Source of the DNA: an uncultured virus (IMG/VR IMGVR_UViG_3300049445_000078)
Taxonomy: Duplodnaviria; Heunggongvirae; Uroviricota; Caudoviricetes
Length of the DNA: 64,000 nt
IMG/VR virus record: IMGVR_UViG_3300049445_000078
Strand: one strand, 5' to 3'
Shown here one piece after another: positions 1 through 64,000 of this stretch (its first letter is position 1; every line of letters starts with the position of its first letter). Position numbers and translations under genes: made by a program. The notes beneath the pieces are model-generated. The model ran no database searches, was not told where the DNA came from, and saw only the letters and a list, made by a program, of their open reading frames with translations.

Positions 1-1747
1 ACTCATCTCCACCTTCCTGAAGCAGTCCGTGGGCGTAATGAGCCTCGCCACCAAATTTAGGTTGGTCCGGGTGTCTTAAGCTTGAATTCCAACCGCTCTC
101 GTCCGGTACATTCATGAATATACCGCCGAGGAGATTAGGAGAGCCTCCAGCTTCCTTAATCGGAGTGGAAAAGGCGCTCTGAACCGTTCCCTGTTCCGGA
201 TTGGTAAAGCCCCCAACATTAGGTCTTGCTTGCGGTGCGGGGATGGCACCTTGCATGGCATTGCCAAGAACAGCAGACGGGTCTGCTCCCATTGCTTCTA
301 CCGGAGGGGCATCTCCAGCGGCAAAAAAGCGGTCATCGAATGATGCTGGAGAATCATCTGAACCACCATCGGCAAAGTGCTGGCCAAAGTCGTAGGGATT
401 GACTGCGCCACCTTCTGCCATATCGCCATAACCAGAACTATTTGATCCAAATAAATTTGGCAGAGACGAAGCCATCTTTAGGGCTTGGGATGCTTGGTTT
501 CCAAGCGTATCAGTCTGCGGTCTCATCATGGGTGTCTGCATATTGAGACCACCAGTAAGTAGTCCGGAATGGCCCGCACCCATGCCAAGAGGCAAATAAG
601 GAATAGGAGCACCGCCGCCGATTCTAGGAACGGCTAAACCAGGGACGGGAGGGGGTGCATTTTGAATGTCACCACCATCGGCAAATGTTGGAAGCGAGCC
701 GCCGATGGCCTGAAGGGCCTCAGCATCATACGGATTTCCTGCCTGAGCCTGTGGCAGCATGGCTGAGACATCATGCCGATAAGCCTGATCTGCTAGTTTC
801 CCATAAGTAGAGCCGCCATCGGCCATAGCCGCTCCGCCACGTTCAAATTGACCTCCAATAAGTTGCGGAGATGAAGCTGAGGCACCCTTTCCAAATCCGC
901 CACCAAATCCACCAAGCCCACCGAAGAGGCCGAGGGCGGATGTACCAAGGCCAAGAACTTGTGAAAGCGGGCTAGGAGAAGGATAAGTGGTCGTCGATTG
1001 CCCCTGCGTAGAACCACCAAGGGCAGGAGCAAGACCGCCAGTAATAGAAGCGAGATACTGGTTGTTCTGATAGGGCCAAGCTATCTGCGCCAGTTGATTC
1101 TGATACCCGGCATTCATCTGAGCCTGAGAGAGTTGCTGCTGCTGTCCACCAGCCGCACCCAAGGCTCCGGTCTCCGTCAAAGCGGAATTAAGAGCGGCAG
1201 GCCCCATCTGGGAAATGCCATATCCAGCACCGGCCTGCATCTGTTTCTGCTGTTGAGCAGCTTGGAGGGCCTGTTGATACAAACCGGCGTAGGTCTGCCC
1301 GGCAGCCAAGCCTTGCTGATTAGCCAATTCTGATTGACCGACCGCAATACGATCCGCACCAACGCCACCTGCCGCTTGGGTTAACTGTCCTGTAGTGGCT
1401 TGTTGCTGTTGACCAAAGATGTTCTGCATCTGATTGGTCACGCTCTGAGCCATCGGATTGTAGTAGTTGGCTACATCCTGCCCGCTTATCGGAGCCGCGC
1501 TCTGCTGAAGATACTGTTGGCCCTGATTAAAATATGGCTGTGAAAATCCCTGAAGCCCTTGTGTCTGTCCGAATGCTTGCTGCTGGAATGGGTTAAAGCC
1601 AGCGACAGGAGCGGTTGGCATAGCAAAGGGAGACTGTGCAAGACCTTGGGCAGCAGTAATAGCCTGCGTACCCGCTGCACCTACCGGAGCGTTTGGCGTA
1701 TATTGTTGACTGGTATTGGTTGAGACCTGATTCGACTTGCTACCCAT
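1..1747 (-). CDS. Putative internal virion/DNA ejection protein (runs off the window edge; absent from the ORF track)
   Basis: Hand translation from ATG 1747 (MGSKSNQVSTNTSQQYTPNAP...) stays open to position 1. Q/G/A-rich with repeated ADGG/AEGG motifs; lies downstream of the tail genes. Confidence 0.75.
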   Translation of the reverse strand, partial: MGSKSNQVSTNTSQQYTPNAPVGAAGTQAITAAQGLAQSPFAMPTAPVAGFNPFQQQAFGQTQGLQGFSQPYFNQGQQYLQQSAAPISGQDVANYYNPMAQSVTNQMQNIFGQQQQATTGQLTQAAGGVGADRIAVGQSELANQQGLAAGQTYAGLYQQALQAAQQQKQMQAGAGYGISQMGPAALNSALTETGALGAAGGQQQQLSQAQMNAGYQNQLAQIAWPYQNNQYLASITGGLAPALGGSTQGQSTTTYPSPSPLSQVLGLGTSALGLFGGLGGFGGGFGKGASASSPQLIGGQFERGGAAMADGGSTYGKLADQAYRHDVSAMLPQAQAGNPYDAEALQAIGGSLPTFADGGDIQNAPPPVPGLAVPRIGGGAPIPYLPLGMGAGHSGLLTGGLNMQTPMMRPQTDTLGNQASQALKMASSLPNLFGSNSSGYGDMAEGGAVNPYDFGQHFADGGSDDSPASFDDRFFAAGDAPPVEAMGADPSAVLGNAMQGAIPAPQARPNVGGFTNPEQGTVQSAFSTPIKEAGGSPNLLGGIFMNVPDESGWNSSLRHPDQPKFGGEAHYAHGLLQEGGDE

Positions 1748-1773
1748 TTTATTATATCTCGTTCATGATTTGT

Positions 1774-2283
1774 TCAGGAGCTACCAGCGACTGAGGCCAT
1801 GCTGCCTTTCGGCATGAGCAGGAAGAATTCTCCAACTTTAGGAAGCAGGCGTCGATAAAGACGGCACTTCGCCTCCGTCCTTTCGTTCGATATGATTCCT
1901 GTCATCAAGGGCAGCCCCGTAATCTCCACCTGAAGTTTCATCCATTCGATGAGAGCGTGGGCGTGATTCGACTTACGGCACTCCGGATCGACAAAAACTA
2001 TGAATTCCTCGACATGCTTATCTCTGGAATACCAGTAATCCCCGATGGTTACAAACACCAAACCCTCTAGGGCTCCAACCGGGCCAATAACTCCAATGGC
2101 TCCACGGGGACCAGTATCTCCAGGAGGAATGGTTTCAGGATTGAGAACCCGATTCATAAACCATTGGACCTTATCGGCAGCCAAGGTGAAGAGACCATTC
2201 TCCCGGTGCCCTTGGAGGAATAATCTCCACACTTCCTGTGCGTCAGCAGGCGTGGCAATACGAACAGAGGATGCACAGGTCAT
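1774..2283 (-). CDS. GNAT-fold protein in the virion module
   Basis: VRIATPADAQEV N-terminus, EEFIVFVDPECRKSNHAHALIEW acetyl-CoA-binding-like segment; position between tail and ejection genes. Confidence 0.65.
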   Translation of the reverse strand: MTCASSVRIATPADAQEVWRLFLQGHRENGLFTLAADKVQWFMNRVLNPETIPPGDTGPRGAIGVIGPVGALEGLVFVTIGDYWYSRDKHVEEFIVFVDPECRKSNHAHALIEWMKLQVEITGLPLMTGIISNERTEAKCRLYRRLLPKVGEFFLLMPKGSMASVAGSS

Positions 2284-2993
2284 GTCTTTGGCCCAGGGAG
2301 ACCCTTCAAGGTCTTGATGTGCTGCTTACGGGTGTGGAGAACGAATGCATCGAGAACCTTATGGCCCTTCTTGATATCACCAGCACCAAGCATCTTCACT
2401 ACATCAGGATGAATCACAAACTCTCCACCCGCAGCGACTATTGGAACGGTTCCGCTATCCTCCCCCGTATCCCCACCATCAGCAAACATTGGCTTAGGGA
2501 CACGTTGAGGGCTCATATTGAGATGAGGCATAGTAGGTCGTACACCACCAATATGAGGAAGCGGCATTCCACCGGGGCCCTTAGAAAACATTCGCTGAAG
2601 TATATTACCACCAGCAATACTATTCCCCTGTCCGAGTGCTGAAGGAATATCCGAAGGCAAGACATACGCACCAGCAGGAACGCTCATCGGCAGCTTGTCA
2701 GTCCTGCCCGGCACCGGAGACTTAATCATTCCCTCGAAGTGTAGATTTCTGGATGCTTGATGCTCCATCCATGAATCCATGCCGCCGCCTGAAGCATATT
2801 TCTTTGCTGTCCGCATGGCACCATCGAGTGCGCCGCCCTTACTTTTCTTGACATGATAGGGAAGCTTTTTGCCCTTCGAGGCGCTATTCCATTCTCCAAC
2901 ATCGACGCCTTGCGATTCCAGTTCCTTCTTGTGGATGTTGAAATATGCGGCCTGTGCACGCGATTTAAAGGGCATTTTGTTTCCTTTAGGCAC
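2280..2993 (-). CDS. Virion-associated protein with xxGG motifs
   Basis: MPFKSRAQAAY basic N-terminus, GRTDKLPMSVPAGAYVLPSD and GGEFVIHPDVV motifs; overlaps both neighbours. Confidence 0.6.
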   Translation of the reverse strand: MPKGNKMPFKSRAQAAYFNIHKKELESQGVDVGEWNSASKGKKLPYHVKKSKGGALDGAMRTAKKYASGGGMDSWMEHQASRNLHFEGMIKSPVPGRTDKLPMSVPAGAYVLPSDIPSALGQGNSIAGGNILQRMFSKGPGGMPLPHIGGVRPTMPHLNMSPQRVPKPMFADGGDTGEDSGTVPIVAAGGEFVIHPDVVKMLGAGDIKKGHKVLDAFVLHTRKQHIKTLKGLPGPKT

Positions 2994-3903
2994 TTCTTAG
3001 CATGGTTATGCCGCCAACAAAAACTGGGGGCATATTCTGGGCACCACCAGAGCCGTATGTTGCGATAGAGGTGGCGACAGTAATTCCGGTTGTCGCAAGA
3101 TCAGTGGTAGACTTTGCGATTGCCGCATTGGGGTTTGCAGCAAAACCAGAATTAGCGCCAGCAGAGTTTGAAATATTCAAAGTATGGAGATGCCCTGGAT
3201 CAGTAACAGAGCTATTCGCTGTATGACTGTGGGCCTGCGTGTTTTGATCTCCACCGCTGCCAAGCAGCGTGTTTCCAGGAACTCCAGATACGGCAGAACT
3301 TACCCTCCCTACGCCAGCATCCAAGGCAAGCCTGAGTCGCCCCCTTGCATCAGGAAGAGTCGTTCCACCAAGGATTGTTGCCAAAACAGGGTATGTGGCT
3401 GACGAAAAGGCGGTCCCGTCGCAGTTGAGGTATGGAGGAACGGTGCAGGCTGAGACCCAAGCCGGGACAGAGGAACCAGCATAATCCCAATAGTCACCAA
3501 CACCTCGCCCCAGATTCATATATTTTACGTTCGAGCCGTCAGTGAATATCTGGGTAGGAGTCCCCCACGGGCAGCCAATGGTTTGTCCACCGGCAGTTGT
3601 GAGGAATGTCACCTGAAAATTGGATGTGTTGCTGGTGAGGTTCTGGACCGTGTAGAAACTGCCAACGGCTGGGAATGTAACAGCAACACTACCGCTCAAG
3701 GCCCCGGTGAACACAAGAAAGGCGCACTGATACTGCGCTCCGCTTAGCGTTACGGGGGAGTTAGTAAGGGGGATCGTTGCAACGCCACCGAAGGAGTTGT
3801 CGATGATCCCCATGTTTCCATTAACGGGAACGTCCCAGGTGCCAACGTCCGAACCCCTGGTTGGTTGAGCTAAAAATTTGTTGACTGTTGTGGGGTCTGG
3901 AAT
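2986..3903 (-). CDS. Tail fibre protein with tail-collar-like domain; probable ATT start
   Basis: YLNCDGTAFSSATYPVLATILGGTTLPDARGR collar motif and QAHSH/PGHLH repeats. The frame is open 30 codons above the track ATG (3813) up to an ATT preceded by GGAGG. Confidence 0.75.
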   Translation of the reverse strand: MPDPTTVNKFLAQPTRGSDVGTWDVPVNGNMGIIDNSFGGVATIPLTNSPVTLSGAQYQCAFLVFTGALSGSVAVTFPAVGSFYTVQNLTSNTSNFQVTFLTTAGGQTIGCPWGTPTQIFTDGSNVKYMNLGRGVGDYWDYAGSSVPAWVSACTVPPYLNCDGTAFSSATYPVLATILGGTTLPDARGRLRLALDAGVGRVSSAVSGVPGNTLLGSGGDQNTQAHSHTANSSVTDPGHLHTLNISNSAGANSGFAANPNAAIAKSTTDLATTGITVATSIATYGSGGAQNMPPVFVGGITMLRSA

Positions 3904-3942
3904 CTTAGCCTCCCATGTACCTATATCCGAAGTGTTGCATAA

Positions 3943-4170
3943 CTAACTACTCGGCAAGAGAGCGATGCGATAGCTACCGCCTGAACTGGTCTGGAATAGG
4001 CCGAATGCCACAACCTGCGACGAGTTATAGGTTACTGTACCAGCCGTAGGAGCCACTGAACTAAGGGACGTAATTGGCGGGAAGGAGGCGGCAAGCTGCG
4101 TTTGCAGCCCCTGAATCGCCGTAACCCCGTTCTGGAGCGCCGAAAGTATGTCGCTCAGGCCGATGGCCAT
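3943..4170 (-). CDS. Small virion protein
   Basis: 75 aa ORF sharing a base with the stop codon of the upstream gene. Confidence 0.6.
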   Translation of the reverse strand: MAIGLSDILSALQNGVTAIQGLQTQLAASFPPITSLSSVAPTAGTVTYNSSQVVAFGLFQTSSGGSYRIALLPSS

Positions 4171-6191
4171 TACCTTCTCCCGCTCGAAGCGTAGCGAAAA
4201 CGTATTTTCCCTAGCCGGAAGAAGCCTTCATTCTGGCTTTGGACCGAAACCGACATCAACCTACCACGAATCCTAGGGGTAATGTATTCCGTCATCTGGG
4301 TGACCGTATACGGCCCATAAGACCGTGGGACATCACCCGGGTAGTCCACACTGTAGAAAGTCAGGTTAATTGCCGTACCCTGACCACCCCCATAGAAGCC
4401 CCACTTGAAGTCGGGAATGACCCAATCGACAAAGGAGAGTTCGTTTCCTTCCGAAATAGCCCACCAGCCGCTCGTAAACGAAGGATTGGATGCCCCAGGA
4501 TTAAGCGTCCCTGTTTCATGCTGGTAGAGGAAGGCACCGGAATCGGTCCCTATAGGGTTGCCAAAGACGGAGATATCCATCCAGGCCGTCCGGTTCATCG
4601 TCCCGTAATCCCACGTTCCATCGACAACATTCATCTTGACGTAGGAATCGTTCTCAGTCGCATTAGTAGAGGGGAAGAACCATGCAATCTCGTTAAAGAC
4701 GCTGTTGGGAGCGCAGCGCACCTTCCAGGCATTGGTGGGGTTGATGTTCTGGAAGATAAAGTCCCAGACAGGACATGGGATGGGAGTGACACCGTTCTGA
4801 GTAATTGTGAAGAAGTTATCCTGACCGCACCAGTAAACTGACCCATTTATGACACCGGCAGCGTGGGACCCGATCCAACCGCAACCTGAACCAACGCGGG
4901 TGAAGTTGAAGATAACGACACCGCCGACATACTGCATGATCCAGACATCGAGATCGGTCGAGATCACTCCATAGTTAGGAGCCTGAATACCACCAACAAT
5001 GACGGAGCCTGTCGGGAAGTGAAAACTACCGGCAGTCGTCTGACTGGAAACCACCCAATTGTTAAAGTCTCCCGCGTTGCACCATCTCACAACGAGATTG
5101 TCTTGCGTCCCTGTGCTCTGGACTGACTTCCAGGCTACCAGAATCTGCTGCGGCATCGAGATGAAAATACCGCCGTTAAAGAGCGGGGCGCTTGTAATGA
5201 CTTGCGCGGTCGTTAGACCACTATCCATGGACCAAATGTAAATGGAACCATCCTTGGGACACGCCAGAAGAAATTCACCCCAGTTATCCTGACTCCAATC
5301 AGTTGCGGTTATTGGCGCTCCAGGAGTTCCTGTCGTTGCAGACCCTGAACCAAATCCACCATCACCGAAACCGCCTGCGCCAAATCCGGAACCAAGCGGC
5401 TGTGGACCAAGGGCGACATAATAATATAACTGCGCCAAGCCATTATTCATCGTTGCGGACGACGACGATGTTGCCTGCATATCTGCGGTGATGTTGAACG
5501 TAGTGGAGTCAATGACGGACGCTATATAATAAGGCCCTTGTACGGTAAGGCCGCCAACATTCGTTGGAGCATAAAACGTCTGTTGCAGCCCGGTAATGGG
5601 TTGAAAGTTATTGTTCGGCAGAGTTACCAGGATATTTGCGCCACCGGCTGTGGTGTTAAATCCAGGCAAAATACCTGAGCTATTGATCGTGGTACTGGCG
5701 GAAACGCTGGACAGGATCGTATATGACCCTGTGCTCAGAACGCTGGTGATCTGATATGCGCCGTTGAGAAGGAGGTTTCCTATAGCAATAGGTGTTCTGA
5801 AAAACACGGAATTATAAACGCTCGGTCCAGCGTTACTGTCGATAATAGTGACGGAATTGCTTCCAGATGAAATCGAGAAATTCGGGGCAGGATTAGTGAT
5901 ACTGAATTGTGGGGTTATGTTTTCCAGGTCAGCCGTATCTGAATGATAGATCGTCAGAGACTGTGTTGCGCCGATGCCGATATGTTCGTCACTGGTAAAC
6001 CCTCTCCATCCATGAAGGTCTCTAACGGTTGAGCCGACCGTAAACGGCGTGAAGAGTTGCCAGCCACCGTAAGACTGTGCCATTCCATTCTTGAAACGGA
6101 TAAGTTGAGACTGCGAAATGCCAGCCTCATTCAAAGATGGAGTGCGCTCCACATCGACGCCCGGCTTAAGCTCGACTGCTCCCATCGGCAC
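4170..6191 (-). CDS. Tail nozzle/DNA stabilization protein (P22 gp10 / tubular protein B-like)
   Basis: 673 aa beta-rich, Trp-rich protein (WSQDNWGEFLLAC, EIAWFFPS, RIRGRLMSV); position after the adaptor gene. Confidence 0.7.
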   Translation of the reverse strand: MPMGAVELKPGVDVERTPSLNEAGISQSQLIRFKNGMAQSYGGWQLFTPFTVGSTVRDLHGWRGFTSDEHIGIGATQSLTIYHSDTADLENITPQFSITNPAPNFSISSGSNSVTIIDSNAGPSVYNSVFFRTPIAIGNLLLNGAYQITSVLSTGSYTILSSVSASTTINSSGILPGFNTTAGGANILVTLPNNNFQPITGLQQTFYAPTNVGGLTVQGPYYIASVIDSTTFNITADMQATSSSSATMNNGLAQLYYYVALGPQPLGSGFGAGGFGDGGFGSGSATTGTPGAPITATDWSQDNWGEFLLACPKDGSIYIWSMDSGLTTAQVITSAPLFNGGIFISMPQQILVAWKSVQSTGTQDNLVVRWCNAGDFNNWVVSSQTTAGSFHFPTGSVIVGGIQAPNYGVISTDLDVWIMQYVGGVVIFNFTRVGSGCGWIGSHAAGVINGSVYWCGQDNFFTITQNGVTPIPCPVWDFIFQNINPTNAWKVRCAPNSVFNEIAWFFPSTNATENDSYVKMNVVDGTWDYGTMNRTAWMDISVFGNPIGTDSGAFLYQHETGTLNPGASNPSFTSGWWAISEGNELSFVDWVIPDFKWGFYGGGQGTAINLTFYSVDYPGDVPRSYGPYTVTQMTEYITPRIRGRLMSVSVQSQNEGFFRLGKIRFRYASSGRR

Positions 6192-6194
6192 GGA

Positions 6195-6914
6195 TTAGGT
6201 CCTTTTCGGAGTGGCGATGGGGGAGGGGGAATCTGAGGTCCACCCCTCCGCTTGGAACTTGGCTCTCGCCTGCTCAACCTGAGCCGAGGCAAACAACTTG
6301 CCAAATTGAGTTTCCCACGATGTCCCCATAGCTGGGTTATCAGCGCCTTGAGCGCCGAAATCTCGCATATATCCAGCCGCAAAGACCATTGAGGCAGCAA
6401 AGAATAAATCAGGGACGTACTGGGTTAGTATCGTGCTGGAGTTTGAAGCCGATAAGGACGGCGGGCGTTGCACGCCGATGACTTCGGCCACATACGAAGC
6501 ATCAGGCGCTGGCCCAAAGATGACCTGGGTATTGGAAGCCATCGCATAGAATTCTGGGACGCCTGTTGCCGTCTGCCCTGACGGATAGGCAATATCGAGG
6601 AATTCGCGGGAAGTGGGTGTAAGCTGAACTCTTGTCCCACTCGCCGCTGGAGTTCCTGCCGGAGTAATGATGTTGATATTATCGCAGACGATATAGGTGC
6701 CGGTGCTTGTCGGCAGAGAAAAGAACCTGTTCCCAGAACTCACGGAAGTTGTTGAATCAGTAACTTGCGTATAGAGTAAATCGAGTTCTCGATATATCCT
6801 TTGCTCACTGTAATCAATCATCCCCGGAAGCATGGTATTGAAGTTAGCATCAGCACTGCTGACGGGCATCATATTCGCTACTTGAGAGACATAGCTGGTA
6901 TAGTTGAGGCTCAT
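6195..6914 (-). CDS. Head-tail adaptor protein
   Basis: IDYSEQRIYRELDL, GVPEFYA and FGPAPDASY motifs typical of podovirus adaptors. Confidence 0.65.
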   Translation of the reverse strand: MSLNYTSYVSQVANMMPVSSADANFNTMLPGMIDYSEQRIYRELDLLYTQVTDSTTSVSSGNRFFSLPTSTGTYIVCDNINIITPAGTPAASGTRVQLTPTSREFLDIAYPSGQTATGVPEFYAMASNTQVIFGPAPDASYVAEVIGVQRPPSLSASNSSTILTQYVPDLFFAASMVFAAGYMRDFGAQGADNPAMGTSWETQFGKLFASAQVEQARAKFQAEGWTSDSPSPIATPKRT

Positions 6915-7693
6915 GTGTTGCTACTTCCATCAGAGACGTTGAATTGAACCTGTGCAACGGCGATTCCAGATGCCCCACCATAGAAGGCAACGCGGTGGAA
7001 TTGATATCTAGCTCCTATACCTGTGCCGGTGATGCTCTCGCCAACCGTTCCCACTGGATTGCCGGATGCAATCGTTGTCCATGATCCAAAGCCGGAGTTA
7101 ACCTGAGAACCTTGAACAACATAGGCTGTCGAGCCAAATGTGCTGTTGTTCGGGGCGGTGATAGTAAAGGACTCAACCGTATGAGTTAGAACGGGAGAGT
7201 CGAGACTCGCTGGCAGCGTTGTCGCCGGATATCCTGACCAGTTAATCCCTACATAATTGTTGTAGCTGGAGTTCGGCGTGCTAATCATGGCAGACATGAA
7301 GGATGGCTTATTCACATTGCCGTCGAAGGCCGCAGGAACACCACCGGCATTCACCATGTTGCCGATCTGGCCGCTGAACTGCCAACGTGATGGGCTTGGA
7401 TTAGCGCCTATCGCGGAGAGTGGATTGCTGTCTGGGACATATTGCTCTGGTCGAGCGTTCTGTATTGGAATTGGATCGGCAGGTAGTATGATCGTGCGCT
7501 GGCCGTTTTCCTGAAATTGGTCAATGCAACTTTCACAGCATAGGATTCGTAAGTTCTGCAACTTTACGCCTCTGTAATCGTACTGCCACCGTAGCTTGTA
7601 ATGGTTAGTAGTTCTACCGCAGCGGTCGCAAATACCTTTTGCTGCTGGGAATGACGGACTGATATCAGCTTCACCGTGCGGGCGGTAACTCAT
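6911..7693 (-). CDS. Zn-finger protein fused to a discoidin/F5-8-like beta-sandwich
   Basis: ICDRCG...CCESCID N-terminus; AFDGN...VVQGS...WTTIA...YQFHRV C-terminal pattern. Confidence 0.55.
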   Translation of the reverse strand: MSYRPHGEADISPSFPAAKGICDRCGRTTNHYKLRWQYDYRGVKLQNLRILCCESCIDQFQENGQRTIILPADPIPIQNARPEQYVPDSNPLSAIGANPSPSRWQFSGQIGNMVNAGGVPAAFDGNVNKPSFMSAMISTPNSSYNNYVGINWSGYPATTLPASLDSPVLTHTVESFTITAPNNSTFGSTAYVVQGSQVNSGFGSWTTIASGNPVGTVGESITGTGIGARYQFHRVAFYGGASGIAVAQVQFNVSDGSSNT

Positions 7694-8166
7694 CTAGCCC
7701 TCGCAAATTCAGAGAAATGCTCTTTTGCTGCCTTTATATACGCAGCATGAGCATCTTCTCGCGTTTGAAAGGTTCCTAAATATCTAGTCTTATAATCTAC
7801 GTGGATGTAAGCTCTAATTGCACCATTCCTCTTATCGATAACAATTCCTTTCACACCAGATTTATTATTTTTACTTATACGCGAATTTCCGCTGTTTTGT
7901 TGCTGCGTTGCCAATCGCAAGTTGCAAATTCTGTTGTCTGATCTAACTCCATTAATGTGATCAATTTGTCTCTCAGGAGCAGAACCATAAATATATAGCC
8001 ATGCTAATCTATGAAGATATACGCGATGCCCATCTATTTTGGCTTCTCTATATCCTTGAGAATGGGCCGATCCAATGATTTTGCGACCGCGAGTATTCTT
8101 CCACCGGAAAATCCCAGTGTCAGGATCGTAGTCTACAAGTTCTTTTAATCTCTCAGTCGGTATCAT
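7690..8166 (-). CDS. HNH homing endonuclease with AP2-like domain
   Basis: LHRLAW...IDHINGVRSDNRICNLR HNH motif; YLGTFQTREDAHAAY AP2-like tail; AT-richer than its neighbours. Confidence 0.9.
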   Translation of the reverse strand: MIPTERLKELVDYDPDTGIFRWKNTRGRKIIGSAHSQGYREAKIDGHRVYLHRLAWLYIYGSAPERQIDHINGVRSDNRICNLRLATQQQNSGNSRISKNNKSGVKGIVIDKRNGAIRAYIHVDYKTRYLGTFQTREDAHAAYIKAAKEHFSEFARAR

Positions 8167-8175
8167 CTTCGTCTC

Positions 8176-8886
8176 TTAATTATTGCTGTAATAGCCGCCA
8201 AGGCCCGGAGCGATGACCATGGCTATGTTCTCGACATCCTGCCTTGTCGCTATCTCCCAAGCACGCATGTATCTCGCAAAGAGTTTGTCCTCTAGTTGAG
8301 GAGCGTATATTTCAGCGAGCTTCCATGCCAAGCCAGCACAGTAAGCCTCGTAAAATCTAAATGGAATTTCCACATTTTGACCATTTGAGACATCAGCATC
8401 CTGAGTCTGCCTGACTGAGTAGAACTTCGCCGTATAAGGCCCATTGCCATCCGGGAATGGATAGAATGTGATGGTCTGCGAGATTAATCTGTCATACCAG
8501 AATACTGTCGGAGTCCCCTGCGTCGTCTTATTGGAGTACGAGGCATATTCAGTGCGGCTTACGGGCCATAGTATTCTATCCGTAGTTACGTTCGTTCCTG
8601 ACGAGATGTAGAGATCGAGAATCATGACGGTTGGGGCGGGAACCGAGTAGGTCCCCACACCTTGCGTAAGCGGCATTGTCTGAAGCGCAACTTCCCAGAG
8701 ATTCGGAGTAGCGTTGGACCACTCAGACAATAGGAAATTCAGCGCCATCCTGGCGTTGAACATATGATCCTGCCCGATAGATGCTGGCCTGATCTGACAC
8801 CGCCCAAAGGCAGCAAGAACAAACTCAGCCCCGGTCGGAGCATAGTTGAACGTGCCGCTGGTTTGCTGGGACGTTACGAACATCAA
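8176..8886 (-). CDS. Tail tubular/adaptor-like protein
   Basis: ARMALNFLLSEWSN, QGTPTVFWYDR and EIPFRFYEAYCAGLAWKLA motifs. Confidence 0.65.
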   Translation of the reverse strand: MMFVTSQQTSGTFNYAPTGAEFVLAAFGRCQIRPASIGQDHMFNARMALNFLLSEWSNATPNLWEVALQTMPLTQGVGTYSVPAPTVMILDLYISSGTNVTTDRILWPVSRTEYASYSNKTTQGTPTVFWYDRLISQTITFYPFPDGNGPYTAKFYSVRQTQDADVSNGQNVEIPFRFYEAYCAGLAWKLAEIYAPQLEDKLFARYMRAWEIATRQDVENIAMVIAPGLGGYYSNN

Positions 8887-9707
8887 ACTGCTCCCATATA
8901 GGTGTTGAAACGGGAATAAAGATTTCCTGCCAATGTCGAATTTAGGCTCCCTCCAAACACAACAATGGATAGCGTGCTGGCCATATCGGAACTCTGGTTC
9001 TGTGAATATCCAAGCGAAAATGTATCGTTGTTAAGAAGACTCTCGGAAGGAGCTACACCATAAGACCCAATGGAAACCGCATTCTTATATCCTTGGCGCG
9101 TGGTTGCGCTATCACGATTACCGAGAAAGAACCCGGCTGAATTTGCCAGTACAAAGCCGCCTGTGTTAGGACCGTCATTGACACGCATAAAACAGCTTCC
9201 GCTTAAGCTTGGAATTAAGTGTTCTCCTTGAGTAGCGGCGTTAGTCATTCCTAGTGGGGCGCATCCATCGGTTGGCGTGTTAAAACACCAGCATCCCATT
9301 GATGCGCTATTCAGGGTGTAGAACCCTCCGGCTGTCTTAGCATTATAAGATGTTAAGCGGTTAGCGTTAGTGGTTGCAGAATATCCTTGGTCTGCGGTAA
9401 ATGTCGGAGTGCCAACAAGCACAGCATTAAAGCTTGACGATACGAGATTAAGAAGTGCTGTCGTGCTATCCTGTGTAGCAAGGCAATGAAGCACATCGAG
9501 ATAGGATGACGTTCCATCAGAATTGAACAATCCGTCCGTTGTCAGTCCGTCTAACAGACCGGCGTAGGCATTAAGGTGTGTAGCATCCAATCCAGAAGTA
9601 CGGCCAATGAAATTCGTATAGGCAACGCTATGACCTGAAGTTGACACTAAAAACTCAGTCTCAGTGGCCGGGATGATCTTTTTTGTGTAATCAAAGAAAT
9701 CAGACAC
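8883..9707 (-). CDS. Lectin/LamG-like virion accessory protein (paralog of 40240..41169)
   Basis: Beta-rich; shares PTxTxFxV, YxLNSAS and NR...Y[KH]N motifs with 40240..41169. Confidence 0.5.
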   Translation of the reverse strand: MSDFFDYTKKIIPATETEFLVSTSGHSVAYTNFIGRTSGLDATHLNAYAGLLDGLTTDGLFNSDGTSSYLDVLHCLATQDSTTALLNLVSSSFNAVLVGTPTFTADQGYSATTNANRLTSYNAKTAGGFYTLNSASMGCWCFNTPTDGCAPLGMTNAATQGEHLIPSLSGSCFMRVNDGPNTGGFVLANSAGFFLGNRDSATTRQGYKNAVSIGSYGVAPSESLLNNDTFSLGYSQNQSSDMASTLSIVVFGGSLNSTLAGNLYSRFNTYMGAV

Positions 9708-9723
9708 AGTTCACCCTTTGTTC

Positions 9724-10026
9724 TTATGGCTCTATTATACGAATCACACCAGTCTGGGCAGCGGTAGAAAACCCCGTAGCATACACGGACCATGGGGCAA
9801 GACCCAAGGCAGCCGAGGTGGATGACCACACCCCGAGAAAGAAGCTATTGACCGGCCCTAATGTCACCGTGTCCGTCTGTGAGGCATTACTGATATTAGT
9901 GTAAGTAATGCTCAGAGTAGCCCCGCTCGGCACCGTTATCTGGTTATTGGAGTCGAAGAACTCCGCTACGAATTCAGCGGAATTTCCCTGAACGATGTTA
10001 ACGGGGCCTAGACTGATCTGTGTCAT
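9724..10026 (-). CDS. Small beta-sandwich virion protein
   Basis: 100 aa ORF abutting 10027..11424; ends IIEP. Confidence 0.55.
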   Translation of the reverse strand: MTQISLGPVNIVQGNSAEFVAEFFDSNNQITVPSGATLSITYTNISNASQTDTVTLGPVNSFFLGVWSSTSAALGLAPWSVYATGFSTAAQTGVIRIIEP

Positions 10027-11424
10027 TTATGTCTCTTCGATGGATACGGCGGCGCTATCCGTGGCCTTAATTTCCTTAATCGACACAAAGCACCTTCCCG
10101 GACCGGTTTGATTATACACATAAATGCCGAAGGCGGCACTGTCCTTATTCGTCTCCGTGACCGCCATTACTAGGGTAACGGTGGGTAGTGCAGGGGGCTT
10201 GGTATCTGTACCGAAAAACTGCTGGACTCTTGCCCATAGCCCCTTCTTCTCCCGAACAGGCTCACTGAACGGCTCGTACCACTGGATGAGCTTGGTCAGG
10301 ATCGGGAAGATCGGGGCAGAAGGAGCGGTAGCCTGCTGCAACCCAGTCCCAAGTCCCGGCTTCTTTCGGACAGGCTCCGACCACGGGTACAGCCAAGTTG
10401 GTATCTTGGAAGTCGGGATAGGCGTCGTATCGGCAGTAAAGGTCTGCTGAAGGGTGTAGGACAGACCTTGCTTTTGTCTGACAGGCTCGCTGAGCGGATC
10501 AAACCACTGGATCAGCGTTGTGAGGGTTGGGAAGACCGGGGGCTCAGCGGAGAATTGCTGCTCCGCAACAGGCAGACCCAGTTTCAGACGAACTGGATTG
10601 GTCCATGACTCGAACCACTTATCAACAGTGATAACTTCAGGGACCGGCGGCAGAAGCGGGGCAGCAACGGCCTGATGTTGCTCAACACCTACCTTACGCC
10701 TTGTCGGATCAGACCATGGATACTGCCAGCCCTCGATGAACGTACTCGGGATAGGAAGAAAATATGTATATGCGAGAGATTGCTGGTCTGCTGTCGGGAA
10801 ATATCTGGTTCTGACAGGCTCTCTAAATGGCGAGTACCACTTACTGACCGTTATGACTTCTGCCGGAGGCGTGGTATTTGGCGCAGCCAGCACCGATTGA
10901 AGCGCAGCAGAGATTGCCCTTCTTCTCGGTTCCGAGAATGGCACATACCAGTCAATGGCATTTGGTATGACGGCTGTTTCAGCAACAACCTGATAGATGA
11001 TCGTCTTTTGGAAGGAGAGGCCGGTATCACCCTGCTCCAGATTAAAATAGGTCGGGGCAACAGGTGGCGGTGGCGTCCCTGCAATTAACGGGCTGGTAAT
11101 CGCGCCCCAGATGGTAACGCGGGTAAAGGTGACGGTTCCACTCTCACCTTCAAAGAAGGTCGGGACGGTCGCAGCAGTTGGCTTCAGAACTGGCTCGGTA
11201 TGGGACTGGTAGAAAAACCTGCTGCGGTAAGTAACCGGCGAACTGAGCGCAGACGTAACTACTGCTGTAACCGGAGTAGGCGTAAAAACCGGCTCCGTAT
11301 GCGACTGATAAATAAAGCTTCTGGGGAAGATAACGGCGGTAGTCATTGCCGCTACGAAAATTGCAGCAGCAACGGTTGGTACGGTAACCGGCTCCGTCTT
11401 TATCTGATAGAGCCACCTAGACAT
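10027..11424 (-). CDS. Pro/Trp-rich repeat virion protein (WxxPxSEPVR repeats)
   Basis: Seven imperfect W-x-x-P-[FWL]-S-E-P-V-R units; C-terminus similar to 12945..13547. Confidence 0.65.
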   Translation of the reverse strand: MSRWLYQIKTEPVTVPTVAAAIFVAAMTTAVIFPRSFIYQSHTEPVFTPTPVTAVVTSALSSPVTYRSRFFYQSHTEPVLKPTAATVPTFFEGESGTVTFTRVTIWGAITSPLIAGTPPPPVAPTYFNLEQGDTGLSFQKTIIYQVVAETAVIPNAIDWYVPFSEPRRRAISAALQSVLAAPNTTPPAEVITVSKWYSPFREPVRTRYFPTADQQSLAYTYFLPIPSTFIEGWQYPWSDPTRRKVGVEQHQAVAAPLLPPVPEVITVDKWFESWTNPVRLKLGLPVAEQQFSAEPPVFPTLTTLIQWFDPLSEPVRQKQGLSYTLQQTFTADTTPIPTSKIPTWLYPWSEPVRKKPGLGTGLQQATAPSAPIFPILTKLIQWYEPFSEPVREKKGLWARVQQFFGTDTKPPALPTVTLVMAVTETNKDSAAFGIYVYNQTGPGRCFVSIKEIKATDSAAVSIEET

Positions 11425-11430
11425 TTATAT

Positions 11431-12561
11431 CTAATACCCCGTTGGAGTTCTTCTATCGAATACCATTGATAGATTTGAATCTACCGAAATAGCTCCGCCA
11501 GCAGGCGCTGTGATGGTGATGCCGGTGTTATGGCCATTGTCTATGGAGCTACTCGCAGTGAACGTGCCGCCGCCTGTAAAAGCTATATCTCGAAGGGAGA
11601 CATATTGCAGGGTTGATGCTCCACTGGATACAGAAATTGTTGCCAATGTCCCCAATGTGTCGGAACATATGAAGAGATAATCGGACGCGTTTGCCGTCAT
11701 TGTAAACGCATTCGACACAGTTTGAGTGGTAGAGCCTACAAGATTAAGTGTTAGCGGCGTTGTTAGCGTGCCACAAGCAATATTAGCGAACGTATTTGCT
11801 CCAGTGATCTTGTTAAATCCACCTAATGTATTTCCTCCGCTTATAGTAAAGGTTCCATATGTTGTTACGCCGCCGCCCACAAAAGTCCTATTAGTCGTTT
11901 GGTTTGCATCGACTATCCAATTTATATTCGCAGTAAACCCGGAAGAGGTCAGCCCGCTTGTTGTAAGATTCCAAGGAGTCGTAGCGCCTCCGCTCGTTCT
12001 TACGGTCCAGGTTCCGGTCCCTATCAAAACGCGGGTGCTACCACTGTTACAAATAAAATTTATCAGACTGACGTTAAAGCTTTGCGCGTCAAAGGTTCCG
12101 GCAGTAAGTGTTATTGTGGCATTAACGCTGGCAACCATTCCGACTATTGCATCCTGCAATTGGAATGTGCCACCCGCCCCATTAAAAGTTAAAGCAGGAA
12201 CCGTTTTGCCATTGGTAGTTATCTGTTGAGTGCCGGAAGTTCCTGTAAATGTGAAAGTTCCTGTATGGGCATAGGTTGCGCCTACCCCGTCTGGTAGCGT
12301 GAGATTGCCGCCTGATATAGTAATAGCTGCCGCACCAGTAATGGCATTTTTAGAGCCCGTGCAGACCAGAGAATTGAGTGAGATTACGGTATTCCAAACC
12401 GATCCTCCAGTTCCACTATTGCCGTCAAATATAACATCATCCCCGGTTACTGGTATGGCGGCCCCGCCTGCCCCGCCTGATCCAATAATTGACCAGTTTG
12501 TAGGACCTACTGCATTCCAGTTGGTAGAGCTACCGCCGCCGACCCACCAGTGCGTCGTCAT
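11431..12561 (-). CDS. Beta-solenoid/adhesin-like receptor-binding protein
   Basis: WVGGGSSTNW...PVTGDDVIFD N-terminus followed by G/T/N-rich beta repeats. Confidence 0.6.
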   Translation of the reverse strand: MTTHWWVGGGSSTNWNAVGPTNWSIIGSGGAGGAAIPVTGDDVIFDGNSGTGGSVWNTVISLNSLVCTGSKNAITGAAAITISGGNLTLPDGVGATYAHTGTFTFTGTSGTQQITTNGKTVPALTFNGAGGTFQLQDAIVGMVASVNATITLTAGTFDAQSFNVSLINFICNSGSTRVLIGTGTWTVRTSGGATTPWNLTTSGLTSSGFTANINWIVDANQTTNRTFVGGGVTTYGTFTISGGNTLGGFNKITGANTFANIACGTLTTPLTLNLVGSTTQTVSNAFTMTANASDYLFICSDTLGTLATISVSSGASTLQYVSLRDIAFTGGGTFTASSSIDNGHNTGITITAPAGGAISVDSNLSMVFDRRTPTGY

Positions 12562-12565
12562 TGGC

Positions 12566-12943
12566 TTATCCTAATGCCGGAGGGGCCATGACTGGCGGCA
12601 GCGGCTGTATCACCTTATTTTGCGAGTTAGAGATTTGCGTATTGAGATCGGTTGCCTGCGTATTGAGCGTAGTTTGCTGTGCAGTGAGACTGTCGATCTG
12701 GGCCTGCAAGGCAGTGATTTGGTTGTTCACATCATCGAGTTGCTGTTGCAAGATGACTGCCGGATCGGGTGGAGTGCTGGCTACCGCGATGAAATTATCA
12801 ATCCTTGCCTGCTTCAATGCGTCAATGTCGGTCGGTTGCAATTTGGCATATTCATCCTGGGTGAAATACAGGGCATCGCAATACGATCCGTAGGTTGGGT
12901 CGGTGTAGGTAAAAGTAAGGCGGATAGCGATATCGTCAGCCAT
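12566..12943 (-). CDS. Coiled-coil protein
   Basis: LQQQLDDVNNQITALQAQIDSL heptad pattern; tightly packed with both neighbours. Confidence 0.6.
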   Translation of the reverse strand: MADDIAIRLTFTYTDPTYGSYCDALYFTQDEYAKLQPTDIDALKQARIDNFIAVASTPPDPAVILQQQLDDVNNQITALQAQIDSLTAQQTTLNTQATDLNTQISNSQNKVIQPLPPVMAPPALG

Positions 12944-12944
12944 G

Positions 12945-13547
12945 CTAAGGCTCCTCTATTGAGACATTCCCGCCTTCCGTTGCGGGTATTTCTTTTACAG
13001 TAACATTGGAACCCATTATTAGCACATACGGCGTCGGGGGAGTATCATAGACATCGACCCCGGATATGATCGTGTCCCTGTTCGACTCACTTACGGACAT
13101 GACAAGGAAGATACTCGGTGGAGCAAGCTTAAGTGGTGGATGAGCAAGGGTCTGCTGAAGGAAGGATTTAAGCCCCTTCTTAGGCCATACCGGCTCAGCA
13201 AACCATTGATACCAGCCCTCTAATGTGTTGGATGGGCTAGGAACTACAGAAAAAGGCAATGAATTGAAGAGATTAAGTCCGGGTCCCAACCTCGGCCTGA
13301 CTCTGACCGGCTCGGACCACGCCTGATGCCAGCGGCTCTCAAACTTCTGGATAATCTCTGTATTTGGGTTGAGAACCGGAGCAATCAGCCCTGACGTTAT
13401 TAGGGCAACTGCAAGTCGCGGTATTATCTTTTGACGCACCGGCTCAGACCACGCCTGATGCCAAGCACTCTCAAAACTCTGAATAAATAAGACCGCCTCT
13501 GGGGGCTCTGCCTTAATTTGATATTGTTGAGTATTGAATGACATCAA
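12945..13547 (-). CDS. Trp-repeat virion protein, short paralog of 10027..11424
   Basis: WHQAWSEPVR twice and WYQWFAEPVW once; shared C-terminal LVMxVxExNxD...KEIxAT...VSIEE. Confidence 0.65.
   Translation of the reverse strand: MMSFNTQQYQIKAEPPEAVLFIQSFESAWHQAWSEPVRQKIIPRLAVALITSGLIAPVLNPNTEIIQKFESRWHQAWSEPVRVRPRLGPGLNLFNSLPFSVVPSPSNTLEGWYQWFAEPVWPKKGLKSFLQQTLAHPPLKLAPPSIFLVMSVSESNRDTIISGVDVYDTPPTPYVLIMGSNVTVKEIPATEGGNVSIEEP
13307..13477. repeat. Near-identical direct repeat pair within the Trp-repeat gene
   Basis: accggctcggaccacgcctgatgcca at 13306 and accggctcagaccacgcctgatgcca at 13438, both followed closely by ctctcaaa. Confidence 0.8.
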
Positions 13548-14209
13548 TACCCAACCATGGTCGGCCTTGACCTTGTAATGGAACCGAGCGGTGGAAGAAA
13601 CGCACTCTCAGCAGCCGGTGCTATTGCAAGGGTTTGTGCAACCCAATCCTTAACAGAAGAAACAGTCCACGCGCTGGGATCGTCACTAGAAGCGTTCAAC
13701 TGTCTTTGGGCGGAACCTATACAAAGCGTAACGCCTCCGGTTTGACTGAGGGTATTTGTGTAGTTTGTAGGCGATACGCTAATGGCTTCATTAAAATCCT
13801 GCGCAAACGCTGAAATCCATAAGGTATCTTTAGCCCCCCACGAAGGAGCAAGGGACGGAGAGTTTGGAAATCTTGAGGTGCCAGTGGCTGCTACCCCTTT
13901 TTCAGGGATAAGACCCCAGCCGGAAATTCTATATATGTTGTAAACAGTAAGACTGGCAGTGCCTAAAGTGAATGTTTGCGATGCACCCTCGGTGCCATCA
14001 GAAACACGGTAACCTACTGATAATTGGACGGTGTTGTTATCCGCAGATAGGAAAGACCACCCTGCTAAACTAACCGTAGTTGTTCCAGAAAACCCAAAGA
14101 CGACAAGCAGCAAGTCTCCAGCCACAACACCGGCTGGCATATTGACGACTTGTGACGTACTGGAAGTGTTACTCCCGCCTGTCGTACTCTGAGGGTTTGG
14201 GAAGGTCAT
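13544..14209 (-). CDS. Beta-sandwich virion accessory protein
   Basis: MPAGVVAGDLLLVVF, YRVSDGTEG and PNSPSLAPSW motifs; S/T-rich; ends ...MVGY. Confidence 0.6.
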   Translation of the reverse strand: MTFPNPQSTTGGSNTSSTSQVVNMPAGVVAGDLLLVVFGFSGTTTVSLAGWSFLSADNNTVQLSVGYRVSDGTEGASQTFTLGTASLTVYNIYRISGWGLIPEKGVAATGTSRFPNSPSLAPSWGAKDTLWISAFAQDFNEAISVSPTNYTNTLSQTGGVTLCIGSAQRQLNASSDDPSAWTVSSVKDWVAQTLAIAPAAESAFLPPLGSITRSRPTMVGY

Positions 14210-14244
14210 TTTGAACTATCCGACCCAGCAGGGAGGCGCTCACC

Positions 14245-14526
14245 TCATAGTCCATATGATCGGAGAGCAATCTCTCGCTTCTCCATCTGTTCCAGCTTCT
14301 TCTCAAACGGAACGCAGGGGCCATCGGCACAGGTCGGGCAGACCATCTTCATGCAGTTGCGGCACATCGAACCGAAGTCATCCATGGGAGCAAGAGGTTT
14401 TACATGGATGACTCTGTTGCAATGTTTACAAGTGTATGTGTCCCGCTCTACCAAACCAGCAGATATCTCCTCACACCGCATCCTATCGAAGGATACCTTC
14501 GACGGCTCGGGAGAGACGATAAGCAT
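14245..14526 (-). CDS. Cys-rich Zn-binding protein
   Basis: CKHC, CRNC and CPTC pairs plus a further Cys. Confidence 0.6.
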   Translation of the reverse strand: MLIVSPEPSKVSFDRMRCEEISAGLVERDTYTCKHCNRVIHVKPLAPMDDFGSMCRNCMKMVCPTCADGPCVPFEKKLEQMEKREIALRSYGL

Positions 14527-14557
14527 ATATCCACCAGGGTTGCGAATGACACAACTC

Positions 14558-15112
14558 TCAGAGTTCGGTGAACAATACCGTTGCCGTCACAGTGCCGGTG
14601 AACGAAGCAAGACCGTTGCAGCGCAAATCCCACCCTGCGGATGAGGTTGCCGGATAAACCATCTCAGAGCCGGGAGCGGCAACCCAGCGATACGAAGCAC
14701 GCTGGTTGATGCCTACGGTCCAGAGTTGGGATGTCATGGTGATGTTGGTCTCTGCCGATGTATTGGCCACCAAGACCGCGTTGCAGTTATAGTCGGCAAT
14801 ATCAAGGGCAAGCGCACTTGATACGCTGGAGAGTCCACCAGTATTGGTGATGATGGACGATCCAAATGCCGATAGACGACCGGCATCCCACTGAATCGCA
14901 AGATCGCCCGGTGTCGAGTTGGTCCCGATGAGGATATCGTAGATTCTCCCGCGCCGTGCCGACACGATGGGCTGTGCGCCCTGAGTCGGGAAGTTAACGG
15001 AATTGCTGGTGCCGTTAACGATGGAGATGATCGACTTGGGAGAGGTGGTCATGGCTTGACCCGTGCCGCCAAATCCCGCCTGTGTAGCATTCGCAACGCT
15101 AAAGCTTGCCAT
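14558..15112 (-). CDS. Ser/Thr-rich virion protein
   Basis: 184 aa with AGGAG RBS; NQRASYRWVAAPGSE motif. Confidence 0.65.
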   Translation of the reverse strand: MASFSVANATQAGFGGTGQAMTTSPKSIISIVNGTSNSVNFPTQGAQPIVSARRGRIYDILIGTNSTPGDLAIQWDAGRLSAFGSSIITNTGGLSSVSSALALDIADYNCNAVLVANTSAETNITMTSQLWTVGINQRASYRWVAAPGSEMVYPATSSAGWDLRCNGLASFTGTVTATVLFTEL

Positions 15113-15204
15113 GGAATTTGCTCCTATCCTTGGCCATCAAGATGGGGGCTGTTATTCTGTGCTCCCGACCAGATCGATTGAACGTGTGGCATAGTCTATT
15201 TCTT

Positions 15205-15726
15205 TTAACCTGCGTTGAAGAAGGGGCCGTGAAGTTGCTTGGCTGTGGCAGAGGCCCAAGCATAAGCCTCTTCTTTAGTCTTAAAGTAGCGTTGCTTTCT
15301 GGTTTTACCAAACCAGACCGAACCTTGGTAAAGGTCTCTATATTTTCGTTTAGAGACCCATTTAGTATTTATGGCGTTTGTCTTCCGTACCAGAGTATTT
15401 GCAGCCTGTTCACTATAACTGGCCAGTCGAAGATTAATTATACGATTATCACCCTTATCGCCATTGATGTGATCTATTGTCATGGATGGCCATTCGCCAT
15501 TAACGTATGTCCAAACAATATGATGAGCATAGAACTGGACATACTTTCCTTCTCTTCGTAGACCAATTTTCCTGTATCCGGGTCCAACAAAACAACCAGC
15601 AGGCTTATTGCGATGCCTGCCCATGCCGCGCTCTTTCCAAAAAACCTCTCCTGTGTTGGGATTAACAACAAAGAAATCCCTGATTTCATCAAGGGAGAGA
15701 CTTTTATCGTGATTGATAGCAACCAT
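15205..15726 (-). CDS. HNH homing endonuclease with AP2-like domain
   Basis: AHHIVW...IDHINGDKGDNRIINLR and YFKTKEEAYAW motifs. Confidence 0.9.
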   Translation of the reverse strand: MVAINHDKSLSLDEIRDFFVVNPNTGEVFWKERGMGRHRNKPAGCFVGPGYRKIGLRREGKYVQFYAHHIVWTYVNGEWPSMTIDHINGDKGDNRIINLRLASYSEQAANTLVRKTNAINTKWVSKRKYRDLYQGSVWFGKTRKQRYFKTKEEAYAWASATAKQLHGPFFNAG

Positions 15727-15728
15727 TC

Positions 15729-16610
15729 TTATTTGCCACCATCTTTGGCTTCCTCTCGAAGCCGGTCTAAGTAGCTTATATCAGAGTTATCCTGTACGCC
15801 AGCATGAATAGAAGTTACATAATCGAGGTCCTCAAGAGCTCCTTCGAGATAAGTCAGGTTATGTATTAAACTATCTCGCTGCTGTCTCATGCTGTTAACC
15901 CGCTCCTTAATTTCGGTAGTTCTAGCCAGAATTTTGCGACCGAATGGCCCCACATCGGAATATCCATAGAGGCCCGGCGGTTGCATAATATCAGATTCGT
16001 AAGGGGCCGAGACCTTGCAGCCGCGTCTAGCACACTCGATCATGAAATAGTAAGCTCCGGGCCTTTGGATAATATATTCCTCCCGAGACGCCATATCGAT
16101 TCCGTAGAGAGCAATCTCCGTCGCCCCCTGCTTCATCGCCAAGGCCATCATCCAAGCAAAGGATGAGGTAAAGAAATACGGCCCAAATTCCTTCACCATG
16201 TCGCGCATGGGATAAATCAGGGCATTCGGTACCAGACTCTGATCCTGCATATAGACCGGGAATTTCTGCTGCTTGAGCCACTCGATATACGGCTTGCCAT
16301 AATGTTCGTTCTGCGGCCACAGCAGATTGGTACCGTGAATTTCGAACCAAGCATCGACCTTGGGAAGGGCCCCCTGATTTCCGGGGGAACAGGCCCAGAT
16401 TGTCCAAGTCGGATCATTGAACGGAGCCATCATTCTGGATGATGGAGCGGTGCCAATAAGAGCAACCTTGAGAGGTTTAACCTCAGTTACGGGAGTCTCG
16501 TTCTTGGTTTGTTCATTTAGCTTCAATAGCTCAGTAACTGGCGGGATTTCCATCCCAATCCCATTCTGCGGAGGGGTTTTCTCGATAAAGCGTGGCGTCA
16601 ATAGCGTCAT
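15729..16610 (-). CDS. Putative CMP-nonulosonate glycosyltransferase (GT42/GT29/Maf-like fold)
   Basis: KVALIGTAPS...IWACS...TSSFAWMMALAMKQGATEIALYGIDM follows the order and spacing pattern of CstII-type sialyltransferase motifs (IIAGNGPS...TSG...LGYKEIYLSGIDF, recalled from memory). Confidence 0.6.
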   Translation of the reverse strand: MTLLTPRFIEKTPPQNGIGMEIPPVTELLKLNEQTKNETPVTEVKPLKVALIGTAPSSRMMAPFNDPTWTIWACSPGNQGALPKVDAWFEIHGTNLLWPQNEHYGKPYIEWLKQQKFPVYMQDQSLVPNALIYPMRDMVKEFGPYFFTSSFAWMMALAMKQGATEIALYGIDMASREEYIIQRPGAYYFMIECARRGCKVSAPYESDIMQPPGLYGYSDVGPFGRKILARTTEIKERVNSMRQQRDSLIHNLTYLEGALEDLDYVTSIHAGVQDNSDISYLDRLREEAKDGGK

Positions 16611-16612
16611 GG

Positions 16613-16996
16613 TTAGGACCCTGTGATTTCGCCGCTGAGGAAGTCAACGACTTGGCCTGCTGTCACAAGGGTAGTGTTTAGCCCATTGGAAAGGATGATG
16701 TCAGCACCGGAAAGCGGGATTCCCACAGTAAGGCCGGAGATTTCCAGAGAGCCATCTCCAGCTTCGATTCTCGCACTGTTGATAGACCCGGTATTGGCTG
16801 CCGATGGATCAAGGATGTTCCCATAAAAGGTCAGAACGCCGCCACTGACCGTCCCGCATGGATTAGCCAATTGAACACTGGAAACGAGGGTGCCCCCGGC
16901 ATAGAGCCGCATATACCCGTTCCCGGCGCTGTCAATGGCCGAGACAACGCCTTGGAGACGAGCGTTGATGGCGCTTTGACTGTAATTAACACTCAT
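16613..16996 (-). CDS. Virion protein
   Basis: 127 aa beta-rich ORF tightly packed in the operon. Confidence 0.6.
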   Translation of the reverse strand: MSVNYSQSAINARLQGVVSAIDSAGNGYMRLYAGGTLVSSVQLANPCGTVSGGVLTFYGNILDPSAANTGSINSARIEAGDGSLEISGLTVGIPLSGADIILSNGLNTTLVTAGQVVDFLSGEITGS

Positions 16997-16999
16997 ATA

Positions 17000-17641
17000 T
17001 CACCCGCTCTGAAGAACGGTCGCATAACCAGAACCTGCCCCACTTGAAGTGCTGGTCAGGGTTACGCGCCATGCGGTGATAGGAGTGGTGATAGAACCAA
17101 GCGTATTGGAAGCTACCGTAGAGCCAAGGCTGGAAATCGTGGCTTGAGGGCCGACCGTGGTATTAGGATTATCCCAATGGGCTGCCTGAACATTGTAGAT
17201 CGGCGCGTCCATCGTATATTCAAAACTTAGCCCCATGCTATTGGCTGTCGATGTCAGACCGAGCAAGAACCCAACATTGATGGGGTTTCTATTGGTATCC
17301 AGGCCCTTCCAAGGTGTTCCACCCTGAGTATTCGTTCCAACATACCCTTGCGTGCTGGTGAAGGTCGGAGACACAATACTGGTGACGCTGATGAAGTCCT
17401 GAGTGGTCGCTACCGCAGCCCCGGTAGTCGAACCGGAAACCGTCTCGGAGATCGTTGTTCCTGTCTCGGAAAGACCAGTGATTGTCCAAGTACCGGCAAC
17501 GCTGGTAGAGCCCCAGACGATGAGGCGGCGACCTGTACCTAAAGATGATGTATTGAGGGTAACGACGCCACCAGACGAAACAGCAGCAACGCCGGTTGAA
17601 GAAGCTGCGATGAGGTTCTTTGAGACGTAGATCGGTAACAT
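17000..17641 (-). CDS. Ser/Thr-rich virion protein
   Basis: Hand count gives about 69 S+T in 213 aa; GAGG RBS. Confidence 0.65.
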   Translation of the reverse strand: MLPIYVSKNLIAASSTGVAAVSSGGVVTLNTSSLGTGRRLIVWGSTSVAGTWTITGLSETGTTISETVSGSTTGAAVATTQDFISVTSIVSPTFTSTQGYVGTNTQGGTPWKGLDTNRNPINVGFLLGLTSTANSMGLSFEYTMDAPIYNVQAAHWDNPNTTVGPQATISSLGSTVASNTLGSITTPITAWRVTLTSTSSGAGSGYATVLQSG

Positions 17642-17853
17642 CGCTGGCCTCTATTTATGACGAAATTTCGCGAAGGTCAGCGCCAATCTCGCCCTCTTTC
17701 CGACAACCCCAGGGGAACCCTTATGCTTCTGAGCAAACTCTGAAGTTGACATTCCTGCTCTGTGTGCAGCGGTTCGTAAAGCCCCTTTGTGCTTTACTGC
17801 GTGCTGCATCCAATGTCCGGCTCCGCCACCGGATGCGTATTCGGCAGAGCCAC

Positions 17854-18135
17854 CTACCCCTTGTGGGGATGCGGATTGCCACCCGGCTCACGCGGCTTGA
17901 CATGGGCGCTTGAGAACGGAGACTTATCCGCACCAACGCCACCACCTCTGGCACGCTTATCCAAGCGGCCACCGCTGGCATAACCAGGAACCTTGCCACC
18001 AGACTTACGCTTGTGAATCTTGCCACCGCGCTTGTGGCTGGTCGTTGACTCGGCCTCATGAGCGACATTGGACTCACCACCGGCATAAACAACCTTGCCG
18101 CCGTGAGCCTTATGATGCTTGTGTCGATGTGCCAT
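17854..18135 (-). CDS. Small basic His/Lys-rich protein with repeated xxGG motifs
   Basis: AHGGK, KRGGK, KSGGK, YASGGR, RARGGG; AGGAG RBS. Confidence 0.7.
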   Translation of the reverse strand: MAHRHKHHKAHGGKVVYAGGESNVAHEAESTTSHKRGGKIHKRKSGGKVPGYASGGRLDKRARGGGVGADKSPFSSAHVKPREPGGNPHPHKG

Positions 18136-18145
18136 TCATTGCTCC

Positions 18146-19144
18146 TTAGAAGTTCGAGAACTGGGTAATGCCGAACATCGAAGCCTGACTCGATGCGGTA
18201 ATGCCATTTGCCATAAGGGCATTGACATTCTGCTGGATGTAAACCCTGACCGTGGTGCTGTTGGCTGCACTGAGCGTACCGGAAGTACCACTGGTTGCTA
18301 TCGAGGATGTGTAAGTTCCTCTGGCATCAGGAGTCGTTGAAGTCGCAGTCGCCACAGTCGAAGCCACGGTCGCATTGGCTGAGGTCAGGGCAATCACGTT
18401 AGCTGTCGTCGGAACTGACGAAACAACAACGGTCGTTGCCGTGAAGTATGGCGCATAGATCGGAAGACCGAAGGTATCCGTGAACCCAATACCGACACCC
18501 GTGGCACTGATCGTCGTATTGGTCGCCGGGATGACCGACTGGATATACTTGAACGCCTTCTTGCCCTGACCGGCACCTGTCGAGGTCGTCGAGGCACCAA
18601 TCAACTCCGTCATCTTGATGCCGTACATATCACGGCCATTGACGTAATAGAGTTCCGAGTTGGCATTCGATGAATTGATGACGGTGATAGTGCGCCCAGG
18701 ACTAGCGTTCGGATTCCAGAGGGCTACCGTTCCACCCGAGCCGAATGTCAGGACGGACGAAGTGCTATCGATAGCAATCACGGAGACGCTTTGCCCGGTC
18801 TCAGGAGCGATGAGCGTAGTCGTGAAAGTACCAATGCTTGCTAGAGCGGTCAGGGTCAGAGCCGTACCCGCAGTAGGAGCATTGCCTGTCGAGGGAGCAA
18901 TGGCACTGGAGTTTTTGGCCCACGGGCAGAAGTCAATCGTAACCGTCTGATCGTAGAAGCCCTTGATCTGCGTTCCAACAGGACTGCCGGGGTCATAGTT
19001 GTAGTACGAACGAGGATCGAGCATCGCCTGCCCAAGATCGAACAGGCTGGGGGCGCGCTCCTCGTTATATTCCGTTACAGCACCGCTTGTAGTCTGAGTA
19101 ATGCCGTAACTGACATACGGGCCTGAATTAGCAGTGATGCCCAT
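18146..19144 (-). CDS. Ser/Thr-rich capsid-associated protein
   Basis: Directly downstream of the major capsid gene; GRDMYG and GKKAFKYI motifs; AGGAG RBS. Confidence 0.7.
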   Translation of the reverse strand: MGITANSGPYVSYGITQTTSGAVTEYNEERAPSLFDLGQAMLDPRSYYNYDPGSPVGTQIKGFYDQTVTIDFCPWAKNSSAIAPSTGNAPTAGTALTLTALASIGTFTTTLIAPETGQSVSVIAIDSTSSVLTFGSGGTVALWNPNASPGRTITVINSSNANSELYYVNGRDMYGIKMTELIGASTTSTGAGQGKKAFKYIQSVIPATNTTISATGVGIGFTDTFGLPIYAPYFTATTVVVSSVPTTANVIALTSANATVASTVATATSTTPDARGTYTSSIATSGTSGTLSAANSTTVRVYIQQNVNALMANGITASSQASMFGITQFSNF

Positions 19145-19188
19145 AATTGACTCCTATTTTATCTCGCATCTCTTCTGCTAAGTCCTTG

Positions 19189-20109
19189 TTATGACGTGGG
19201 GAAAGTTCCCCAAACGGCTCTCCAATCGTAATAGCTTGGCACGTATCTTTGATATCCCTTTACCAGCAGGTTATCCGTGGTGAACTCAACCGACATATCC
19301 ATCTCGAATGGCTTGCGGTTGAAGAAGATCAGGCCATCGTGGTTGGTGCAGATGAACCACGCAAAGCTCGATGTCAGGTAGTCCCACACCATGAAGCCCT
19401 CTTTCAGAGAGTCGTTCATGCCGAGAACCGCGTTCACATCGTTCTGTGCAGTGCCGGGGCGTAGTTCTGAGCGGAATAGACGTAGCGCAATCGGCTCAAG
19501 ATTCGGTGGAACCAGAACCTTGCGGCCTCTGGCGTGAATCTTCAGACCAGCATTGTCGCGCCATGTTGAACGGATCGTAATCAGGGCGTTCAAGAGAGAC
19601 GTTTCGTTCAGGTCAACGTCAGGGCTCGGTTGATTGCCAATCGTGCCATACGGAGGGTCGATTGGATGGGACGTATTGAAGAGTGATACGCCGTCGCCTT
19701 GGACCGCCGTGTTGAAAGTCGTGCCGGTGTTGAAGACGTTGGCCGCGTAGATTTCTTCGGTTTCCTTGAAGGATTCCATAAGACCGTCATTCGACGGGCC
19801 GAACTCTGCCTTATACAGGTTGTCATCAATGGCCTTGCGGGTAATCGCATAGCCAAGGCCGATTTCCAGATGTTCGGCGTTGTAGACGAACCGCTGGCCA
19901 GCCGAGTTATCGAAGGAGGTCGGTGCGCCTTCCTGCTTCAACTGAGCATAACCGAGGTAGCGCATCGCTGCCCTACGCTCTAGGGCCATGACCGAATCAG
20001 TCTGTCTAAAGACCTTCGGCCACTGCCGTTCGATCATCGGGTATTTCCCTGAGATTCCCCAAAGCCCCGGAAGCAACAGGTCTCGGATTTGACTTAATGC
20101 AACAGGCAT
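19189..20109 (-). CDS. Major capsid protein
   Basis: LLLPGLWG, ITRKAIDDNLY, DGVSLFNTSHP, DLNETSL, DYLTS and DWRAVWG motifs of a known MCP family; AGGAG RBS. Confidence 0.9.
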   Translation of the reverse strand: MPVALSQIRDLLLPGLWGISGKYPMIERQWPKVFRQTDSVMALERRAAMRYLGYAQLKQEGAPTSFDNSAGQRFVYNAEHLEIGLGYAITRKAIDDNLYKAEFGPSNDGLMESFKETEEIYAANVFNTGTTFNTAVQGDGVSLFNTSHPIDPPYGTIGNQPSPDVDLNETSLLNALITIRSTWRDNAGLKIHARGRKVLVPPNLEPIALRLFRSELRPGTAQNDVNAVLGMNDSLKEGFMVWDYLTSSFAWFICTNHDGLIFFNRKPFEMDMSVEFTTDNLLVKGYQRYVPSYYDWRAVWGTFPTS

Positions 20110-20131
20110 CGGTTATCTCCTGAATGCCTTT

Positions 20132-20180
20132 CCCCCAAGTACGGTAGAACCTGCTCTACTCTCGTTAGATACGTTGGGGG
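20132..20180 (-). promoter_or_regulatory. Long imperfect hairpin between the decoration and capsid genes
   Basis: cccccaa...gtaga-acctgc-tctac...ttggggg nested inverted repeats just upstream of the MCP RBS. Confidence 0.5.
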
Positions 20181-20191
20181 CCGTCTATTCC

Positions 20192-20833
20192 TTAGGTTGA
20201 AACACCCGTCAGAGCATTACGCGAGAAGTTGTTCGGCTGGACAACCATGATCTGGAGACCTTCGGTGCCGGTCGAGGTTCCGTTGACGCCCGGAGGCGCG
20301 TAGTTTGTGTAGGTGTCCACAATTCTCCAACCGCCAGTGCTGGAGAGTCCAGTGACGGTCGTAGAGAGAAGCGTCTGAACGCTCTGGCCTGTCGTCTGGT
20401 TACCCAGAGAAGAACCCGTCACGCTGCCTGAGACATTGAAGCCAATGCAGCTTGTGCCCATCACGGCACCGCTAGTGGCCTGCGCGATGTAAAGTTGTTG
20501 GGTGTTGGTGCAGACGTAAGCGTTGTAGAAGGCACTGGAGCCCTGGTTACCGGGCCAGTAGCTGTTCCAGACGGTGCGACCTACGTTGGCATTGTAGTAT
20601 TCACAGCCGAGGAAGACGCCGACAGGAGCGACCAGACCAACAGTGACAAGGGAGGAAACCGGGCTGATCGTCCCTGCGACGAGGGAGTACGAACTGATGG
20701 CGACCGCATCACCCGTGAAATACAGGTTGGTGTCGCTGGAGGTGATGAGTAGCCGTTCTATACCTGCTGTCGGGGCCGTGCCCTCGCGCTGGCCGAACTG
20801 GCGAAAACCAAAGGGGGATGCTGTATTGGCCAA
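20192..20833 (-). CDS. Capsid decoration/minor capsid protein (TTG start)
   Basis: MANTASPFGFR N-terminus and GVFLGCEY motif; immediately upstream of MCP; GGAGG RBS. Confidence 0.75.
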   Translation of the reverse strand: MANTASPFGFRQFGQREGTAPTAGIERLLITSSDTNLYFTGDAVAISSYSLVAGTISPVSSLVTVGLVAPVGVFLGCEYYNANVGRTVWNSYWPGNQGSSAFYNAYVCTNTQQLYIAQATSGAVMGTSCIGFNVSGSVTGSSLGNQTTGQSVQTLLSTTVTGLSSTGGWRIVDTYTNYAPPGVNGTSTGTEGLQIMVVQPNNFSRNALTGVST

Positions 20834-20865
20834 ATTAGCCTCCTGTGAGGGCGAGGGAATACAAA

Positions 20866-21037
20866 CAGGCCCGTAGAGCCATCTGGCTCCATACGGACCT
20901 GCTCGTTAGTGAATTCTGTGATGCCAAGATGGCTCCTATCGACCTATTCTTCGAGCATCGAAGAATTAGGGCAGGTAAACCATCTGGCGTAGAGGGCTTA
21001 GGCTTTGGGAGGCGCTCCCAACACTCCATACGGAGTG
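20866..21037 (-). ncRNA. Structured leader RNA upstream of the capsid genes
   Basis: Four hairpins plus alternative pairing segments (see findings). Confidence 0.5.
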
Positions 21038-21073
21038 CTTATTCTTAATCGTTATTCCAAATAATAATTTAAG

Positions 21074-21379
21074 TCAACTGACTGCCGTAACGACAGCATT
21101 GCCATCGGTTACGGCGATAATTGTTGCCCCACCATATTGACCACCCGTGACTACCGTTCCTGAGAGACCGTTAACGGTGGCCCCGGACCCGGCAGTTACC
21201 GTTATTACACCCGCTCCCATTTGGATAATCTGGCATGAAAATCCGGCAGTAAGAACGGATGTAAAAACAATACTGCCTGCGGAAGCTTGGGTACTTACGA
21301 TAATCGTGCCATTGTGCCTAGCATGTAGGGTATAGGTCGTGGAATCGACCGTTGGATTAGGATAACTGGTAGTAGCCAT
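21074..21379 (-). CDS. Small beta-rich virion protein
   Basis: GFSCQIIQMGAGVITVTAGSGATV motif. Confidence 0.65.
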   Translation of the reverse strand: MATTSYPNPTVDSTTYTLHARHNGTIIVSTQASAGSIVFTSVLTAGFSCQIIQMGAGVITVTAGSGATVNGLSGTVVTGGQYGGATIIAVTDGNAVVTAVS

Positions 21380-21382
21380 GGC

Positions 21383-21937
21383 TTAGTCCTCTGGAATGGG
21401 AAGCCGCTCAAACGACTTGCTGATCCTGTTAGTGCCTAGCGCACTGGGATGACGCGAATCCAGCGGAATAGGAATATCACCGCCCCGTAGTGCCTGTTCC
21501 TTGATAGCTACCTGCTCAATTGCCTTACGGTGATCCTGCCGCTTTGCCTTATCGCTGAATTCCTTCGGCCTAGCCATCAGGACAAGACCCTCATTCATGA
21601 TCTCGCCATCCTTACCCTTCGGCATAAACATACCGTTAAAGACACCATCAAAGTCTTCCTGATGTACAGGAGTCCAGCCTTTTTGCTCAAACTTCATCCG
21701 GTGTTGGGCCATATTCTGCCCATAAACAGAATCGGTCACCCATTGAAGAGCAAATCCAGAGGGGACTAGCGATGGGTCAATATGCAGACGATCCGGAGAA
21801 TCCTCCGCTGTCGCATCGAAGGTTTCCCAATTCGGCTTGGCCTTCATCTTGAAGGTCTTAGGAGCAGGTTCATCCGGCTTGGCGGCTAGAACCTTACGGG
21901 GGCGTCCGGGACCCTTTTTTACTACCTCTTCCATCAC
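21383..21937 (-). CDS. Conserved head-module protein
   Basis: QWVTDSVYG, KGWTPV and GLVLMARP motifs; lies between scaffold and capsid genes. Confidence 0.65.
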   Translation of the reverse strand: MMEEVVKKGPGRPRKVLAAKPDEPAPKTFKMKAKPNWETFDATAEDSPDRLHIDPSLVPSGFALQWVTDSVYGQNMAQHRMKFEQKGWTPVHQEDFDGVFNGMFMPKGKDGEIMNEGLVLMARPKEFSDKAKRQDHRKAIEQVAIKEQALRGGDIPIPLDSRHPSALGTNRISKSFERLPIPED

Positions 21938-22917
21938 TGACCTCCCGTATAGTTACCTTTGGATTTTTCTTCAATCAGCCTGAGTTTCTGCTTGGCATAT
22001 TCGGTCTCGGTCACCCCCGCATCCTTCGCGGCTTCCTTTTCCGCAGGGGAAAGGGTGACTTGACCATTTCTACGGGTGCCAGTTCCACCAGAGGGAACCT
22101 CACGGCTGACAGGTGCGCTCACGATGTTGGTCCTCTGCTGTTCCTGTGGCTTTTCCGGCTCCTTGGGGGCTTCTCGAAGGCCAAGATGCTCCTCCATGCG
22201 ATTGAAGTATTCTGGGGAAAACGCAGATTTCCCTTCCTTTACAATAACATGGTGTAGCCATTGAATCTGGGCATTCTTTTCCGGATCACTCAGATATTGG
22301 GGATGGGCGTGAAGCCATGACAAGGCTGATTCCGGTAGTTGAGGCTGCTGCTGTTTTGGCTCTTGTCTGACTTCCGGCCTTGGCTCTGCCTTAACTCTGG
22401 CCTCAAGCTCGAACTTGCCATCCTCCAGTTTGGAGATATTGGCCCTAGCTGCCGCTAGACGCTCATAAGCCTCCGTTTGGGCATCCGGATCGGCATTGGT
22501 AATGGCTGTTTTAATGTCTCTTTTGGCTGATTCAGCTTCAGCTTGGGCAGCGGATAGGGCCGTTGAAACATGATCTAACTGGGATTGAGTTGCCTCTTTC
22601 TGGAATTTGACAACCTCAACATCACGCTCCTGAGCCCGTTTAATGGCTTCTTCGCGCTCTTTCGCAGCCTGTTCGGCGCGATTACGCTGGAATTCCTCTG
22701 ATTTCCTCAGTTCCTCTAATTGCTTCTGAAGTGCAAGGGTAGGGTCATCTTTTGGAGGCTCAGGAGGCTCTGGGGGTTCAGGAGCCACTTCCTTGTTTTC
22801 ATGCAGTTCGACTTCAGGAGCCTCTTCCTTGCTCTCAAAAAGAGAGGATACGGACTCACTAGGGTCCGGCTCGTCCAATGAAACCCGTTCTTTTGGCAGT
22901 GGTCGAAGTCGCGGCAT
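21934..22917 (-). CDS. Capsid scaffolding protein
   Basis: Acidic coiled coil; C-terminal VTLSPAEKEAAKDAGVTETEYAKQK; position upstream of MCP. Confidence 0.75.
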   Translation of the reverse strand: MPRLRPLPKERVSLDEPDPSESVSSLFESKEEAPEVELHENKEVAPEPPEPPEPPKDDPTLALQKQLEELRKSEEFQRNRAEQAAKEREEAIKRAQERDVEVVKFQKEATQSQLDHVSTALSAAQAEAESAKRDIKTAITNADPDAQTEAYERLAAARANISKLEDGKFELEARVKAEPRPEVRQEPKQQQPQLPESALSWLHAHPQYLSDPEKNAQIQWLHHVIVKEGKSAFSPEYFNRMEEHLGLREAPKEPEKPQEQQRTNIVSAPVSREVPSGGTGTRRNGQVTLSPAEKEAAKDAGVTETEYAKQKLRLIEEKSKGNYTGGQ

Positions 22918-22925
22918 GGTGACTC

Positions 22926-23339
22926 CTATAGGACCATCATCGGGTCTTTAATCTTCGCAATGAAAGCCGTGTCTTTAATCATCCGGCAGGGCATCTTGTT
23001 GACTTCCAATTGCCAGCCGTCACCGACCTTGAAGACCACCCAATCCCCAACGGAAACACGCTGTTCGTAAAGGGAACCGTCTTCCGGGTCCACAAAGGCA
23101 TTGGGGCCTAGTTTCAAAACTAACCCAACCTTGCCCTGCCAAACATCCTCTTCTTTATTGGCATCCGGGCGAATAATACCACCCTTGGTCTTTTCCGGCC
23201 TCATATAGACGCCGACCAGAACCCTATCCCCCATAACTTCGAATGTTGATAAGTCACCAATAAATCTGAGGATAGCCTCTTTAGGGTCGGAAGCCGTCGA
23301 AATAGCTTCAATTGCCCGGTGTGGAACCACTACGCTCAT
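22926..23339 (-). CDS. GroES-like co-chaperonin
   Basis: GDRVLV...EKTKGGII...LVLKLGP...VSVGDWVVF. Confidence 0.9.
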   Translation of the reverse strand: MSVVVPHRAIEAISTASDPKEAILRFIGDLSTFEVMGDRVLVGVYMRPEKTKGGIIRPDANKEEDVWQGKVGLVLKLGPNAFVDPEDGSLYEQRVSVGDWVVFKVGDGWQLEVNKMPCRMIKDTAFIAKIKDPMMVL

Positions 23340-23517
23340 TTCCCATGTCCTGTTCTACTTCGTCGCAAAGATTAAGGGTGTCAGTAAAAGCCTGCATATA
23401 ACCTACATACCATTGGTATTGCGGGTAATCCTTCGCTGACCCAGCAAGAAGCTGGGCTGAATTCTTAGCAATCTGATCCTCAATCTTCTTTTTAAGGAAC
23501 GAGTGAAATCTGGTCAT
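23308..23517 (-). CDS. Small conserved head-module protein
   Basis: GSAKDYPQYQWYVG motif; overlaps both neighbours. Confidence 0.7.
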   Translation of the reverse strand: MTRFHSFLKKKIEDQIAKNSAQLLAGSAKDYPQYQWYVGYMQAFTDTLNLCDEVEQDMGNERSGSTPGN

Positions 23518-24068
23518 TCGTCTCTTTTGTTGCCGTGAGGCTTGAGTCCGTAAGCTTTCATCTTCTGCTTACGACCTTCACCCGTAAGGCTGCCAGCAGT
23601 CATATGCACTTTTCCACCACGGGCATAAACTTTCCCACCACGCTTCATGACACCGGGAGGCTTCATGCCAGGAGGTGGCATACCTGGAGGCATTCCCGGA
23701 GGACCACCGGGGGGAAGGCCGGGAGGACCGCCAGCAGGCAGGCCGGGTGGCAACCCCGGAGGTCCTCCCGCAGGCGGGACACCGGGAGCGGCGTCCTTAT
23801 GCGGATTCACTACGGCAATATTGATGTGGGTGCCCTTCTTGTCCTTGGTCTTTCCACCACGGGCGTACTTGTCCAAGCGGCCACCTGACTTCTTGCCTTC
23901 GGCCTTGGTCTCACCGGCCTCATGCTCTTTCATCATTTTCTTGAACAGAGCGCGGTCTTCCTTCTCGTCCCCGTGGGCCTTACCACCGTGCTTATGGCCT
24001 TTCAGAATGTGACTAACGCGCTTATGCGATGCAACGTGTTCCCGGTGGGCATGGTGCGAATGTGCCAC
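23514..24068 (-). CDS. Basic, Pro/Gly-rich protein with xxGG motifs
   Basis: HKHGGK, KSGGR, YARGGK twice, MKRGGK, and a PPG-repeat tract. Confidence 0.7.
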   Translation of the reverse strand: MAHSHHAHREHVASHKRVSHILKGHKHGGKAHGDEKEDRALFKKMMKEHEAGETKAEGKKSGGRLDKYARGGKTKDKKGTHINIAVVNPHKDAAPGVPPAGGPPGLPPGLPAGGPPGLPPGGPPGMPPGMPPPGMKPPGVMKRGGKVYARGGKVHMTAGSLTGEGRKQKMKAYGLKPHGNKRDE

Positions 24069-24070
24069 GG

Positions 24071-24289
24071 CTATTTTCCCTTCTTGGTATGATCGAAGTG
24101 CGGGTAGGGGCTACCATGCCCGTTCACCCATCCCTCAGAATCATTATTGTATGTATCCTCATGTTGATCTTGTGGGTCTTGAGGACTTTGCAAGTTATTT
24201 GCCTTTGGATGGTCGGACAGAGAACCCTGACCCTTTCCATACCGTTCCTTGGCGGTTTCTCTGCCCCACTTTGATGTGTCCTTAGTCAT
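24071..24289 (-). CDS. Hypothetical protein
   Basis: 72 aa ORF packed between the portal gene and 23514..24068. Confidence 0.6.
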   Translation of the reverse strand: MTKDTSKWGRETAKERYGKGQGSLSDHPKANNLQSPQDPQDQHEDTYNNDSEGWVNGHGSPYPHFDHTKKGK

Positions 24290-24292
24290 AGA

Positions 24293-26767
24293 TCATTCCT
24301 TTGCCTTCGGTTTCTTTACCTTAGCCAATTGTTTAGCGGACTCCAACTTCTGTTCGTGTAACTCCTGTGCGTGCTGCATGGACATCCGATGAGACTCGTC
24401 GGCACGGCGCATTTCAGCCTGATGCCGTTCATGCTCCATCTGTAGTTCCATGGCAGTTTTAACAACACCACCACGCATTTCATGCTGCTGTTCGATCTGA
24501 TCGCCTTGGAGTTCGCTCATTCTGGCAATGTGATCGTGCTGCAATTCCTGTATCTTTTGGGCGCGATCCATCTGCATCTGCTGTTGCGATTCGACGGTGC
24601 TCTGCTGGAGATCGTGGGCGTGGATAACCGCTTCCTGCTTCAGCCTCATATCCGCCAACTGAAGCTTCATAGCCTCAATACGCTCTCTCGACTGGCGCTC
24701 CTGTGCCTTATCAGCAAATGTTGCCTGAGCGGTCGCAGCCTTGATCTGCGCCTCCATCTGCTGGATTTGAGCCTGTTGCTGAGCCTGCTGTTGCTTGGCC
24801 TGAATAGCTTGGAATCTCGGATCGGGTGGAGGTTCTGCTGGAGTCGGTCTGAATAGACCTTCGGGGTCAATATCGACAATCCGCATGATCCGCATATCGA
24901 CGGCTTGAGGATCGTAAAGCTGCGGGCTCGCCTGTTGTAGCGTCTTGATCGCCATCGCCTTGGCAATGCGGTGCAGGGAAGTCGGGTTGTTCGGGTCAGC
25001 AACAGGAACCAGTTCGCAGCTATTCAACGCCTGAATAAACTGGTCTTTCTTCCACTCGATAGTCTGTTTCTTATCATGCCGCCAGAAGGCTTCCGGGTCC
25101 TCGCGGAACCGTTCTTTGAGAAGTTTGAATTCTTCGGCCTGCGCTGCATGAAGCCGCTTGTGAGCAGAGTCCATGACTTTGGAGGCTTGCTCGATAAGCG
25201 CGAGAGTAGTTCCAACCGGAGCGTCTTGCTTACCTTCCCCAACATTGGCACTAGCTGTAGAGGCGAGACGCCTTCCCACTTCCTCGATGTGCGTCGTAAA
25301 AGCCGTGAAGGAGGGTCCAACTTCCTTATAAGGAAGCGGCATAATTGCGTCTTTGATTGACTGCTGTGCGCCAACATCTAGTCCCTGTCCCGTGCCAGGA
25401 GCAATGCGGAAGGTATTGGTGTTCTGCCGACCAGCGCCTTTGGCATATAAAAATCCGGGGAAGTTAGCAAACATCCCACTGTCCAGCATAAGCCGCCAAG
25501 CAGCAGTAAGGGCGCTAGTGGTGTTACCGAGTAGATGAATATAGCCAAGTCCATAGAATCCAAGACCACGGATAAAGGGAAACTGGACGAAGAATCTCTT
25601 GGCGAGACATTGCTCATCCTCTTCCTTCCAGTTCCTGCGGATATCGAGGATTTTACGGCTGTCGTGCTCGATTGTTACACGATACGGGAGCGGTAGCCCT
25701 TTTCCCTTGAATTGCTTTGGCGCGAATTCATCAAGATCGAGTTCGCAGTAGCACTCGTAGATTGTGTATTCTCTATCTTCCGGACGCTTGATAGTGTCCT
25801 TTTGTCCGGAAAGTTCCTGCTTCTTCTTATCAACCGCGTCGGGGGCCGGAGGATTGGGAACACCAATGTCTACATCCCGATAAACACCTAGAATCTGCAT
25901 TCTTCTGAGAGTTGACTTCCGCATCTTAATGCGGTGGGTAACTCTCGTGGAATTGTAAAGGTCGGTCGCCGCATTGGAAACAATCAGGTCTTCGGCATCA
26001 ATACTTTCCGAGACAGGTCTTCGGCGTAAGGGGCAGTTATAAACCTTTTTGAAGCCATCACCTCCAAAGCCAACGTAGAACAGCATCCGGTCAGTATCAG
26101 GAACATACTCAGTCGCGACAGCCGTCAGATAATGGTTCATATCCTTCTCAAGAGCCTGAGAAAGATCATCCTTATTATCCATGCTGTCGGCTAGATCGTG
26201 AGTTGCTGACGTGTCTTGCGAGACAGACTTTGGAGGGGTCGGTGCGTCATTGCGGACTTTAACAGGTCCTGATGCTGGGAGGAGTTCAGCGCGGGCAGTG
26301 GCTTGAAATGATACTGTGGCCTCCAATAACAGTGGGTGCCTGACAACAGCCATGCCCTCAAGCGGCGCACTCGATGTACCTGCGTCTGATCTGGCTTTTT
26401 CAAGTTTCAACCCCAGTAAGGCAATTCCCTGTTCGCGAGTATCAATCCACTCTTTCCGGGAAAGTATGTCCTGCTCGATTCCTTCCTCAAGACTTGTCGC
26501 AATCGAGGAAAGCTCGCCGTCATCCATGTTCTTGGCGAGATTCTTGTCGAAATCGGTATCTTCCGGTCCATCATCGGTCTGCGGCTCGCCACTGAAATCA
26601 ATAGTGGTCGTCCCGTCCTCGTTATCAATCTTGATGGCACCGTCTTCAAAGGAAACATTAGAGGTAGGAGCAGATTCACCATTTGTTCCCCCAACAATAG
26701 ACAACGCACGATGCGTTGGCTTGGGATAGGGATCGGTGAGTGGCAAACTGCCTGTTTTTCGCGCCAT
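24293..26767 (-). CDS. Portal protein
   Basis: HPLLLEATVSFQATARAELLPASGPVK, GFKKVY, GFYGLGYIHLLG, APVGTTLALIEQ and a Gln-rich C-terminal coil; follows TerL. Confidence 0.9.
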   Translation of the reverse strand: MARKTGSLPLTDPYPKPTHRALSIVGGTNGESAPTSNVSFEDGAIKIDNEDGTTTIDFSGEPQTDDGPEDTDFDKNLAKNMDDGELSSIATSLEEGIEQDILSRKEWIDTREQGIALLGLKLEKARSDAGTSSAPLEGMAVVRHPLLLEATVSFQATARAELLPASGPVKVRNDAPTPPKSVSQDTSATHDLADSMDNKDDLSQALEKDMNHYLTAVATEYVPDTDRMLFYVGFGGDGFKKVYNCPLRRRPVSESIDAEDLIVSNAATDLYNSTRVTHRIKMRKSTLRRMQILGVYRDVDIGVPNPPAPDAVDKKKQELSGQKDTIKRPEDREYTIYECYCELDLDEFAPKQFKGKGLPLPYRVTIEHDSRKILDIRRNWKEEDEQCLAKRFFVQFPFIRGLGFYGLGYIHLLGNTTSALTAAWRLMLDSGMFANFPGFLYAKGAGRQNTNTFRIAPGTGQGLDVGAQQSIKDAIMPLPYKEVGPSFTAFTTHIEEVGRRLASTASANVGEGKQDAPVGTTLALIEQASKVMDSAHKRLHAAQAEEFKLLKERFREDPEAFWRHDKKQTIEWKKDQFIQALNSCELVPVADPNNPTSLHRIAKAMAIKTLQQASPQLYDPQAVDMRIMRIVDIDPEGLFRPTPAEPPPDPRFQAIQAKQQQAQQQAQIQQMEAQIKAATAQATFADKAQERQSRERIEAMKLQLADMRLKQEAVIHAHDLQQSTVESQQQMQMDRAQKIQELQHDHIARMSELQGDQIEQQHEMRGGVVKTAMELQMEHERHQAEMRRADESHRMSMQHAQELHEQKLESAKQLAKVKKPKAKE

Positions 26768-26771
26768 TTAT

Positions 26772-29219
26772 TTACGTTGGATATAACGGCAAATTGGCCG
26801 ATGGAGAAACATAACGCATATCGTCTTCCCGAGCCAGAGAACTCTCGTCTCGCCTGAGCGCAAAGCCTTGATCGCGAAGATACCTTAGTCCCATGCTGAC
26901 TGCATCACAGTTATGGACTAGCACACCATTGGCATAATAGCACTTAGCTTCCTCCACGCTTAGATTGAATACTGGCCGCAAATCGTGGATGAATATATCG
27001 GCTTTTACCGCGTTTGAACTCACTTGATTGCTCACAACATCTCGTAGAGCAGAACTTTCTAGTTGATAATTTATATTCAAATCTATCCCCGCACCAAATA
27101 CATTCTTTTGTTCCTTTAACTCTAAATACCCAAGTTCTACTAGGCTTTTGGATACTTTGCTTGGCGTGCTGACGATGCCATTCGATCCCCTCTGGGGAAG
27201 AATGCCAAGCCTTTGTAAGTGGTCTAATACGTTCCAAATGAGCAAGCTGTCGCTCTGTATCAATCTTTTTAGGCATACTGCGATGCACGCGCTTCGGTAG
27301 GCACTCCAGATTTTCAAAGCGGCAATCGAAGGTATCACCGTTCTTGTGATGAATTTCGTGACCCTCTGGGATATCCAACCCTGAAAAGTGCTCCCAAATC
27401 GCGACATGAAGCCCTTTGGCTTTCTTTCTGTCAGCATTTCTTGTTGCTTGAGAGAGATAGTATTTTCTCTTTCCACCCATTCTTCGATAGGTTTGTCCAT
27501 TGAAATCAACGATTTCTGGCGGATTGTCCGGATCAAGTCGCATAGATTGAACCTCACTAATTGTTCCAGTGAGATACTATCCATTCTCATGAAGCCAGAA
27601 TCAAGAGAAAAAACGGGGTGGTTTCCCGTCCCGGTCAATGGGCCAACATTGATAACCTGACGCCAGCCAGTGAACCCATGACCTGTGACTCGTCGCCAGC
27701 CCAGTGGGGTTATCACCTCATCATCATCCAAAATCTGCTCAATAGGAATCGAGCCGCGCCGAGTAGAGATTTGGGTTCCAGCGACGAGACAAAGATCGTC
27801 ATGTGATCCTTTCGGAAAGACCGAGACCTGATCGATCACCATATCGGCCCATGCCTTGTCGGGAGCATAGACCATCTCATCCGCGAAGATGTGCTGGATG
27901 CTGTGAACCCTTGAGACCTTATCGCCATACTTCTTCGGGTCTATGGCATCTATCCCAAACTTCCCGGAAGCCCCGATAAGACGGTAAATCTCCTGCGCCA
28001 CAGACAGACCACTAGCCTTTCCCTCAATGAGAAGCCGGTCTATCGGGAAGCTGGGATAGTCCTTCGGAGCCATCGAAATTGTACAGGTTCCAATAACCCT
28101 TTGAACTAACTCATTAAATTGGAGCCTTTCTTGCCACGCATGGACGAGCATGATCTTGGGGTTGTTATTGGCATCTCGAAAGACCCCTAATATGACTAAG
28201 GCACTGGGATCATTCTCTTTTTTCTCGGTATAGGCGGTATCCAAAGACCCTAGAATGTACTCGAAATTGGGGTATTTATCGTCTTCCCACAGTTGCCAGA
28301 AGTGTCGCTTGATAATAGACCCACCTCTAGGCTCCGGCGACTGCTGGTACTGACCAGCCCAAGCGTATTCGCCCTTATCCCTTTGTAAGTCCTGAACAAT
28401 TTGCTCTGGAAACCGCTCTGGCCATGCCAATTCCCCATCATCAATACGGGGGTCTTCCCACAGGACCGTCGAGCAGTGGCGGGCGGTATCATGGTACATT
28501 GGTATCATAAGGTGTGTGTAACCCATCTCCCGACTCAGGGCGATACCGCTCACGTCATCCTCATGGGTCCTCTGCTGGATGACTACGATGGAACTTTCGG
28601 CCTGATTATTCAGTCGGTCGGGCATGACTTCCGTAAACCACATATTCGTGGTGGCCCGGACGGCCTCCGATTCCATCTCCATGGGGTTATTCGGATCGTC
28701 TATTATTACGATATCGGCTCGCTCGCCTGTACCTATACCCCCTACCGAGGTAGCGAGCTTCCATCCAGTCTGGTCATTGGCAAACTTGATCTTGGTAAAC
28801 TGCTCGTTGGAAATCCCGAATCTCTTGCCCCACAAAGCCTTGTAGCGGTCGCTGATAACGATGTTGCGGCATCGCATATTATCTCGTTCTGTCAAATGGT
28901 TAGAGTATGCGGCACACATGAACCGGGTCCATGGTCTGTTACATGGCCCCCAAATCCAGGCAGGCCAGAACACATCGGTCAGGAGCGATTTTGAGAAGCC
29001 GGGGGGCACGTTTATCAACAATCTTCGTATGTGCCCATCTGTAACAGCTTCAAGGTGGTCGCAGATGGCTTCCATGGCCCATCCCCGGACCATAGGGATA
29101 GCCGGTTCCACTACCGGCCAAACGTACTCGGCAAAGTCGATCAGGCTCTCCTCGTATATCTCCCGCTCCTTAAGGCGCTTGATGCCAGCAATGGCGTTCT
29201 TGAGGATGATGCCGTTCAT
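26772..29219 (-). CDS. terL: Terminase large subunit containing a 294-aa intein
   Basis: LLINVPPGFSKS Walker A, IIDDP Walker B, SLDTAY and IEGKASG nuclease motifs; the HDDL|CDA motif is split by the intein. Likely start ATG 29219. Confidence 0.95.
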   Translation of the reverse strand: MNGIILKNAIAGIKRLKEREIYEESLIDFAEYVWPVVEPAIPMVRGWAMEAICDHLEAVTDGHIRRLLINVPPGFSKSLLTDVFWPAWIWGPCNRPWTRFMCAAYSNHLTERDNMRCRNIVISDRYKALWGKRFGISNEQFTKIKFANDQTGWKLATSVGGIGTGERADIVIIDDPNNPMEMESEAVRATTNMWFTEVMPDRLNNQAESSIVVIQQRTHEDDVSGIALSREMGYTHLMIPMYHDTARHCSTVLWEDPRIDDGELAWPERFPEQIVQDLQRDKGEYAWAGQYQQSPEPRGGSIIKRHFWQLWEDDKYPNFEYILGSLDTAYTEKKENDPSALVILGVFRDANNNPKIMLVHAWQERLQFNELVQRVIGTCTISMAPKDYPSFPIDRLLIEGKASGLSVAQEIYRLIGASGKFGIDAIDPKKYGDKVSRVHSIQHIFADEMVYAPDKAWADMVIDQVSVFPKGSHDDLCLVAGTQISTRRGSIPIEQILDDDEVITPLGWRRVTGHGFTGWRQVINVGPLTGTGNHPVFSLDSGFMRMDSISLEQLVRFNLCDLIRTIRQKSLISMDKPIEEWVERENTISLKQQEMLTERKPKGFMSRFGSTFQGWISQRVTKFITRTVIPSIAALKIWSAYRSACIAVCLKRLIQSDSLLIWNVLDHLQRLGILPQRGSNGIVSTPSKVSKSLVELGYLELKEQKNVFGAGIDLNINYQLESSALRDVVSNQVSSNAVKADIFIHDLRPVFNLSVEEAKCYYANGVLVHNCDAVSMGLRYLRDQGFALRRDESSLAREDDMRYVSPSANLPLYPT
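26910..27791 (-). mobile_element. Intein (Hint domain) in the TerL nuclease motif
   Basis: Block A CLVAGTQISTRRG, block B LTGTGNHPVF, block F VFNLSVE, block G YYANGVLVHN followed by Cys+1; 882 nt in frame. Confidence 0.93.
26944..27543 (-). CDS. HNH endonuclease nested in an alternative frame inside the intein
   Basis: LHVAIWE...EIHHKNGDTFDCRFENLECL HNH motif; CIWC...FCSTRC Zn finger; GAGGT 7 nt before its ATG. Confidence 0.88.
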   Translation of the reverse strand: MRLDPDNPPEIVDFNGQTYRRMGGKRKYYLSQATRNADRKKAKGLHVAIWEHFSGLDIPEGHEIHHKNGDTFDCRFENLECLPKRVHRSMPKKIDTERQLAHLERIRPLTKAWHSSPEGIEWHRQHAKQSIQKPSRTWVFRVKGTKECIWCGDRFEYKLSTRKFCSTRCCEQSSEFKRGKSRYIHPRFAASIQSKRGGS

Positions 29220-29297
29220 AAAAATATTTATCCCCGACCGTGCAAAACTAAAGAATAATGGTTGTGGTCGTTTTAAGCAACATCCTATCACATAGGA

Positions 29298-29606
29298 ATG
29301 CACTTCGGAATTCTCGAACCCCACGAATACGTCATCAAGCGGCTGCATGAACTGCAACCTGCCGAGAAGTACATCTACTTCACCGGCTTCCTTGAGGAAA
29401 TGAGACTGAAGGACAGAAACGTAAACGCCATTGCTTCAACCGCCTATCACCTCATGGAACGCGGTCTCATCATCCTTACCCAGAAACGAATCAGCCTGCC
29501 AATCTCATATACCGGAACCGTCAGTTGGGTTTTTGGTATGGGGAAAGGATTTTCCTACATAGCTATCGGGAAGTTGCCGAAAAAGAAATCAGCCAATTGG
29601 ATGTAG
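29298..29606 (+). CDS. Hypothetical protein, first ORF of the divergent operon
   Basis: 102 aa ORF heading a tightly packed plus-strand run. Confidence 0.55.
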   Translation: MHFGILEPHEYVIKRLHELQPAEKYIYFTGFLEEMRLKDRNVNAIASTAYHLMERGLIILTQKRISLPISYTGTVSWVFGMGKGFSYIAIGKLPKKKSANWM

Positions 29607-29618
29607 AGGAGCAACTGC

Positions 29619-29816
29619 ATGGCTTTTATTTACCAATGTGAACGATGCCTTTCCTACTTAAAAGATATTGGTCACATAAAGCGTATCGAAATTGATTTGA
29701 TCTCGGGCGAAGGGGGCGAAGGAAGTGCTCATCTGGAAGAGGAAGGAATGTTTTGTCTCACCTGTGCGCCTGACGTTTTAGCAGAGCTAAAGGGCATTAT
29801 GAGACGCGAGAAATAG
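29619..29816 (+). CDS. Small Zn-finger protein
   Basis: CERC...CLTC; GAGGAG RBS. Confidence 0.6.
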   Translation: MAFIYQCERCLSYLKDIGHIKRIEIDLISGEGGEGSAHLEEEGMFCLTCAPDVLAELKGIMRREK

Positions 29817-29825
29817 GAGAATATC

Positions 29826-29993
29826 TTGACCAGAGATGATTTTGAAGAACTCGAAAAACAAGTCATGAAGGAAGTGGTGAGGCGACGAAGCTTGGGAGGC
29901 TACTCTGTAGAAGCAGAAGGAGTTCTGTTTCTATCTGAGTGTATGCTTAAGATAGTCCGACATCTCCACGAACAAATACCACGAAAAAAATGA
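29826..29993 (+). CDS. Small hypothetical protein (55 aa, TTG start; not in track)
   Basis: AGGAG RBS; its stop overlaps the next start as ATGA. Confidence 0.55.
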   Translation: MTRDDFEELEKQVMKEVVRRRSLGGYSVEAEGVLFLSECMLKIVRHLHEQIPRKK

Positions 29994-30484
29994 TCGTCAC
30001 CAGACGGCTGACACTGGTGCCACCTTCGGATGAGTCAATTCCGAAGATGGTGGAGTGGTTGAATGATCCTGATGTGACGAGATACTCCGAACAGCGACAT
30101 CAAAAACATACGGTTCCCTTCCAGCGAATCTACATCGGCATGATGACTCGCCCCCATAAGTACCTAGAAATCCGCACCAACGACACCATCATCGGGACAA
30201 TTACCGCCCATGTGGACCCCTATAACGATGTGGCTGATGTAGGAATCATGATTGGAGAGAAATCGTTGTGGGGAAAGGGCTATGGCGCAGAGGCATGGCA
30301 AGCCTTCTGCGATTACCTACTCGGCAATGGAATTCGTAAGGTGGAGTGCGGATGTATGAATATCAATTTCGGTATGAAACATATCTGTCGAAAGACAGGG
30401 ATGAATTACGAAGGGCGCAGGTTTGCCCACTTCCTTGTAGGGGAAGATACCGTGGACATGCTTTATTTCGGACGTTTCCGATGA
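29990..30484 (+). CDS. GNAT N-acetyltransferase (RimL/PseH-like)
   Basis: EWLNDPDVTRYSEQR and VGIMIGEKSLWGKGYGAEAW motifs; sugar-pathway context. Confidence 0.8.
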   Translation: MIVTRRLTLVPPSDESIPKMVEWLNDPDVTRYSEQRHQKHTVPFQRIYIGMMTRPHKYLEIRTNDTIIGTITAHVDPYNDVADVGIMIGEKSLWGKGYGAEAWQAFCDYLLGNGIRKVECGCMNINFGMKHICRKTGMNYEGRRFAHFLVGEDTVDMLYFGRFR

Positions 30485-30696
30485 AAAGCCCATTGAGAAT
30501 AACATTTCCAAAGTTTCTTTGGATAGAAATACACATTCCTAAATGGCAATGGAAAATTGAACGGGAGATAAACCATTTTACCGGCCACCGATGGTCCGTT
30601 TGCTTAGGGTGGGTATGGATATCTTGGTACAATTTCAAAGAGAACAAAGATTACTATAACAGAATTGAAGAGAGTCGCAAAAGAGGGTGGTGTTAA
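30481..30696 (+). CDS. Small Trp-rich hypothetical protein
   Basis: ATGA overlap with the GNAT stop; begins MKSPLRITFPK. Confidence 0.5.
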   Translation: MKSPLRITFPKFLWIEIHIPKWQWKIEREINHFTGHRWSVCLGWVWISWYNFKENKDYYNRIEESRKRGWC

Positions 30697-30697
30697 A

Positions 30698-31285
30698 GTG
30701 AAACAGGCTGATGTTTTCTACCACTCTGAAGGTGCTTGCTGGCTTGCAAGAAACGAAGAAAAACTAACCGGCATTGATGATCCGGTAATGGCTGCCATCA
30801 AGGATGCCAAGATCAAACCGAATTCAGTTCTGGAAATTGGCTGCTCCAATGGCTGGCGCTTAAAGCTGCTGGAGAAGAAATACAAGTGCGCGACTACTGG
30901 CGTTGAACCTGCCGCAATCGGGACAGGAAACATCCTGCGCGGAACTGCGGATAACCTACCAATCAAACACCTCACATTTGATGTCGTGATCTATGGATGG
31001 TGCCTCTATCTCTGTGACAGGGAGGACTTGTTCAAGATTGCAGCGGAAGGAGACCGTGTTCTTCAGGAGGATGGCTATCTCATCGTCTACGATTTCTTTT
31101 CCAACAAGCCATATCAACGAGCATACAAACACCATCCGGGAATCTTCAGCTACAAGATGGACCATTCCCTGATTTGGCTGGCAAATCCTGCCTATAGGCT
31201 CATGCAAAGAACCATGATCGATGATGAAACGGCTATAACAATCCTACATAAGGATACAGCGCACGGATGGCCGCTCAATGACTAA
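30698..31285 (+). CDS. Class I SAM-dependent methyltransferase
   Basis: VLEIGCSNG, TGVEP and FDVVIYGWCLY motifs; likely GTG start at 30698. Confidence 0.85.
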   Translation: MKQADVFYHSEGACWLARNEEKLTGIDDPVMAAIKDAKIKPNSVLEIGCSNGWRLKLLEKKYKCATTGVEPAAIGTGNILRGTADNLPIKHLTFDVVIYGWCLYLCDREDLFKIAAEGDRVLQEDGYLIVYDFFSNKPYQRAYKHHPGIFSYKMDHSLIWLANPAYRLMQRTMIDDETAITILHKDTAHGWPLND

Positions 31286-32168
31286 GACCATTGGTGTCAT
31301 CGGCCTTGGGTCCATCGGGACTAGGCACAAAACCAATCTCTGGAAAGAGTTGGGGCAGACCGAGGTTATTGGTTATGACCCGGACCCGACCAAGCAAAAC
31401 GGGACGGGATGGGTCATCGGTGACTTGGATAAGATGATTGAGATGTCCGACATTCTAATCATCGCCAGTCCAACTCCTAATCACTATGAGCATCTGGTCA
31501 AGGCGTGCATGACCAACAAGCCTATCTTCATTGAGAAGCCAATAGCCGATACCCCTGCTGTCCACCATCTCACCCACCTTATAGCAACCCGCCCCTTCAT
31601 GGTGGGCTACAATCTTCGATTCCATTCCTGTGTAAAGAAGGCGAAGGAATGGATGAATGAGATTGGCAAACCACTCTGGGCCAACATCACCCTTGGACAA
31701 CATAGCGAGAAACCACCCTATGTTCGAGACGGCGTTATTCTCAACTGGAGCCATGAAATTGATCTTGCCCTGTATCTCCTTGGGCCTGGGCACGTTCTTA
31801 CTTCTTCTACTCGCGTTAGTAACGGAAAGGATGATGTCAGTGACATCTTACTCCAGCACAATTCTGGATGCAGATCGCTGGTTCACCTCGACTACGTTAC
31901 ACGACCAGAAATCCGGCAAACATTAATCGTCGGCTCCAAAGCAACAATCATCATTGATTTGGTTAATCGCATGGCGTGGTTACGAGGTTCTGACGATGTA
32001 ATACTAGATCAGTTCCAAGGTCTGGACACTTGGCAGATGAATTATGTGGAAGAGATGCAGGAATTTCTCGGTCTGTGCGACGGTGAGAAATCTATAGGTT
32101 GTACTGGGAAAGAAGCATTAGCAGTTCTCGATATTTGTCTCGAAGTAAGAAAGCAGGCTGGATTATGA
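31278..32168 (+). CDS. Gfo/Idh/MocA NAD-dependent oxidoreductase
   Basis: GVIGLGSIG, IFIEKP, VGYNLRFH and SHEIDL motifs. Confidence 0.9.
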   Translation: MTKTIGVIGLGSIGTRHKTNLWKELGQTEVIGYDPDPTKQNGTGWVIGDLDKMIEMSDILIIASPTPNHYEHLVKACMTNKPIFIEKPIADTPAVHHLTHLIATRPFMVGYNLRFHSCVKKAKEWMNEIGKPLWANITLGQHSEKPPYVRDGVILNWSHEIDLALYLLGPGHVLTSSTRVSNGKDDVSDILLQHNSGCRSLVHLDYVTRPEIRQTLIVGSKATIIIDLVNRMAWLRGSDDVILDQFQGLDTWQMNYVEEMQEFLGLCDGEKSIGCTGKEALAVLDICLEVRKQAGL

Positions 32169-34177
32169 AGGTTTTAGCAATTTGTCAGGCTAGAATGGGT
32201 TCCACCCGCGTACCAGGAAAGGTTATGCGGAGACTTGGTAACAAACCTGTATTGAGGTGGACTCTCGATGCGGTAGAAAAGGCTGAATTAGTTGATGATT
32301 TTGTTCTGGCAACGTCAACCGATACCGCTGATGATGTCATAGAACAATACTGCGATGAAAATAATCTAGAATGCTTCCGAGGAAGTGAGACGGATGTTCT
32401 TGATCGATATTATCAGTGTGCGAAGAAGCATCATGCCGACATCGTATTACGGTTTACCTGCGATTGCCCTTTCCTTGATCCTGGAGTTATCAACGAAGTC
32501 ATCAAACTTAGGGACATGACGAATGCGGATTACGCCTCAAATTGCTATCCGCCTACTTATCCTGACGGTCTTGATACTGAGTGCTTTACCTTTGCTGCCT
32601 TGGAGGCAGCTTGGAATGAAGCAAAAAGTCAGGTCGATAGGGATTGCTGCACGCAATTCATTGTTCGCAACCGTGACCGTTTCAAGGTGGTTAACCTAAC
32701 CTGCCCCCTCCCTGGTTTAGATAAGGAACGATGGGTTCTTGATACCGAAGATGACTGGAGGCTATGCCAAGGCATAGTATCCCATCTTACCAAGTTTTCC
32801 TATCCAGAAATTCTATCGTGCCTAGACGAAAATCCAAAGATTAGGGAACTCAACGCTGGGGGCATACGCAATGAGCGATTCTATGAAGCATTGGCGGAAG
32901 AGAGACTATCCCCACGAACATTTGAGCGGTCTACCAGAGTATTCCAAAGAGCAATACAGACCATACCGGGAGGGGCACAAACCTACAGCAAGAGCCACAT
33001 CCAGTTTCCGACCGGGGCTGCGCCACTATGTGTTTCTTACGGTGATGGTGCTTACATCTTTGATCTCGATGGTAATAGGTATCTTGATCTTATTAACGGT
33101 ATTTGTCCTGTCATTCTTGGGTATGGCGATCCGGACGTTAATGAAGCCATTCGCAGGCAACTCGACAACGGCATCAGCTTCTCGCTCGCAACCAAGATCG
33201 AAACCGAACTCTCCGAACTCCTCTGTCACCACATCCCCTGCGCCGAAATGGTCAAGCTGGGAAAGTCCGGAACAGATGTAACAACGGCAGCAGTGAGGTT
33301 AGCGCGTGCTTATACTGGTCGCGATCATGTCCTCTTATCTGGATATCACGGTTGGAGTGATTGGTCTATCGCTTGCACTGATCGCAATCATGGTGTTCCA
33401 GAGGACGTAAGGCATCTTACACACCGCATTCCTTATGGTGATGACCCGAATGTAAATAGGCCACCGTTTCCGTGGGCTCATACAGTCGCGGCAATTATAG
33501 TAGAACCAAACGATAACCCAGAATATCTCAAAGGTTTACGAGAACATTGTACCAAGCATGGTATCGTTCTCATCTTTGACGAAATCATCACCGGATTCCG
33601 CTACGACCTTGGCGGCGCACAGAAGCTGTACGGTGTAACACCCGATCTCGCCTGCTTCGGCAAGGCCATGGCGAACGGAATGCCTATTTCTGCCCTCGTC
33701 GGTAAGCGTAACATCATGAAGATGATGGAATCGCCGGATGTATTCTACTCCGGCACCTTTTTCGGTGAGACACTTTCCATTGCAGCAGCTATTGCAACAA
33801 TCAAGAAACTGGAGCGCGAGAAGGTCATTCCCTACCTGTACGAGATGGGGACTAAGGTCATCAATCTCATTGGTGAACTGATCGATTCCGAGGAGATAAA
33901 CGACTTTGTTTCCATCAGCGGCAACCCAACCAAATCGACCATCTCATTCAAAGGAGAACATGCCGGAAAACTGAGAACCCTCTTTATCCGAGAAATGATC
34001 CAGCAAGGCGTTCTGATTATGGCGACCAATACGATGTCGTATGCACACAAGAAACCAGAAATACAGCGCATCTTCAAGGCATACGATCATACCTTATCTG
34101 TATTAAAGGAGTCATTAATGGATGGCTCCATTGAGAAGATAGAGCCCACACAAGCTGCACCGTTGAGGGCAGCATGA
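32165..34177 (+). CDS. SpsF/PseF-type cytidylyltransferase fused to a class III PLP aminotransferase
   Basis: QARMGSTRVPGKV and RFTCDCPFLDP (CMP-sugar synthetase); LIFDEIITGFR and FGKAMANGMP (class III aminotransferase). Start ATG 32165. Confidence 0.9.
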   Translation: MKVLAICQARMGSTRVPGKVMRRLGNKPVLRWTLDAVEKAELVDDFVLATSTDTADDVIEQYCDENNLECFRGSETDVLDRYYQCAKKHHADIVLRFTCDCPFLDPGVINEVIKLRDMTNADYASNCYPPTYPDGLDTECFTFAALEAAWNEAKSQVDRDCCTQFIVRNRDRFKVVNLTCPLPGLDKERWVLDTEDDWRLCQGIVSHLTKFSYPEILSCLDENPKIRELNAGGIRNERFYEALAEERLSPRTFERSTRVFQRAIQTIPGGAQTYSKSHIQFPTGAAPLCVSYGDGAYIFDLDGNRYLDLINGICPVILGYGDPDVNEAIRRQLDNGISFSLATKIETELSELLCHHIPCAEMVKLGKSGTDVTTAAVRLARAYTGRDHVLLSGYHGWSDWSIACTDRNHGVPEDVRHLTHRIPYGDDPNVNRPPFPWAHTVAAIIVEPNDNPEYLKGLREHCTKHGIVLIFDEIITGFRYDLGGAQKLYGVTPDLACFGKAMANGMPISALVGKRNIMKMMESPDVFYSGTFFGETLSIAAAIATIKKLEREKVIPYLYEMGTKVINLIGELIDSEEINDFVSISGNPTKSTISFKGEHAGKLRTLFIREMIQQGVLIMATNTMSYAHKKPEIQRIFKAYDHTLSVLKESLMDGSIEKIEPTQAAPLRAA

Positions 34178-35118
34178 AGAACGTCCTAATTACAGGAGGC
34201 ACCGGGAGCTTTGGCAATGCCTTTGTTCGCAGACTTCTGGCGTCACATAAACCGGAACGTATCGTCATCTATTCAAGAGATGAACAGAAACAGGAAGAGA
34301 TGGCTCGTAGCCTTGCTCATCTTGATCGCAATTCTGTTCTTCGATTTTTCATTGGGGATGTACGGGACCGTGATCGCCTTGAGTTTGGGCTTCATGGCAT
34401 CGATACTGTTATTCATGCTGCTGCCCTAAAGATTGTTCCAGTTTTAGAATACAATCCGACTGAGTGCATCGCCACTAACATCGGAGGAGCGGAAAATGTC
34501 GTCAGAGCCAGCATTAGAGCGGGCGTTAAAAGAGTCATTGCACTATCGACGGATAAGGCAGTCAATCCTATCAATCTATACGGTGCATCGAAGCTTGCAG
34601 CAGAAAAGGTCTTTATCGCAGCGAATTCTCTCGCAGCCGGAAGTACTCTCTTTAGCGTTGTCAGGTATGGCAACGTTGCTGGCTCTCGGGGTAGCGTTAT
34701 TCCTTATTTCCGGAAACTTGCCTTAGAGGGAAAGCCGCTCACCGTAACTCACCCTGATATGACCCGGTTCCACATCACTCTAGATCAGGCCATCGATTTA
34801 GTACTGACTTGTCACAATAATATGAAAGGCAGGGAAATCTATATTCCAAAAATTCCATCCTTTAGGATACTCGATCTGGTAAGTGCCTTCGATAAAATTG
34901 GCGTAGAGATTGGCATCAGACCCGGAGAGAAGATTAACGAGTGTTTGATGACCGAGGATGAGTCCCGCCATGCCTTCGATCTTTCCACCTTCTACATGAT
35001 CCGAGAAACCAAGGAGCGGCTTGGACTCAGGGTAAAAGAAGGTTTCAGATATGCGAGCGACACAAACTCAGAGTGGCTTAGTGTGCAACAGTTGAAGGAG
35101 ATTATCAATGCACCATAA
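34174..35118 (+). CDS. pseB: UDP-N-acetylglucosamine 4,6-dehydratase (inverting)
   Basis: ITGGTGSFG, SRDEQKQ, HAAALK, LSTDKAVNPINLYGASK, RYGNVAGSRGSV and GIRPGEK motifs. Confidence 0.9.
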   Translation: MKNVLITGGTGSFGNAFVRRLLASHKPERIVIYSRDEQKQEEMARSLAHLDRNSVLRFFIGDVRDRDRLEFGLHGIDTVIHAAALKIVPVLEYNPTECIATNIGGAENVVRASIRAGVKRVIALSTDKAVNPINLYGASKLAAEKVFIAANSLAAGSTLFSVVRYGNVAGSRGSVIPYFRKLALEGKPLTVTHPDMTRFHITLDQAIDLVLTCHNNMKGREIYIPKIPSFRILDLVSAFDKIGVEIGIRPGEKINECLMTEDESRHAFDLSTFYMIRETKERLGLRVKEGFRYASDTNSEWLSVQQLKEIINAP

Positions 35119-35425
35119 ACTCCCGGATTGGTGGATATTCGTTTTTCTTAATCCACTAACTGCGCTTGCGGCCACTGGTTTATTTGTCTGGTATCTTCAA
35201 GGAGTGGATGAGCGTTGGGATGCAGAAGAAAGAGCAGCCCTATTGACAAAGAAACAGACAATCGAAAATTCGCTACAGGGCTGCAAAATATTCAACTACG
35301 GTGACTATGGCAATGTAAGAGATTTGGTCATCGTCAAATGCGACGGAAAATCATCTGTTACAGAAAACCACATGAAGACCGTTGGGAAAATAAAGTATCA
35401 AACTACTACAGCAACCATTGAGTGA
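35108..35425 (+). CDS. Small membrane-anchored protein
   Basis: N-terminal hydrophobic helix; packed inside the sugar operon. Confidence 0.6.
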   Translation: MHHKLPDWWIFVFLNPLTALAATGLFVWYLQGVDERWDAEERAALLTKKQTIENSLQGCKIFNYGDYGNVRDLVIVKCDGKSSVTENHMKTVGKIKYQTTTATIE

Positions 35426-35434
35426 GGAAAAACA

Positions 35435-35620
35435 ATGCCTAGACTTTCCAATGAAAAGATCATCCGTCGCGTCAAGTCGATTCGGACTCGCAATAATTCC
35501 TGCTGGATGAAATTATTAGCACTGGCGGTAAAGACCAATCCAAGGAAGGCTAAGAAAATCCTCAACCAGATTTCAGCATACGACTCACAGATAGTAAAAT
35601 GGATGAAACACCTACACTAG
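35435..35620 (+). CDS. Small basic protein
   Basis: GAGG RBS; overlaps the next gene. Confidence 0.6.
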   Translation: MPRLSNEKIIRRVKSIRTRNNSCWMKLLALAVKTNPRKAKKILNQISAYDSQIVKWMKHLH

Positions 35621-36699
35621 GCCCGTTACCGCCGTTCTTTACGATAGGGCGGTCTGAGGCTACCAATGTATCTATTGCGATGCGGCATAGTTTATCTGGA
35701 TACCTCGGTGGCATTCCCCATGGTGGTTACTGGGTAGAACGGTTAGCATCCGAGTGGTGTGAGGCGTTTGGAGTCAAGCACTCGATACCGTGCAACTCGG
35801 CAACCAGCGGACTTTTGGCATCATGTCTAGCGATTGGAATTGGCCCAGGAGACTTAGTTTGGTGTCCAGGAAGCAGTATGTCTGCTACGGCTGCCTGTGC
35901 GAAGGTGTTAGGAGCACATATTGCGTTCATAGACATAGAGACGATTCGTTTCTCGATCAACATGAACAACTTCGGGAGTATCCGCCCGAAGGCTATTATT
36001 GTGACGAACTTATTTGGACATCCAGCCTATCTAAAGACCATGCGTTCCTGGTGCGACTCCAATAGAGTGTGGATGATTGAGGATAATGCGCAATCTCCTT
36101 TTGCCAAAGAAGGCGACCAGTATGCAGGAACCATCGGACACATCGGGGTCTTCAGCCTTAACGTTCATAAGCACATCCAAACAGGCGAAGGAGGCGTTAT
36201 TGTCACGAACGATGACGCTTTGGGGGATCGACTACGGGGCGCGATCAATCATGGAGAGTTGGGAAATTCTGGTCAGGCAGGGCTCAATCTCAGAATCACC
36301 GAGCCGATTGCGAGCATTGCTAGTGCTCAGTTAGACAAGGCCCCCGCTATTATGCGTGGACGCATTGCTCTGGCCCTCGAAGTCATCGATATGTTCGATC
36401 TCCCGTGGCTTATTGTACCACAACGTCCAGACTTGGGCTGCACCCATTCCTATTACATTGCCGCATTCAGAGTTATGGATGGCAAGAGACAGCAAATCCT
36501 CGATAGGCTGTGGAAGAGAAGTTTCCCGATGCGTAAGGGATACTCACCTACCTTGAATCGAGTCTTTGGCGGCAAGTCATGTCCTGTAGCCGAGAGACTT
36601 GAGGATGAGGAGTTAATGACGTTCGAGGTGTGCGCTTATGATCCATCCTCTTGGCATCTTAGACAGATGCGAGAGATAGCAAAGTGGGCTGTCGAATGA
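35599..36699 (+). CDS. DegT/DnrJ/EryC1/StrS aminotransferase (PseC-like)
   Basis: CNSATSGL, IEDNAQS and FSLNVHKHIQTGEGG motifs. Confidence 0.88.
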   Translation: MDETPTLGPLPPFFTIGRSEATNVSIAMRHSLSGYLGGIPHGGYWVERLASEWCEAFGVKHSIPCNSATSGLLASCLAIGIGPGDLVWCPGSSMSATAACAKVLGAHIAFIDIETIRFSINMNNFGSIRPKAIIVTNLFGHPAYLKTMRSWCDSNRVWMIEDNAQSPFAKEGDQYAGTIGHIGVFSLNVHKHIQTGEGGVIVTNDDALGDRLRGAINHGELGNSGQAGLNLRITEPIASIASAQLDKAPAIMRGRIALALEVIDMFDLPWLIVPQRPDLGCTHSYYIAAFRVMDGKRQQILDRLWKRSFPMRKGYSPTLNRVFGGKSCPVAERLEDEELMTFEVCAYDPSSWHLRQMREIAKWAVE

Positions 36700-37709
36700 C
36701 CTACTTTATCGCGGATATAGCGAGTAACCATGATGGCTCTCTCGATAGAGCCAAGGAACTTATCAAACTGTGTGCGGAATCCGGAGCGCATTGTGCCAAG
36801 TTCCAGCACTTCAAGGCGGAATCCATTGTCAGTGCCGAGGGCTTCAAGTCTCTCAAGATCGCTCATCAGGCCAAGTGGGAGAAGCCGGTCTTTGAAACCT
36901 ATCAGGATTATAGCCTGAATAGAGAGTGGAATTCGGTATTGGCAGAGACGGCTAATGGATGTGGCATCGACTTCATGACCACACCCTATGACTTTGAGGC
37001 GGTCGATCAGGTCTATGATCTGGTTCCTGGATACAAGATAGGCTCAGGGGACATCACCTATCTTCAGTTAATCGAATACATCGCCAAGAAGGGAAAGCCA
37101 GTCTATCTCGCTACTGGAGCCTCAACAATGGAAGAGGTAGAGCGAGCGGTTGAAGCTGTGCTTAAACATAACCCGCATCTATGCCTCTTGCAATGTAATA
37201 CCAACTATACGGGGGATGAGGAGAACTTCAAATATGTCAATCTTAACGTTCTGCATTCATATAGATTACATTGGCCTTCAGTCATTCTCGGCCTTAGCGA
37301 TCATACCCATGGGTCATCTACTGCGCTTGGTGCTGTTGCACTGGGGGCCAAAGTCATTGAAAAACATTTTACTGACGACGCAACAAGAATAGGTCCGGAT
37401 CACGCCTTTGCTATGGAACCACCAGAATGGAAGTCGATGGTTAAGGCGGTAAGAGAGTTAGAACTTGCAATGGGTGACGGGGTGAAGAGAGTTGAAGCCA
37501 ATGAGGCCGAATCTGTCATCGTGCAGAGACGGGCTCTCAGGCTTAAGACCGATCACGGGAAGGAGCAAATTCATGCGGAGGATATTGAGGCACTTCGCCC
37601 ATGCCCGGATGGAGCGTTAAACCCCTCTCAGCTTGACGATGTTGTTGGTCGAACTCTAACGCATGGCCTTCCGGCAGGACGAGAAATCTATCCAGAGAAT
37701 CTTTCTTAG
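36696..37709 (+). CDS. N-acetylneuraminate/pseudaminate synthase (NeuB/PseI family) with SAF domain
   Basis: IADIASNHDG, KFQ, YKIGSGD, GLSDHT, IEKHFT and GPDHAFAMEP motifs; start ATG 36696. Confidence 0.92.
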   Translation: MTYFIADIASNHDGSLDRAKELIKLCAESGAHCAKFQHFKAESIVSAEGFKSLKIAHQAKWEKPVFETYQDYSLNREWNSVLAETANGCGIDFMTTPYDFEAVDQVYDLVPGYKIGSGDITYLQLIEYIAKKGKPVYLATGASTMEEVERAVEAVLKHNPHLCLLQCNTNYTGDEENFKYVNLNVLHSYRLHWPSVILGLSDHTHGSSTALGAVALGAKVIEKHFTDDATRIGPDHAFAMEPPEWKSMVKAVRELELAMGDGVKRVEANEAESVIVQRRALRLKTDHGKEQIHAEDIEALRPCPDGALNPSQLDDVVGRTLTHGLPAGREIYPENLS

Positions 37710-40225
37710 TGGTGCGGAATCTTTCTAGGTCTCGTCGTGTGCTTCCCATCCATCAAGGTATGGCCCATGGTGATGGCGATGGAAGGCGAAGATACTGAAC
37801 CAAGCAATCCCATATACGCCTGATACTTCGGGACAGTGGCATAATTCGTCTGATAGATATTTTCTAGTAATCCCCACTGACTTTCATTGCCAGGCAAGGA
37901 AACATCAGCATAATGATTAACAACATCATTAAATCCATTAGCTACAAATTCACCAAAATAAGTCGTATATAACGTACCCATCTGGGTACTGCGATTTGCA
38001 GCAATGGAATAATTTGTCTGATCGGTATCGGGGTGCCCAAAATCAGAGAAAGTCTGTCCGCATTCATAAGACAATAGCCGTAAGCCAAAAGTGCTAGCTG
38101 GCCCGTAAGCAGCGGCTGCTGTTGATGCCCAATCCAAACCAGGATTGATATACCCTGTGCTAGGAGGGCCGGGCCATCCTGGAAACTGAATACGCCATCC
38201 GGGTGTACCTACCGAACCGGAAGCAGTGACAGAAGTAAACACAAATGGTGTTTTATAGCCGTTGCCTATAAATCCTTGTCCAATATAGTTTGCTGGTAGT
38301 GCGGTTCCCCACCTTTCTTGTAATGGAAATGCCGTTCCTCCATCAGCAGCAAGAGTAGCGTTTGCTCCATTTGTGACACCATTAAAGTCTATATAAATGA
38401 TTGTCTGATTTGGCGGTGTGGCTGGAAGGCTTTGCCCAGATGTAACGGTATAAGCCGTCGAAGTTCCTCCCGCTATGTGCGAGGTTGACGCCGACGTTGG
38501 AAGAAGGCCGCCAGAATTGTATTCCTGATAAAACTTTGCGATACCTCCATCGCTGTCCGCTGTCCAAGCATCAGGAAGTTGTTCACCACCATTCATATAT
38601 CCGCCGATGCAAACAGCATCGAAGTGCGTATAAGCCTGTCCAGTCCAATATGATGAATTTCCACCATAATCTGTAGCAAGTCTTGGCAACATTCCCTGCG
38701 TAGGGTCTGATAAATAGGAATCGTTTGAAGCCTGCCCACCCATAACACTTATGACGCGGCTACCTAGTGCTGACTTCCAAATAGCTTGGGCCTGAATAGA
38801 ACTATACAGACCATAAAGGAAAGCTGCGTTATTGTTGTTACCTGCTGCTGTAAAAAGCACATTTCCAAGGTTTGCATAAAATGGAGTTAGAAACGCAGCT
38901 TGTGACCAAACTTCATTGGACTTTTCAACATAGACTTTCAAGTTAGAATTTAGATTTGCCGATACGAGAGCCGACGCTGTTGTGTTCCAACTAGCGTCAG
39001 CCAACGGTGGGATGTTAATCCACATATCGGCATTTTGTTCATTGCAGAGCGCACACATAGCCTCGATAGGAGGTCCACCAAAACTATGCCCGGCTCTATT
39101 AACACCAAAACCAACACCTGTACCTGCCCACATTAAATAGTCTTTGGGAGTAATATCAGAACTTGTCAAAACAATCTGACCAACCCCCGTGAAAGTACCA
39201 GAACCCCCTGAGAATGTTATGGGTGAGCCACCTAAGGATGTAGCCACCTGAAATGAATTTGCTGTCAGGCTGGCCTGTAAAACATAGTAGGCTGTTCCGA
39301 TAGTCAGCGGCGTTGGAAGCGTGCCCCCCGAATCTGGTAAAAACATAACTGTTTGGTTTGCCGCAAAACTTGCACTTGACCAACTGACGGTAGTTCCTGA
39401 AAATGTCACGGCAGAATATAATATATCAATACTATAAGTATTTTGCATCTGCATAAAGCGGATGGGAGACAGGCCCTTAAATTTTGCCGTATAATCTATA
39501 TTCCACTGCTCACCAGCCGCAAGTTGTGTAAGATATTTAGTCTGACATAATTGGATGTTTCGCGCCCAATCTCCAAATCCAGTATGAGTTCCTGAACCCC
39601 CTGAAAAGGTAATTGGTGATCCACCAGCAGTCGTTGCTATCTGAAACGAATTTGCTCCAAGGCTTGCGGCCAGGACGTAATAAACTTGATTTATATTTAT
39701 TCCTGGTAGCGTCCCCGTTGTTTGAAAAGCAACAGGAGAATCCGCCGCGAAGCTGCTTCCAGACCATGAAACTGTAGTCCCAGAAAACGTAACAGTGGCG
39801 CTGATGCCCGTTGCACTTAAAGCAACCCCGATTCCGCTCGATGTTCCAGAAGCAGTAGGAGTTACGTTCAATGTTATCGGGCTTGATGAACTGGAAGCAG
39901 TTGCGTCTCTCGTTACTGTAAATGTGCCACGTCCCTGCCATTGAAGAGTCCACGAACCTGCGCCACCAGGAAAAAGATAGGTACCCAGGTCATTTAGAGC
40001 GACAAGAACCGTATAACTGGAACTTAACGATGCTCCATCCCGCGCAATAGAATTGCTTATAGGATAACCATTCGTATCAACATTAAGATTCCATTCTTCT
40101 CCTGTTGATCCGGCTCCAGTTGATACCGTAGAGCAAATCCAGAATGGGCATGTATTTAGGATATTCAGAGTGTACTGTGCCGAGCCCCCAAAGGGCTGCG
40201 TATTGATGCCAAACTTAAGTGTCAT
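37706..40225 (-). CDS. Glycoside-hydrolase-like TIM-barrel protein with inserted beta repeats (possible depolymerase)
   Basis: IRFM, MWINIP, YVEKSNEVW, YECGQ and WGLLE motifs; two copies of a ~72 aa repeat. Confidence 0.6.
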   Translation of the reverse strand: MTLKFGINTQPFGGSAQYTLNILNTCPFWICSTVSTGAGSTGEEWNLNVDTNGYPISNSIARDGASLSSSYTVLVALNDLGTYLFPGGAGSWTLQWQGRGTFTVTRDATASSSSSPITLNVTPTASGTSSGIGVALSATGISATVTFSGTTVSWSGSSFAADSPVAFQTTGTLPGININQVYYVLAASLGANSFQIATTAGGSPITFSGGSGTHTGFGDWARNIQLCQTKYLTQLAAGEQWNIDYTAKFKGLSPIRFMQMQNTYSIDILYSAVTFSGTTVSWSSASFAANQTVMFLPDSGGTLPTPLTIGTAYYVLQASLTANSFQVATSLGGSPITFSGGSGTFTGVGQIVLTSSDITPKDYLMWAGTGVGFGVNRAGHSFGGPPIEAMCALCNEQNADMWINIPPLADASWNTTASALVSANLNSNLKVYVEKSNEVWSQAAFLTPFYANLGNVLFTAAGNNNNAAFLYGLYSSIQAQAIWKSALGSRVISVMGGQASNDSYLSDPTQGMLPRLATDYGGNSSYWTGQAYTHFDAVCIGGYMNGGEQLPDAWTADSDGGIAKFYQEYNSGGLLPTSASTSHIAGGTSTAYTVTSGQSLPATPPNQTIIYIDFNGVTNGANATLAADGGTAFPLQERWGTALPANYIGQGFIGNGYKTPFVFTSVTASGSVGTPGWRIQFPGWPGPPSTGYINPGLDWASTAAAAYGPASTFGLRLLSYECGQTFSDFGHPDTDQTNYSIAANRSTQMGTLYTTYFGEFVANGFNDVVNHYADVSLPGNESQWGLLENIYQTNYATVPKYQAYMGLLGSVSSPSIAITMGHTLMDGKHTTRPRKIPHH

Positions 40226-40239
40226 GATTTCCCATAGCT

Positions 40240-41169
40240 TTAATAATGAAATCCTGCGCTTACGGAAATCATATATTGATTGATACGGTAAGAAAATCCT
40301 GAAGACCCGGTATCTCCAGGAGCAGTAAGTCCGGCACCAACAGCGGCAGCTTGCAGTGTATCGGCTGAAATGTTGCCAACACCGCCTTGCGCTCCGATTG
40401 TTAAAGTGCTTGTCGTTGGAACTGCTGCCGAAGCATCGGTAGTAGGGCTTCCAGCAACTTCAGTACCATTATGATAAAGATGCAAATTCCCTGATGCCGT
40501 TCTATTAGTAACCCATAGACCCTGACTATTTGAACCACTTAATGACGATATAACCGCAGAGTTCAATTCAAAAGCACACCCAGGAAGTGACATATATGGA
40601 ACTATGATTGCTGAATTTCCACCTCCCGAAATACCAATTGCACAAGTATTATCGGAAGAAACTCGCGCATTAGCAACCATTGCCATTAACGATGCGCTAT
40701 TGAGTGCATACACGCCACCAAAACTAGAAAGTATTATTCCGGTATCTAAAAAATTACTGTCTGACGGAACCCCGGTATATCCCGCTGTATTAGTCCACCT
40801 AGTTGTAAAGGCTACCGATCCGGTGGAATTAAATGTCCATGTCTGTGCGTGAACAAGATCATATTTACATTCTGTCCAGGCATTTCCCCCGCTATCGGCA
40901 ATGCACAATAACCATATCCGGTCAAAAACGGTTTGCAGGGTCGAGGAACCAAGCGAGAGGCCGAAGTCGGTTTTTATGCCTTTGATGAGGGTATCGACAT
41001 AGTTCTTTTGGGTCGTGGTGACTGTGAACGGGTTGGTGCCGTCAGCGGAGACGGCGGCGACCCAGGCGGTCGTTTCCGGTTCCAGACTTCCCCCGCCAGC
41101 AGGCACCACAAAGGATGTGTCGGTCGGCCCTATGACGTAGGGCCGCACTAGTATCCGAGTATCAGACAT
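40240..41169 (-). CDS. Lectin/LamG-like protein (paralog of 8883..9707)
   Basis: YALNSAS and NRTASGNLHLYHNG motifs. Confidence 0.55.
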   Translation of the reverse strand: MSDTRILVRPYVIGPTDTSFVVPAGGGSLEPETTAWVAAVSADGTNPFTVTTTQKNYVDTLIKGIKTDFGLSLGSSTLQTVFDRIWLLCIADSGGNAWTECKYDLVHAQTWTFNSTGSVAFTTRWTNTAGYTGVPSDSNFLDTGIILSSFGGVYALNSASLMAMVANARVSSDNTCAIGISGGGNSAIIVPYMSLPGCAFELNSAVISSLSGSNSQGLWVTNRTASGNLHLYHNGTEVAGSPTTDASAAVPTTSTLTIGAQGGVGNISADTLQAAAVGAGLTAPGDTGSSGFSYRINQYMISVSAGFHY

Positions 41170-41175
41170 TGGGAC

Positions 41176-41358
41176 TTACGAGGTAGAGGTCAGGGTCGCG
41201 GTATCTGAGGCGATGGTGGTGGTGGCCGAAGCAACAGCAGCAGCCGCCGCTTCAATGGCCGTGGTGTTGCCCTTGGACGCTTGCACTGCGGCATCGAGAG
41301 CCGCTACTGCCGCCGTGAGGTTTGCGATATTGGAATTGAGGTCGTCGATGGCTGCCAT
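41176..41358 (-). CDS. Small Ala/Thr-rich coiled-coil protein
   Basis: MAAIDDLNSNIANLTAAVAAL preceded by GGAG; the start could be further upstream. Confidence 0.5.
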   Translation of the reverse strand: MAAIDDLNSNIANLTAAVAALDAAVQASKGNTTAIEAAAAAVASATTTIASDTATLTSTS

Positions 41359-41441
41359 GATAAGCTCCAGAAGTTGCCGGTCGTTGTTATGAATGAACCG
41401 CATCGTATTCCATATACACGAAAATAGGGTATACTCAAACC

Positions 41442-41639
41442 ATGAAGTACGGAGAGAAGTCACCACCGATAGGACTTGTGCAGAACGTCGATGGCGTTCA
41501 TTTCCAGTGCGGGACCTGCGAGTTCTTCAAGGATGGGGAGTGCCTGAATCCGAATCCCAAGCTGCACAGGCTCAAGGTCCATCCGGAGTGGTGCTGCAAT
41601 CTCTATAAGCATCCGAAGATGAGGACTATTGTGGACTAG
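41442..41639 (+). CDS. Small Cys-rich protein with HiPIP-like spacing
   Basis: CGTCEFF...EC...VHPEWCCNLY. Confidence 0.5.
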   Translation: MKYGEKSPPIGLVQNVDGVHFQCGTCEFFKDGECLNPNPKLHRLKVHPEWCCNLYKHPKMRTIVD

Positions 41640-41719
41640 CAGCAGTTTCCGTGACCACTGAGAAGAAGGCCGATGGCTGCGGCCATGACTATGAGGTAAA
41701 GGAGAATCCACCCCTTCAT
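41636..41719 (-). CDS. 27-aa hydrophobic peptide (not in track)
   Basis: MKGWILLYLIVMAAAIGLLLSGHGNCC; TGATG coupling to the upstream ORF. Confidence 0.45.
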   Translation of the reverse strand: MKGWILLYLIVMAAAIGLLLSGHGNCC

Positions 41720-41829
41720 CAGTGCGGGGCGTGCAGAAACTGACCGATAAAGGCTAGGACATTACTAGCTATATAAAAGCCGATGCCAAAGAACAGGCCG
41801 AACAGGAAGTTCTCAATAGCCTTTTGCAT
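41719..41829 (-). CDS. 36-aa membrane peptide (not in track)
   Basis: MQKAIENFLFGLFFGIGFYIASNVLAFIGQFLHAPH; GGAGG RBS. Confidence 0.55.
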   Translation of the reverse strand: MQKAIENFLFGLFFGIGFYIASNVLAFIGQFLHAPH

Positions 41830-42192
41830 GACGCCCTCCATCATGTTAAGATGAACCTGCCTCAGGCCCTAAAGGTTCCGTCTCCCGCAACTTCTCCAGA
41901 ATGGCCTGTATTGCCCATTGGAGGTCCGCTATAGCCGTTTTGGAAGCCAAGACAGGATCATCCGACCTCCTCTTGCTAAACTCAACCAGTAGCTCCTGAT
42001 AGGTCATAGTCCCTCCTCACATCGAATAGCCTCTAGTTCCTGAACATACTCATCTCTAGGAGCATCCCAAGCAGTCCAGCAAGGACGACAATAACTCCAA
42101 CCCCGGTGGCCACCTGAACCTCTAATCCCATGGGGATATTTGACCTCAACCCAGTCAGTCCCACCACACTTCCTGCATATGCCAAAGTGCAT

Positions 42193-42516
42193 CTAAAACC
42201 CCTGATTAGACTTTGCAGCTTCGGCCTTCCTGCGATACCATGTTGTCCGGCTCATCTTCAGCCCTACCCACGGCTTCTGAGCCTCTATCGTCGGACTCTG
42301 ACTTCCAATTCGGGGCCTCCCACGCCTTCCCACAGATGTCGCAATAGCCTCCTGAGTGGCCACATTCGAAGACATAGATTTTGAAGGTGGTGGCCCCACA
42401 GCCAGAACAGAGGGCCTGGGCTCTGACGTTTTCGAAGTAAGGATCGAGGGCCGCGTCGCGTAACGTATTGCGCTCAATGCCCTTGCTGCCTGCTCCTTCG
42501 GTCCTACCTTTCCCAT
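42193..42516 (-). CDS. Small DNA-binding protein (AT-hook plus HTH-like tail)
   Basis: RRGRPR and KPWVGLKMSRTTWYRR motifs; GGAGG upstream. Confidence 0.6.
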   Translation of the reverse strand: MGKVGPKEQAARALSAIRYATRPSILTSKTSEPRPSVLAVGPPPSKSMSSNVATQEAIATSVGRRGRPRIGSQSPTIEAQKPWVGLKMSRTTWYRRKAEAAKSNQGF

Positions 42517-42624
42517 TATCCATAGTACCTCCTAGTTGGTACTTTTATGACATAATATTGGTACTAGTGTCAATGGATTTTTCTTTGTAGTTTTTAGGTC
42601 CCGTTATCTGAAACCGAGGAGATC

Positions 42625-42639
42625 GTTCTCAATCTGTTC
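42625..42639. promoter_or_regulatory. Candidate alphaproteobacterial LexA box
   Basis: GTTC-tcaatct-GTTC in intergenic DNA. Confidence 0.5.
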
Positions 42640-42898
42640 TTAGGGTCCCAGTTTCATTTTAGATATATTTTTTGAGCTAAGGGGTTGAAAGCAGAGAAAA
42701 ATTTCACCGTGACTCCGATCCTATTAGCGGGCTCTCCCCTAGACTTGCGGACCCAGTTTCCCGTTTCATTCACCATTCGTACTCGATCCGTTCTCCTGGC
42801 GCTCGCACGCATGGCAGTGCAACACGCACGCGACATGTTATGCAAGCCATTGATATTACAATGGATAGATAGCGACTGAGGGATGCGCCATCCGCAGG

Positions 42899-43423
42899 TC
42901 AGTTAACGGCATCCGAGGCAGGATCGGCCTCGGCTAGGTCTTGCGCTGCAAGCTGGTGCTCGCCTGCGTCAATCAAAAGCCGGGCTAGGTCTGCGCGCTG
43001 CTCAGGTGTCAACGCATTAATAATCTCGTTCTCGCTCTCAGCGTCGCTGAAGTCACCCACTTGTCCGGTCTCTAAGCGTTCACGCAATAGACCGACGATC
43101 TTTGCTTGTGAATCTGCTGCTTTTACAACGCTATCAGGCTTTTCCTGCGCCTTTGCCATATCGAGTGCGAATTGATAGTCGCTCAATATCTTGTCGATTG
43201 TGATATCTGCTCTCTTCATGGCTTGGCGCTCCAGTTCAATACGCCTTTGGATCACGTTAGGCTTTGTTAGGAGTTGCGATGCACAAACGCGGGCTGTCGA
43301 GGTAGGATGGCAATGGGGATAAACCCGCCTGTAAGCCTCTGCGCCGCAGCCGGTCTTGACGTATTCCCGTGCGAATCGTTCGTGGCGTATGTTACGCAGT
43401 GCTGCCATTGCGTTAGGATACAA
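42899..43423 (-). CDS. terS: Terminase small subunit
   Basis: HERFAREYV...GAEAYRRVY...ASQLLTKPNV...ITIDKIL pattern. Confidence 0.8.
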   Translation of the reverse strand: MYPNAMAALRNIRHERFAREYVKTGCGAEAYRRVYPHCHPTSTARVCASQLLTKPNVIQRRIELERQAMKRADITIDKILSDYQFALDMAKAQEKPDSVVKAADSQAKIVGLLRERLETGQVGDFSDAESENEIINALTPEQRADLARLLIDAGEHQLAAQDLAEADPASDAVN

Positions 43424-43451
43424 AAGAAAAGAGCCCCAGTAAAGGGGCTCT
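43424..43451 (-). terminator. Rho-independent terminator
   Basis: agagcccc/ggggctct stem followed by a U-tract on the minus strand. Confidence 0.7.
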
Positions 43452-43475
43452 ATGATGCATAGCTATTTAATCCGG

Positions 43476-43685
43476 TTAGGCTTGCCTGAAAAATGGCCCT
43501 TTCACTTCGCCACCAAGTGAATGACAATAACTTATTGCCTCGGATTCTGTCTTGGCACAATCAACCGGACCGCGAGCGCCAACGGGGTAATAAAACGTCT
43601 TGAATGAAAATGGCGCATAATCAAGCAGCTTTTCGCGTGAGCTAACTGTGATTCCCCAGTGCCCATATTCCATTGTGACTACCAT
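43476..43685 (-). CDS. Early hypothetical protein
   Basis: GGAGG RBS within the conserved start motif; promoter upstream and terminator downstream. Confidence 0.6.
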   Translation of the reverse strand: MVVTMEYGHWGITVSSREKLLDYAPFSFKTFYYPVGARGPVDCAKTESEAISYCHSLGGEVKGPFFRQA

Positions 43686-43724
43686 AGTGACCTCCAAGGG
43701 TTCGAATTACGATAACGCCAATAA

Positions 43725-43765
43725 ATCATACCTTTCTATCATTGTAAAGTGAACGTATGCAGAAC
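43725..43765 (-). promoter_or_regulatory. Sigma70-like promoter overlapped by a LexA box
   Basis: TTCACT-N17-TATGAT on the minus strand; GAAC-gtatgca-GAAC at 43751-43765. Confidence 0.65.
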
Positions 43766-43784
43766 ATACAAAAATATTTGAGGC

Positions 43785-43813
43785 AAAGAAAAAGGGGCAA
43801 ATCAACGCCCCTT
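43785..43813 (-). terminator. Rho-independent terminator
   Basis: aaggggc/gcccctt stem with a U-tract on the minus strand. Confidence 0.65.
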
Positions 43814-43836
43814 GATCTCAAGGCCTGCCAATAGAC

Positions 43837-44277
43837 TTAGGCTGTGGCTTGTTCCTTTCTGATATCGTCTGATTCCATTAAAGCAACCTTATACAAGCGG
43901 CACAAGTGCGAGACTTCATCCACACTGCAAGAGCAATTATCACCATAACCGTCGCAAGCCTCAGACCATACACCGTCGCAGTCATCGGGCATTAACGAGA
44001 CGGCAGCATGTAATTTCCACCGCTTCGAGAGGCCAGCCATACTATGCAATTCGGCCCGATACGCGGCATAAGCCGGACGATTCTTGTGGCTTTCCGCTTG
44101 CTTGCTTTGCGCGGCCTCAAAAGCCTCTTGTGGACTAACGCCAGCCTTTAACTTACCACCAAGTTTCCAGCCAAAGCCAGCGTTTTTAAGTACTACTCCA
44201 TCGCTCATATAACGCTTTGCTGACTTGAGGAAATAAACCGTTCCGATTTCTGCGCCGTGTGCTGATACTTTCGCCAT
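43837..44277 (-). CDS. Early hypothetical protein
   Basis: 146 aa; AGGAGG RBS; flanked by a promoter and a terminator. Confidence 0.7.
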   Translation of the reverse strand: MAKVSAHGAEIGTVYFLKSAKRYMSDGVVLKNAGFGWKLGGKLKAGVSPQEAFEAAQSKQAESHKNRPAYAAYRAELHSMAGLSKRWKLHAAVSLMPDDCDGVWSEACDGYGDNCSCSVDEVSHLCRLYKVALMESDDIRKEQATA

Positions 44278-44317
44278 TGCGGCCTCCTGGGCTCTTGCGT
44301 TGAACTATCACCTATAA

Positions 44318-44358
44318 ATCATAGCTAAATCATCATGTAAAGTGAACACAACGGGAAC
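44318..44358 (-). promoter_or_regulatory. Sigma70-like promoter overlapped by a LexA box
   Basis: TTCACT-N17-TATGAT on the minus strand; GAAC-acaacgg-GAAC at 44344-44358. Confidence 0.65.
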
Positions 44359-44421
44359 ATACATATTTATTTTAATGCAGAAAGCAATAATATTACCCAC
44401 ATTCCGCTTGCATCTATCCCG

Positions 44422-44436
44422 GAACTATGTCAGAAC
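44422..44436 (+). promoter_or_regulatory. LexA box in the divergent promoter region
   Basis: GAAC-tatgtca-GAAC just downstream of TTGCAT. Confidence 0.6.
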
Positions 44437-44474
44437 ATATTCACAGTCAATCGAGCCCAAAAGCAGAGGCCAAC

Positions 44475-44633
44475 ATGGACAACGGAACACTCCGCCCCGA
44501 TTTCACAAAGTACAATCTTGTGAATATCGAAACCGGCAAGATTGAATCCGCCAATCTCTTCTACCAAGCCGCCCAGTCAGAACGCAATATCTTGTGGGCG
44601 CGCAAGATCAAGACTAAACTAGTTCAAGTTTAA
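44475..44633 (+). CDS. Early small protein
   Basis: GAGG RBS within the conserved start motif. Confidence 0.55.
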   Translation: MDNGTLRPDFTKYNLVNIETGKIESANLFYQAAQSERNILWARKIKTKLVQV

Positions 44634-44660
44634 CCACAATCGAGCCCATAGGAGGCCAAG

Positions 44661-44819
44661 ATGGAATTTGTTTACAGCACACATAAAACATGGTCAGACG
44701 CCCGCGCCGCGTTGGACAATTACCTAGCAAGCGGCGAGGTTTTTGAGTGTGAATTTAGTGGTATTCGCCGCCGCACTACAAACAACGGATTCCGCTTTGA
44801 CGTAATGTTGAAAGCCTAG
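44661..44819 (+). CDS. Early small protein (not in track)
   Basis: AGGAGG RBS; MEFVYSTHKTWSDARAALDNY... Confidence 0.55.
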   Translation: MEFVYSTHKTWSDARAALDNYLASGEVFECEFSGIRRRTTNNGFRFDVMLKA

Positions 44820-44892
44820 ATTGCCTTGCATTATGCCGCTTAGACAATAGGCGGCATATTAGAAGGCACACTGAACCCGATGGAGGTCAAAA

Positions 44893-45081
44893 ATGACACA
44901 CACATTCAAGATCAAGGGCAACCAAGATAAGGGTTATTGGCTAGTCGATACCGATACATTCAACAATTGGGGAACAATCACGCAAAACGGTACTGGGTTT
45001 AAGTTCCGCACTAGAGACGAGGCCGACGATTTCGCATGGCGCTGCCATAATTTTAAGACAGGGCAAAGCATGACGGTTTGA
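44893..45081 (+). CDS. Early small protein
   Basis: GGAGG RBS within the conserved start motif. Confidence 0.6.
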   Translation: MTHTFKIKGNQDKGYWLVDTDTFNNWGTITQNGTGFKFRTRDEADDFAWRCHNFKTGQSMTV

Positions 45082-45094
45082 AAAATATTTGTTC

Positions 45095-45109
45095 GTTCCC
45101 CTTGCGTTC
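45095..45109 (+). promoter_or_regulatory. Candidate LexA box
   Basis: GTTC-cccttgc-GTTC running into TTCACT, as in the two minus-strand promoters. Confidence 0.6.
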
Positions 45110-45167
45110 ACTATCAATCAAGTCTGGAATATGCAATCAAGATGAACCGAACCCTTTGGAGGTCAAA

Positions 45168-45452
45168 ATGCGATCATATCAGGCAATCGTCACAAAGTTT
45201 CTATGCGTCACAAACTTCCGTGGATCGCGCGTGAAAGCATCAGCGGCAGCCGGAAGCATAACCCTTTCATGGGACCACACACTAAACATCGAAGAAAACC
45301 ATGCCAAAGCCGCCGAGGCTCTCGCCAACAAATTCGGCTGGTCAGGCCAATGGTACATCGGCGGATTGCCAAACGATAGAGGTTATTGTTTCGTTTGCAG
45401 CGATAACGACACACGCGCAGCCTTCATTACCGCAAAACAGAAGGCAGCCTAG
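45168..45452 (+). CDS. Early hypothetical protein
   Basis: MRSYQAIVTKF...GSRVKA...NHAKAAEALANK; GGAGG RBS. Confidence 0.65.
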   Translation: MRSYQAIVTKFLCVTNFRGSRVKASAAAGSITLSWDHTLNIEENHAKAAEALANKFGWSGQWYIGGLPNDRGYCFVCSDNDTRAAFITAKQKAA

Positions 45453-46062
45453 CCATGCGCGTCACCCTCGTAATCTTCACCGCTTGGACAGTGTTCGTCT
45501 ACATCATGTGGACGGCTGTTAATTATCAGGTGATGCAATGAAAATCTCGCGCCTAGAATTGATCCAAATACTCAGCCGCCGCTATTTCAGCTTGATGAGA
45601 CAGCGGCGCTTGAAAGCAGCAGCAATGATTCATGTGCGGTTAAAGGAATTGCTGCACAAGCAACTGAGGCATGAAAACCGATGCTAAGCCGCAAGGGACA
45701 ATTTGCGATGTACTGCCAAAACTGCAAGCAAGTTAAATGGCTTCCCTATCTCGAATGGGATGCGCGGCTATTCACTTGCGAAGAATGGATGTGCGATGAG
45801 TGTACTGGGAGGCCGCATATATTCACACTGGCGCAACATGAAAGGGAAAACCGTGAGTAAGGAATGGTTCATACAAGCGCATTCTTCGTTGATCGAGGAA
45901 TACCTCGAAAAGCATCCGCACGCCACAGAGGCGGAAGCCTACGATGCAACAGCGGATGCAGCTTACAACAGAATGCGGGAAAACATGGCCGATATGGCCG
46001 ACTATTTCCGCAAGGTTAAGAAAGGCGAATAGCTAAACAATCGAACCCTTATGAGGTCTGAA

Positions 46063-46236
46063 ATGATGATATGCAGAAAGCAATGGGAACGCGATGCTAA
46101 GCGAATCGGATATGAGTATATCCTCGATTTGCTCACACTTGAGGAAGCGATCAAAGAGCTACAGAAATTCGGTTTTTCTAACTATGATGCCGGAGAATAC
46201 CTAGATAGTTGCCGCCCCGGTGATAGCTATGTTTGA
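46063..46236 (+). CDS. Early small protein
   Basis: GAGG RBS within the conserved start motif. Confidence 0.5.
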   Translation: MMICRKQWERDAKRIGYEYILDLLTLEEAIKELQKFGFSNYDAGEYLDSCRPGDSYV

Positions 46237-46382
46237 TAGGGCAATTCAGTTTGCGGAATCAGCAACTCGCTTTAGTGTCGCGGTTATCGTGGGCGCAATC
46301 GAAATAGTTGTGCTGTTAGCCTTTGCCTGCGCCTTACTCTTCTGGGCCGGGTACTTGTTCAACGTTTTAGTATAGGTGTACA

Positions 46383-46670
46383 ATGGAAATTCGCCTACAT
46401 ACCCCTGTCGATCCTTTGCAGCTTGATGAGAATATCGTCAATGCGGCGAGGGATGGCGGTTGCTTTGCCAAGCTGAAATGGGTGCGGGAAACGCAAGCAA
46501 GGTTTATCCTCACCAGCGGCCAAATGACCGATAACCAAGCCGCACCGGAGGTCCAGGACAAGACTATAAGGGCACTCCTCACAATCTACCCGGATGCCAC
46601 GATTAAGACCGCAAGAGCCGTATACGAGTCGTTAGTGGATTTTGAGACTCAGGTGGCCTCAAGGGCTTAG
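46383..46670 (+). CDS. Hypothetical protein
   Basis: 95 aa ORF with AGGTG upstream. Confidence 0.55.
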   Translation: MEIRLHTPVDPLQLDENIVNAARDGGCFAKLKWVRETQARFILTSGQMTDNQAAPEVQDKTIRALLTIYPDATIKTARAVYESLVDFETQVASRA

Positions 46671-46731
46671 GAACAGCAGAAAGGCCCTCTAAAGCCCAAT
46701 GCGGGCCTATTTGAACCCACTCGGAGGTCAC

Positions 46732-46941
46732 ATGATTAGGGTCATTAACGGTGTGCGGTACTCAGTTACCAGCCCCTCGCAATGGGAGCTTGATGGTCTC
46801 CCGGTTTACATAACGTTCTTAGGTGACCAATGGTCGCTATGCTGTCCTGGAAGTGACGGGGAGCCGTGCTTTTCGTACTTCCCTAAACTCTCGCAGGCTC
46901 AAGCCCTGATTGAACTAGCCTTTGCTCCGGTGGAATCATGA
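46732..46941 (+). CDS. Early small protein
   Basis: GGAGG RBS; ATGA coupling to the methyltransferase gene. Confidence 0.55.
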   Translation: MIRVINGVRYSVTSPSQWELDGLPVYITFLGDQWSLCCPGSDGEPCFSYFPKLSQAQALIELAFAPVES

Positions 46942-47456
46942 GCCAGCGCGATAGTGGGTATAAACGCATAGAGCGCGACCTTTACGAAACCCCTTCGTGG
47001 GTAACTGAGGCGTTGCTGCCGCACATACCGGAGCGCATTAAAAGCGTATGGGAGCCAGCTTGCGGTAGTGGCAAGATGGTAGCCGCACTAGAAAAGCGAT
47101 TTTCCGTCTGTGGTACAGATATTGAAAGCGGGCGAGACTTTCTAAAAGAGGAAGTAAACCACTGCGATGCTATTATCACTAACCCGCCTTATGTTTTAGC
47201 TACTGAATTTATTGAACACTCTATCAGAATGACGACAGGATTCGGATTGGTAGCAATGCTCCTGCGAACAGACTTTGACCATGCAAAAACACGCCAGCAC
47301 TTATTCTCACAATGCCCGCAGTTTGCCAAGAAATTGGTTTTAACAAAGCGGATAAAATGGTTTGAAGATTCGACCGGACAGCCATCATTCAATCACGCTT
47401 GGTACGAATGGGATTGGCGACACTCAGGACCACCAACCCTAGCATATGGGCCATAA
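46938..47456 (+). CDS. Phage DNA amino-methyltransferase (N6-adenine/N4-cytosine type)
   Basis: DLYETP, WEPACGSG and IITNPPY motifs. Confidence 0.85.
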   Translation: MSQRDSGYKRIERDLYETPSWVTEALLPHIPERIKSVWEPACGSGKMVAALEKRFSVCGTDIESGRDFLKEEVNHCDAIITNPPYVLATEFIEHSIRMTTGFGLVAMLLRTDFDHAKTRQHLFSQCPQFAKKLVLTKRIKWFEDSTGQPSFNHAWYEWDWRHSGPPTLAYGP

Positions 47457-47706
47457 TATGAAAGCACAAACAAAAACTAAATGGGCCTACCTAATGCTAA
47501 TCGAGGCCGGTCATCTCGACCGCTGCATTGCAAGCAATCACTACGGCGATTGTGGCCTCACTCACATGAATAAATGGGCGTGGGTTGTTGGCAATTTAAT
47601 CAATGAGCTTGGCTGCAATCCTGATAACGTTCATTGTGTGGAAACCGATGAAGGCGATAAAATCACAATTGACGGCAAGCTTACAGCGTATTTAATTGAA
47701 GAATGA
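47446..47706 (+). CDS. Hypothetical protein
   Basis: Packed between the MTase and the DUF968-like gene. Confidence 0.55.
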   Translation: MGHNMKAQTKTKWAYLMLIEAGHLDRCIASNHYGDCGLTHMNKWAWVVGNLINELGCNPDNVHCVETDEGDKITIDGKLTAYLIEE

Positions 47707-48023
47707 TGCGGCGCAGGGACGAAAAGCATCTCGATTTCATTCGTTCGTTGCCTTGTGTAATTTGCCGTAACAATATTGAAACTGAAGCGTGCCACATCCG
47801 TTTCTCGGATGCTCGAATAGGCAAGTTAAATCCTGGAGTCGGTGCCCGCCCCCACGATTTCTTTACCGTTCCTCTATGCGGCAAGCATCATCGGGAGCAA
47901 CATCAAGGCTCCGAACCTAAGTTCTGGCAATCTCACAACATCGATCCGATCCTATTAGCCTTGATGCTCTATGCGATCTCAGGAGATTCCGAAGAGGCGG
48001 AAAGGATTATATATGCGCTCTAG
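47703..48023 (+). CDS. DUF968/HNH-like nuclease
   Basis: HLDFIRSLPCVIC...ACHIR...VPLCGKHHREQH. Confidence 0.75.
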   Translation: MMRRRDEKHLDFIRSLPCVICRNNIETEACHIRFSDARIGKLNPGVGARPHDFFTVPLCGKHHREQHQGSEPKFWQSHNIDPILLALMLYAISGDSEEAERIIYAL

Positions 48024-48027
48024 TGGC

Positions 48028-48309
48028 CTATTCTGATAGATTAGAGTTAGTCGCCTTGGCGATGGCGAGGCGGCGCTTTACGCGAGCGTCGTCAAATGCC
48101 GGAAAACATTTGCTACAAGCCTCCGGCTCGCCTTCATCCTCGCACTCGTCGCAGAACTGGCGATTGTGTTCCGCCCTTTCGAGTAGCTGGCAGGCGTCCA
48201 GCAATTCGCTCATTACCGATACAGCCTCCTCGCAAATATTTTGATCGGTATATAAGCCCTCGGCTTCCCGCCGAAGGCCCAAGGCGTGCAGTCTTTCGAC
48301 AAGAGTCAT
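48028..48309 (-). CDS. Hypothetical Cys-containing protein
   Basis: CDEC...CSKC; ATGA coupled to the upstream gene. Confidence 0.55.
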   Translation of the reverse strand: MTLVERLHALGLRREAEGLYTDQNICEEAVSVMSELLDACQLLERAEHNRQFCDECEDEGEPEACSKCFPAFDDARVKRRLAIAKATNSNLSE

Positions 48310-48509
48310 CGGCCAAGCATCCCATTCTCAGCCCGATACCGATAGCAAGCGTCAGCGGCAGCCCGCCAAGCGGTCTCATTCTTTCCCTCTTGTCCGTAGA
48401 TCGTAGAGGCATCAACTTCTGACCCGCGCATTTTCCGGTTCCAAGCCTTCCGCTCGATCTCTAGGAGGTTTTGCAGTTCCTTGCTCATGTCCACCTGCGC
48501 CTGTGTCAT
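48306..48509 (-). CDS. Hypothetical protein
   Basis: GGAG RBS; candidate promoter upstream. Confidence 0.55.
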   Translation of the reverse strand: MTQAQVDMSKELQNLLEIERKAWNRKMRGSEVDASTIYGQEGKNETAWRAAADACYRYRAENGMLGR

Positions 48510-48538
48510 TTGCGTTCTCCGTTTCTATGACTATAAGA

Positions 48539-48555
48539 TACGCCAATTTGGCGTA
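48539..48555. promoter_or_regulatory. Palindromic operator within a minus-strand promoter
   Basis: TACGCCAA-T-TTGGCGTA perfect palindrome just downstream of TTGACT; an HTH gene is adjacent. Confidence 0.55.
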
Positions 48556-48565
48556 TAGTCAATAG

Positions 48566-48775
48566 CTAACCGCGCAACTTTATTGCTTTCTTTTGGAGCC
48601 TATCGAGGGCCTTCCGATCCTTGCCAACGGCCAGCAAAACCATAGAAACGGCCAAGGGCGGCCCTTCCGAGGCCCAACGCTGGCCGCTGCGGGCGCTGGT
48701 GCCGAATAGCTCTCCTGCGGCCTCCTGAGTGAGGTCTAGGGCGGCTAGGCGCTGGCGGTAGGCTTCGGGCGTCAC
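48566..48775 (-). CDS. XRE-like HTH protein
   Basis: LDLTQEAAGELFGTSARSGQRW. Confidence 0.75.
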   Translation of the reverse strand: MTPEAYRQRLAALDLTQEAAGELFGTSARSGQRWASEGPPLAVSMVLLAVGKDRKALDRLQKKAIKLRG

Positions 48776-48784
48776 AGCGGCCTC

Positions 48785-48988
48785 TTAATCCAAGTTGATA
48801 AGCTTAAATTCAGTCTTTTCGTCTGATGTTAAAATGTATTTTGGCATGTGGTGATTTTCGATCTCGCAGAGAGCCTTAAAGTATGGATCAACTCGCCTGT
48901 GAAATTCCTGTTTTTCTGCCTCGATAAGTTTTAGCAGCTCCAACCGCGCCGCTTCCTGCTCCGGTGTGTAGTTGTCGATGCGGTGCAT
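48785..48988 (-). CDS. Hypothetical protein
   Basis: 67 aa ORF in a minus-strand run. Confidence 0.5.
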   Translation of the reverse strand: MHRIDNYTPEQEAARLELLKLIEAEKQEFHRRVDPYFKALCEIENHHMPKYILTSDEKTEFKLINLD

Positions 48989-49162
48989 GTTAGTGGGCTA
49001 TTTCTCGTGCGGCTCGGTTAAGTTTTGCGAAAGCGGAAATTGAGCATTGAGCGCCGCCAGAATTTGCTTCGCAATCTCCGGGTTCTCGGCTGTGCAGACG
49101 TGGCCTTCTTGGTCACCAATATCGCAATCGCGGTAAAGTTCAAACGGCGGTTTCATGGCGGC

Positions 49163-49375
49163 CTACTCTGACAATTTGGCCTTGAGCAATTCCACGTCGC
49201 GCTCAAGGACATTTATAGCGCCAAGGGCGCGGGTGAAAACATCGTTAGCAAATGTGGCCTTGGGGTACGGCACCAGCAAATCTTTCTTTAGCTGCGGAAG
49301 GTCGGCGCGGATGTTAAGAATGACCGTCTCGCTTACGGCCCTGTCCTTCCATGATTTTGAGCGTGCGAGCGGCAT
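49163..49375 (-). CDS. Hypothetical protein
   Basis: 70 aa ORF in a minus-strand run. Confidence 0.5.
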   Translation of the reverse strand: MPLARSKSWKDRAVSETVILNIRADLPQLKKDLLVPYPKATFANDVFTRALGAINVLERDVELLKAKLSE

Positions 49376-49392
49376 CGGGCTCTATATCCAGA

Positions 49393-49716
49393 TTACGAAT
49401 TGGCGATTTCGAGTAGCACGTCAGCATGGCATTGCTGATCCGGTCGGCACCAGCAAGCCAAGTCCTTGCCGCGCAATTCAGGTAGCAAGTTTTTGATGAC
49501 AGATCGTAGCTCCGGTTGATGGTCGGCAAAGTCCGGGGCCCCACGCAGCCATTCTCGAAATGCCCAAACCACCATCTTGTTCCCGTCTTTGTATCCTGCG
49601 GCCTCGGCATCTTTCACCTTGAAGGGATTGCCAAACATAGTCGGGCGACCGACATAGACGGCGCCATCCGGCATCTTCCAGCCCTTCGTGCGCTTGCGTT
49701 GGATACGTTTCGGCAT
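49393..49716 (-). CDS. DUF4326 protein
   Basis: VYVGRPTMFGNPF...LRGKDLACWC...CHADVLLEIAN; likely start 49716. Confidence 0.85.
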   Translation of the reverse strand: MPKRIQRKRTKGWKMPDGAVYVGRPTMFGNPFKVKDAEAAGYKDGNKMVVWAFREWLRGAPDFADHQPELRSVIKNLLPELRGKDLACWCRPDQQCHADVLLEIANS

Positions 49717-49738
49717 CGGGGGTAATCCTACAATCAGC

Positions 49739-49906
49739 GCCGGGGAATTGTGGACCCCCGGCTTATCCAGTCCGATCACAGCTCTGTCGGAACCGCAGCC
49801 TATCCCTCTCGCGAGGGGTTCAGATTGCTCCGGGGAGCTACCGGCCCATAAGGCAGATGGTAGCCGTTTAGTTTTCCCGTAGGGCATAAGTTGGAGCTTC
49901 ACAACT
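49739..49906 (-). ncRNA. Candidate multi-hairpin structured RNA
   Basis: About seven consecutive hairpins, with GNRA (GCGA) and UNCG (UACG) loops on the minus strand. Confidence 0.5.
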
Positions 49907-49924
49907 TTGTTTCCTATCCCCGGA

Positions 49925-50143
49925 TTAGAACTCTGTCGGGCTGAGTGGCGAATTATTTCGCAATTCGCGGATAATCGGATCAACGATTGAAGCCTCGCCA
50001 CCAGCGGCCAGCATGACGCCTGACGGGCTGGCCGGGTCGCGGTGATAAATGTAAGTGACCTCGGCGCGGCACCATGAACGGGTGCGGCTATGGCTATATC
50101 GCGGGTCGGTTACTGCGGCGCGTACTTGCTCGATGTTGGTCAT
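49925..50143 (-). CDS. Hypothetical protein
   Basis: MTNIEQVRAAVTDPRYS...; GAGG RBS. Confidence 0.5.
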   Translation of the reverse strand: MTNIEQVRAAVTDPRYSHSRTRSWCRAEVTYIYHRDPASPSGVMLAAGGEASIVDPIIRELRNNSPLSPTEF

Positions 50144-50484
50144 GTGCGGGCCTCTATATTGTTTCTGACAGCCTGTTTCTTTCGGCCTCAAGACGCTCTT
50201 GATATTTGCGCTCGCGTTCAATCGCATTCTGGCGATCTTGTTCGGAAGGAATTGGTGGGGGCGTCTTGCGGTTGCGGCCACGCCTCCGAAACGTGTTGCC
50301 CATTGTGTGTCGTCGGCGTTCGCGCATTTTGTGGCGGCCCCTGTTCTGACCCAATGCACTCTTGGCAGATGCAGGCTATGGAGTGCATTAGATCGGCGTC
50401 CTTTGACTTTAGTCATCAAACTCTCCCCATTCACATATACCATTGCTATTGACTTGTCCAGACCTGTTTCGCTATTATGCGGAT

Positions 50485-51051
50485 ATGAGCAAATATCGTG
50501 CTTACATCAATCCAACGCCCAGCCTTTCGGAAACATTGCAGCGGGCACAAATCAGTCCGCTAGGCACTATTGCCGAATGGTACGTTGAGAGTCGGACGGT
50601 GACGCGGGCAGATTTCATTAAGCATCTTCGCCCCGGCGATCTCGCGGTGGTCGCCTATACCGCTTGTCTAGCCGCTGACAGAGGCCGCAAGGATGACCGC
50701 CGCTGTGACCTGATGGATGCTCGGGGCGATATTCACGCTAAGGGCGCGGTGCTGCTTGAGGCCGCAACCGGCCATCGATCCGACAAGGATTGGGTTAAGA
50801 TGAAGGCCGACGCTCTACCCACGCTCGGGCGGATGGCCCAAGGATCGCGGTCGGCGCTTAATGGTCGCCAAGGCAAGCCGCCGTTGCCCTACACCAATGC
50901 AGAGCGCAAGACGATGATGCGGATAGCGGATAGCAGACGCTATAAGAACTGGAACCAACGGGCGGCAGCAATCAAAGCCGAAGGCATCAAGGTGCCGGGC
51001 CGCACATGGTTTTACAATCATATCGTATCCACATTAAGTGCGACGATCTAA
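50485..51051 (+). CDS. Serine recombinase/resolvase-like protein lacking the catalytic Ser motif
   Basis: HLRPGDLAVVA resolvase-like core; YINPTP replaces the usual YxRVS. Confidence 0.5.
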   Translation: MSKYRAYINPTPSLSETLQRAQISPLGTIAEWYVESRTVTRADFIKHLRPGDLAVVAYTACLAADRGRKDDRRCDLMDARGDIHAKGAVLLEAATGHRSDKDWVKMKADALPTLGRMAQGSRSALNGRQGKPPLPYTNAERKTMMRIADSRRYKNWNQRAAAIKAEGIKVPGRTWFYNHIVSTLSATI

Positions 51052-51596
51052 AGGAGTTCCTATGGGCGACGGTACATCAGAAAGCACAGTCGAAAAGATT
51101 GTCAGACTCCGCAATGAACTAGCCCGCGCTAAGGCCGACAATCAGGCAATCATAGAAGTAAACAATGGCTTGCGTGACGCCATGCTAAAGATGAAAGATA
51201 TTATAAACGCTACTGTCAAATAAGGAGTTTATCGTGACGCCAAGTGAGGCCGCCCGCGAAAAGCATCGCTCAAAAATGGCTCAAATCCGGGAGACCATCG
51301 CGGCGATTTGGATGAACAGTCCGAAAGAAGAAGCCATCCTCGACCAGTGTATGGCTGAGATTGACCGTATACTGTCTCGTTAAATAGGAGCGATCCGTGC
51401 CGGAAGCCGAACTTGATGTTGAGAAAGACGCTTCGGCAGATTGTGAAATCTGTAAGGGCCGTGGTTGGCATTGGGGATGGGACGGGCTTGGTGAAGCAGT
51501 GATGTTGCGCTGTCCCTGTGTCGATCTAAATCGAATTAATGCGGCGCGAGATACGCCGTCATCTGCGGCAGATGCTTATCAATAAAGGAGCGATTC

Positions 51597-51782
51597 GTGC
51601 CGTTTGAATATGTGCCCGTCAGAGACGCCGTTGGAATGTTATACCAAGAGGCGGCGGTTCGTATGGTGGAACTGCTGCATGCAGGCAAAAAGCATGATGC
51701 TGAAATCTTCGACCAGGCGGCACACGCGATCAAGAAGGCTTGGCCGGAGTTGGTCAAACAATCATTAGAGAAAGTCCCATAG
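51597..51782 (+). CDS. Hypothetical protein
   Basis: AAGGAG RBS, GTG start. Confidence 0.55.
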   Translation: MPFEYVPVRDAVGMLYQEAAVRMVELLHAGKKHDAEIFDQAAHAIKKAWPELVKQSLEKVP

Positions 51783-51797
51783 AGAAATAGGGCGGTC

Positions 51798-51980
51798 GTG
51801 AAGTATAGGCACCATAAGCGCGGCGGTGAGTACGAAGTGATCGGAATGGCGCAGGTTCAAGCCGAGGAGCCGCTGACAGACTATGAAGTCGTCACGGTGT
51901 ACCGTGGCGTGGATGGTCAACTTTGGATTCGGCGCAAGTCTGAGTTTGAAGATGGCCGATTTATTCAGTTGAAGGAATAG
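51798..51980 (+). CDS. DUF1653-like protein
   Basis: YRHHKRGGEYEVIG...VYR...LWIR...EF...RF. Confidence 0.75.
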   Translation: MKYRHHKRGGEYEVIGMAQVQAEEPLTDYEVVTVYRGVDGQLWIRRKSEFEDGRFIQLKE

Positions 51981-51994
51981 GAGAGACATCACCG

Positions 51995-52151
51995 CCCATG
52001 CTGAAAAGCTCTGAGGTGAATAGATGGCAAGAAAAACGCCCAATAGGGATATTGGGAGCATGGGTAGCCATCTGCCGCCGTGGCGGTCGTCGGGGGTGTG
52101 TGGAACGCCTCCGTGTAGCCCACGGGCAAAGATCGGACATTCCCGCCGATC
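51995..52151 (+). ncRNA. Candidate pseudoknotted structured RNA
   Basis: Crossing 8-bp and 7-bp helices, a GGGA tetraloop hairpin, and G-U-containing hairpins. Confidence 0.5.
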
Positions 52152-52180
52152 ATCCACGCTTATCAGAATAGGAGCCGACC

Positions 52181-52345
52181 ATGTGGCCCGATGGCTTTAT
52201 TGGCGATGATCCAACGTCAAAGCGCAATGCGCGGTGGCTGGCGCTGTTCTTGCTGCCGTTCGTTCTGATTGCCTTATGTGGCTGCACTACGCCACAGCCA
52301 TCCGGGCCTGACCTTTGGAAGATTCCCGGTATTGGATCGAAGTAG
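52181..52345 (+). CDS. Small lipoprotein (54 aa; not in track)
   Basis: AGGAG RBS; KRNARWLALFLLPFVLIALCG|C lipobox. Confidence 0.6.
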   Translation: MWPDGFIGDDPTSKRNARWLALFLLPFVLIALCGCTTPQPSGPDLWKIPGIGSK

Positions 52346-52756
52346 TTATAGCCCTGCCATCCGGCCTGCCCATCGAAAGGCTATAGCGCCCCTTACGCTG
52401 CGTTCCCGCTCCCTGACGGCGTGGTTATCATTCCCGCTACGAATGACCCATCCATTTGTAGCCCTAGCTGTTATGAGCCCAACGTGGTGATACCAGACCA
52501 CAATAGCGCCTACTGCCGGTCCACCAGCAGAACTGCCAAAATGCGCCCAGTTACGGGCTAAATTATAGGACCTGTCAGCCACGCCTAATTCATGGCGGAG
52601 CCACCAGCCACACCATGCGTGAGGTCTAGGGTCAGAAACAGCGCCTAGGGCATCCTGAGAGGCAATGCGGGCCATTCTATAGTGGTGGTGATGGTGTCTG
52701 GCTTGGGCGGCAGTGGCTATCGTTAAAGCGGCTATCAAGGCGATGAGACGAATCAT
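52346..52756 (-). CDS. Secreted CHAP/NlpC-like cysteine peptidase (candidate cell-wall hydrolase)
   Basis: Signal peptide ending AQA; WCG...HVG...SGN catalytic pattern. Confidence 0.7.
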   Translation of the reverse strand: MIRLIALIAALTIATAAQARHHHHHYRMARIASQDALGAVSDPRPHAWCGWWLRHELGVADRSYNLARNWAHFGSSAGGPAVGAIVVWYHHVGLITARATNGWVIRSGNDNHAVRERERSVRGAIAFRWAGRMAGL

Positions 52757-52804
52757 CTGGGTTCCTTTTTCAGTCGTTTTGGGTTAAACGTAGACAACTA
52801 CCTC

Positions 52805-53050
52805 CTAAGACTCTGTTATTAAAGTGGAATTCGATGGGTGACAGGATTTAGGTGATTTGTCAAGTTCCATAGCCACGAAGGAGTCGAGAATTGGCCGCAG
52901 GAGGGATGCCTTACTTTTATTTTGCCGCTTGGCGATAAGGGTAATGGCATCGTAGGTTTTGCTGCTGACTTCGATTAGAATTCCCTTGGATGCTCCATTA
53001 CAGACGCCACTGGCTCTAAATCTGTCTTGTGCCACCTTTCGCCGTCCCAT
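52805..53050 (-). CDS. Ribbon-helix-helix-like DNA-binding protein
   Basis: ILIEVSSKTYDAITLIAKRQNKSKASLLRPIL. Confidence 0.55.
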   Translation of the reverse strand: MGRRKVAQDRFRASGVCNGASKGILIEVSSKTYDAITLIAKRQNKSKASLLRPILDSFVAMELDKSPKSCHPSNSTLITES

Positions 53051-53352
53051 GAATATCCCCTCTTGGCCATATCCGAATCCATCTTAGCAATCCGCTCTTT
53101 GCTTCCTGGGTCTGGTTCGTAATCCAGATACCGCTTTTGATTCAGCCATGTTCTGGCGTGGCAGACGAATTCTGTGCCCAAATGATTCTCGGCCATGACT
53201 TCCGCACGATAGGCATGGGCGGCATTGACGATGACTTCGGGATTGGTCCCTGACTTTATGGCCGCATCCCACTTGGTTCTCGCAGCAGCTTTGGGGTTTG
53301 AACCTTTGCGCTTTGGGTAGACGAGCCAGAAGTCAAAGAAGGTCAGAGCCAT
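52975..53352 (-). CDS. Phage replication-initiator C-terminal-like protein
   Basis: FFDFWLVYPKRKG...KAAARTKW...HARTWLNQKRY. Confidence 0.65.
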   Translation of the reverse strand: MALTFFDFWLVYPKRKGSNPKAAARTKWDAAIKSGTNPEVIVNAAHAYRAEVMAENHLGTEFVCHARTWLNQKRYLDYEPDPGSKERIAKMDSDMAKRGYSWDGERWHKTDLEPVASVMEHPREF

Positions 53353-53684
53353 GTTAACTTCCCCTTCATCGGATATTTATCGAGTGGCAAAACCTGGCAC
53401 TGCACATATTTTCCATCAATCCATTCCCGATTGTACCAATGGCCGATTCGAGTACAAACGTGACCATGTTCCGTTACCCGGCTTTCATAGATAACCAACT
53501 TGTCCGCTGTTTTATATTCTTCCCAACGATAGTTGATGAAGCGATCACCACCAGCCTTCAGCCACGGAGTAGCAGACAACATTTTGAGGGGAGGCAGAAC
53601 GGTCTTTGCCTTTGGCTTTTGTATGCCAAACAAACTCACAAACGGTAGACTAGCCAAGATTGTAAACAGGTTACGTCGATTCAT
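53343..53684 (-). CDS. Protein with Tat-like signal
   Basis: MNRRNLFTILASLP; AGGAG RBS before the ATG at 53684. Confidence 0.6.
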   Translation of the reverse strand: MNRRNLFTILASLPFVSLFGIQKPKAKTVLPPLKMLSATPWLKAGGDRFINYRWEEYKTADKLVIYESRVTEHGHVCTRIGHWYNREWIDGKYVQCQVLPLDKYPMKGKLTWL

Positions 53685-53697
53685 TAGGATTCTCCTT

Positions 53698-54225
53698 TCA
53701 CCATTCATGTCCGCATTTGGGGCAGTGCTTGATAGGCTTCTTGCGGAAACCAGCTTCGATAGCTGCTGCATTAGCGGATAGTTTTTTGGCAATTACTTTT
53801 TCAAACAAATCTGGGCGCTCCCGCTTAAGCCGGGAAACCGTGTAGGATAGGGAATTGCCGCGACCATCATGGATAGTGACATTGTCACCATCCTCTATCG
53901 TATGTTGATTGGTTCCCACTGGTCTCTTTATTGCATCACGCCATAAAGCGACTGTCTGTGGATCATCCTTAATAAGAGCCTCAACTTTATTAATTGGCCA
54001 GCCACATCCTTTGAGCGGAGGAGTGACAATAAAATCAGAGAAGTTTGTAAATTCTATTGGTTCCTTTCCCAACTGAGGAACCTCTCGTTTTTTCCAAGCT
54101 TCTGTCTCAAGCAGTCTCCTAACCAAAGGAGCCACATTCTCAAGACTGCCAGCAGATGTATTTACAGCACTCCAAAGAGCCTGCACCAGATGATGATTCT
54201 CAATAAGATTGTTAATCACAGCCAA
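53698..54225 (-). CDS. Hypothetical DNA-binding protein coupled to the helicase gene
   Basis: RLKRERPDL...LSANAAAIEAG and C-terminal CPKC. Confidence 0.6.
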   Translation of the reverse strand: MAVINNLIENHHLVQALWSAVNTSAGSLENVAPLVRRLLETEAWKKREVPQLGKEPIEFTNFSDFIVTPPLKGCGWPINKVEALIKDDPQTVALWRDAIKRPVGTNQHTIEDGDNVTIHDGRGNSLSYTVSRLKRERPDLFEKVIAKKLSANAAAIEAGFRKKPIKHCPKCGHEW

Positions 54226-56135
54226 TCCTGTTCTCTAAGGATTGCTTCCCTTAGTCTATCTATCTTTCTTTGTAGTTGGGATATCGACATTTGCGATTGA
54301 GGAACCTTATCAACCATAAATTCGATATTAACTTCCTTCGTTAACGGTTCCCAAATAGCCCTATTATAAGATTCTCCATGCCCCCGGCGTTTCTGTCTTA
54401 TCTTTGTTAACTGGCGCACAAGTTCATTGGCATCTTTTTTCAACCGTTCTTCTTTCTCCCATGGCGGTTCTCTCTCCACATTTTCATTTTCTAGTGGCGG
54501 TTCTCCAGTTTTAAGGCCCTGAGCAAAACTAGGATCACCTAACATCAGTACCGCCGATGTTTCACTTATCCTGTATTTTTTTTTAAGTTGTTCTATTACC
54601 GAAACTCTATCCCCAGTGTAATGTTGTCCATGAATTATATAGCCAACAAATTCTGGTTCTGACCCCCCAACTGTAATTCCCATCTTTGGCAGTGATAAAC
54701 CGTCGCGATTAATGTCATTACTTTTCTTTTTCTTTTCTTCCCAAGCCAACTCCTGCAATCCTTCAATCGTTTGAGCAAACTCAGTAAGTTTTTTTACCTC
54801 TGGAATAAATACATGAGCAGTAGCTTGCTCATCATCTTCATTTTCCATTCTTCTTACACATCTTCCAACCAATTGACGAAAAATTAAGTTTGTTGCCTTG
54901 TTCGTTAAATAGGCCAAAACTTTTAATCGTGGGATATCTACCCCCTCTGAAACTATCTGGACGGACACCAGCCATTTTTTAGCATTATTCTTCGCAAAAT
55001 CATCAATCGCATAAAGAGAATCTTCTTCCTGTTCCGGATCAGAAGTAACAACCGTTGATTTTTGCCCAAGTATTTCAAGTAATCCATAAATTTGTTTTGC
55101 ATGTCTTATATCTTTAGCAACAACCATTGCCGCTGCTGAAATATCTTTCTCCCTTATTTCATCAAGTTTGCGATTTGCATCTCTCAAGATTGAAAGAAGA
55201 AATGAACTGTTGTCTAAAGCATATCCAAGATATGATTCATCATCACTACAAAGTTGTTTCTTTTCTTTTCCAAACTTCACATCAACAAATTCCATTTTCT
55301 CTCGATGAAATGTAATTTGCCTAACCACATCATCACTTAATGCCCTAGGCCAATCATATGTGAAGTCAGCTACATATGACCCATTGGAAACTTCGATCCA
55401 TTTTGTTAATTCACCATCCGAGCGTAATGGTGTTCCAGAAAGAAGAAGTCGGCGCTTTGCTAAACCAAAGGCTTCTTGTAAATCAAATCCAAATTTTGAA
55501 TCTTCTCCCTCTGAGGCGTGGTGGATTTCATCACAAATCAACATGACAGAATGATCTGAGCAAAATTTACGAAAAATCATATTCTGACTTTTAAGGGCCT
55601 GATAAGTTGTTGACACTCCGTTATATGGTTCCTTTAGATACCCGTAGAAATTTTCATCAAGTTTAATACCGGCGTCAAACATCTTTGAACGCCAGTGACG
55701 CTTTATTTGTCGCGTAGGACTAACGACAACAACGACACCACCTTTCTCTAACCACAACCGGACAACTCTTATTGAGGCATAAGTCTTTCCACCTCCAGGG
55801 AGAGCACAAAGGAAAAAATTAGGTTTTGTGTGACTCTGATATTTTTCAATGAATTCATCTTGCCAACTGAATCTATTTTTATTCATCTTATTTCCTTTCA
55901 AAATATTTTCTTTCGGAGTTACCACATCGCAATTTTCAATAGCGGTTTCTCCCCCTCTCGAATATGGAACGCGATGGTCAGCGTGCATTTTAGTGGGGTC
56001 CAATGGTTCCCCACTAATTGCGCTTTTTCCATCTTGGGATAACCAAGCTGCCATTCGCTCACCCTTGTTAAAGCGCCTTCGTTTATCAAGAACCATAAAT
56101 TGCTCCGTAGTACGGCAAATTTTAACGTACAACAA
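54216..56135 (-). CDS. HNH-fused superfamily 2 (DExH) helicase
   Basis: HADHRVPYSRGGETAIENC HNH; PGGGKT, DEIHH, SGTP, EGVDIP and QLVGRCVR helicase motifs; AT-rich. Start could be ATG 56097. Confidence 0.88.
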   Translation of the reverse strand: MLYVKICRTTEQFMVLDKRRRFNKGERMAAWLSQDGKSAISGEPLDPTKMHADHRVPYSRGGETAIENCDVVTPKENILKGNKMNKNRFSWQDEFIEKYQSHTKPNFFLCALPGGGKTYASIRVVRLWLEKGGVVVVVSPTRQIKRHWRSKMFDAGIKLDENFYGYLKEPYNGVSTTYQALKSQNMIFRKFCSDHSVMLICDEIHHASEGEDSKFGFDLQEAFGLAKRRLLLSGTPLRSDGELTKWIEVSNGSYVADFTYDWPRALSDDVVRQITFHREKMEFVDVKFGKEKKQLCSDDESYLGYALDNSSFLLSILRDANRKLDEIREKDISAAAMVVAKDIRHAKQIYGLLEILGQKSTVVTSDPEQEEDSLYAIDDFAKNNAKKWLVSVQIVSEGVDIPRLKVLAYLTNKATNLIFRQLVGRCVRRMENEDDEQATAHVFIPEVKKLTEFAQTIEGLQELAWEEKKKKSNDINRDGLSLPKMGITVGGSEPEFVGYIIHGQHYTGDRVSVIEQLKKKYRISETSAVLMLGDPSFAQGLKTGEPPLENENVEREPPWEKEERLKKDANELVRQLTKIRQKRRGHGESYNRAIWEPLTKEVNIEFMVDKVPQSQMSISQLQRKIDRLREAILREQDWL

Positions 56136-56211
56136 AAAATAGAATAATGCAACTTACTACTTCTAAAGTGTACTTCTTAACCATCTGCTCACTGGTGAAC
56201 TTGGGTTCGAG

Positions 56212-56346
56212 GCCCGAATACCCCCCTACCCCCCAGAATTTATCTGGAAGGTCAGGGGGATAAACGGGCGCTGTCCTGCTCACTGGAGCCACTTTGGGAC
56301 ATTGGCCCTAGACCGGCCTTTTCCGCAGCCACACATCCGGTCAGGG
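56212..56346 (-). ncRNA. Candidate structured RNA or replication-origin element
   Basis: Three stem-loops; the longest has G-U wobbles only when read on the minus strand. Confidence 0.5.
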
Positions 56347-56577
56347 AACTAAATCCCTCATACCCTGCGTGTGCCCGCTTGCTGCGAGAGCCGATTCGGT
56401 GGTTTTGGGAGGAAAAACTTGGCCTTGACGGAACTGCTGCCTATTGGCATATGTTCTTTAGTCAAGGTCTGGTTTTTCTCCCCCAGAGAATCAGCCACCA
56501 GATCAGCCCGCACACCTTGCAACAGGTGAGGCGGGCAAACTTTTTGTACCACGTTCCATGCGGTTTTCAAGTCCCAT

Positions 56578-56919
56578 CTATGGTAGGGAACAGATAGTAA
56601 CCACACAATCTGTAACCTTGGCCCACTCGACAGACACTCCCCGCATATACTTTTTCTGGTCTCCCTCGATGATTCCGCAGGAAACCAGTAGGTCACAAAC
56701 CGCCTTAATCCGGTTGTCGCAATCCCCGGATCGGGTATCATCAAGTAGGATTTTGAGCTTGAAAGGCCCCTTAATAGGTTGAATCTTATATTGTTTTAAC
56801 TTCCATCCAGCCTCGGTTTTCCAAGCTCTATAAAATGTGGATAAGATTCGCCCTTTCCCCCGCTTGTTGAGAAACATCTCGTTCACGGAAGGGGGGAATG
56901 GTATTTTAAGGGTTAGCAA
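56578..56919 (-). CDS. rusA: RusA-family Holliday junction resolvase
   Basis: PFPPSVN and DCDNRIKAVCDLL...IIEGD motifs. Confidence 0.88.
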   Translation of the reverse strand: MLTLKIPFPPSVNEMFLNKRGKGRILSTFYRAWKTEAGWKLKQYKIQPIKGPFKLKILLDDTRSGDCDNRIKAVCDLLVSCGIIEGDQKKYMRGVSVEWAKVTDCVVTICSLP

Positions 56920-57349
56920 GGAGGCTGGTCTCTATGGACCGGATGAAGTCAGCGATTTGACCGTTTTGAGCCAAGAGGTTTTCTATTTTCCAAATAGCGT
57001 GAAGACAGGTGGTATGATCTCGGTTCATCCTCGTTCCAATCGTCGTTAAAGTTGTATTGGGAATGATGGTATACATGAAATAGATAGCAATATGCCTTGC
57101 CAGAGTGACCCTCGGTCTCCGGCTTTTTCCGAGTATATCCTTGATTCCCAAGCGGAAAGCATCGCTTACGGCATTTAGTATTAGGTTACCATTAAGGATT
57201 TTGACTGGTGGTGGGTAGTATTCTTGTACCAGTATCTTTTTCTCCTGGAAGAAGTACCCTCTAGGAAGGCGTTTTAGATCAATACCTATATCGTCAACGG
57301 CCTTGGCTGGGTGGGTGAGGCGACGGTGGATTTCAGCCGCTGTGCTCAT
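56906..57349 (-). CDS. DnaA domain IV-like HTH protein
   Basis: SRRPRVTLARHIAIY...IG..MNRDHTTCLHAIWKI. Confidence 0.85.
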   Translation of the reverse strand: MSTAAEIHRRLTHPAKAVDDIGIDLKRLPRGYFFQEKKILVQEYYPPPVKILNGNLILNAVSDAFRLGIKDILGKSRRPRVTLARHIAIYFMYTIIPNTTLTTIGTRMNRDHTTCLHAIWKIENLLAQNGQIADFIRSIETSLLANP

Positions 57350-57351
57350 CG

Positions 57352-57774
57352 CTAGACCCTATAATTGAGGTATTGATTGCAATGGTGGGGGCACCAGGAC
57401 TGCCCCTCATGCACTGGAAGTCCGCAGTAACGGACGAGTGAGTAGCGGTCGTCATCCCGGCCTATGACGGCATGGCACTCGTAGGTCCCGATTTTCATGA
57501 AGCTGACGCCCGAGCTAGTGAATGTGATAGGGGGAACATCCATCGGCGGCTTGATCTCCGCCTTGATCTTAGTCACGGGCTTGCGCGGTTGCCGCCCCTT
57601 CTTCTCCCGCAGGCTCCAAGGATGCTTAGGGAGGCCCAGACGGTTAGCCATGCCCAAGACCGAATTCTTGGTGCGGCCAACGGTGACCCCTATCTCCTTG
57701 GCGTGGATGCCGTCCGCCCACATAAGCTTGAGGGTGTCCTTGCTCTCCTCGTTCCATTCATTCATAGGAACCAA
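57352..57774 (-). CDS. gcrA: GcrA-family regulator
   Basis: WNEE...LKLMWADG..AKEIG...TKNSVLGMANRLGL; C...YCG...WCPHH. Confidence 0.85.
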   Translation of the reverse strand: MVPMNEWNEESKDTLKLMWADGIHAKEIGVTVGRTKNSVLGMANRLGLPKHPWSLREKKGRQPRKPVTKIKAEIKPPMDVPPITFTSSGVSFMKIGTYECHAVIGRDDDRYSLVRYCGLPVHEGQSWCPHHCNQYLNYRV

Positions 57775-57983
57775 TCCCTAATTTTGACTTTTCCACAGGT
57801 TTTCTTCTCAATCTTCTTCAGCATCCGAGGGCGCGGTATCCGCGTACCTTGTCGCCATTTACTTATGGCTGACTGAGATGCGCCGATAGTCTTGGCAAAT
57901 CTTCGTGTCGTTATTTTGTTGGCCGACAGCCATTCGCTGATTTTCATGAAAATTTGTATACACCCAAATTGTGCTATTGACAA
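57762..57983 (-). CDS. Cro/XRE-like HTH protein
   Basis: TRRFAKTIGASQSAISKWRQGTRIPR; likely start ATG 57947. Confidence 0.8.
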   Translation of the reverse strand: MSIAQFGCIQIFMKISEWLSANKITTRRFAKTIGASQSAISKWRQGTRIPRPRMLKKIEKKTCGKVKIRDWFL

Positions 57984-58018
57984 GGAGGCACAGATTGGGC
58001 TATGAACAACGTTGGAAC
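57977..58018 (+). promoter_or_regulatory. Promoter with overlapping LexA box
   Basis: TTGACA at 57977, -10-like TATGAA, and GAAC-aacgttg-GAAC at 58004-58018. Confidence 0.6.
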
Positions 58019-58031
58019 AAAGAGAGTGGTT

Positions 58032-58226
58032 ATGGAGATAGATAGCCTAAGATATATTTACGGAGAGGATGTCACAGCAAATGGTGACGGAACTTTCACC
58101 TTAAGTCTGTCTCCATGGTGTGAGAGACCCATGTGCGGTTTTGTGTCTGAAGAGTTTGCACTTTTGGCCGCTGAAATAGTGCATGAAGCAATGCGGGAAT
58201 ATTGCAGTGGCATGTATGAAGATTAA
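58032..58226 (+). CDS. Hypothetical protein
   Basis: First ORF of the rightward operon; start uncertain. Confidence 0.5.
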   Translation: MEIDSLRYIYGEDVTANGDGTFTLSLSPWCERPMCGFVSEEFALLAAEIVHEAMREYCSGMYED

Positions 58227-58238
58227 AGGAACGGACAA

Positions 58239-58517
58239 GTGATAGCCGCCGAAGACGTTGATCATTATTGCCACATGATCGCCAGTCATGTCTGGAGTCT
58301 GCACGGTGTTCTCAGTGACGAGGCTTATGGTTATCTCCCGCGTTTGGAGACAATCATTAACGAGGGCGGCTTTGCTGCGCCGGAAACGGAAGAGATTAAC
58401 GGATTGAGGAATGCAGCGGTGGAACTTCGCAAGATGGCAGACAGAATTGATGCTTTGAAAGTTCGGCTCATATTGAATGAGAGAGTGGTTCGCCCTGAAA
58501 TCATCCGGAGCCAATAG
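58239..58517 (+). CDS. Hypothetical protein
   Basis: AAGGA upstream, GTG start. Confidence 0.55.
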   Translation: MIAAEDVDHYCHMIASHVWSLHGVLSDEAYGYLPRLETIINEGGFAAPETEEINGLRNAAVELRKMADRIDALKVRLILNERVVRPEIIRSQ

Positions 58518-58866
58518 GCCGGAAGGTCGCGCCTATTGCGCCGCCTTCAATGGCTGGCTTCAAACCCACCATTTCGACATCGAAAAAACAGTCCGTTCTG
58601 CGGCGCTCGATTTAATTGAGAACCTGCCTGCCATCGAGCAATGGCGATCAACGCTGCCGGAGCGCCAGCGTCGAAGGCTAGTTCACCCGCTCAGCGTGAC
58701 CCGCCGTTGGCGAACGGCAACAGCGCCGAAAGCAACACCCGATGCCGTGGCAACCGCTGAGGCCGCATGGCGGCGCTTTGTTGCTTGTATGAATTCGCTA
58801 CCGCCCGATCAGGCCGCGCCATTCTGGAAGGCGGCACAGGCGCAAGCGGCTGCCGCTCTAGCGTGA
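58477..58866 (+). CDS. Hypothetical protein
   Basis: 129 aa, GC-richer segment. Confidence 0.5.
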   Translation: MREWFALKSSGANRPEGRAYCAAFNGWLQTHHFDIEKTVRSAALDLIENLPAIEQWRSTLPERQRRRLVHPLSVTRRWRTATAPKATPDAVATAEAAWRRFVACMNSLPPDQAAPFWKAAQAQAAAALA

Positions 58867-59054
58867 GTCCGATACAAGCCAAAATAGGTCACAAGAAAAA
58901 TCAAAGTGAGCCACCGTGGAAAGAGCGGCCTAAGTTATCAACCCAATCAATGGCTTGATATAACCCCTTGCTTTGGAACGAGATTTCGTTCTACACGTTA
59001 TTAATTCGTTTACAAACGGGGCAGAAAATGGACGCCGTGAGAGACGGACACCCG

Positions 59055-59324
59055 ATGATAGTAACTGTCCAGCACGCTTTTGCGAATGGCTGGCACGAAT
59101 TTACTTGTCCGCAGGTGCCGGGTTTTTGCGTTCTCTCGGAAGCATCCGATCTTGAGTCCGCATATGATCAGGTGCCAACAGCACTCGGCGAGATCGTGGA
59201 AGGTGACGAAGGTTTTCCCGTCACTGTCACGCTAGAAGACACATATTCGGAATATGTGGCCAAGCTGCCTGAGGGCATGCGGCCGCCCGCAGAGCGGCAC
59301 TATTCGATCAAAAAAGCCGCTTGA
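59055..59324 (+). CDS. HicB-like protein
   Basis: FTCPQVPGFCV...DLESAYDQVPTAL HicB-like N-domain; start uncertain; no HicA partner recognised. Confidence 0.5.
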   Translation: MIVTVQHAFANGWHEFTCPQVPGFCVLSEASDLESAYDQVPTALGEIVEGDEGFPVTVTLEDTYSEYVAKLPEGMRPPAERHYSIKKAA

Positions 59325-59333
59325 TCTCGGCGG

Positions 59334-59966
59334 ATGATTTCGCCGCGCTCTCCAATCAGCGACCTAAGAGCGTGTGAGGCATCTCGTTTATGGCGAGCAA
59401 ATCATTTAGAACAATGCCGTACTGATGACCGGAAGCGATATTATAAACATCGAGATAAAAATAGGACCCGCATTAATGAATTGTCCCGTGCGCGGTATCA
59501 TAAAAATAAAGACAGACTAAGAGACCATAAAAACGAGGTAAAGTGTAAGTGGAGAGCAAAAAACCCATGTCTCGTTCGCGAGTATTGGAAAAGATATAAA
59601 GCAAAACATAAGAAAGAAATAAACGACCGACAGAAGATATGGAGACAAAAAAACGCAGAGCGAGAACGACAGCGCGCACGAGAATATTATGCAAAAAACC
59701 CAGAGGAGTTTCGTAGGCGTGGACGTGATGCGGCGCGCAAGCGAAGAAAAGAAAAGCCAGAACACCATCGAATGGTTAGACAAATATGGGCAGAAAAAAA
59801 TGCACCAAGAATTAGATTCTTAGCTCGTGAACGACGCAGAAAAAACAGAATCAGAATACGAAATATGGATAGCACGAGATACAAAATAGCAAGGATGGCT
59901 CTTTCTTTATGCGAAGAGCTTAATCTTCTTGATAAAATCAAGCAGGAGATATCACATGAGGCATGA
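59334..59966 (+). CDS. Arg/Lys-rich helical-repeat protein
   Basis: Repeated W/Y-x-x-K-N units; start uncertain. Confidence 0.5.
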   Translation: MISPRSPISDLRACEASRLWRANHLEQCRTDDRKRYYKHRDKNRTRINELSRARYHKNKDRLRDHKNEVKCKWRAKNPCLVREYWKRYKAKHKKEINDRQKIWRQKNAERERQRAREYYAKNPEEFRRRGRDAARKRRKEKPEHHRMVRQIWAEKNAPRIRFLARERRRKNRIRIRNMDSTRYKIARMALSLCEELNLLDKIKQEISHEA

Positions 59967-60468
59967 CACTTACGAATCAATCCATGATCTACTCAAGCAG
60001 ATCATCGTTGATGATGCTTCTGTATCTGAAGCGTCAGCTAAGGAACAGTTGTGGGAGCAGATTAGGGACTCTCAAGGAATATTCCGGCTTCTATTTGACA
60101 ACTGGTTCAATGCCAATTGGTTTCGCTATGAGCCGGAGGTGAAGGAAATCATCACTGAGATTCCTGGTAAGCCTCCTGTCATCGGGCACTCCGTAACAGT
60201 TATGAGGAAGCGTCAAGGCTCGACGCGAGAAACCAAGTTCAAGCGCAAAATCGTCGCTAAGAAAATCATCATGGAAAAAACTCACGTTATCCTGATGAGT
60301 TTACCGATGCCAAATGGCAAGCAACTACGAGACTGCACAGGGGCGGAATGTATCAAGTTCGGTGGTTGGTTTGCATCAATCGGTAAAAACATCAAGGCTT
60401 CAGAGAAGGTTGGTAAGCAGCTAACAGAAACCGACTTGCAGAATCTCTATATGAGAAATGCCGCTTAG
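59956..60468 (+). CDS. Hypothetical protein
   Basis: AGGAG RBS; MPNGKQLRDCTGAEC motif. Confidence 0.6.
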   Translation: MRHDTYESIHDLLKQIIVDDASVSEASAKEQLWEQIRDSQGIFRLLFDNWFNANWFRYEPEVKEIITEIPGKPPVIGHSVTVMRKRQGSTRETKFKRKIVAKKIIMEKTHVILMSLPMPNGKQLRDCTGAECIKFGGWFASIGKNIKASEKVGKQLTETDLQNLYMRNAA

Positions 60469-60480
60469 GGAGAAATAAAG

Positions 60481-60897
60481 ATGAACTTGGGTGGGTATTA
60501 TGGAATGGGTGGAATGGTTGTGAGCCCAGAAGTACAGCTTCTAAAGCAAGAGATTGCCAACTTAAAGCATGATCTCATTCGGCACATGGATGCTCTTAAT
60601 ATTTATATAGGTGATAAGCAGTTTAAGATAAATATTAGTGACCAATGGAAACCGATAGAGAGTGCGCCAAAGGATGGGACAGTAGTTCTCCTTTTCCTTC
60701 CTGATTGCAATAGGAAAATAAACATTGGCCAGTTTCGCGATACAGGCGATGTTGAGTATGGAAAAGTTATCCGCGAAAGAAAATATTGGATGGTAGACGG
60801 ATGGTTTACGGTCGGGGCTGATCCTGTTCCAACACATTGGATGCCATTACCGGAACCACCGAAGGAGAAAGAAGATGAATCGACGCAATCTCTTTAA
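60481..60897 (+). CDS. DUF551-like protein
   Basis: WKPIESAPKDGT...PTHWMPLPEPP. Confidence 0.8.
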   Translation: MNLGGYYGMGGMVVSPEVQLLKQEIANLKHDLIRHMDALNIYIGDKQFKINISDQWKPIESAPKDGTVVLLFLPDCNRKINIGQFRDTGDVEYGKVIRERKYWMVDGWFTVGADPVPTHWMPLPEPPKEKEDESTQSL

Positions 60898-61222
60898 GTT
60901 TCTTGGCTCTCTGCCGTTGCTTGGATTGGTGGGGATTGAGGCAAAATCTCATCCATTATTATTGGAAGGCGTTATCAAATATCAGAGAGCCAAATATCGA
61001 TGGATAGCCCCCGGTTCTCTTAGGGATGCAGTAGAAAGTGGCATCTATAAGAATTTTCCTGGATTTCCGCGAGATGACCGATACGTGGTGGCTTGTCCAA
61101 CCACTGACGGCAAAACAGCGTGGTATTGCAGAGATAATGAAAAGGCTTGGTGGATTGATGAATCGGATGATTCCATAACAATAGAGTTTGTTAAGGATGA
61201 GAAAAATGACCATAAAAGATAG
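60875..61222 (+). CDS. Protein with Tat-like signal
   Basis: MNRRNLFKFLGSLP; AAGGAG RBS. Confidence 0.6.
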   Translation: MNRRNLFKFLGSLPLLGLVGIEAKSHPLLLEGVIKYQRAKYRWIAPGSLRDAVESGIYKNFPGFPRDDRYVVACPTTDGKTAWYCRDNEKAWWIDESDDSITIEFVKDEKNDHKR

Positions 61223-61378
61223 ATTCTATTTCAATGAAGACCTGACCGATTTGCCTCGCAAGCCAAAATACAGATGGAGTGAGAAGAAGGAAATTGACGG
61301 TATTGACGGAGATATTTGGATTGATGACGCCACAGGAGAAAAATATTGGTTCCAGAATATCTTTCAGAGCAAGCCTCA

Positions 61379-62122
61379 ATGACTGAAAGGTATGAGATTG
61401 GTGGAAACCTACCCCCGTCAATGTCGGTCACAGCCGGAGAGGTCATGCGCGATCTCTCTAGCTGGATGGCTGAGCACCCGATCATAGCGACTGATGAAGA
61501 AGCGAGAGAGAGCAAGGTCTATCTCGACCGCGCCAAACTCTGCATAGCCGACCTAGAGGATGAGCGAGAGAAACTTGTCCGTCCGTTAAACGCGGAAGTC
61601 CAAAGAATTAATGATGTCTACCGAAGTCCCCGAACTCTTTTAGAGCGAGTGCTCAATGAACTCAAAAACCGAGTCTCAGCGTTCATCCGGCAAGAGGAAG
61701 AAAAGAGACAAAGGATTGCGGAGGAGGCAAGACGAAAAGCTGAGGCTGCTGAGCTTGCTGCTAGGGAAGCTGAGCGAGTGGAACAGGAACGGATTGCCAA
61801 CATTTCTTCTGGCGAACTTGGCGTCGATGTCGCTGCGGCAATTGAGGACGCTGACAAAGCATTTAATGATTACAAGCGTGCCGAAAGGCAGGCGGCGCTC
61901 GCGGAACGGGAAACCAAGGTAAAGATAGCCGGTGGGTTCGGGAGGGCTATTAGCAACAGGAATAAGGAAACTCTGATAGTTAAGGATGCCGTCAAGGCTG
62001 TTACGGCTATGGCTGACAATGAAGGAATTCATGAGGCAATCATCAAGGCAGCAAGATCGTATCGGTCGCTGCGTAATCAACTGCCTCCAGGCGTAATCTC
62101 TGAAACTGAAAGGAAACTATAA
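61379..62122 (+). CDS. Coiled-coil protein of the recombination module
   Basis: IGGNLPP N-terminus, long coiled coil and PPGV tail. Confidence 0.6.
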   Translation: MTERYEIGGNLPPSMSVTAGEVMRDLSSWMAEHPIIATDEEARESKVYLDRAKLCIADLEDEREKLVRPLNAEVQRINDVYRSPRTLLERVLNELKNRVSAFIRQEEEKRQRIAEEARRKAEAAELAAREAERVEQERIANISSGELGVDVAAAIEDADKAFNDYKRAERQAALAERETKVKIAGGFGRAISNRNKETLIVKDAVKAVTAMADNEGIHEAIIKAARSYRSLRNQLPPGVISETERKL

Positions 62123-62595
62123 TGCCAGAGCAAATCACGGTAGCCAAGGTTGAGCCACCTGCCCCTAATCGCAAGCAGGGAACCATCCACGATACGAAGG
62201 GTGCGAGATGGAAGGTATGGGCCGATAAGATTCCCAACTACTCTGTAGGTAGCACCTACGAAATCACTTTCAAGACCAATCAATTCAACAATCAGACCTT
62301 CAACGTCATTGACAGCGCCAAGCCTCTCTCGACTGCCTCACCGCAACAGGCACAAGCCGCTGCCGCAACCTATACTCAGGCCGACGATAAGAAGTCCGAG
62401 CAGATTGCCATTCTTGCTCTTGTTAAGCCGTGGATTGAGAAGATTCCGGTAGGAGATGCTGCGGCTATGGAACATGCCATTCGTGCGGCTAGAACCGCGT
62501 GGAGGCAGGCGTGGAAAAGCCGAGTGGAGTCTAGTCGTCCGCCGCTAGACGATATGGACGGAGACATCATCCCCGACTTCCCAGGAGATCGGTAA
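62122..62595 (+). CDS. Putative ssDNA-binding protein
   Basis: OB-like N-terminus and acidic DDMDGDIIPDF tail. Confidence 0.5.
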   Translation: MPEQITVAKVEPPAPNRKQGTIHDTKGARWKVWADKIPNYSVGSTYEITFKTNQFNNQTFNVIDSAKPLSTASPQQAQAAAATYTQADDKKSEQIAILALVKPWIEKIPVGDAAAMEHAIRAARTAWRQAWKSRVESSRPPLDDMDGDIIPDFPGDR

Positions 62596-62924
62596 TGGAT
62601 AATATGTCCTGGGCCGATAAATATAGAGTCGCTGGGGAAACGTGGTGTGACGCGGAAGCCGCTGCGTCATTGCTCGAAGACATGAAAAGTGTCGTCATGG
62701 CTCAGAAGCAAACTGAGTTGGGCGAGCTGCCCGTGAATAGAGCCGAACAAACCGTAAAGGCTAGTCCGTTTTGGGAGGACTACGTTCGTTCCTGTATTAC
62801 CGCTCGCAAGGAAGCCAATCTCGCAAAGGTGAAGGTTGAGGAAATCAGGATTGGCTTTTCAGAATGGCAAAGCTCTCAAGCCAATGAGCGGGCTGAGTTC
62901 AGAATGACGATGGGAGGGGGGTGA
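62595..62924 (+). CDS. Hypothetical protein
   Basis: Overlaps both neighbours; AGGAG RBS. Confidence 0.6.
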   Translation: MDNMSWADKYRVAGETWCDAEAAASLLEDMKSVVMAQKQTELGELPVNRAEQTVKASPFWEDYVRSCITARKEANLAKVKVEEIRIGFSEWQSSQANERAEFRMTMGGG

Positions 62925-63175
62925 TGCTTTGTCCGTACTGTCGCGCCCCAATCAACCGTAAGATAGAATTCATCCTTATGGTCCCGCGTCATAAGAAGAT
63001 TGTCGATGCCGTTATAGAAGCTGGTCCGGAAGGAATAGAGAGGAAGGAGTTCGAGAAGCAATTCTTCAAGCCCAATCGTTCTCCAACCACAGTGAGAACA
63101 ACACTCAATCGGTTGAATAGCAAGATAAAGCCCTTGAAGTTTTCAACGAGGAACGGCAGGGTAAGGATTGTTTAG
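62921..63175 (+). CDS. Zn-ribbon plus winged-helix-like protein
   Basis: CPYC; SPTTVRTTLNRLNSKI. Confidence 0.55.
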   Translation: MMLCPYCRAPINRKIEFILMVPRHKKIVDAVIEAGPEGIERKEFEKQFFKPNRSPTTVRTTLNRLNSKIKPLKFSTRNGRVRIV

Positions 63176-63628
63176 TTAATGCTTAAAGGCTACTACGATG
63201 CCGATGGCATAGGAGATTGTCATGACGACGCCGACAATTATTGATCCTATGAGAGCTAGGCCCCTTGTCTTAGTCTGCGCCTCCGTTTCAATTCTTGAAA
63301 CTCTATTGGAAATTCCATCAATCTTGTCTTTTAGACTCGTATAAGTGGCTTCATATTCTTTTCGTGATAAGAAATCAGTAGCTTGATCCGATAGCGTTTT
63401 TCTGAATTCATTAACCCCTTCAAATCTTCGTTCGGTAGCAATTTCTGCCTTGGTAACGGCTTCCTTGGAGGTAGCGAGTGCTGACTTAACGGCTTCATCT
63501 TGCGCTATTGCACGTTGATTATAGCGCTTATCGCGCTCGTCCATAAGCTGTTCAAATGCAGCGAGTTTGGCCTCCAGCGCGGTTTCGCGGGTGACCAATT
63601 CTCCATGTGAGCATCCATCCTTAGTCAT
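63176..63628 (-). CDS. Coiled-coil protein with C-terminal TM helix (lysis-module-like)
   Basis: RFEGVNEFR motif and hydrophobic C-terminus. Confidence 0.6.
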   Translation of the reverse strand: MTKDGCSHGELVTRETALEAKLAAFEQLMDERDKRYNQRAIAQDEAVKSALATSKEAVTKAEIATERRFEGVNEFRKTLSDQATDFLSRKEYEATYTSLKDKIDGISNRVSRIETEAQTKTRGLALIGSIIVGVVMTISYAIGIVVAFKH

Positions 63629-63895
63629 TTATCCCAACAAATCCTTGTCTGTAGCATCTGCGAAGTTGATCTTGACACTCCCGTTCAATCGAAGTGCCCA
63701 TCTTTCTAGGAACATGACGCGCTTTCTGAGAATATCATGCTCGGTTGACCACTGGTCCTCAGTGACGTGACCATTTATTTGTCGTTCTAGCTGAGTGAAC
63801 TTATTGGAGAGCCAGAACACAGAACTGATGAGTGCAACACTCCAAGTTAGAAACAGCCCCATAGCCGTGACGATAACCGTACCGTCGATTCCCAT
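63629..63895 (-). CDS. Small membrane protein (holin-like)
   Basis: N-terminal TM helix; abuts 63176..63628. Confidence 0.5.
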   Translation of the reverse strand: MGIDGTVIVTAMGLFLTWSVALISSVFWLSNKFTQLERQINGHVTEDQWSTEHDILRKRVMFLERWALRLNGSVKINFADATDKDLLG

Positions 63896-64000
63896 TTTAT
63901 GTTCCTGCCTTGGTTTAACAGAGTCATTGGTTTCCCTTTACCGTCTTCAGCGTCTTTAGTTGAGATTCCAGTCTTGACTTGGTATCTTGCTCATCCTGTA

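Follow-up and report, generated by a model that had tools for sequence, protein, structure and literature searches.

Introduction

In canonical inteins, the nuclease is encoded in frame. A different arrangement was reported in 2015 for the terL intein of Brucella phage Tb/Pr (Perisivirus, JN939331), which, in the accessible part of that report, harbors an HNH gene that is out of frame (Virol J, PMC4422536); in the JN939331 record, the TerL annotation reads 'intein present', and ORF8 is placed within it. A 2025 preprint on actinophages describes out-of-frame intein nucleases as a class (bioRxiv 10.1101/2025.01.02.630785). According to its available text, the in-frame middle of these inteins has no recognizable predicted structure, and the authors propose that a free-standing nuclease invaded the intein. 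The scope of the survey is the actinophages of PhagesDB, and Tetrasphaera is absent from the portion of the text that is available. Fractured genes, in which a free-standing nuclease lies between the halves of a split intein, are outlined by Dassa et al. (2009, PMC2677866; accessible text).

Here, a 64,000-nucleotide stretch of DNA from an uncultured virus (hereafter the window) is analyzed with respect to an insertion in terL, the DNA packaging gene of this soil phage. The insertion is very probably a composite selfish element that comprises a class 1 intein in the HDD motif of TerL and a separate, +2-offset gene for an I-HmuI-like HNH_3 nuclease. Such an element would divide its two jobs between two frames that share the same DNA, with about 175 codons translated merely to be discarded.

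The interrupted terminase gene and its intein

The features of the locus are collected in Table 1. The host gene is unbroken, forming one continuous TerL frame of 861 codons, and this rules out a split intein or fractured gene for the window. The ATG at 29219 is a likelier TerL start than the first TTG, as judged by where the PHROG matches begin. Residues 61-522 of TerL match phrog_38, terminase large subunit (E 9.6e-78). A blastn search of terL against the phage collection returned no match, and the terL sequence shared with the nearest genome record (G001) is limited to the last 112 nt.

Table 1. Coordinates of the features of the interrupted terL locus in the window
Feature	Coordinates	Strand	Remarks
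TerL precursor ORF, large terminase subunit	26772-29357	(-)	861 aa, counted from first TTG
N-extein	27792-29357	(-)	Ends ...FPKGSHDDL in the acidic motif of the nuclease domain
C-extein	26772-26909	(-)	First residue is the +1 Cys (CDAVSMGLRYLRD...)
Class 1 intein, 294 residues	26910-27791	(-)	Cys1 ... TGNH ... VFNLSV ... VHN; assigned from motifs and HINT fold
N-terminal splicing half, intein residues 1 to ~92	27516-27791	(-)	Encoded in the TerL frame only, last codons excepted
TerL-frame 'shadow' linker, intein residues ~93-267	26991-27515	(-)	Assigned from conservation, stop counts and predicted fold
C-terminal splicing half, blocks F and G	26910-26990	(-)	pLDDT 95-97; contains the HNH stop TAA
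HNH_3 endonuclease gene, 199 aa, frame +2	26944-27543	(-)	Assigned from Pfam, invariant residues and predicted structure
Shine-Dalgarno-like GAGGT	27551-27555	(-)	7 nt upstream of the HNH ATG (27543-27541)
In-frame TAG closing the HNH frame	27577-27579	(-)	12 codons upstream of the ATG

By sequence comparison, the intein interrupts the nuclease domain of TerL at its acidic HDD motif. The placement within this domain rests on two relatives, L114 and L102, in which the region matching the window's N-extein lies within Pfam Terminase_6C (RNaseH-like domain), because a Pfam search of the window's exteins and of the empty relative L090 gave no matches.

The intein begins with a TGT codon for Cys1 (27791-27789), carries TGNH as its block B and ends in VHN at 26910, immediately followed by the +1 Cys codon (26909-26907). 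Residues C1, H58 and N294 are invariant in all 52 aligned intein relatives, and T55 is kept in at least 90% of them. A HINT fold is predicted for the two ends of the intein, with pLDDT values of 88-98 (residues 1-90) and 95-97 (residues 270-294), and the middle has no confident predicted fold. The pLDDT of the linker is 39-59 apart from one long helix at residues 135-194, for which the means of 10-residue blocks reach up to 72-82 across residues 141-180. By Foldseek, the splicing domain matches three mini-inteins (gp41-1, Ssp DnaB and DnaX) with a probability of 1.00; for gp41-1 (E 2.7e-4) and Ssp DnaB (E 5e-4), the rmsd is 2.5-3.2 A.

A sequence-only reading of the window had located the intein, the nested ORF, GAGGT, TAG and TAA, and every one of these coordinates proved exact on re-inspection. 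It had also seen no nuclease motif in the TerL-frame middle, in agreement with the Pfam search of the TerL-frame intein translation, which detected no nuclease family and only weak matches to Hint_2 (18.7 versus a gathering score of 28.4) and Intein_splicing (20 versus 35.8). Both scores fall below gathering; the non-homologous middle of 175 residues splits the match.

The nested nuclease gene

The ATG of the HNH gene lies 1814 nt downstream of the TerL start and its offset is therefore +2; its TAA stop (26946-26944) falls 34 nt short of the end of the intein. Pfam assigns the nested ORF to HNH_3 (PF13392; E 6.7e-15, 54.9 bits versus a cut-off of 24.8), a family matched by all 52 members of the aligned set. 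The protein consists of an I-HmuI-like His-Me finger followed by a C-terminal CxxC...C...C zinc ribbon, and its predicted structure is confident (pLDDT 89.4). Nine residues (H46, H66, N78, H87, W113, H114, C148, C151 and C169) are invariant in 52/52 members; the His-Me finger catalytic residues H66, N78 and H87 are present in the window, and all of its catalytic and zinc-binding columns are intact. The second zinc ribbon found in many relatives is missing from the window's protein, and the short C-terminus is common to the whole clade formed by the window, L009, L010 and L011. The HNH homing nickase I-HmuI of Bacillus phage SPO1 (PDB 1u3e) is the only solved structure that matches the family profile (E 4.8e-4) and is also the best structural match of the predicted HNH protein, at a sequence identity of about 15-16%.

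Selection on the two reading frames

Substitutions were counted by codon position in close pairs of loci; these pairs are not independent, and many derive from one cluster (L014-L020 and L043). Across 19 pairs that are 95-99.99% identical in nucleotide sequence, the per-site differences amount to 0.0044, 0.0005 and 0.043 at the first, second and third codon positions of the HNH frame. For the upstream 130 codons, the corresponding values at TerL positions are 0.0088, 0.0092 and 0.050 (21 pairs), with the excess on TerL position 3, and the selected frame thus changes between the two segments. The third positions of the HNH frame, where substitutions gather, are the second positions of the TerL frame; purifying selection therefore acts on the nuclease, and in the TerL frame only stops are kept out.

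Stop counts were evaluated in both nested and free-standing copies. When the HNH codons of the window are shuffled synonymously, the TerL frame remains stop-free in only 1.2% of 2000 shuffles, and both frames of the window are open, as expected of the dual-coding element that the sequence-only reading had proposed. The window's linker has no TerL-frame stops versus 2.7 expected, and the third frame contains 18. Nested copies as a group likewise have no TerL-frame stops versus a mean of 1.9 expected, with a mean of 15.7 stops in the third frame. All eight free-standing relatives carry 1-12 stops in the equivalent frame. No extra selection on the TerL-frame linker was detected, given an identity of 0.203 versus 0.2008 (sd 0.001) for the synonymous-shuffle null. 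The residue conservation of the linker is thus a by-product of the HNH frame, and the earlier description of this segment as a shadow-frame linker holds for both its conservation and its predicted fold. Together, the data support a nuclease frame under purifying selection and a TerL-frame middle that is a shadow kept only stop-free.

Translation signals of the nuclease

A start codon is present at the head of the HNH domain in 58 of 60 representatives, and in nearly all loci the HNH frame is stopped a few codons ahead of the domain. Of the 58 chosen starts, 30 have a strict Shine-Dalgarno 5-mer ahead of them, versus 7.8% of 5958 control triplets (6.6-fold enrichment); even a loose motif is missing in 14/60 representatives. 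The HNH stop is mostly located 31-55 nt upstream of the intein end in the 60 representatives. The signals at the head of the gene support an own start for the nuclease, which the sequence-only reading had claimed along with an own ribosome-binding site.

The same reading had further suggested that nuclease expression is controlled separately from TerL, and for this no evidence emerged. Only one sigma-70-like site occurs between 26500 and 29700 versus 4.1 expected, and there is therefore no internal promoter signal in this interval, which also contains four terminator-like sites versus 2.8 expected. A hairpin over the ribosome site of the nuclease is present in the window and is not unusual (z -1.09; 28/200 shuffles fold equally), nor is such a hairpin a trait of the family, since mean pairing is 0.571 versus 0.555 in controls (p 0.47).

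Distribution among related loci

Of 88 related loci from phages or viruses, 80 have the nested layout, with an offset of +2 in every one. These 88 loci include 80 from IMG/VR, which are the best 80 of 497 confirmed viral matches and of which 75 are nested. Among genome contigs, 23 of 33 loci are nested, 22 at +2 and one at +1. This homologue survey, together with the purifying pattern on the HNH frame, agrees with what the sequence-only reading would predict. That reading had also raised the matter of indel errors: contigs of runs X5 (26903-28226) and X6 (26772-28024) show 0 differences and 0 gaps relative to the window, and those of X1 and X3, which unlike X5 and X6 may be the source of the window, match without indels too.

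In 31/31 of the nearest TerL relatives (27-75% identity), the HDD site has no insert. The nearest empty alleles read HDDLVDCVSMG, in contrast to HDDLCDAVSMG, the sequence expected of the window allele after splicing; an L114-type empty allele has a native Cys. Free-standing relatives of the nuclease adjoin terminase genes, lying just upstream of TerS in BP10 and just downstream of TerL in SN1 and FBPa53; in L047, L050 and L051, the free-standing gene follows an intein-less TerL. L085 has a split-intein-like layout with the nuclease gene between two splicing halves. The annotations of four cultured phages (phiCDHM19, TJE1, Highwayman and LS06-2018-MD07) show nothing but TerL across the nuclease gene. 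Identities of the splicing domain and of the HNH protein co-vary moderately (Spearman 0.29; 0/2000 permutations as high).

A quick tree implies at least three to four switches between the nested and free-standing states and gives no direction, so that the origin favored in the sequence-only reading, a free-standing HNH gene invading a mini-intein, does not follow from it. A tentative and rather doubtful possibility is that the HNH_3/+2 element is one old lineage, distinct from the case in brucellaphages and the endonuclease VII cases in actinophages, with its two frames kept open during its spread through phages of many bacterial phyla and its nuclease repeatedly shed, either as a free-standing gene beside terminase genes or in a split-intein layout such as that of L085. 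If true, inteins would be nurseries of free-standing homing nucleases, reversing the usual story in which a free-standing gene invades an intein.

Proposed mechanism and alternatives

Ribosomes on the TerL frame can pass through about 175 'shadow' codons, and in the proposed mechanism protein splicing would then remove the intein together with its meaningless linker to restore TerL. The nuclease would be translated independently from the terL mRNA and would nick or cut terL alleles that co-infecting relatives carry without an intein. Repair would copy the intein and the nuclease jointly. Homing into the nearest empty alleles would need co-conversion of the flanking codons because these alleles lack the +1 Cys, which the converted codons would supply. 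The labor would thus be divided between an intein that makes the insertion harmless and a nuclease that provides mobility. The insert was probably spread by the HNH nuclease, and we infer homing from the patchy distribution, with all 31 nearest TerL relatives empty.

Several other explanations of the locus were weighed. Two compensating indels from assembly or sequencing could mask an ordinary in-frame HNH intein, an idea that arises only from canonical inteins having an in-frame nuclease and for which no support was found. Its probability is negligible given indel-free contigs from four runs, two of them unflagged as a possible source, the uniform +2 offset of the 80 nested loci across independent assemblies and cultured phages, and an HNH frame with a start of its own that is preceded by a stop 12 codons upstream. 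Ribosomes that shift out of the TerL frame to read the HNH frame would yield an N-intein-HNH fusion in place of independent initiation; this alternative draws on the fact that one mRNA carries both frames and on the representatives that have not even a loose Shine-Dalgarno motif. The stop just before the HNH domain in nearly all loci, the starts in 58/60 representatives and the enrichment of Shine-Dalgarno motifs make this scarcely credible. The locus could also be a silent relic in which the mini-intein is fixed, its linker is junk and the HNH ORF is no longer expressed, and the lack of a second zinc ribbon in the window copy fits this picture. However, a dead ORF of 199 codons is expected to collect stops quickly, the catalytic and zinc-binding columns are all intact, close pairs show the purifying pattern (HNH position 2 versus position 3), and the short C-terminus is shared by the clade; a relic is accordingly very unlikely.

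The alternative with the largest remaining share, itself improbable, is that the nested HNH protein is a terminase-associated packaging factor embedded in terL and not a homing enzyme. Small PF01844 HNH proteins like HK97 gp74 are needed by the terminase for DNA cutting, and Kala and colleagues, whose work PMC4422536 cites, reportedly found in 2014 that HNH proteins encoded beside terminase genes assist in this step. The free-standing relatives that directly adjoin terminase genes (BP10, SN1, FBPa53, L047, L050 and L051) are in keeping with such a role, but the same proximity is expected of a free-standing homing endonuclease that targets terL. Moreover, the window protein belongs to HNH_3 and does not match PF01844, only 1/52 relatives has a weak PF01844 match, and the sole solved relative by sequence profile is a homing nickase. 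Since the 31 nearest TerL relatives do not have the insert, their TerL lineage has no need of a nested HNH protein. A composite intein and homing nuclease is thus the preferred reading.

Elements of this kind have practical consequences. Nested nucleases are overlooked by gene callers, and intein surveys that seek an in-frame nuclease will class these inteins as 'mini' or 'unknown'. The family also offers many natural replicates for the study of overlapping-gene evolution and of intein linkers that tolerate arbitrary sequence.

Comparison with known systems

I-HmuI, which we take to belong to the same Pfam family as the window nuclease (HNH_3), is encoded in a group I intron, unlike the intein setting of the window, and has other DNA-binding modules where the window protein has a zinc ribbon. 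Another known element resembles the window in that the third frame of its host gene encodes a zinc-finger HNH protein and the host frame itself stays open, with a patchy distribution among close relatives. That element has no splicing domain and its insert therefore stays in the host protein, whereas the window nuclease is enclosed by a complete intein. In the fractured genes described in the accessible text of PMC2677866, as in the window and similarly in L085, a nuclease gene distinct from the splicing domain is flanked by the two halves of that domain. The TerL frame of the window is continuous, unlike fractured genes, and one precursor would therefore be made and spliced in cis.

The brucellaphage terL intein, so far as it is described in the available text, shares with the window a complete same-strand HNH gene in another frame. 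Its offset is +1, as (3170-2347) mod 3 = 1, unlike the +2 of the window, and it is inserted in the ATPase half of TerL (~residues 181-506) and not in the nuclease motif. The brucellaphage nuclease is a PF01844 protein with zinc ribbons first and HNH last, whereas the window protein is HNH_3 with its zinc ribbon at the C-terminus; a profile comparison of the two aligns the zinc-ribbon part only (68 columns, probability 93%). Membership in the family of the Tb intein and ORF8 is ruled out by nuclease family, offset and insertion site. Actinophage inteins, as presented in the available text of the preprint, have the same design and the same relative frame as the window, and many are in terL (10.1101/2025.01.02.630785). 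Their nuclease is assigned to IPR004211 (endonuclease VII), whereas the window family is HNH_3 with 0/52 members matching PF02945 at E <= 0.01, the comparison being with the published description of the actinophage family.

The novelty implied by the sequence-only reading was thus overstated. The out-of-frame nested design is not new in kind, with precedents in the accessible accounts of the brucellaphage terL intein of 2015 (PMC4422536) and of the actinophage inteins of 2025 (bioRxiv 10.1101/2025.01.02.630785). By its sequence assignments, and with the actinophage family compared by description, the element in the window differs from both published cases in that an HNH_3 nuclease is nested at the nuclease motif of TerL.

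Structure of the interrupted terL gene

The TerL ORF encodes the large terminase subunit (phrog_38 in PHROGs, E 9.6e-78), and its frame reads, in order, ...FPKGSHDDL, CLVAGTQIST..., a TGNH block, VFNLSV, ...GVLVHN and then CDAVSMGLRYLRD. The Cys1-type start together with TGNH, VFNLSV and VHN in the TerL frame identifies a class 1 intein. The product of the ORF nested within it matches Pfam HNH_3 (E 6.7e-15). The HNH ATG is preceded by GAGGT at a distance of 7 nt, the HNH frame is closed by a TAG 12 codons 5' of the ATG, and its TAA stop lies 34 nt before the end of the intein. A sequence-only reading had proposed this same-strand HNH gene in another frame, with the same GAGGT and upstream TAG; the re-check of ORFs and motifs bears it out, with all coordinates for the intein and nested gene correct.

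Features of the window and of related loci
Feature	Coordinates	Strand	Remarks
TerL precursor ORF	26772-29357	minus	single open frame
Class 1 intein	26910-27791	minus	294 residues; TerL frame, boundary motifs
Nested HNH ORF	26944-27543	minus	199 aa; within intein, two bases off TerL frame
Long helix in shadow linker	about 27210-27389		intein residues 135-194 (AlphaFold)
Terminator-like hairpin with T-run	27610-27632	minus	N-terminal splicing half, ~65 nt before HNH ATG
Second hairpin	27551-27575	minus	CUCACU pairs with AGUGAG across GAGGT
Sugar-modification run	29990-37709	plus	acetyltransferases, cytidylyltransferase-aminotransferase fusion, epimerase, second aminotransferase
Helicase	54216-56135	minus	639 aa; ResIII + Helicase_C
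L085 (IMG/VR contig), whole element	about 1287-3688		split form of same element
L085 TerL N-part + N-terminal splicing half			stop at 2885
L085 HNH gene	2872-3516
L085 C-terminal splicing half + C-extein	3242-3688		yet another frame

Elsewhere in the window, the sugar-modification run lies on the strand opposite to the packaging genes; it is unusual phage cargo, and what it modifies may be the cell surface or a sugar of the nonulosonic-acid type. Over its first 100 residues the helicase gives a weak match (E 3.1e-7) to phrog_1035, a PHROG whose annotation is endonuclease VII.

The nested layout in the window is neither an artefact nor a product of chance. The intein is covered without differences or gaps by contigs of four public sequencing runs, two of them (X5 and X6) carrying no possible-source flag, which rules out the assembly indels against which the sequence-only reading had advised a check. 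When the HNH codons are shuffled synonymously, the TerL frame stays open in only 1.2% of 2000 shuffles, and the third frame across the overlap contains 18 stops.

Distribution of the nested layout

With the 199-aa protein as tblastn query, matches fall inside the annotated terL of Clostridium, Tetrasphaera, Acinetobacter and Rhodobacteraceae-host phages, and all four share an offset of +2 from the TerL CDS. Scanning IMG/VR with a profile gave 497 confirmed relatives, the best 80 of which were analyzed along with eight named-phage loci. The HNH domain is wholly contained in a long frame, always at +2, in 80 of these 88 phage and viral loci (75 of the 80 from IMG/VR); the enclosing frames are mostly 700-1190 codons long. 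Bacterial and archaeal genome bins contribute 33 loci, with record titles naming Cyanobacteria, Proteobacteria, Firmicutes, Bacteroidota, Acidobacteria, Verrucomicrobia, Actinobacteria and candidate phyla; the layout is nested in 23 of them, with an offset of +2 in 22 and of +1 in one. In the +1 copy (L142, a Candidatus Peribacteria MAG contig, 542-3073 and 2124-2852) the intein (EHDH/C ... KN/S) and the HNH appear undamaged, so exceptions to the +2 offset exist.

All surrounding frames carry intein hallmarks. Cys1 and [HSKLQ]N/[CS] boundaries were located in 58 of 60 representatives, including two (L028 and L054) in which the search pattern mis-set the C-terminal boundary and the proper ends were seen separately. 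The insertion sites fall in one TerL motif with small shifts (HDDx/CD[AST], HDDxVDx/C[TS]QAL and NDH(A)/C(L)DALRY). As a family, HNH_3/+2 elements at this TerL nuclease motif are numerous and occur across many phyla.

Selection on the overlapping frames

Quantitative evidence on which of the two frames is under selection is new here. Between close pairs (95-99.99% nucleotide identity; pairs non-independent), differences per site in the overlap are 0.0044, 0.0005 and 0.043 for the first, second and third HNH codon positions (19 pairs). The third of these coincides with TerL position 2, at which any change alters a TerL-frame residue. This concentration supports purifying selection on the HNH frame, for which the sequence-only reading had suggested a test. 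In the 130 codons upstream, comprising the extein end and the N-terminal splicing half, the excess is at TerL position 3 (0.0088, 0.0092 and 0.050; 21 pairs).

The shadow linker, the TerL-frame reading of the overlap, has an identity of 0.203 over 1476 distant pairs, against 0.2008 (sd 0.001) for a synonymous-shuffle null, so linker conservation is a by-product of nuclease conservation; the closed third frame gives 0.210. Stop avoidance in the TerL frame is nevertheless visible: nested copies contain 0 stops vs 1.9 expected and 15.7 in the third frame, and the equivalent frame has 1-12 stops in all eight free-standing relatives.

An intein model built on an alignment of 52 relatives matches solved mini-inteins with probability 1.00 (Foldseek). 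Its pLDDT is 88-98 over residues 1-90, 95-97 over residues 270-294 and 39-59 in the middle, except for the long helix, where 10-residue block means reach 72-82 over residues 141-180. The helix residues show no conservation above the by-product level.

Expression signals

Of the 60 representatives, 58 have a start codon where the HNH domain begins, and a strict Shine-Dalgarno 5-mer lies ahead of 30 of these 58 chosen starts vs 7.8% of 5958 control triplets. A search for an internal promoter found none. Neither of the two window hairpins is distinguishable from shuffled sequence, and the one over the HNH ribosome site is neither unusual in the window nor common to the family.

Probable mobility and changes of state

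The 31 nearest IMG/VR relatives of the window TerL (27-75% identity) are all uninterrupted at the intein site. The closest empty alleles read HDDLVDCVSMG, compared with HDDLCDAVSMG for the spliced window allele; they lack the +1 Cys, so the few codons that follow would have to be co-converted for the element to enter. In some relatives the neighbouring site has a native Cys (e.g. HDDLVDSCTQ in L114). L114-L117 and L102 are empty at the HDD site and carry other inserts elsewhere in TerL; in L114, about residues 322-579 form a canonical LAGLIDADG intein in the TerL frame (Pfam), and L102 has a 160-residue insert near residue 103.

Splicing-domain and HNH identities co-vary moderately (Spearman 0.29, reached by 0 of 2000 permutations). 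A quick tree places seven free-standing nucleases at scattered positions among 60 nested ones and requires at least four state changes, or at least three on well-supported branches only. Nested, free-standing and split states interconvert, with no direction of change implied. The split locus L085 resembles a 'fractured gene' split-intein layout, or is a decayed copy. At L080 (IMG/VR contig, 141-815), the stop-free frame of a free-standing HNH opens, immediately ahead of the nuclease Met, with ...PLDATRYAVL, which resembles a TerL C-extein motif; the contig is cut at that point, and the stretch may be the end of a TerL that reads on into the HNH frame. Clostridium phage phiCD119 (L005, AY855346) has the same element as phiCDHM19, with TerL frame and HNH head both broken around 1743-1920 and the pieces annotated as separate genes, through either decay or old sequencing errors.

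Comparison with known systems

The observation holds up, with good support and a clear mechanism, and it is one more case of a design already in print. A nested HNH in a terL intein is described for brucellaphages (PMC4422536) and annotated as such in the Brucella phage Tb record. That case differs in offset (+1 rather than +2), in site (the TerL ATPase half rather than the nuclease motif) and in nuclease (PF01844 rather than HNH_3), the two nucleases aligning only over the zinc ribbon. A 2025 preprint (Gosselin et al., bioRxiv 10.1101/2025.01.02.630785) describes actinophage inteins with a frame-3 'endonuclease VII-like' nuclease, calls this the first report and proposes intein invasion by free-standing nucleases. 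By Pfam assignment the present family appears distinct from that one, as all 52 of its members match HNH_3 and none of the 52 matches PF02945. An out-of-frame HNH has also been reported inside a methylase (PMC11855218); that element is intein-less, whereas the window HNH lies within a complete intein.

Follow-up and report, generated by a model that had tools for sequence, protein, structure and literature searches.

A putative operon for a tailored CMP-nonulosonate, inherited within a lineage of SU10-like phages

CMP-pseudaminic acid is made in Campylobacter jejuni and Helicobacter pylori by the canonical pathway PseB-PseC-PseH-PseG-PseI-PseF. The operon described here lies in the window that we analysed, a stretch of 64,000 nucleotides from the uncultured-virus record IMGVR_UViG_3300049445_000078. 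It resembles this pathway in encoding a PseB that passes its model cut-off, a DegT-family aminotransferase, a GNAT, a NeuB-family synthase and a predicted CMP-ulosonate cytidylyltransferase, and differs from it in lacking PseG, in the subfamily of its synthase, in three extra enzymes and in being carried by a phage.

One of the extra activities is fused to the cytidylyltransferase, and the same fusion (42-52% identity) occurs in alphaproteobacterial Pse clusters, for example L076, L102 and L122, from Bradyrhizobiaceae, an alphaproteobacterial MAG and Paramagnetospirillum kuznetsovii. As in the phage, an oxidoreductase gene lies directly upstream of the fusion, with PseB and sometimes a methyltransferase adjacent; unlike the phage, these clusters have bona fide PseC, PseG and PseI, contain no phage genes and carry a fusion of a separate clade. 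In the wider bacterial comparison (80 loci retained from 302 relatives, mostly Alphaproteobacteria) the fusion was co-located with PseB in 53, DegT in 54, NeuB in 58 and the Gfo/Idh/MocA homologue in 33 of the 80 loci, the last in most cases beginning no more than about 1 kb ahead of the fusion. The order in L076 and L102 is PseB-(methyltransferase)-oxidoreductase-fusion-PseC-PseG-PseI. These two loci contain a KdsB-like cytidylyltransferase downstream and no PseF-type enzyme, so that CMP activation in them is probably the work of the fusion.

Phage-borne nonulosonate tailoring has been described in Acinetobacter baumannii, where prophage-encoded EpaA (CTP_transf_3 fused to an aldo-keto reductase) and EpaB (an SDR) convert Pse to 8-epi-Pse; in the available part of that paper the dehydrogenase and reductase roles are inferred by its authors from the domains (PMC12053666). 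We read this route as passing through an 8-keto intermediate. Common to both systems are a CTP_transf_3 domain fused to a keto-processing enzyme and a separate dehydrogenase partner, the latter an SDR in EpaB and a Gfo/Idh/MocA enzyme in our operon. Since an aldo-keto reductase replaces the aminotransferase, EpaA epimerises rather than aminates. As far as the available part of the paper goes, these prophages carry the two tailoring genes only, need the host psaA-F genes and deliver the product to the host capsule (PMC12053666). The group I polar flagellin islands of Aeromonas, as presented in the accessible portion of their description, combine pseB, pseC, pseF and pseI with a class III aminotransferase, a reductase and methyltransferases; the aldo/keto reductase, PseF and class III aminotransferase are grouped, subgroups ID and IE likewise have no PseG orthologue, and a Maf transferase is close by (PMC7874193). 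Unlike the phage operon, these chromosomal islands have an unfused aminotransferase and a reductase of the aldo/keto type, and their sugar goes to flagellin (PMC7874193). Finally, the part available of a preprint on Magnetospirillum gryphiswaldense reports CMP-ulosonates of m/z 679.1983, 693.2139 and 707.2296, the large ions being explained by its authors through a longer carbon backbone and not by an added amine alone (10.64898/2026.04.20.719630). By our arithmetic these masses equal CMP-diacetyl-nonulosonate plus C2H3N and zero to two CH2, an excess that may, as a lead, correspond to OH replaced by NH2 plus an acetyl group and methyls. A full-length fusion is present in 10 of 22 Magnetospirillum genomes, a genus-level count that is not tied to the strain of the preprint.

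Layout of the operon in the phage genome

The phage is SU10-like, comes from soil and is circular with 69.8 kb, record G001 joining the end of the window to its start to give a circle of 69,780 bases. The operon (29990-37709, plus strand) is seated between terL and terS (Table 1), and its ORFs were recovered where the earlier note had placed them, in the order GNAT, SAM methyltransferase, Gfo/Idh/MocA oxidoreductase, fusion of CTP_transf_3 with a class III aminotransferase, PseB, DegT aminotransferase and NeuB-family synthase. All reading frames are intact. The gaps from GNAT to NeuB, in order, are 180, -8, -4, -4, -11, +9, -22 and -16 bases, so that the genes are tightly coupled except for the 180 bases after the GNAT. 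The operon of these enzyme classes proposed earlier was thus confirmed by ORF coordinates, Pfam matches and gaps.

Table 1. Features of the operon, its flanks and the head module (window coordinates)
Feature	Position	Strand	Matches and remarks
GT42/Maf-fold protein, 293 aa	15729-16610	-	among head genes; Foldseek/VIA fold matches
Ser/Thr-rich head-module proteins, 213 and 332 aa	17000-19144	-	Ser+Thr 32% and 28%
Portal	24293-26767	-	PF23899, phrog_1216; left flank
Large terminase terL	26772-29357	-	phrog_38, E 9.6e-78; left flank, divergent from operon
Three small leader ORFs, 102, 65 and 55 aa	29298-29993	+	head of plus-strand block
GNAT N-acetyltransferase	29990-30484	+	PF13302 Acetyltransf_3, 69.1 bits
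SAM-dependent methyltransferase	30665-31285	+	PF08241 Methyltransf_11, 37.1 bits
Gfo/Idh/MocA NAD-dependent oxidoreductase	31278-32168	+	PF01408 GFO_IDH_MocA, 42.0 bits; C-terminal PF22725, 28.6 bits
Cytidylyltransferase-aminotransferase fusion	32165-34177 (ORF from 32099)	+	PF02348 CTP_transf_3 + PF00202 Aminotran_3
PseB, inverting UDP-GlcNAc 4,6-dehydratase	34174-35118	+	Polysacc_synt_2, 316.4 bits; TIGR03589, 419.2 vs cut-off 407.75
105-aa ORF	35108-35425	+	hydrophobic stretch at N-terminus; interleaved in operon
61-aa basic protein	35435-35620	+	interleaved in operon, conserved within operon
DegT-family sugar aminotransferase	35599-36699	+	PF01041 DegT_DnrJ_EryC1, 143.4 bits
NeuB-family nonulosonate synthase	36684-37709	+	PF03102 NeuB, 241.3 bits
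839-aa protein	37706-40225	-	right flank, convergent with synthase, 4-base overlap at synthase end; internal repeats
terS	42899-43423	-	phrog_51, PF03592; right flank

Small ORFs are indeed interleaved, two in number and neither with a family match: the 105-aa ORF has no counterpart in any of 66 related loci, and the 61-aa basic protein, which matched nothing in Pfam, NCBIfam or PHROG, gave tblastn matches in 26 of the 66. The three leader ORFs matched neither Pfam nor PHROG; that of 55 aa shares 4 bases with the GNAT start and was matched by tblastn in 18 related loci, that of 102 aa in 2. Phage genes flank both sides as claimed, terL and portal to the left and terS, with two genes without assigned function, to the right. 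One of these right-flank genes encodes the 839-aa protein, which has no family match in Pfam, NCBIfam or PHROG and, among the related loci, a homologue only in L002 (42% identity); its Atlas model is similar to 'cellulose-binding protein' clusters (TM 0.54-0.58 by query), a lead towards a sugar-binding-like fold. We found no paper on this phage clade in the literature.

Enzymes of the operon and the proposed pathway

Scored with the NCBIfam models TIGR03589, 03588, 03585, 03590, 03586 and 03584 (PseB-C-H-G-I-F), PseB alone among the operon proteins clears its cut-off, and four of the six canonical steps (PseC, PseH, PseI, PseF) are filled by proteins below theirs. The DegT enzyme reached 122.9 bits with PseC (cut-off 423.5) and 110.8 with LegC (cut-off 420), the GNAT 14.9 with PseH (cut-off 93.1), and the synthase 223.8 with PseI (cut-off 340.25) and 261 with NeuB_NnaB (cut-off 399.65). 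PseG is absent: Pfam gave no match to its domain in any ORF of the 69.8-kb genome, and its model found nothing in five complete relatives, with 7 of 14 control genomes positive. The complete PseB-C-H-G-I-F set of the earlier note was not borne out, and its labels 'PseH-like', 'PseC-like' and 'PseI' hold at family level only, the equivalog cut-offs not being reached. PseB carries the motifs TGGTGSFG, STDKA and YGASK, the DegT enzyme has SLNVHK...GEGG at residues 186-198, and the SDH and EKH motifs of the synthase align with PseI 8h2c; we take all of these to be catalytic or cofactor-binding. The nearest bacterial match of the DegT enzyme is the second DegT of L076 and L102 (37-39% identity), not their bona fide PseC. 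It is a candidate for C4 amination of the PseB product; the GNAT is a candidate for N-acetylating the 4-amino sugar, as PseH does.

The synthase is 71-73% identical only to those of L002 and L003 and 23-34% to those of other relatives, with bacterial homologues at 57-66%, whereas the relatives' synthases that were tested (L011, L012, L038) clear the PseI cut-off with 376-384 bits. Judged by these scores it is a swapped-in member of an uncharacterised NeuB subfamily, neither PseI nor NeuB by cut-off, while relatives keep PseI. Its product may therefore differ in stereochemistry, and even in chain length, from that of PseI.

By its domains, the fusion is a CMP-ulosonate-type cytidylyltransferase in its N-terminal half (CTP_transf_3, 93.2 bits, residues 27-178) and a class III, glutamate-1-semialdehyde-aminomutase-like aminotransferase in its C-terminal half (Aminotran_3, 165.3 bits, residues 309-642). 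Its start is most likely the ATG at 32165, because the public protein P0001 has 670 aa. It matches GSA aminomutase 5i92 (E 9e-68) and cytidylyltransferase 6oew (E 4.5e-34) in the PDB, scores 364 bits with PRK06209 (cut-off 486) and shares its architecture with more than 120 homologues. Residue K500 in the invariant FGK motif, unchanged in 20 of 20 sequences, is presumably the PLP lysine. The cytidylyltransferase domain scores best with KdsB-type models (57 bits) and reaches 24.7 bits with PseF (cut-off 205.7); by these scores it is not PseF-type. No biochemical study of the fusion was found in the literature. The nearest NCBIfam models of the oxidoreductase, inositol 2-dehydrogenase (74 bits) and UDP-GlcNAc 3-dehydrogenase (65 bits), are both far under cut-off; the enzyme would oxidise a sugar hydroxyl to a carbonyl and, by analogy with EpaA/EpaB, oxidoreductase and fusion together probably turn a hydroxyl into an amine. 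A second methyltransferase is present in several relatives. Of the further-modified derivative suggested previously, the extra tailoring enzymes are present and the hydroxyl-to-amine step is drawn by analogy. A point against this step is that the class III enzymes whose sugar substrates have been solved use C6' aldehydes, a group that a 9-deoxy sugar does not have.

We propose, with a probability of about 0.6 for the full reading with its transfer step, that the operon makes a CMP-activated, further tailored 5,7-diamino-3,5,7,9-tetradeoxy-nonulosonate, putatively of the pseudaminic type, from host UDP-GlcNAc. UDP-GlcNAc would be dehydrated and inverted by PseB, the one assignment that clears its HMM cut-off, aminated at C4 by the DegT enzyme and acetylated on the new amine by the GNAT. 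UDP would then be removed by an enzyme not recognisably phage-encoded, most simply host PseG, and the free sugar condensed with PEP by the NeuB-family synthase. On the model of EpaA/EpaB, the Gfo/Idh/MocA enzyme may oxidise the nonulosonate at a secondary hydroxyl, most likely that of C8, the class III domain convert the ketone to an amine, the fused cytidylyltransferase domain make the CMP-sugar and the methyltransferase then methylate. Finally, a GT42/Maf-fold protein would transfer the sugar, perhaps onto Ser/Thr-rich proteins of the virion. Enzyme classes for a CMP-activated 5,7-diamino nonulosonate are thus encoded, in line with the earlier note; the pseudaminic configuration of the product is putative and, with PseG missing, the phage could make the sugar itself, as the note proposed, only with a hydrolase that comes from the host or has escaped recognition.

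Transfer of the product and alternative readings

The GT42/Maf-fold protein, which has no match in Pfam or PHROG, shares its fold over residues 43-209 with GT42 sialyltransferases (CstII, Cst-I) and Maf (1ro7, 2p56, 5mu5), a comparison at fold level with an identity of only 11-19%. Its AF2 model is of middling confidence (pLDDT 66.4). The best Foldseek match is CstII 1ro7 (E 2e-5, TM 0.36-0.47); VIA gave Z 9.9 for Maf 5mu5 and 9.3 for CstII, level with the values for thiamine pyrophosphokinase and HPPK, which share this fold (Z 9.6-9.7). The protein is a likely candidate for the CMP-nonulosonate transferase that acts on the operon product. The neighbouring Ser/Thr-rich proteins, in which Ser+Thr peaks at 50-53% in a 40-residue window, are tentative candidates for O-glycan acceptors.

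There is a limited possibility that the operon is instead an auxiliary metabolic module, the CMP-sugar being used by host glycosyltransferases on the surface of the infected cell (flagellin, LPS, capsule, S-layer), for example for superinfection block or receptor masking, and not on the virion. Lacking PseG, the phage would depend on a host that already runs a Pse pathway, the closest clusters in bacteria belong to flagellated Alphaproteobacteria, Magnetospirillum among them, and prophage epaA-epaB alter the A. baumannii capsule in this way, according to the available part of that paper (PMC12053666). The phage also encodes GcrA-like and DnaA-C-terminal regulators, which point to an alphaproteobacterial host; the host lineage is probably Alphaproteobacteria of soil and water. 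However, the phage has its own GT42/Maf-fold protein inside the head module, 62-72% identical in five of five complete relatives and encoded on 18 of the 20 clade contigs of at least 55 kb that bear the operon, one protein query against three Magnetospirillum genomes gave no homologue of it, and no integrase was seen in the window, which makes lasting conversion of a lysogen unlikely.

It is unlikely that the operon serves two pathways, in which PseB, DegT and GNAT yield a UDP-2,4-diamino-2,4,6-trideoxyhexose used as such, and the synthase, oxidoreductase and fusion start from another precursor to form a different CMP-ulosonate, such as an amino-octulosonate or an acid of longer chain. No UDP-sugar hydrolase joins the two halves, the cytidylyltransferase domain is nearer to KdsB-type models than to PseF, the synthase belongs to an unnamed subfamily, the Kdo8N transaminase 5k8b is among the PDB matches of the DegT enzyme, and longer-chain CMP-ulosonates are reported, in the part of the preprint available, from a genus that carries the fusion (10.64898/2026.04.20.719630). 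Against this, the bacterial fusion sits within complete PseB-PseC-PseG-PseI clusters without a PseF-type enzyme, the synthase of most phage relatives, judged from the three tested, is a bona fide PseI by cut-off, and the seven genes are co-inherited in a single order. Our preferred reading remains one pathway to a tailored nonulosonate.

Inheritance of the operon in the phage lineage

In an IMG/VR survey, 43 of 66 related loci had the same operon layout beside terL, which lies upstream on the minus strand. The GNAT, oxidoreductase and fusion are present in all 43, the methyltransferase in 41, PseB and DegT in 36 each and NeuB in 31. In the tree of the fusion, 42 phage proteins split from 56 bacterial proteins on a single branch (SH-like support 100). 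Contigs from several public runs cross both edges at even depth: those of run X5, which is not flagged as the source, span 28470-30164 and 37012-38003 with zero differences, and run X1 gave a single 35.9-kb contig over 26000-42000 with flat depth. A chimeric assembly at the operon edges was rejected on this evidence.

That the operon is host DNA misassembled onto a phage contig, or a recent decaying host capture, is extremely improbable: its strand is opposite to that of the phage genes around it and the G001 record is interrupted at window position 26883, some 3 kb ahead of it, but the layout recurs in many samples, the phage fusions form one clade separate from bacteria, both junctions are bridged, GC content (0.46-0.49) is similar to that of the flanks, frames are intact, and neither portal nor terL lies beside any of the 80 bacterial loci. 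Synteny, contigs across both junctions and the grouping of the phage fusions in one clade place the operon with the phage, in agreement with the earlier view that host contamination is not involved. It is passed on within a lineage of SU10-like phages of about 70-77 kb with many uncultured relatives. With sugar genes of their own and a sialyltransferase-shaped enzyme among the particle genes, these phages probably put a sugar coat on some target, which may be their own particle.

Gene content and viral setting of the operon

The plus-strand block at 29298-37709 consists of 12 ORFs. It opens with three small ORFs (102, 65 and 55 aa), and two more (105 and 61 aa) are interleaved between the PseB and DegT genes; none of these five yielded a family match. 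Genes of the operon overlap by 4-22 bases or are separated by a 9-base gap, the exception being a gap of 180 bases 3' of the GNAT gene. The fusion gene encodes PF02348 and PF00202 in a single chain, and its start is more likely ATG 32165 than TTG 32099 because the public copy of the protein has 670 aa. The gene content that the earlier note had ascribed to this operon was correct, as Pfam assignments, coordinates and tight spacing agree with it.

Positions, strands and matches of features in the phage genome
Feature	Position	Strand	Match or remark
Acetyltransferase-like protein	1774-2283	-	phrog_1249, E 4.7e-7; no Pfam match
HNH homing-type endonuclease	7690-8166	-	phrog_99, E 1e-63
HNH homing-type endonuclease	15205-15726	-	phrog_99, E 3e-46
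Transferase candidate, 293 aa	15729-16610	-	no family match; fold comparison
GroES-like co-chaperonin	22926-23339	-	PF00166, 45.3 bits
SU10-type portal	24293-26767	-	PF23899, 60.2 bits (cut-off 30)
Large terminase (terL)	26772-29357	-	left flank
GNAT (Acetyltransf_3)	29990-30484	+	Pfam, 69.1 bits
SAM methyltransferase	30665-31285	+	Pfam, 37.1 bits
Gfo/Idh/MocA oxidoreductase	31278-32168	+	Pfam, 42.0 bits
Fusion, CTP_transf_3 (N-terminal) and Aminotran_3 (C-terminal)	32165-34177	+	Pfam, 93.2 and 165.3 bits
Polysacc_synt_2 dehydratase (PseB)	34174-35118	+	Pfam, 316.4 bits
DegT aminotransferase	35599-36699	+	PF01041, 143.4 bits
NeuB-family synthase	36684-37709	+	Pfam PF03102, 241.3 bits (gathering score 22.1)
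839-aa protein	37706-40225	-	two copies of a ~70-residue repeat
309-aa protein	40240-41169	-
Small terminase (terS)	42899-43423	-	right of operon
DnaA C-terminal helix-turn-helix protein	56906-57349	-	PF08299, 64.1 bits
GcrA-like cell-cycle regulator	57352-57774	-	PF07750, 49.9 bits

Positions 2-29357 of the minus strand make up the virion module, with a tail-fibre protein, SU10-type adaptors, the major head protein (19189-20109), a GroES-like protein, the portal and the large terminase. Together with the portal, the adaptor proteins (PF24175, 72.5 and 38.8 bits vs a cut-off of 27) place the phage among the SU10-like podophages. With terL and terS both on the minus strand at its two sides, the operon therefore sits inverted between the terminases. 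An overlapping IMG/VR record (G001, a 37.5-kb fragment) is identical to the window at 20000-26883 and, apart from some 150 bases where the record itself ends, at 59172-64000. It links the end of the window to its start via 5,780 further bases, giving a 69,780-base circle or circular permutation, and lacks the operon only because it ends at position 26883, inside terL.

The earlier note had assigned the operon to the phage and named a chimeric assembly at its edges as one alternative. Three independent tests, synteny, phylogeny and bridging contigs, reject the chimera. An IMG/VR scan with an alignment of the fusion protein returned 66 loci, and the survey of related phages found the same layout beside terL, with terL upstream on the opposite strand, in 43 of them. 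These syntenic loci contained GNAT (43), methyltransferase (41), oxidoreductase (43), PseB (36), DegT (36) and NeuB (31) genes, and the missing genes mostly fall at contig ends. In a FastTree phylogeny of 98 fusion proteins, from which 48 loci without a full-length ORF were omitted, a single branch with support 100 separated 42 phage from 56 bacterial rows. Both junctions were bridged by contigs from public soil and rhizosphere sequencing runs: in one run not flagged as a possible source (X5), single contigs cover 28470-30164 and 37012-38003 with zero differences, and in a possible source run (X1) a single contig of 35.9 kb covers 26000-42000 with an even depth. The GC content of the operon (0.46-0.49) is similar to that of its flanks. 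No match to the operon DNA was found among 50,697 GenBank phage records, only three of which have a NeuB homologue, and an IMG/VR scan with the window's synthase as lone protein query returned no match.

Several other features of the genome were recorded. An intein seems to be present in the C-terminal half of the large terminase (861 aa), with TIGR01443 at residues 795-817 (E 2.1e-5) and weak Hint_2 and Intein_splicing matches within residues 523-816. Two HNH homing-type genes lie in the virion module, one of them directly downstream of the transferase candidate, and the GroES-like gene lies between the portal and head genes. The acetyltransferase-like gene between the tail-fibre gene and the gene for a lysozyme-domain tail protein of 1122 aa could encode a further sugar-tailoring or virion-modifying enzyme. 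The gene for the 839-aa protein is convergent with the synthase gene, the ends overlapping by 4 bases, and the Atlas model of the protein is similar to bacterial clusters named 'cellulose-binding protein' (TM 0.54-0.58). Because this protein and its 309-aa neighbour recur only in one related phage locus, L002 (42% and 79% identity), we regard the pair as a variable cassette beside the operon, perhaps a host-specific one. The segment 54001-56000 has a GC content of 0.39 vs ~0.49 elsewhere and a strong negative GC skew; it holds a helicase gene whose product matches endonuclease VII and HNH families at its N-terminus, and may have been acquired recently. The GcrA-like and DnaA-domain genes may indicate that the host is an alphaproteobacterium whose cell cycle the phage manipulates.

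Comparison with the CMP-pseudaminic acid route

The earlier note had proposed the textbook PseB-C-H-G-I-F route to CMP-pseudaminic acid. Tested against NCBIfam equivalog models, PseB was the sole operon protein above its cut-off (TIGR03589, 419.2 vs 407.75 bits), and by this cut-off the predicted first step is that of PseB. All other enzymes were placed at family level only by NCBIfam and Pfam. The DegT protein stayed below both PseC (TIGR03588, 122.9 vs 423.5 bits) and LegC (110.8 vs 420) and is a DegT family member only, and the GNAT, of the Acetyltransf_3 type, reached 14.9 bits with the PseH model (TIGR03585, cut-off 93.1). The cytidylyltransferase domain passed Pfam CTP_transf_3 (93.2 vs 22.6 bits); scored alone, it fell below PseF (TIGR03584, 24.7 vs 205.7 bits) and its best model, the KdsB type (57 vs 193). 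The synthase matches the NeuB family over its full length and scored below both PseI (TIGR03586, 223.8 vs 340.25 bits) and NeuB_NnaB (261 vs 399.65). Its GLSDHTHG and EKH motifs, which we take to be metal-binding His motifs, align with those of PseI 8h2c. In the fusion protein, K500 of the invariant FGK motif, presumably the PLP lysine, is kept in 20/20 sequences.

PseG (TIGR03590, cut-off 153.55 bits) was not found at E<=0.01 in any of five relatives rated 100% complete by CheckV, the control matching in 7 of 14 genomes. Likewise, no PseG-matching Pfam domain was present in window ORFs of at least 100 aa or, in the 5.8 kb beyond the window, in the four ORFs and one gene fragment that were scanned. 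Thus the PseB entry to the proposed route stood, whereas PseG was missing and PseC, PseH, PseI and PseF were not supported by their cut-offs. The simplest answer is release of UDP by a PseG of the host. NAD-dependent elimination is the mechanism of the GH109 family, and we considered whether the Gfo/Idh/MocA enzyme stands in for PseG by such a reaction; this idea was set aside as less likely because bacterial clusters carry PseG plus this type of oxidoreductase.

The synthase also differs among the phages. Those of the related loci L011, L012 and L038 pass the PseI cut-off (376-384 bits). The window's enzyme shares 71-73% identity with those of L002 and L003 only and 23-34% with those of other relatives, and its nearest proteins are bacterial members of the 'N-acetylneuraminate synthase family' (57-66% identity). 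No other operon gene is as close to bacterial homologues. We read this as a replacement of PseI through horizontal transfer in the window's sub-lineage. No close homologue of this synthase subfamily was found in five Magnetospirillum genomes, the best match having 36% identity. Tailoring genes differ as well: several relatives have a second methyltransferase, and the operons of individual loci enclose an ATP-grasp protein and a PIG-L deacetylase (L030, with a second GNAT, and L033), a formyltransferase (L058) or an RmlD-like reductase (L011). These extra cassettes suggest that each sub-lineage may make a different N-acyl sugar variant.

The fusion enzyme, the candidate transferase and the proposed product

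The fusion architecture is common: at >=56% identity it is shared by over 120 proteins, many of them on 70-77-kb contigs. A bacterial search with one genome per species found 302 relatives, 80 of which were kept, most from Alphaproteobacteria (Magnetospirillum, Xanthobacteraceae, Hyphomicrobiaceae, Rhodospirillales). Neighbours in the kept loci include PseB (53/80), DegT (54/80), NeuB (58/80) and the oxidoreductase (33/80), the latter within ~1 kb upstream of the fusion in most of its 33 loci. Two annotated examples read PseB-(methyltransferase)-oxidoreductase-fusion-PseC-PseG-PseI, with PseC at 471-474 and PseI at 501-505 bits; they lack a PseF-type enzyme and have a separate KdsB-like cytidylyltransferase downstream. 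Because these two complete Pse loci carry the fusion and no PseF-type enzyme, the bacterial fusion probably carries out CMP activation within a complete Pse pathway and makes some addition as well. The window's DegT protein is nearest to the second DegT of these loci (37-39%), not to their PseC. No paper on the fusion enzyme was found in the literature searched.

Judged by family membership, the DegT enzyme would aminate C4, the GNAT would N-acetylate, the synthase would condense the sugar with PEP and the CTP_transf_3 domain would activate it with CMP. By analogy, a hydroxyl would be turned into an amine by the joint action of the oxidoreductase and the class III aminotransferase. The best precedent for such tailoring is the EpaA-EpaB pair of A. 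baumannii prophages, which converts Pse to its 8-epimer; EpaA joins CTP_transf_3 and aldo-keto reductase domains in one chain, and its partner is a separate SDR (PMC12053666). Both systems pair a CTP_transf_3 fusion with a separate enzyme, the reductase of EpaA corresponding to an aminotransferase in the phage, and this exchange would yield an 8-amino-8-deoxy sugar, with C4 as the alternative position. Aeromonas group I flagellin islands resemble the phage operon in having a class III aminotransferase with the pathway, together with an aldo/keto reductase and PseF, and in missing PseG in two subgroups (PMC7874193). In a Legionella serogroup 6 LPS cluster, the two fusion partners occur as an unfused pair (PMC3694923).

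A further lead comes from CMP-ulosonates of Magnetospirillum gryphiswaldense, given in a preprint with m/z 679.1983, 693.2139 and 707.2296 and loss of ammonia on fragmentation (10.64898/2026.04.20.719630). By arithmetic, these ions equal CMP-diacetyl-nonulosonate plus C2H3N and then plus one and two CH2, which at the level of composition corresponds to OH to NH2, an acetyl and methyls, and matches the enzyme set of the operon. The authors of the preprint prefer an extended carbon backbone. The link holds at genus level, the full-length fusion being present in 10 of 22 Magnetospirillum genomes.

For attachment of the sugar, the 293-aa head-module protein is a candidate nonulosonate transferase, 62-72% identical in five of five complete relatives. 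With its model (mean pLDDT 66.4, core 70-90), the best 10 PDB chains in Foldseek were CstII, Cst-I and Pasteurella sialyltransferase (PmST) (E 2e-5 to 6e-4, TM 0.36-0.47), and in VIA the Magnetospirillum Maf reached Z 9.9 and CstII Z 9.3, tied with TPK (thiamine pyrophosphokinase), HPPK and SteA (Z 9.5-9.7). Among 20 fusion-bearing clade contigs of at least 55 kb, 17 were among the 80 loci kept of 138 transferase relatives, and the protein was located directly on an eighteenth; the remaining two contigs, which are 53% and 82% complete, lack it. The lone homologue in the GenBank phages is in Microcystis phage Mvi-Yong1342-1 (PP496355.1, 34880-35533; 28% identity, E 2e-22), annotated as 'type 11 methyltransferase'; the three NeuB-bearing GenBank records do not include it. 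Three Magnetospirillum genomes yielded no homologue, and no usable match came from PDB sequence searches with the 839-aa, 309-aa and 293-aa proteins. Ser/Thr-rich proteins (17000-17641 and 18146-19144; 32% and 28% Ser+Thr) adjoin the transferase gene, and our guess is that they could be the acceptor.

A bolder reading, with a probability of roughly one in four, is that the virion proteins of a widespread soil and freshwater phage lineage are capped by the phages themselves with a new nonulosonate (tri-amino, N-methylated or N-acetylated), the candidate being an 8-amino-8-deoxy pseudaminic-type acid. The cytidylyltransferase-aminotransferase fusion would channel an 8-keto intermediate, a virus-specific GT42/Maf-like transferase family would attach the sugar, and the swapped synthase would alter the sugar backbone in the window's sub-lineage. 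Use of the sugar for DNA hypermodification, for which no supporting gene was seen, is very improbable.

Significance for phage and bacterial nonulosonates

The enzyme families of the operon are known, and bacterial counterparts of its core exist. What is new is that a phage is the carrier, that PseG has been lost throughout the clade, that the operon is paired with a virus-borne GT42/Maf-like protein and that the window has a swapped synthase. Literature searches returned neither a study of a nonulosonate pathway encoded by a phage or of pseudaminylated virions nor any account of a tailed phage that combines an inherited nonulosonate pathway with its own transferase; the phages found use or degrade nonulosonic acids or carry single tailoring genes (prophage epaA-epaB). 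A review mentions pseI only as an abbreviation among tabulated auxiliary genes of marine phages (PMC6359870).

The operon isolates a compact co-evolving set for a putative amino-nonulosonate, consisting of the oxidoreductase, the cytidylyltransferase-aminotransferase fusion and the methyltransferase. Its counterparts in Magnetospirillum, Xanthobacteraceae and Aeromonas-type flagellin islands have been studied just as little, so that characterising the phage enzymes would supply annotations for hundreds of bacterial clusters. With PseG missing throughout the clade, the question arises whether the phages depend on the host for hydrolysis or have a new UDP-sugar hydrolase. Nonulosonic acids are surface sugars of bacteria and animals that govern recognition, charge and immune evasion. 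If our reading is true, a large uncultured phage clade produces a sialic-acid-like coat or decoy, which would bear on how stable the particles are, how they adsorb, which hosts they infect and how predators or immune systems recognise them.
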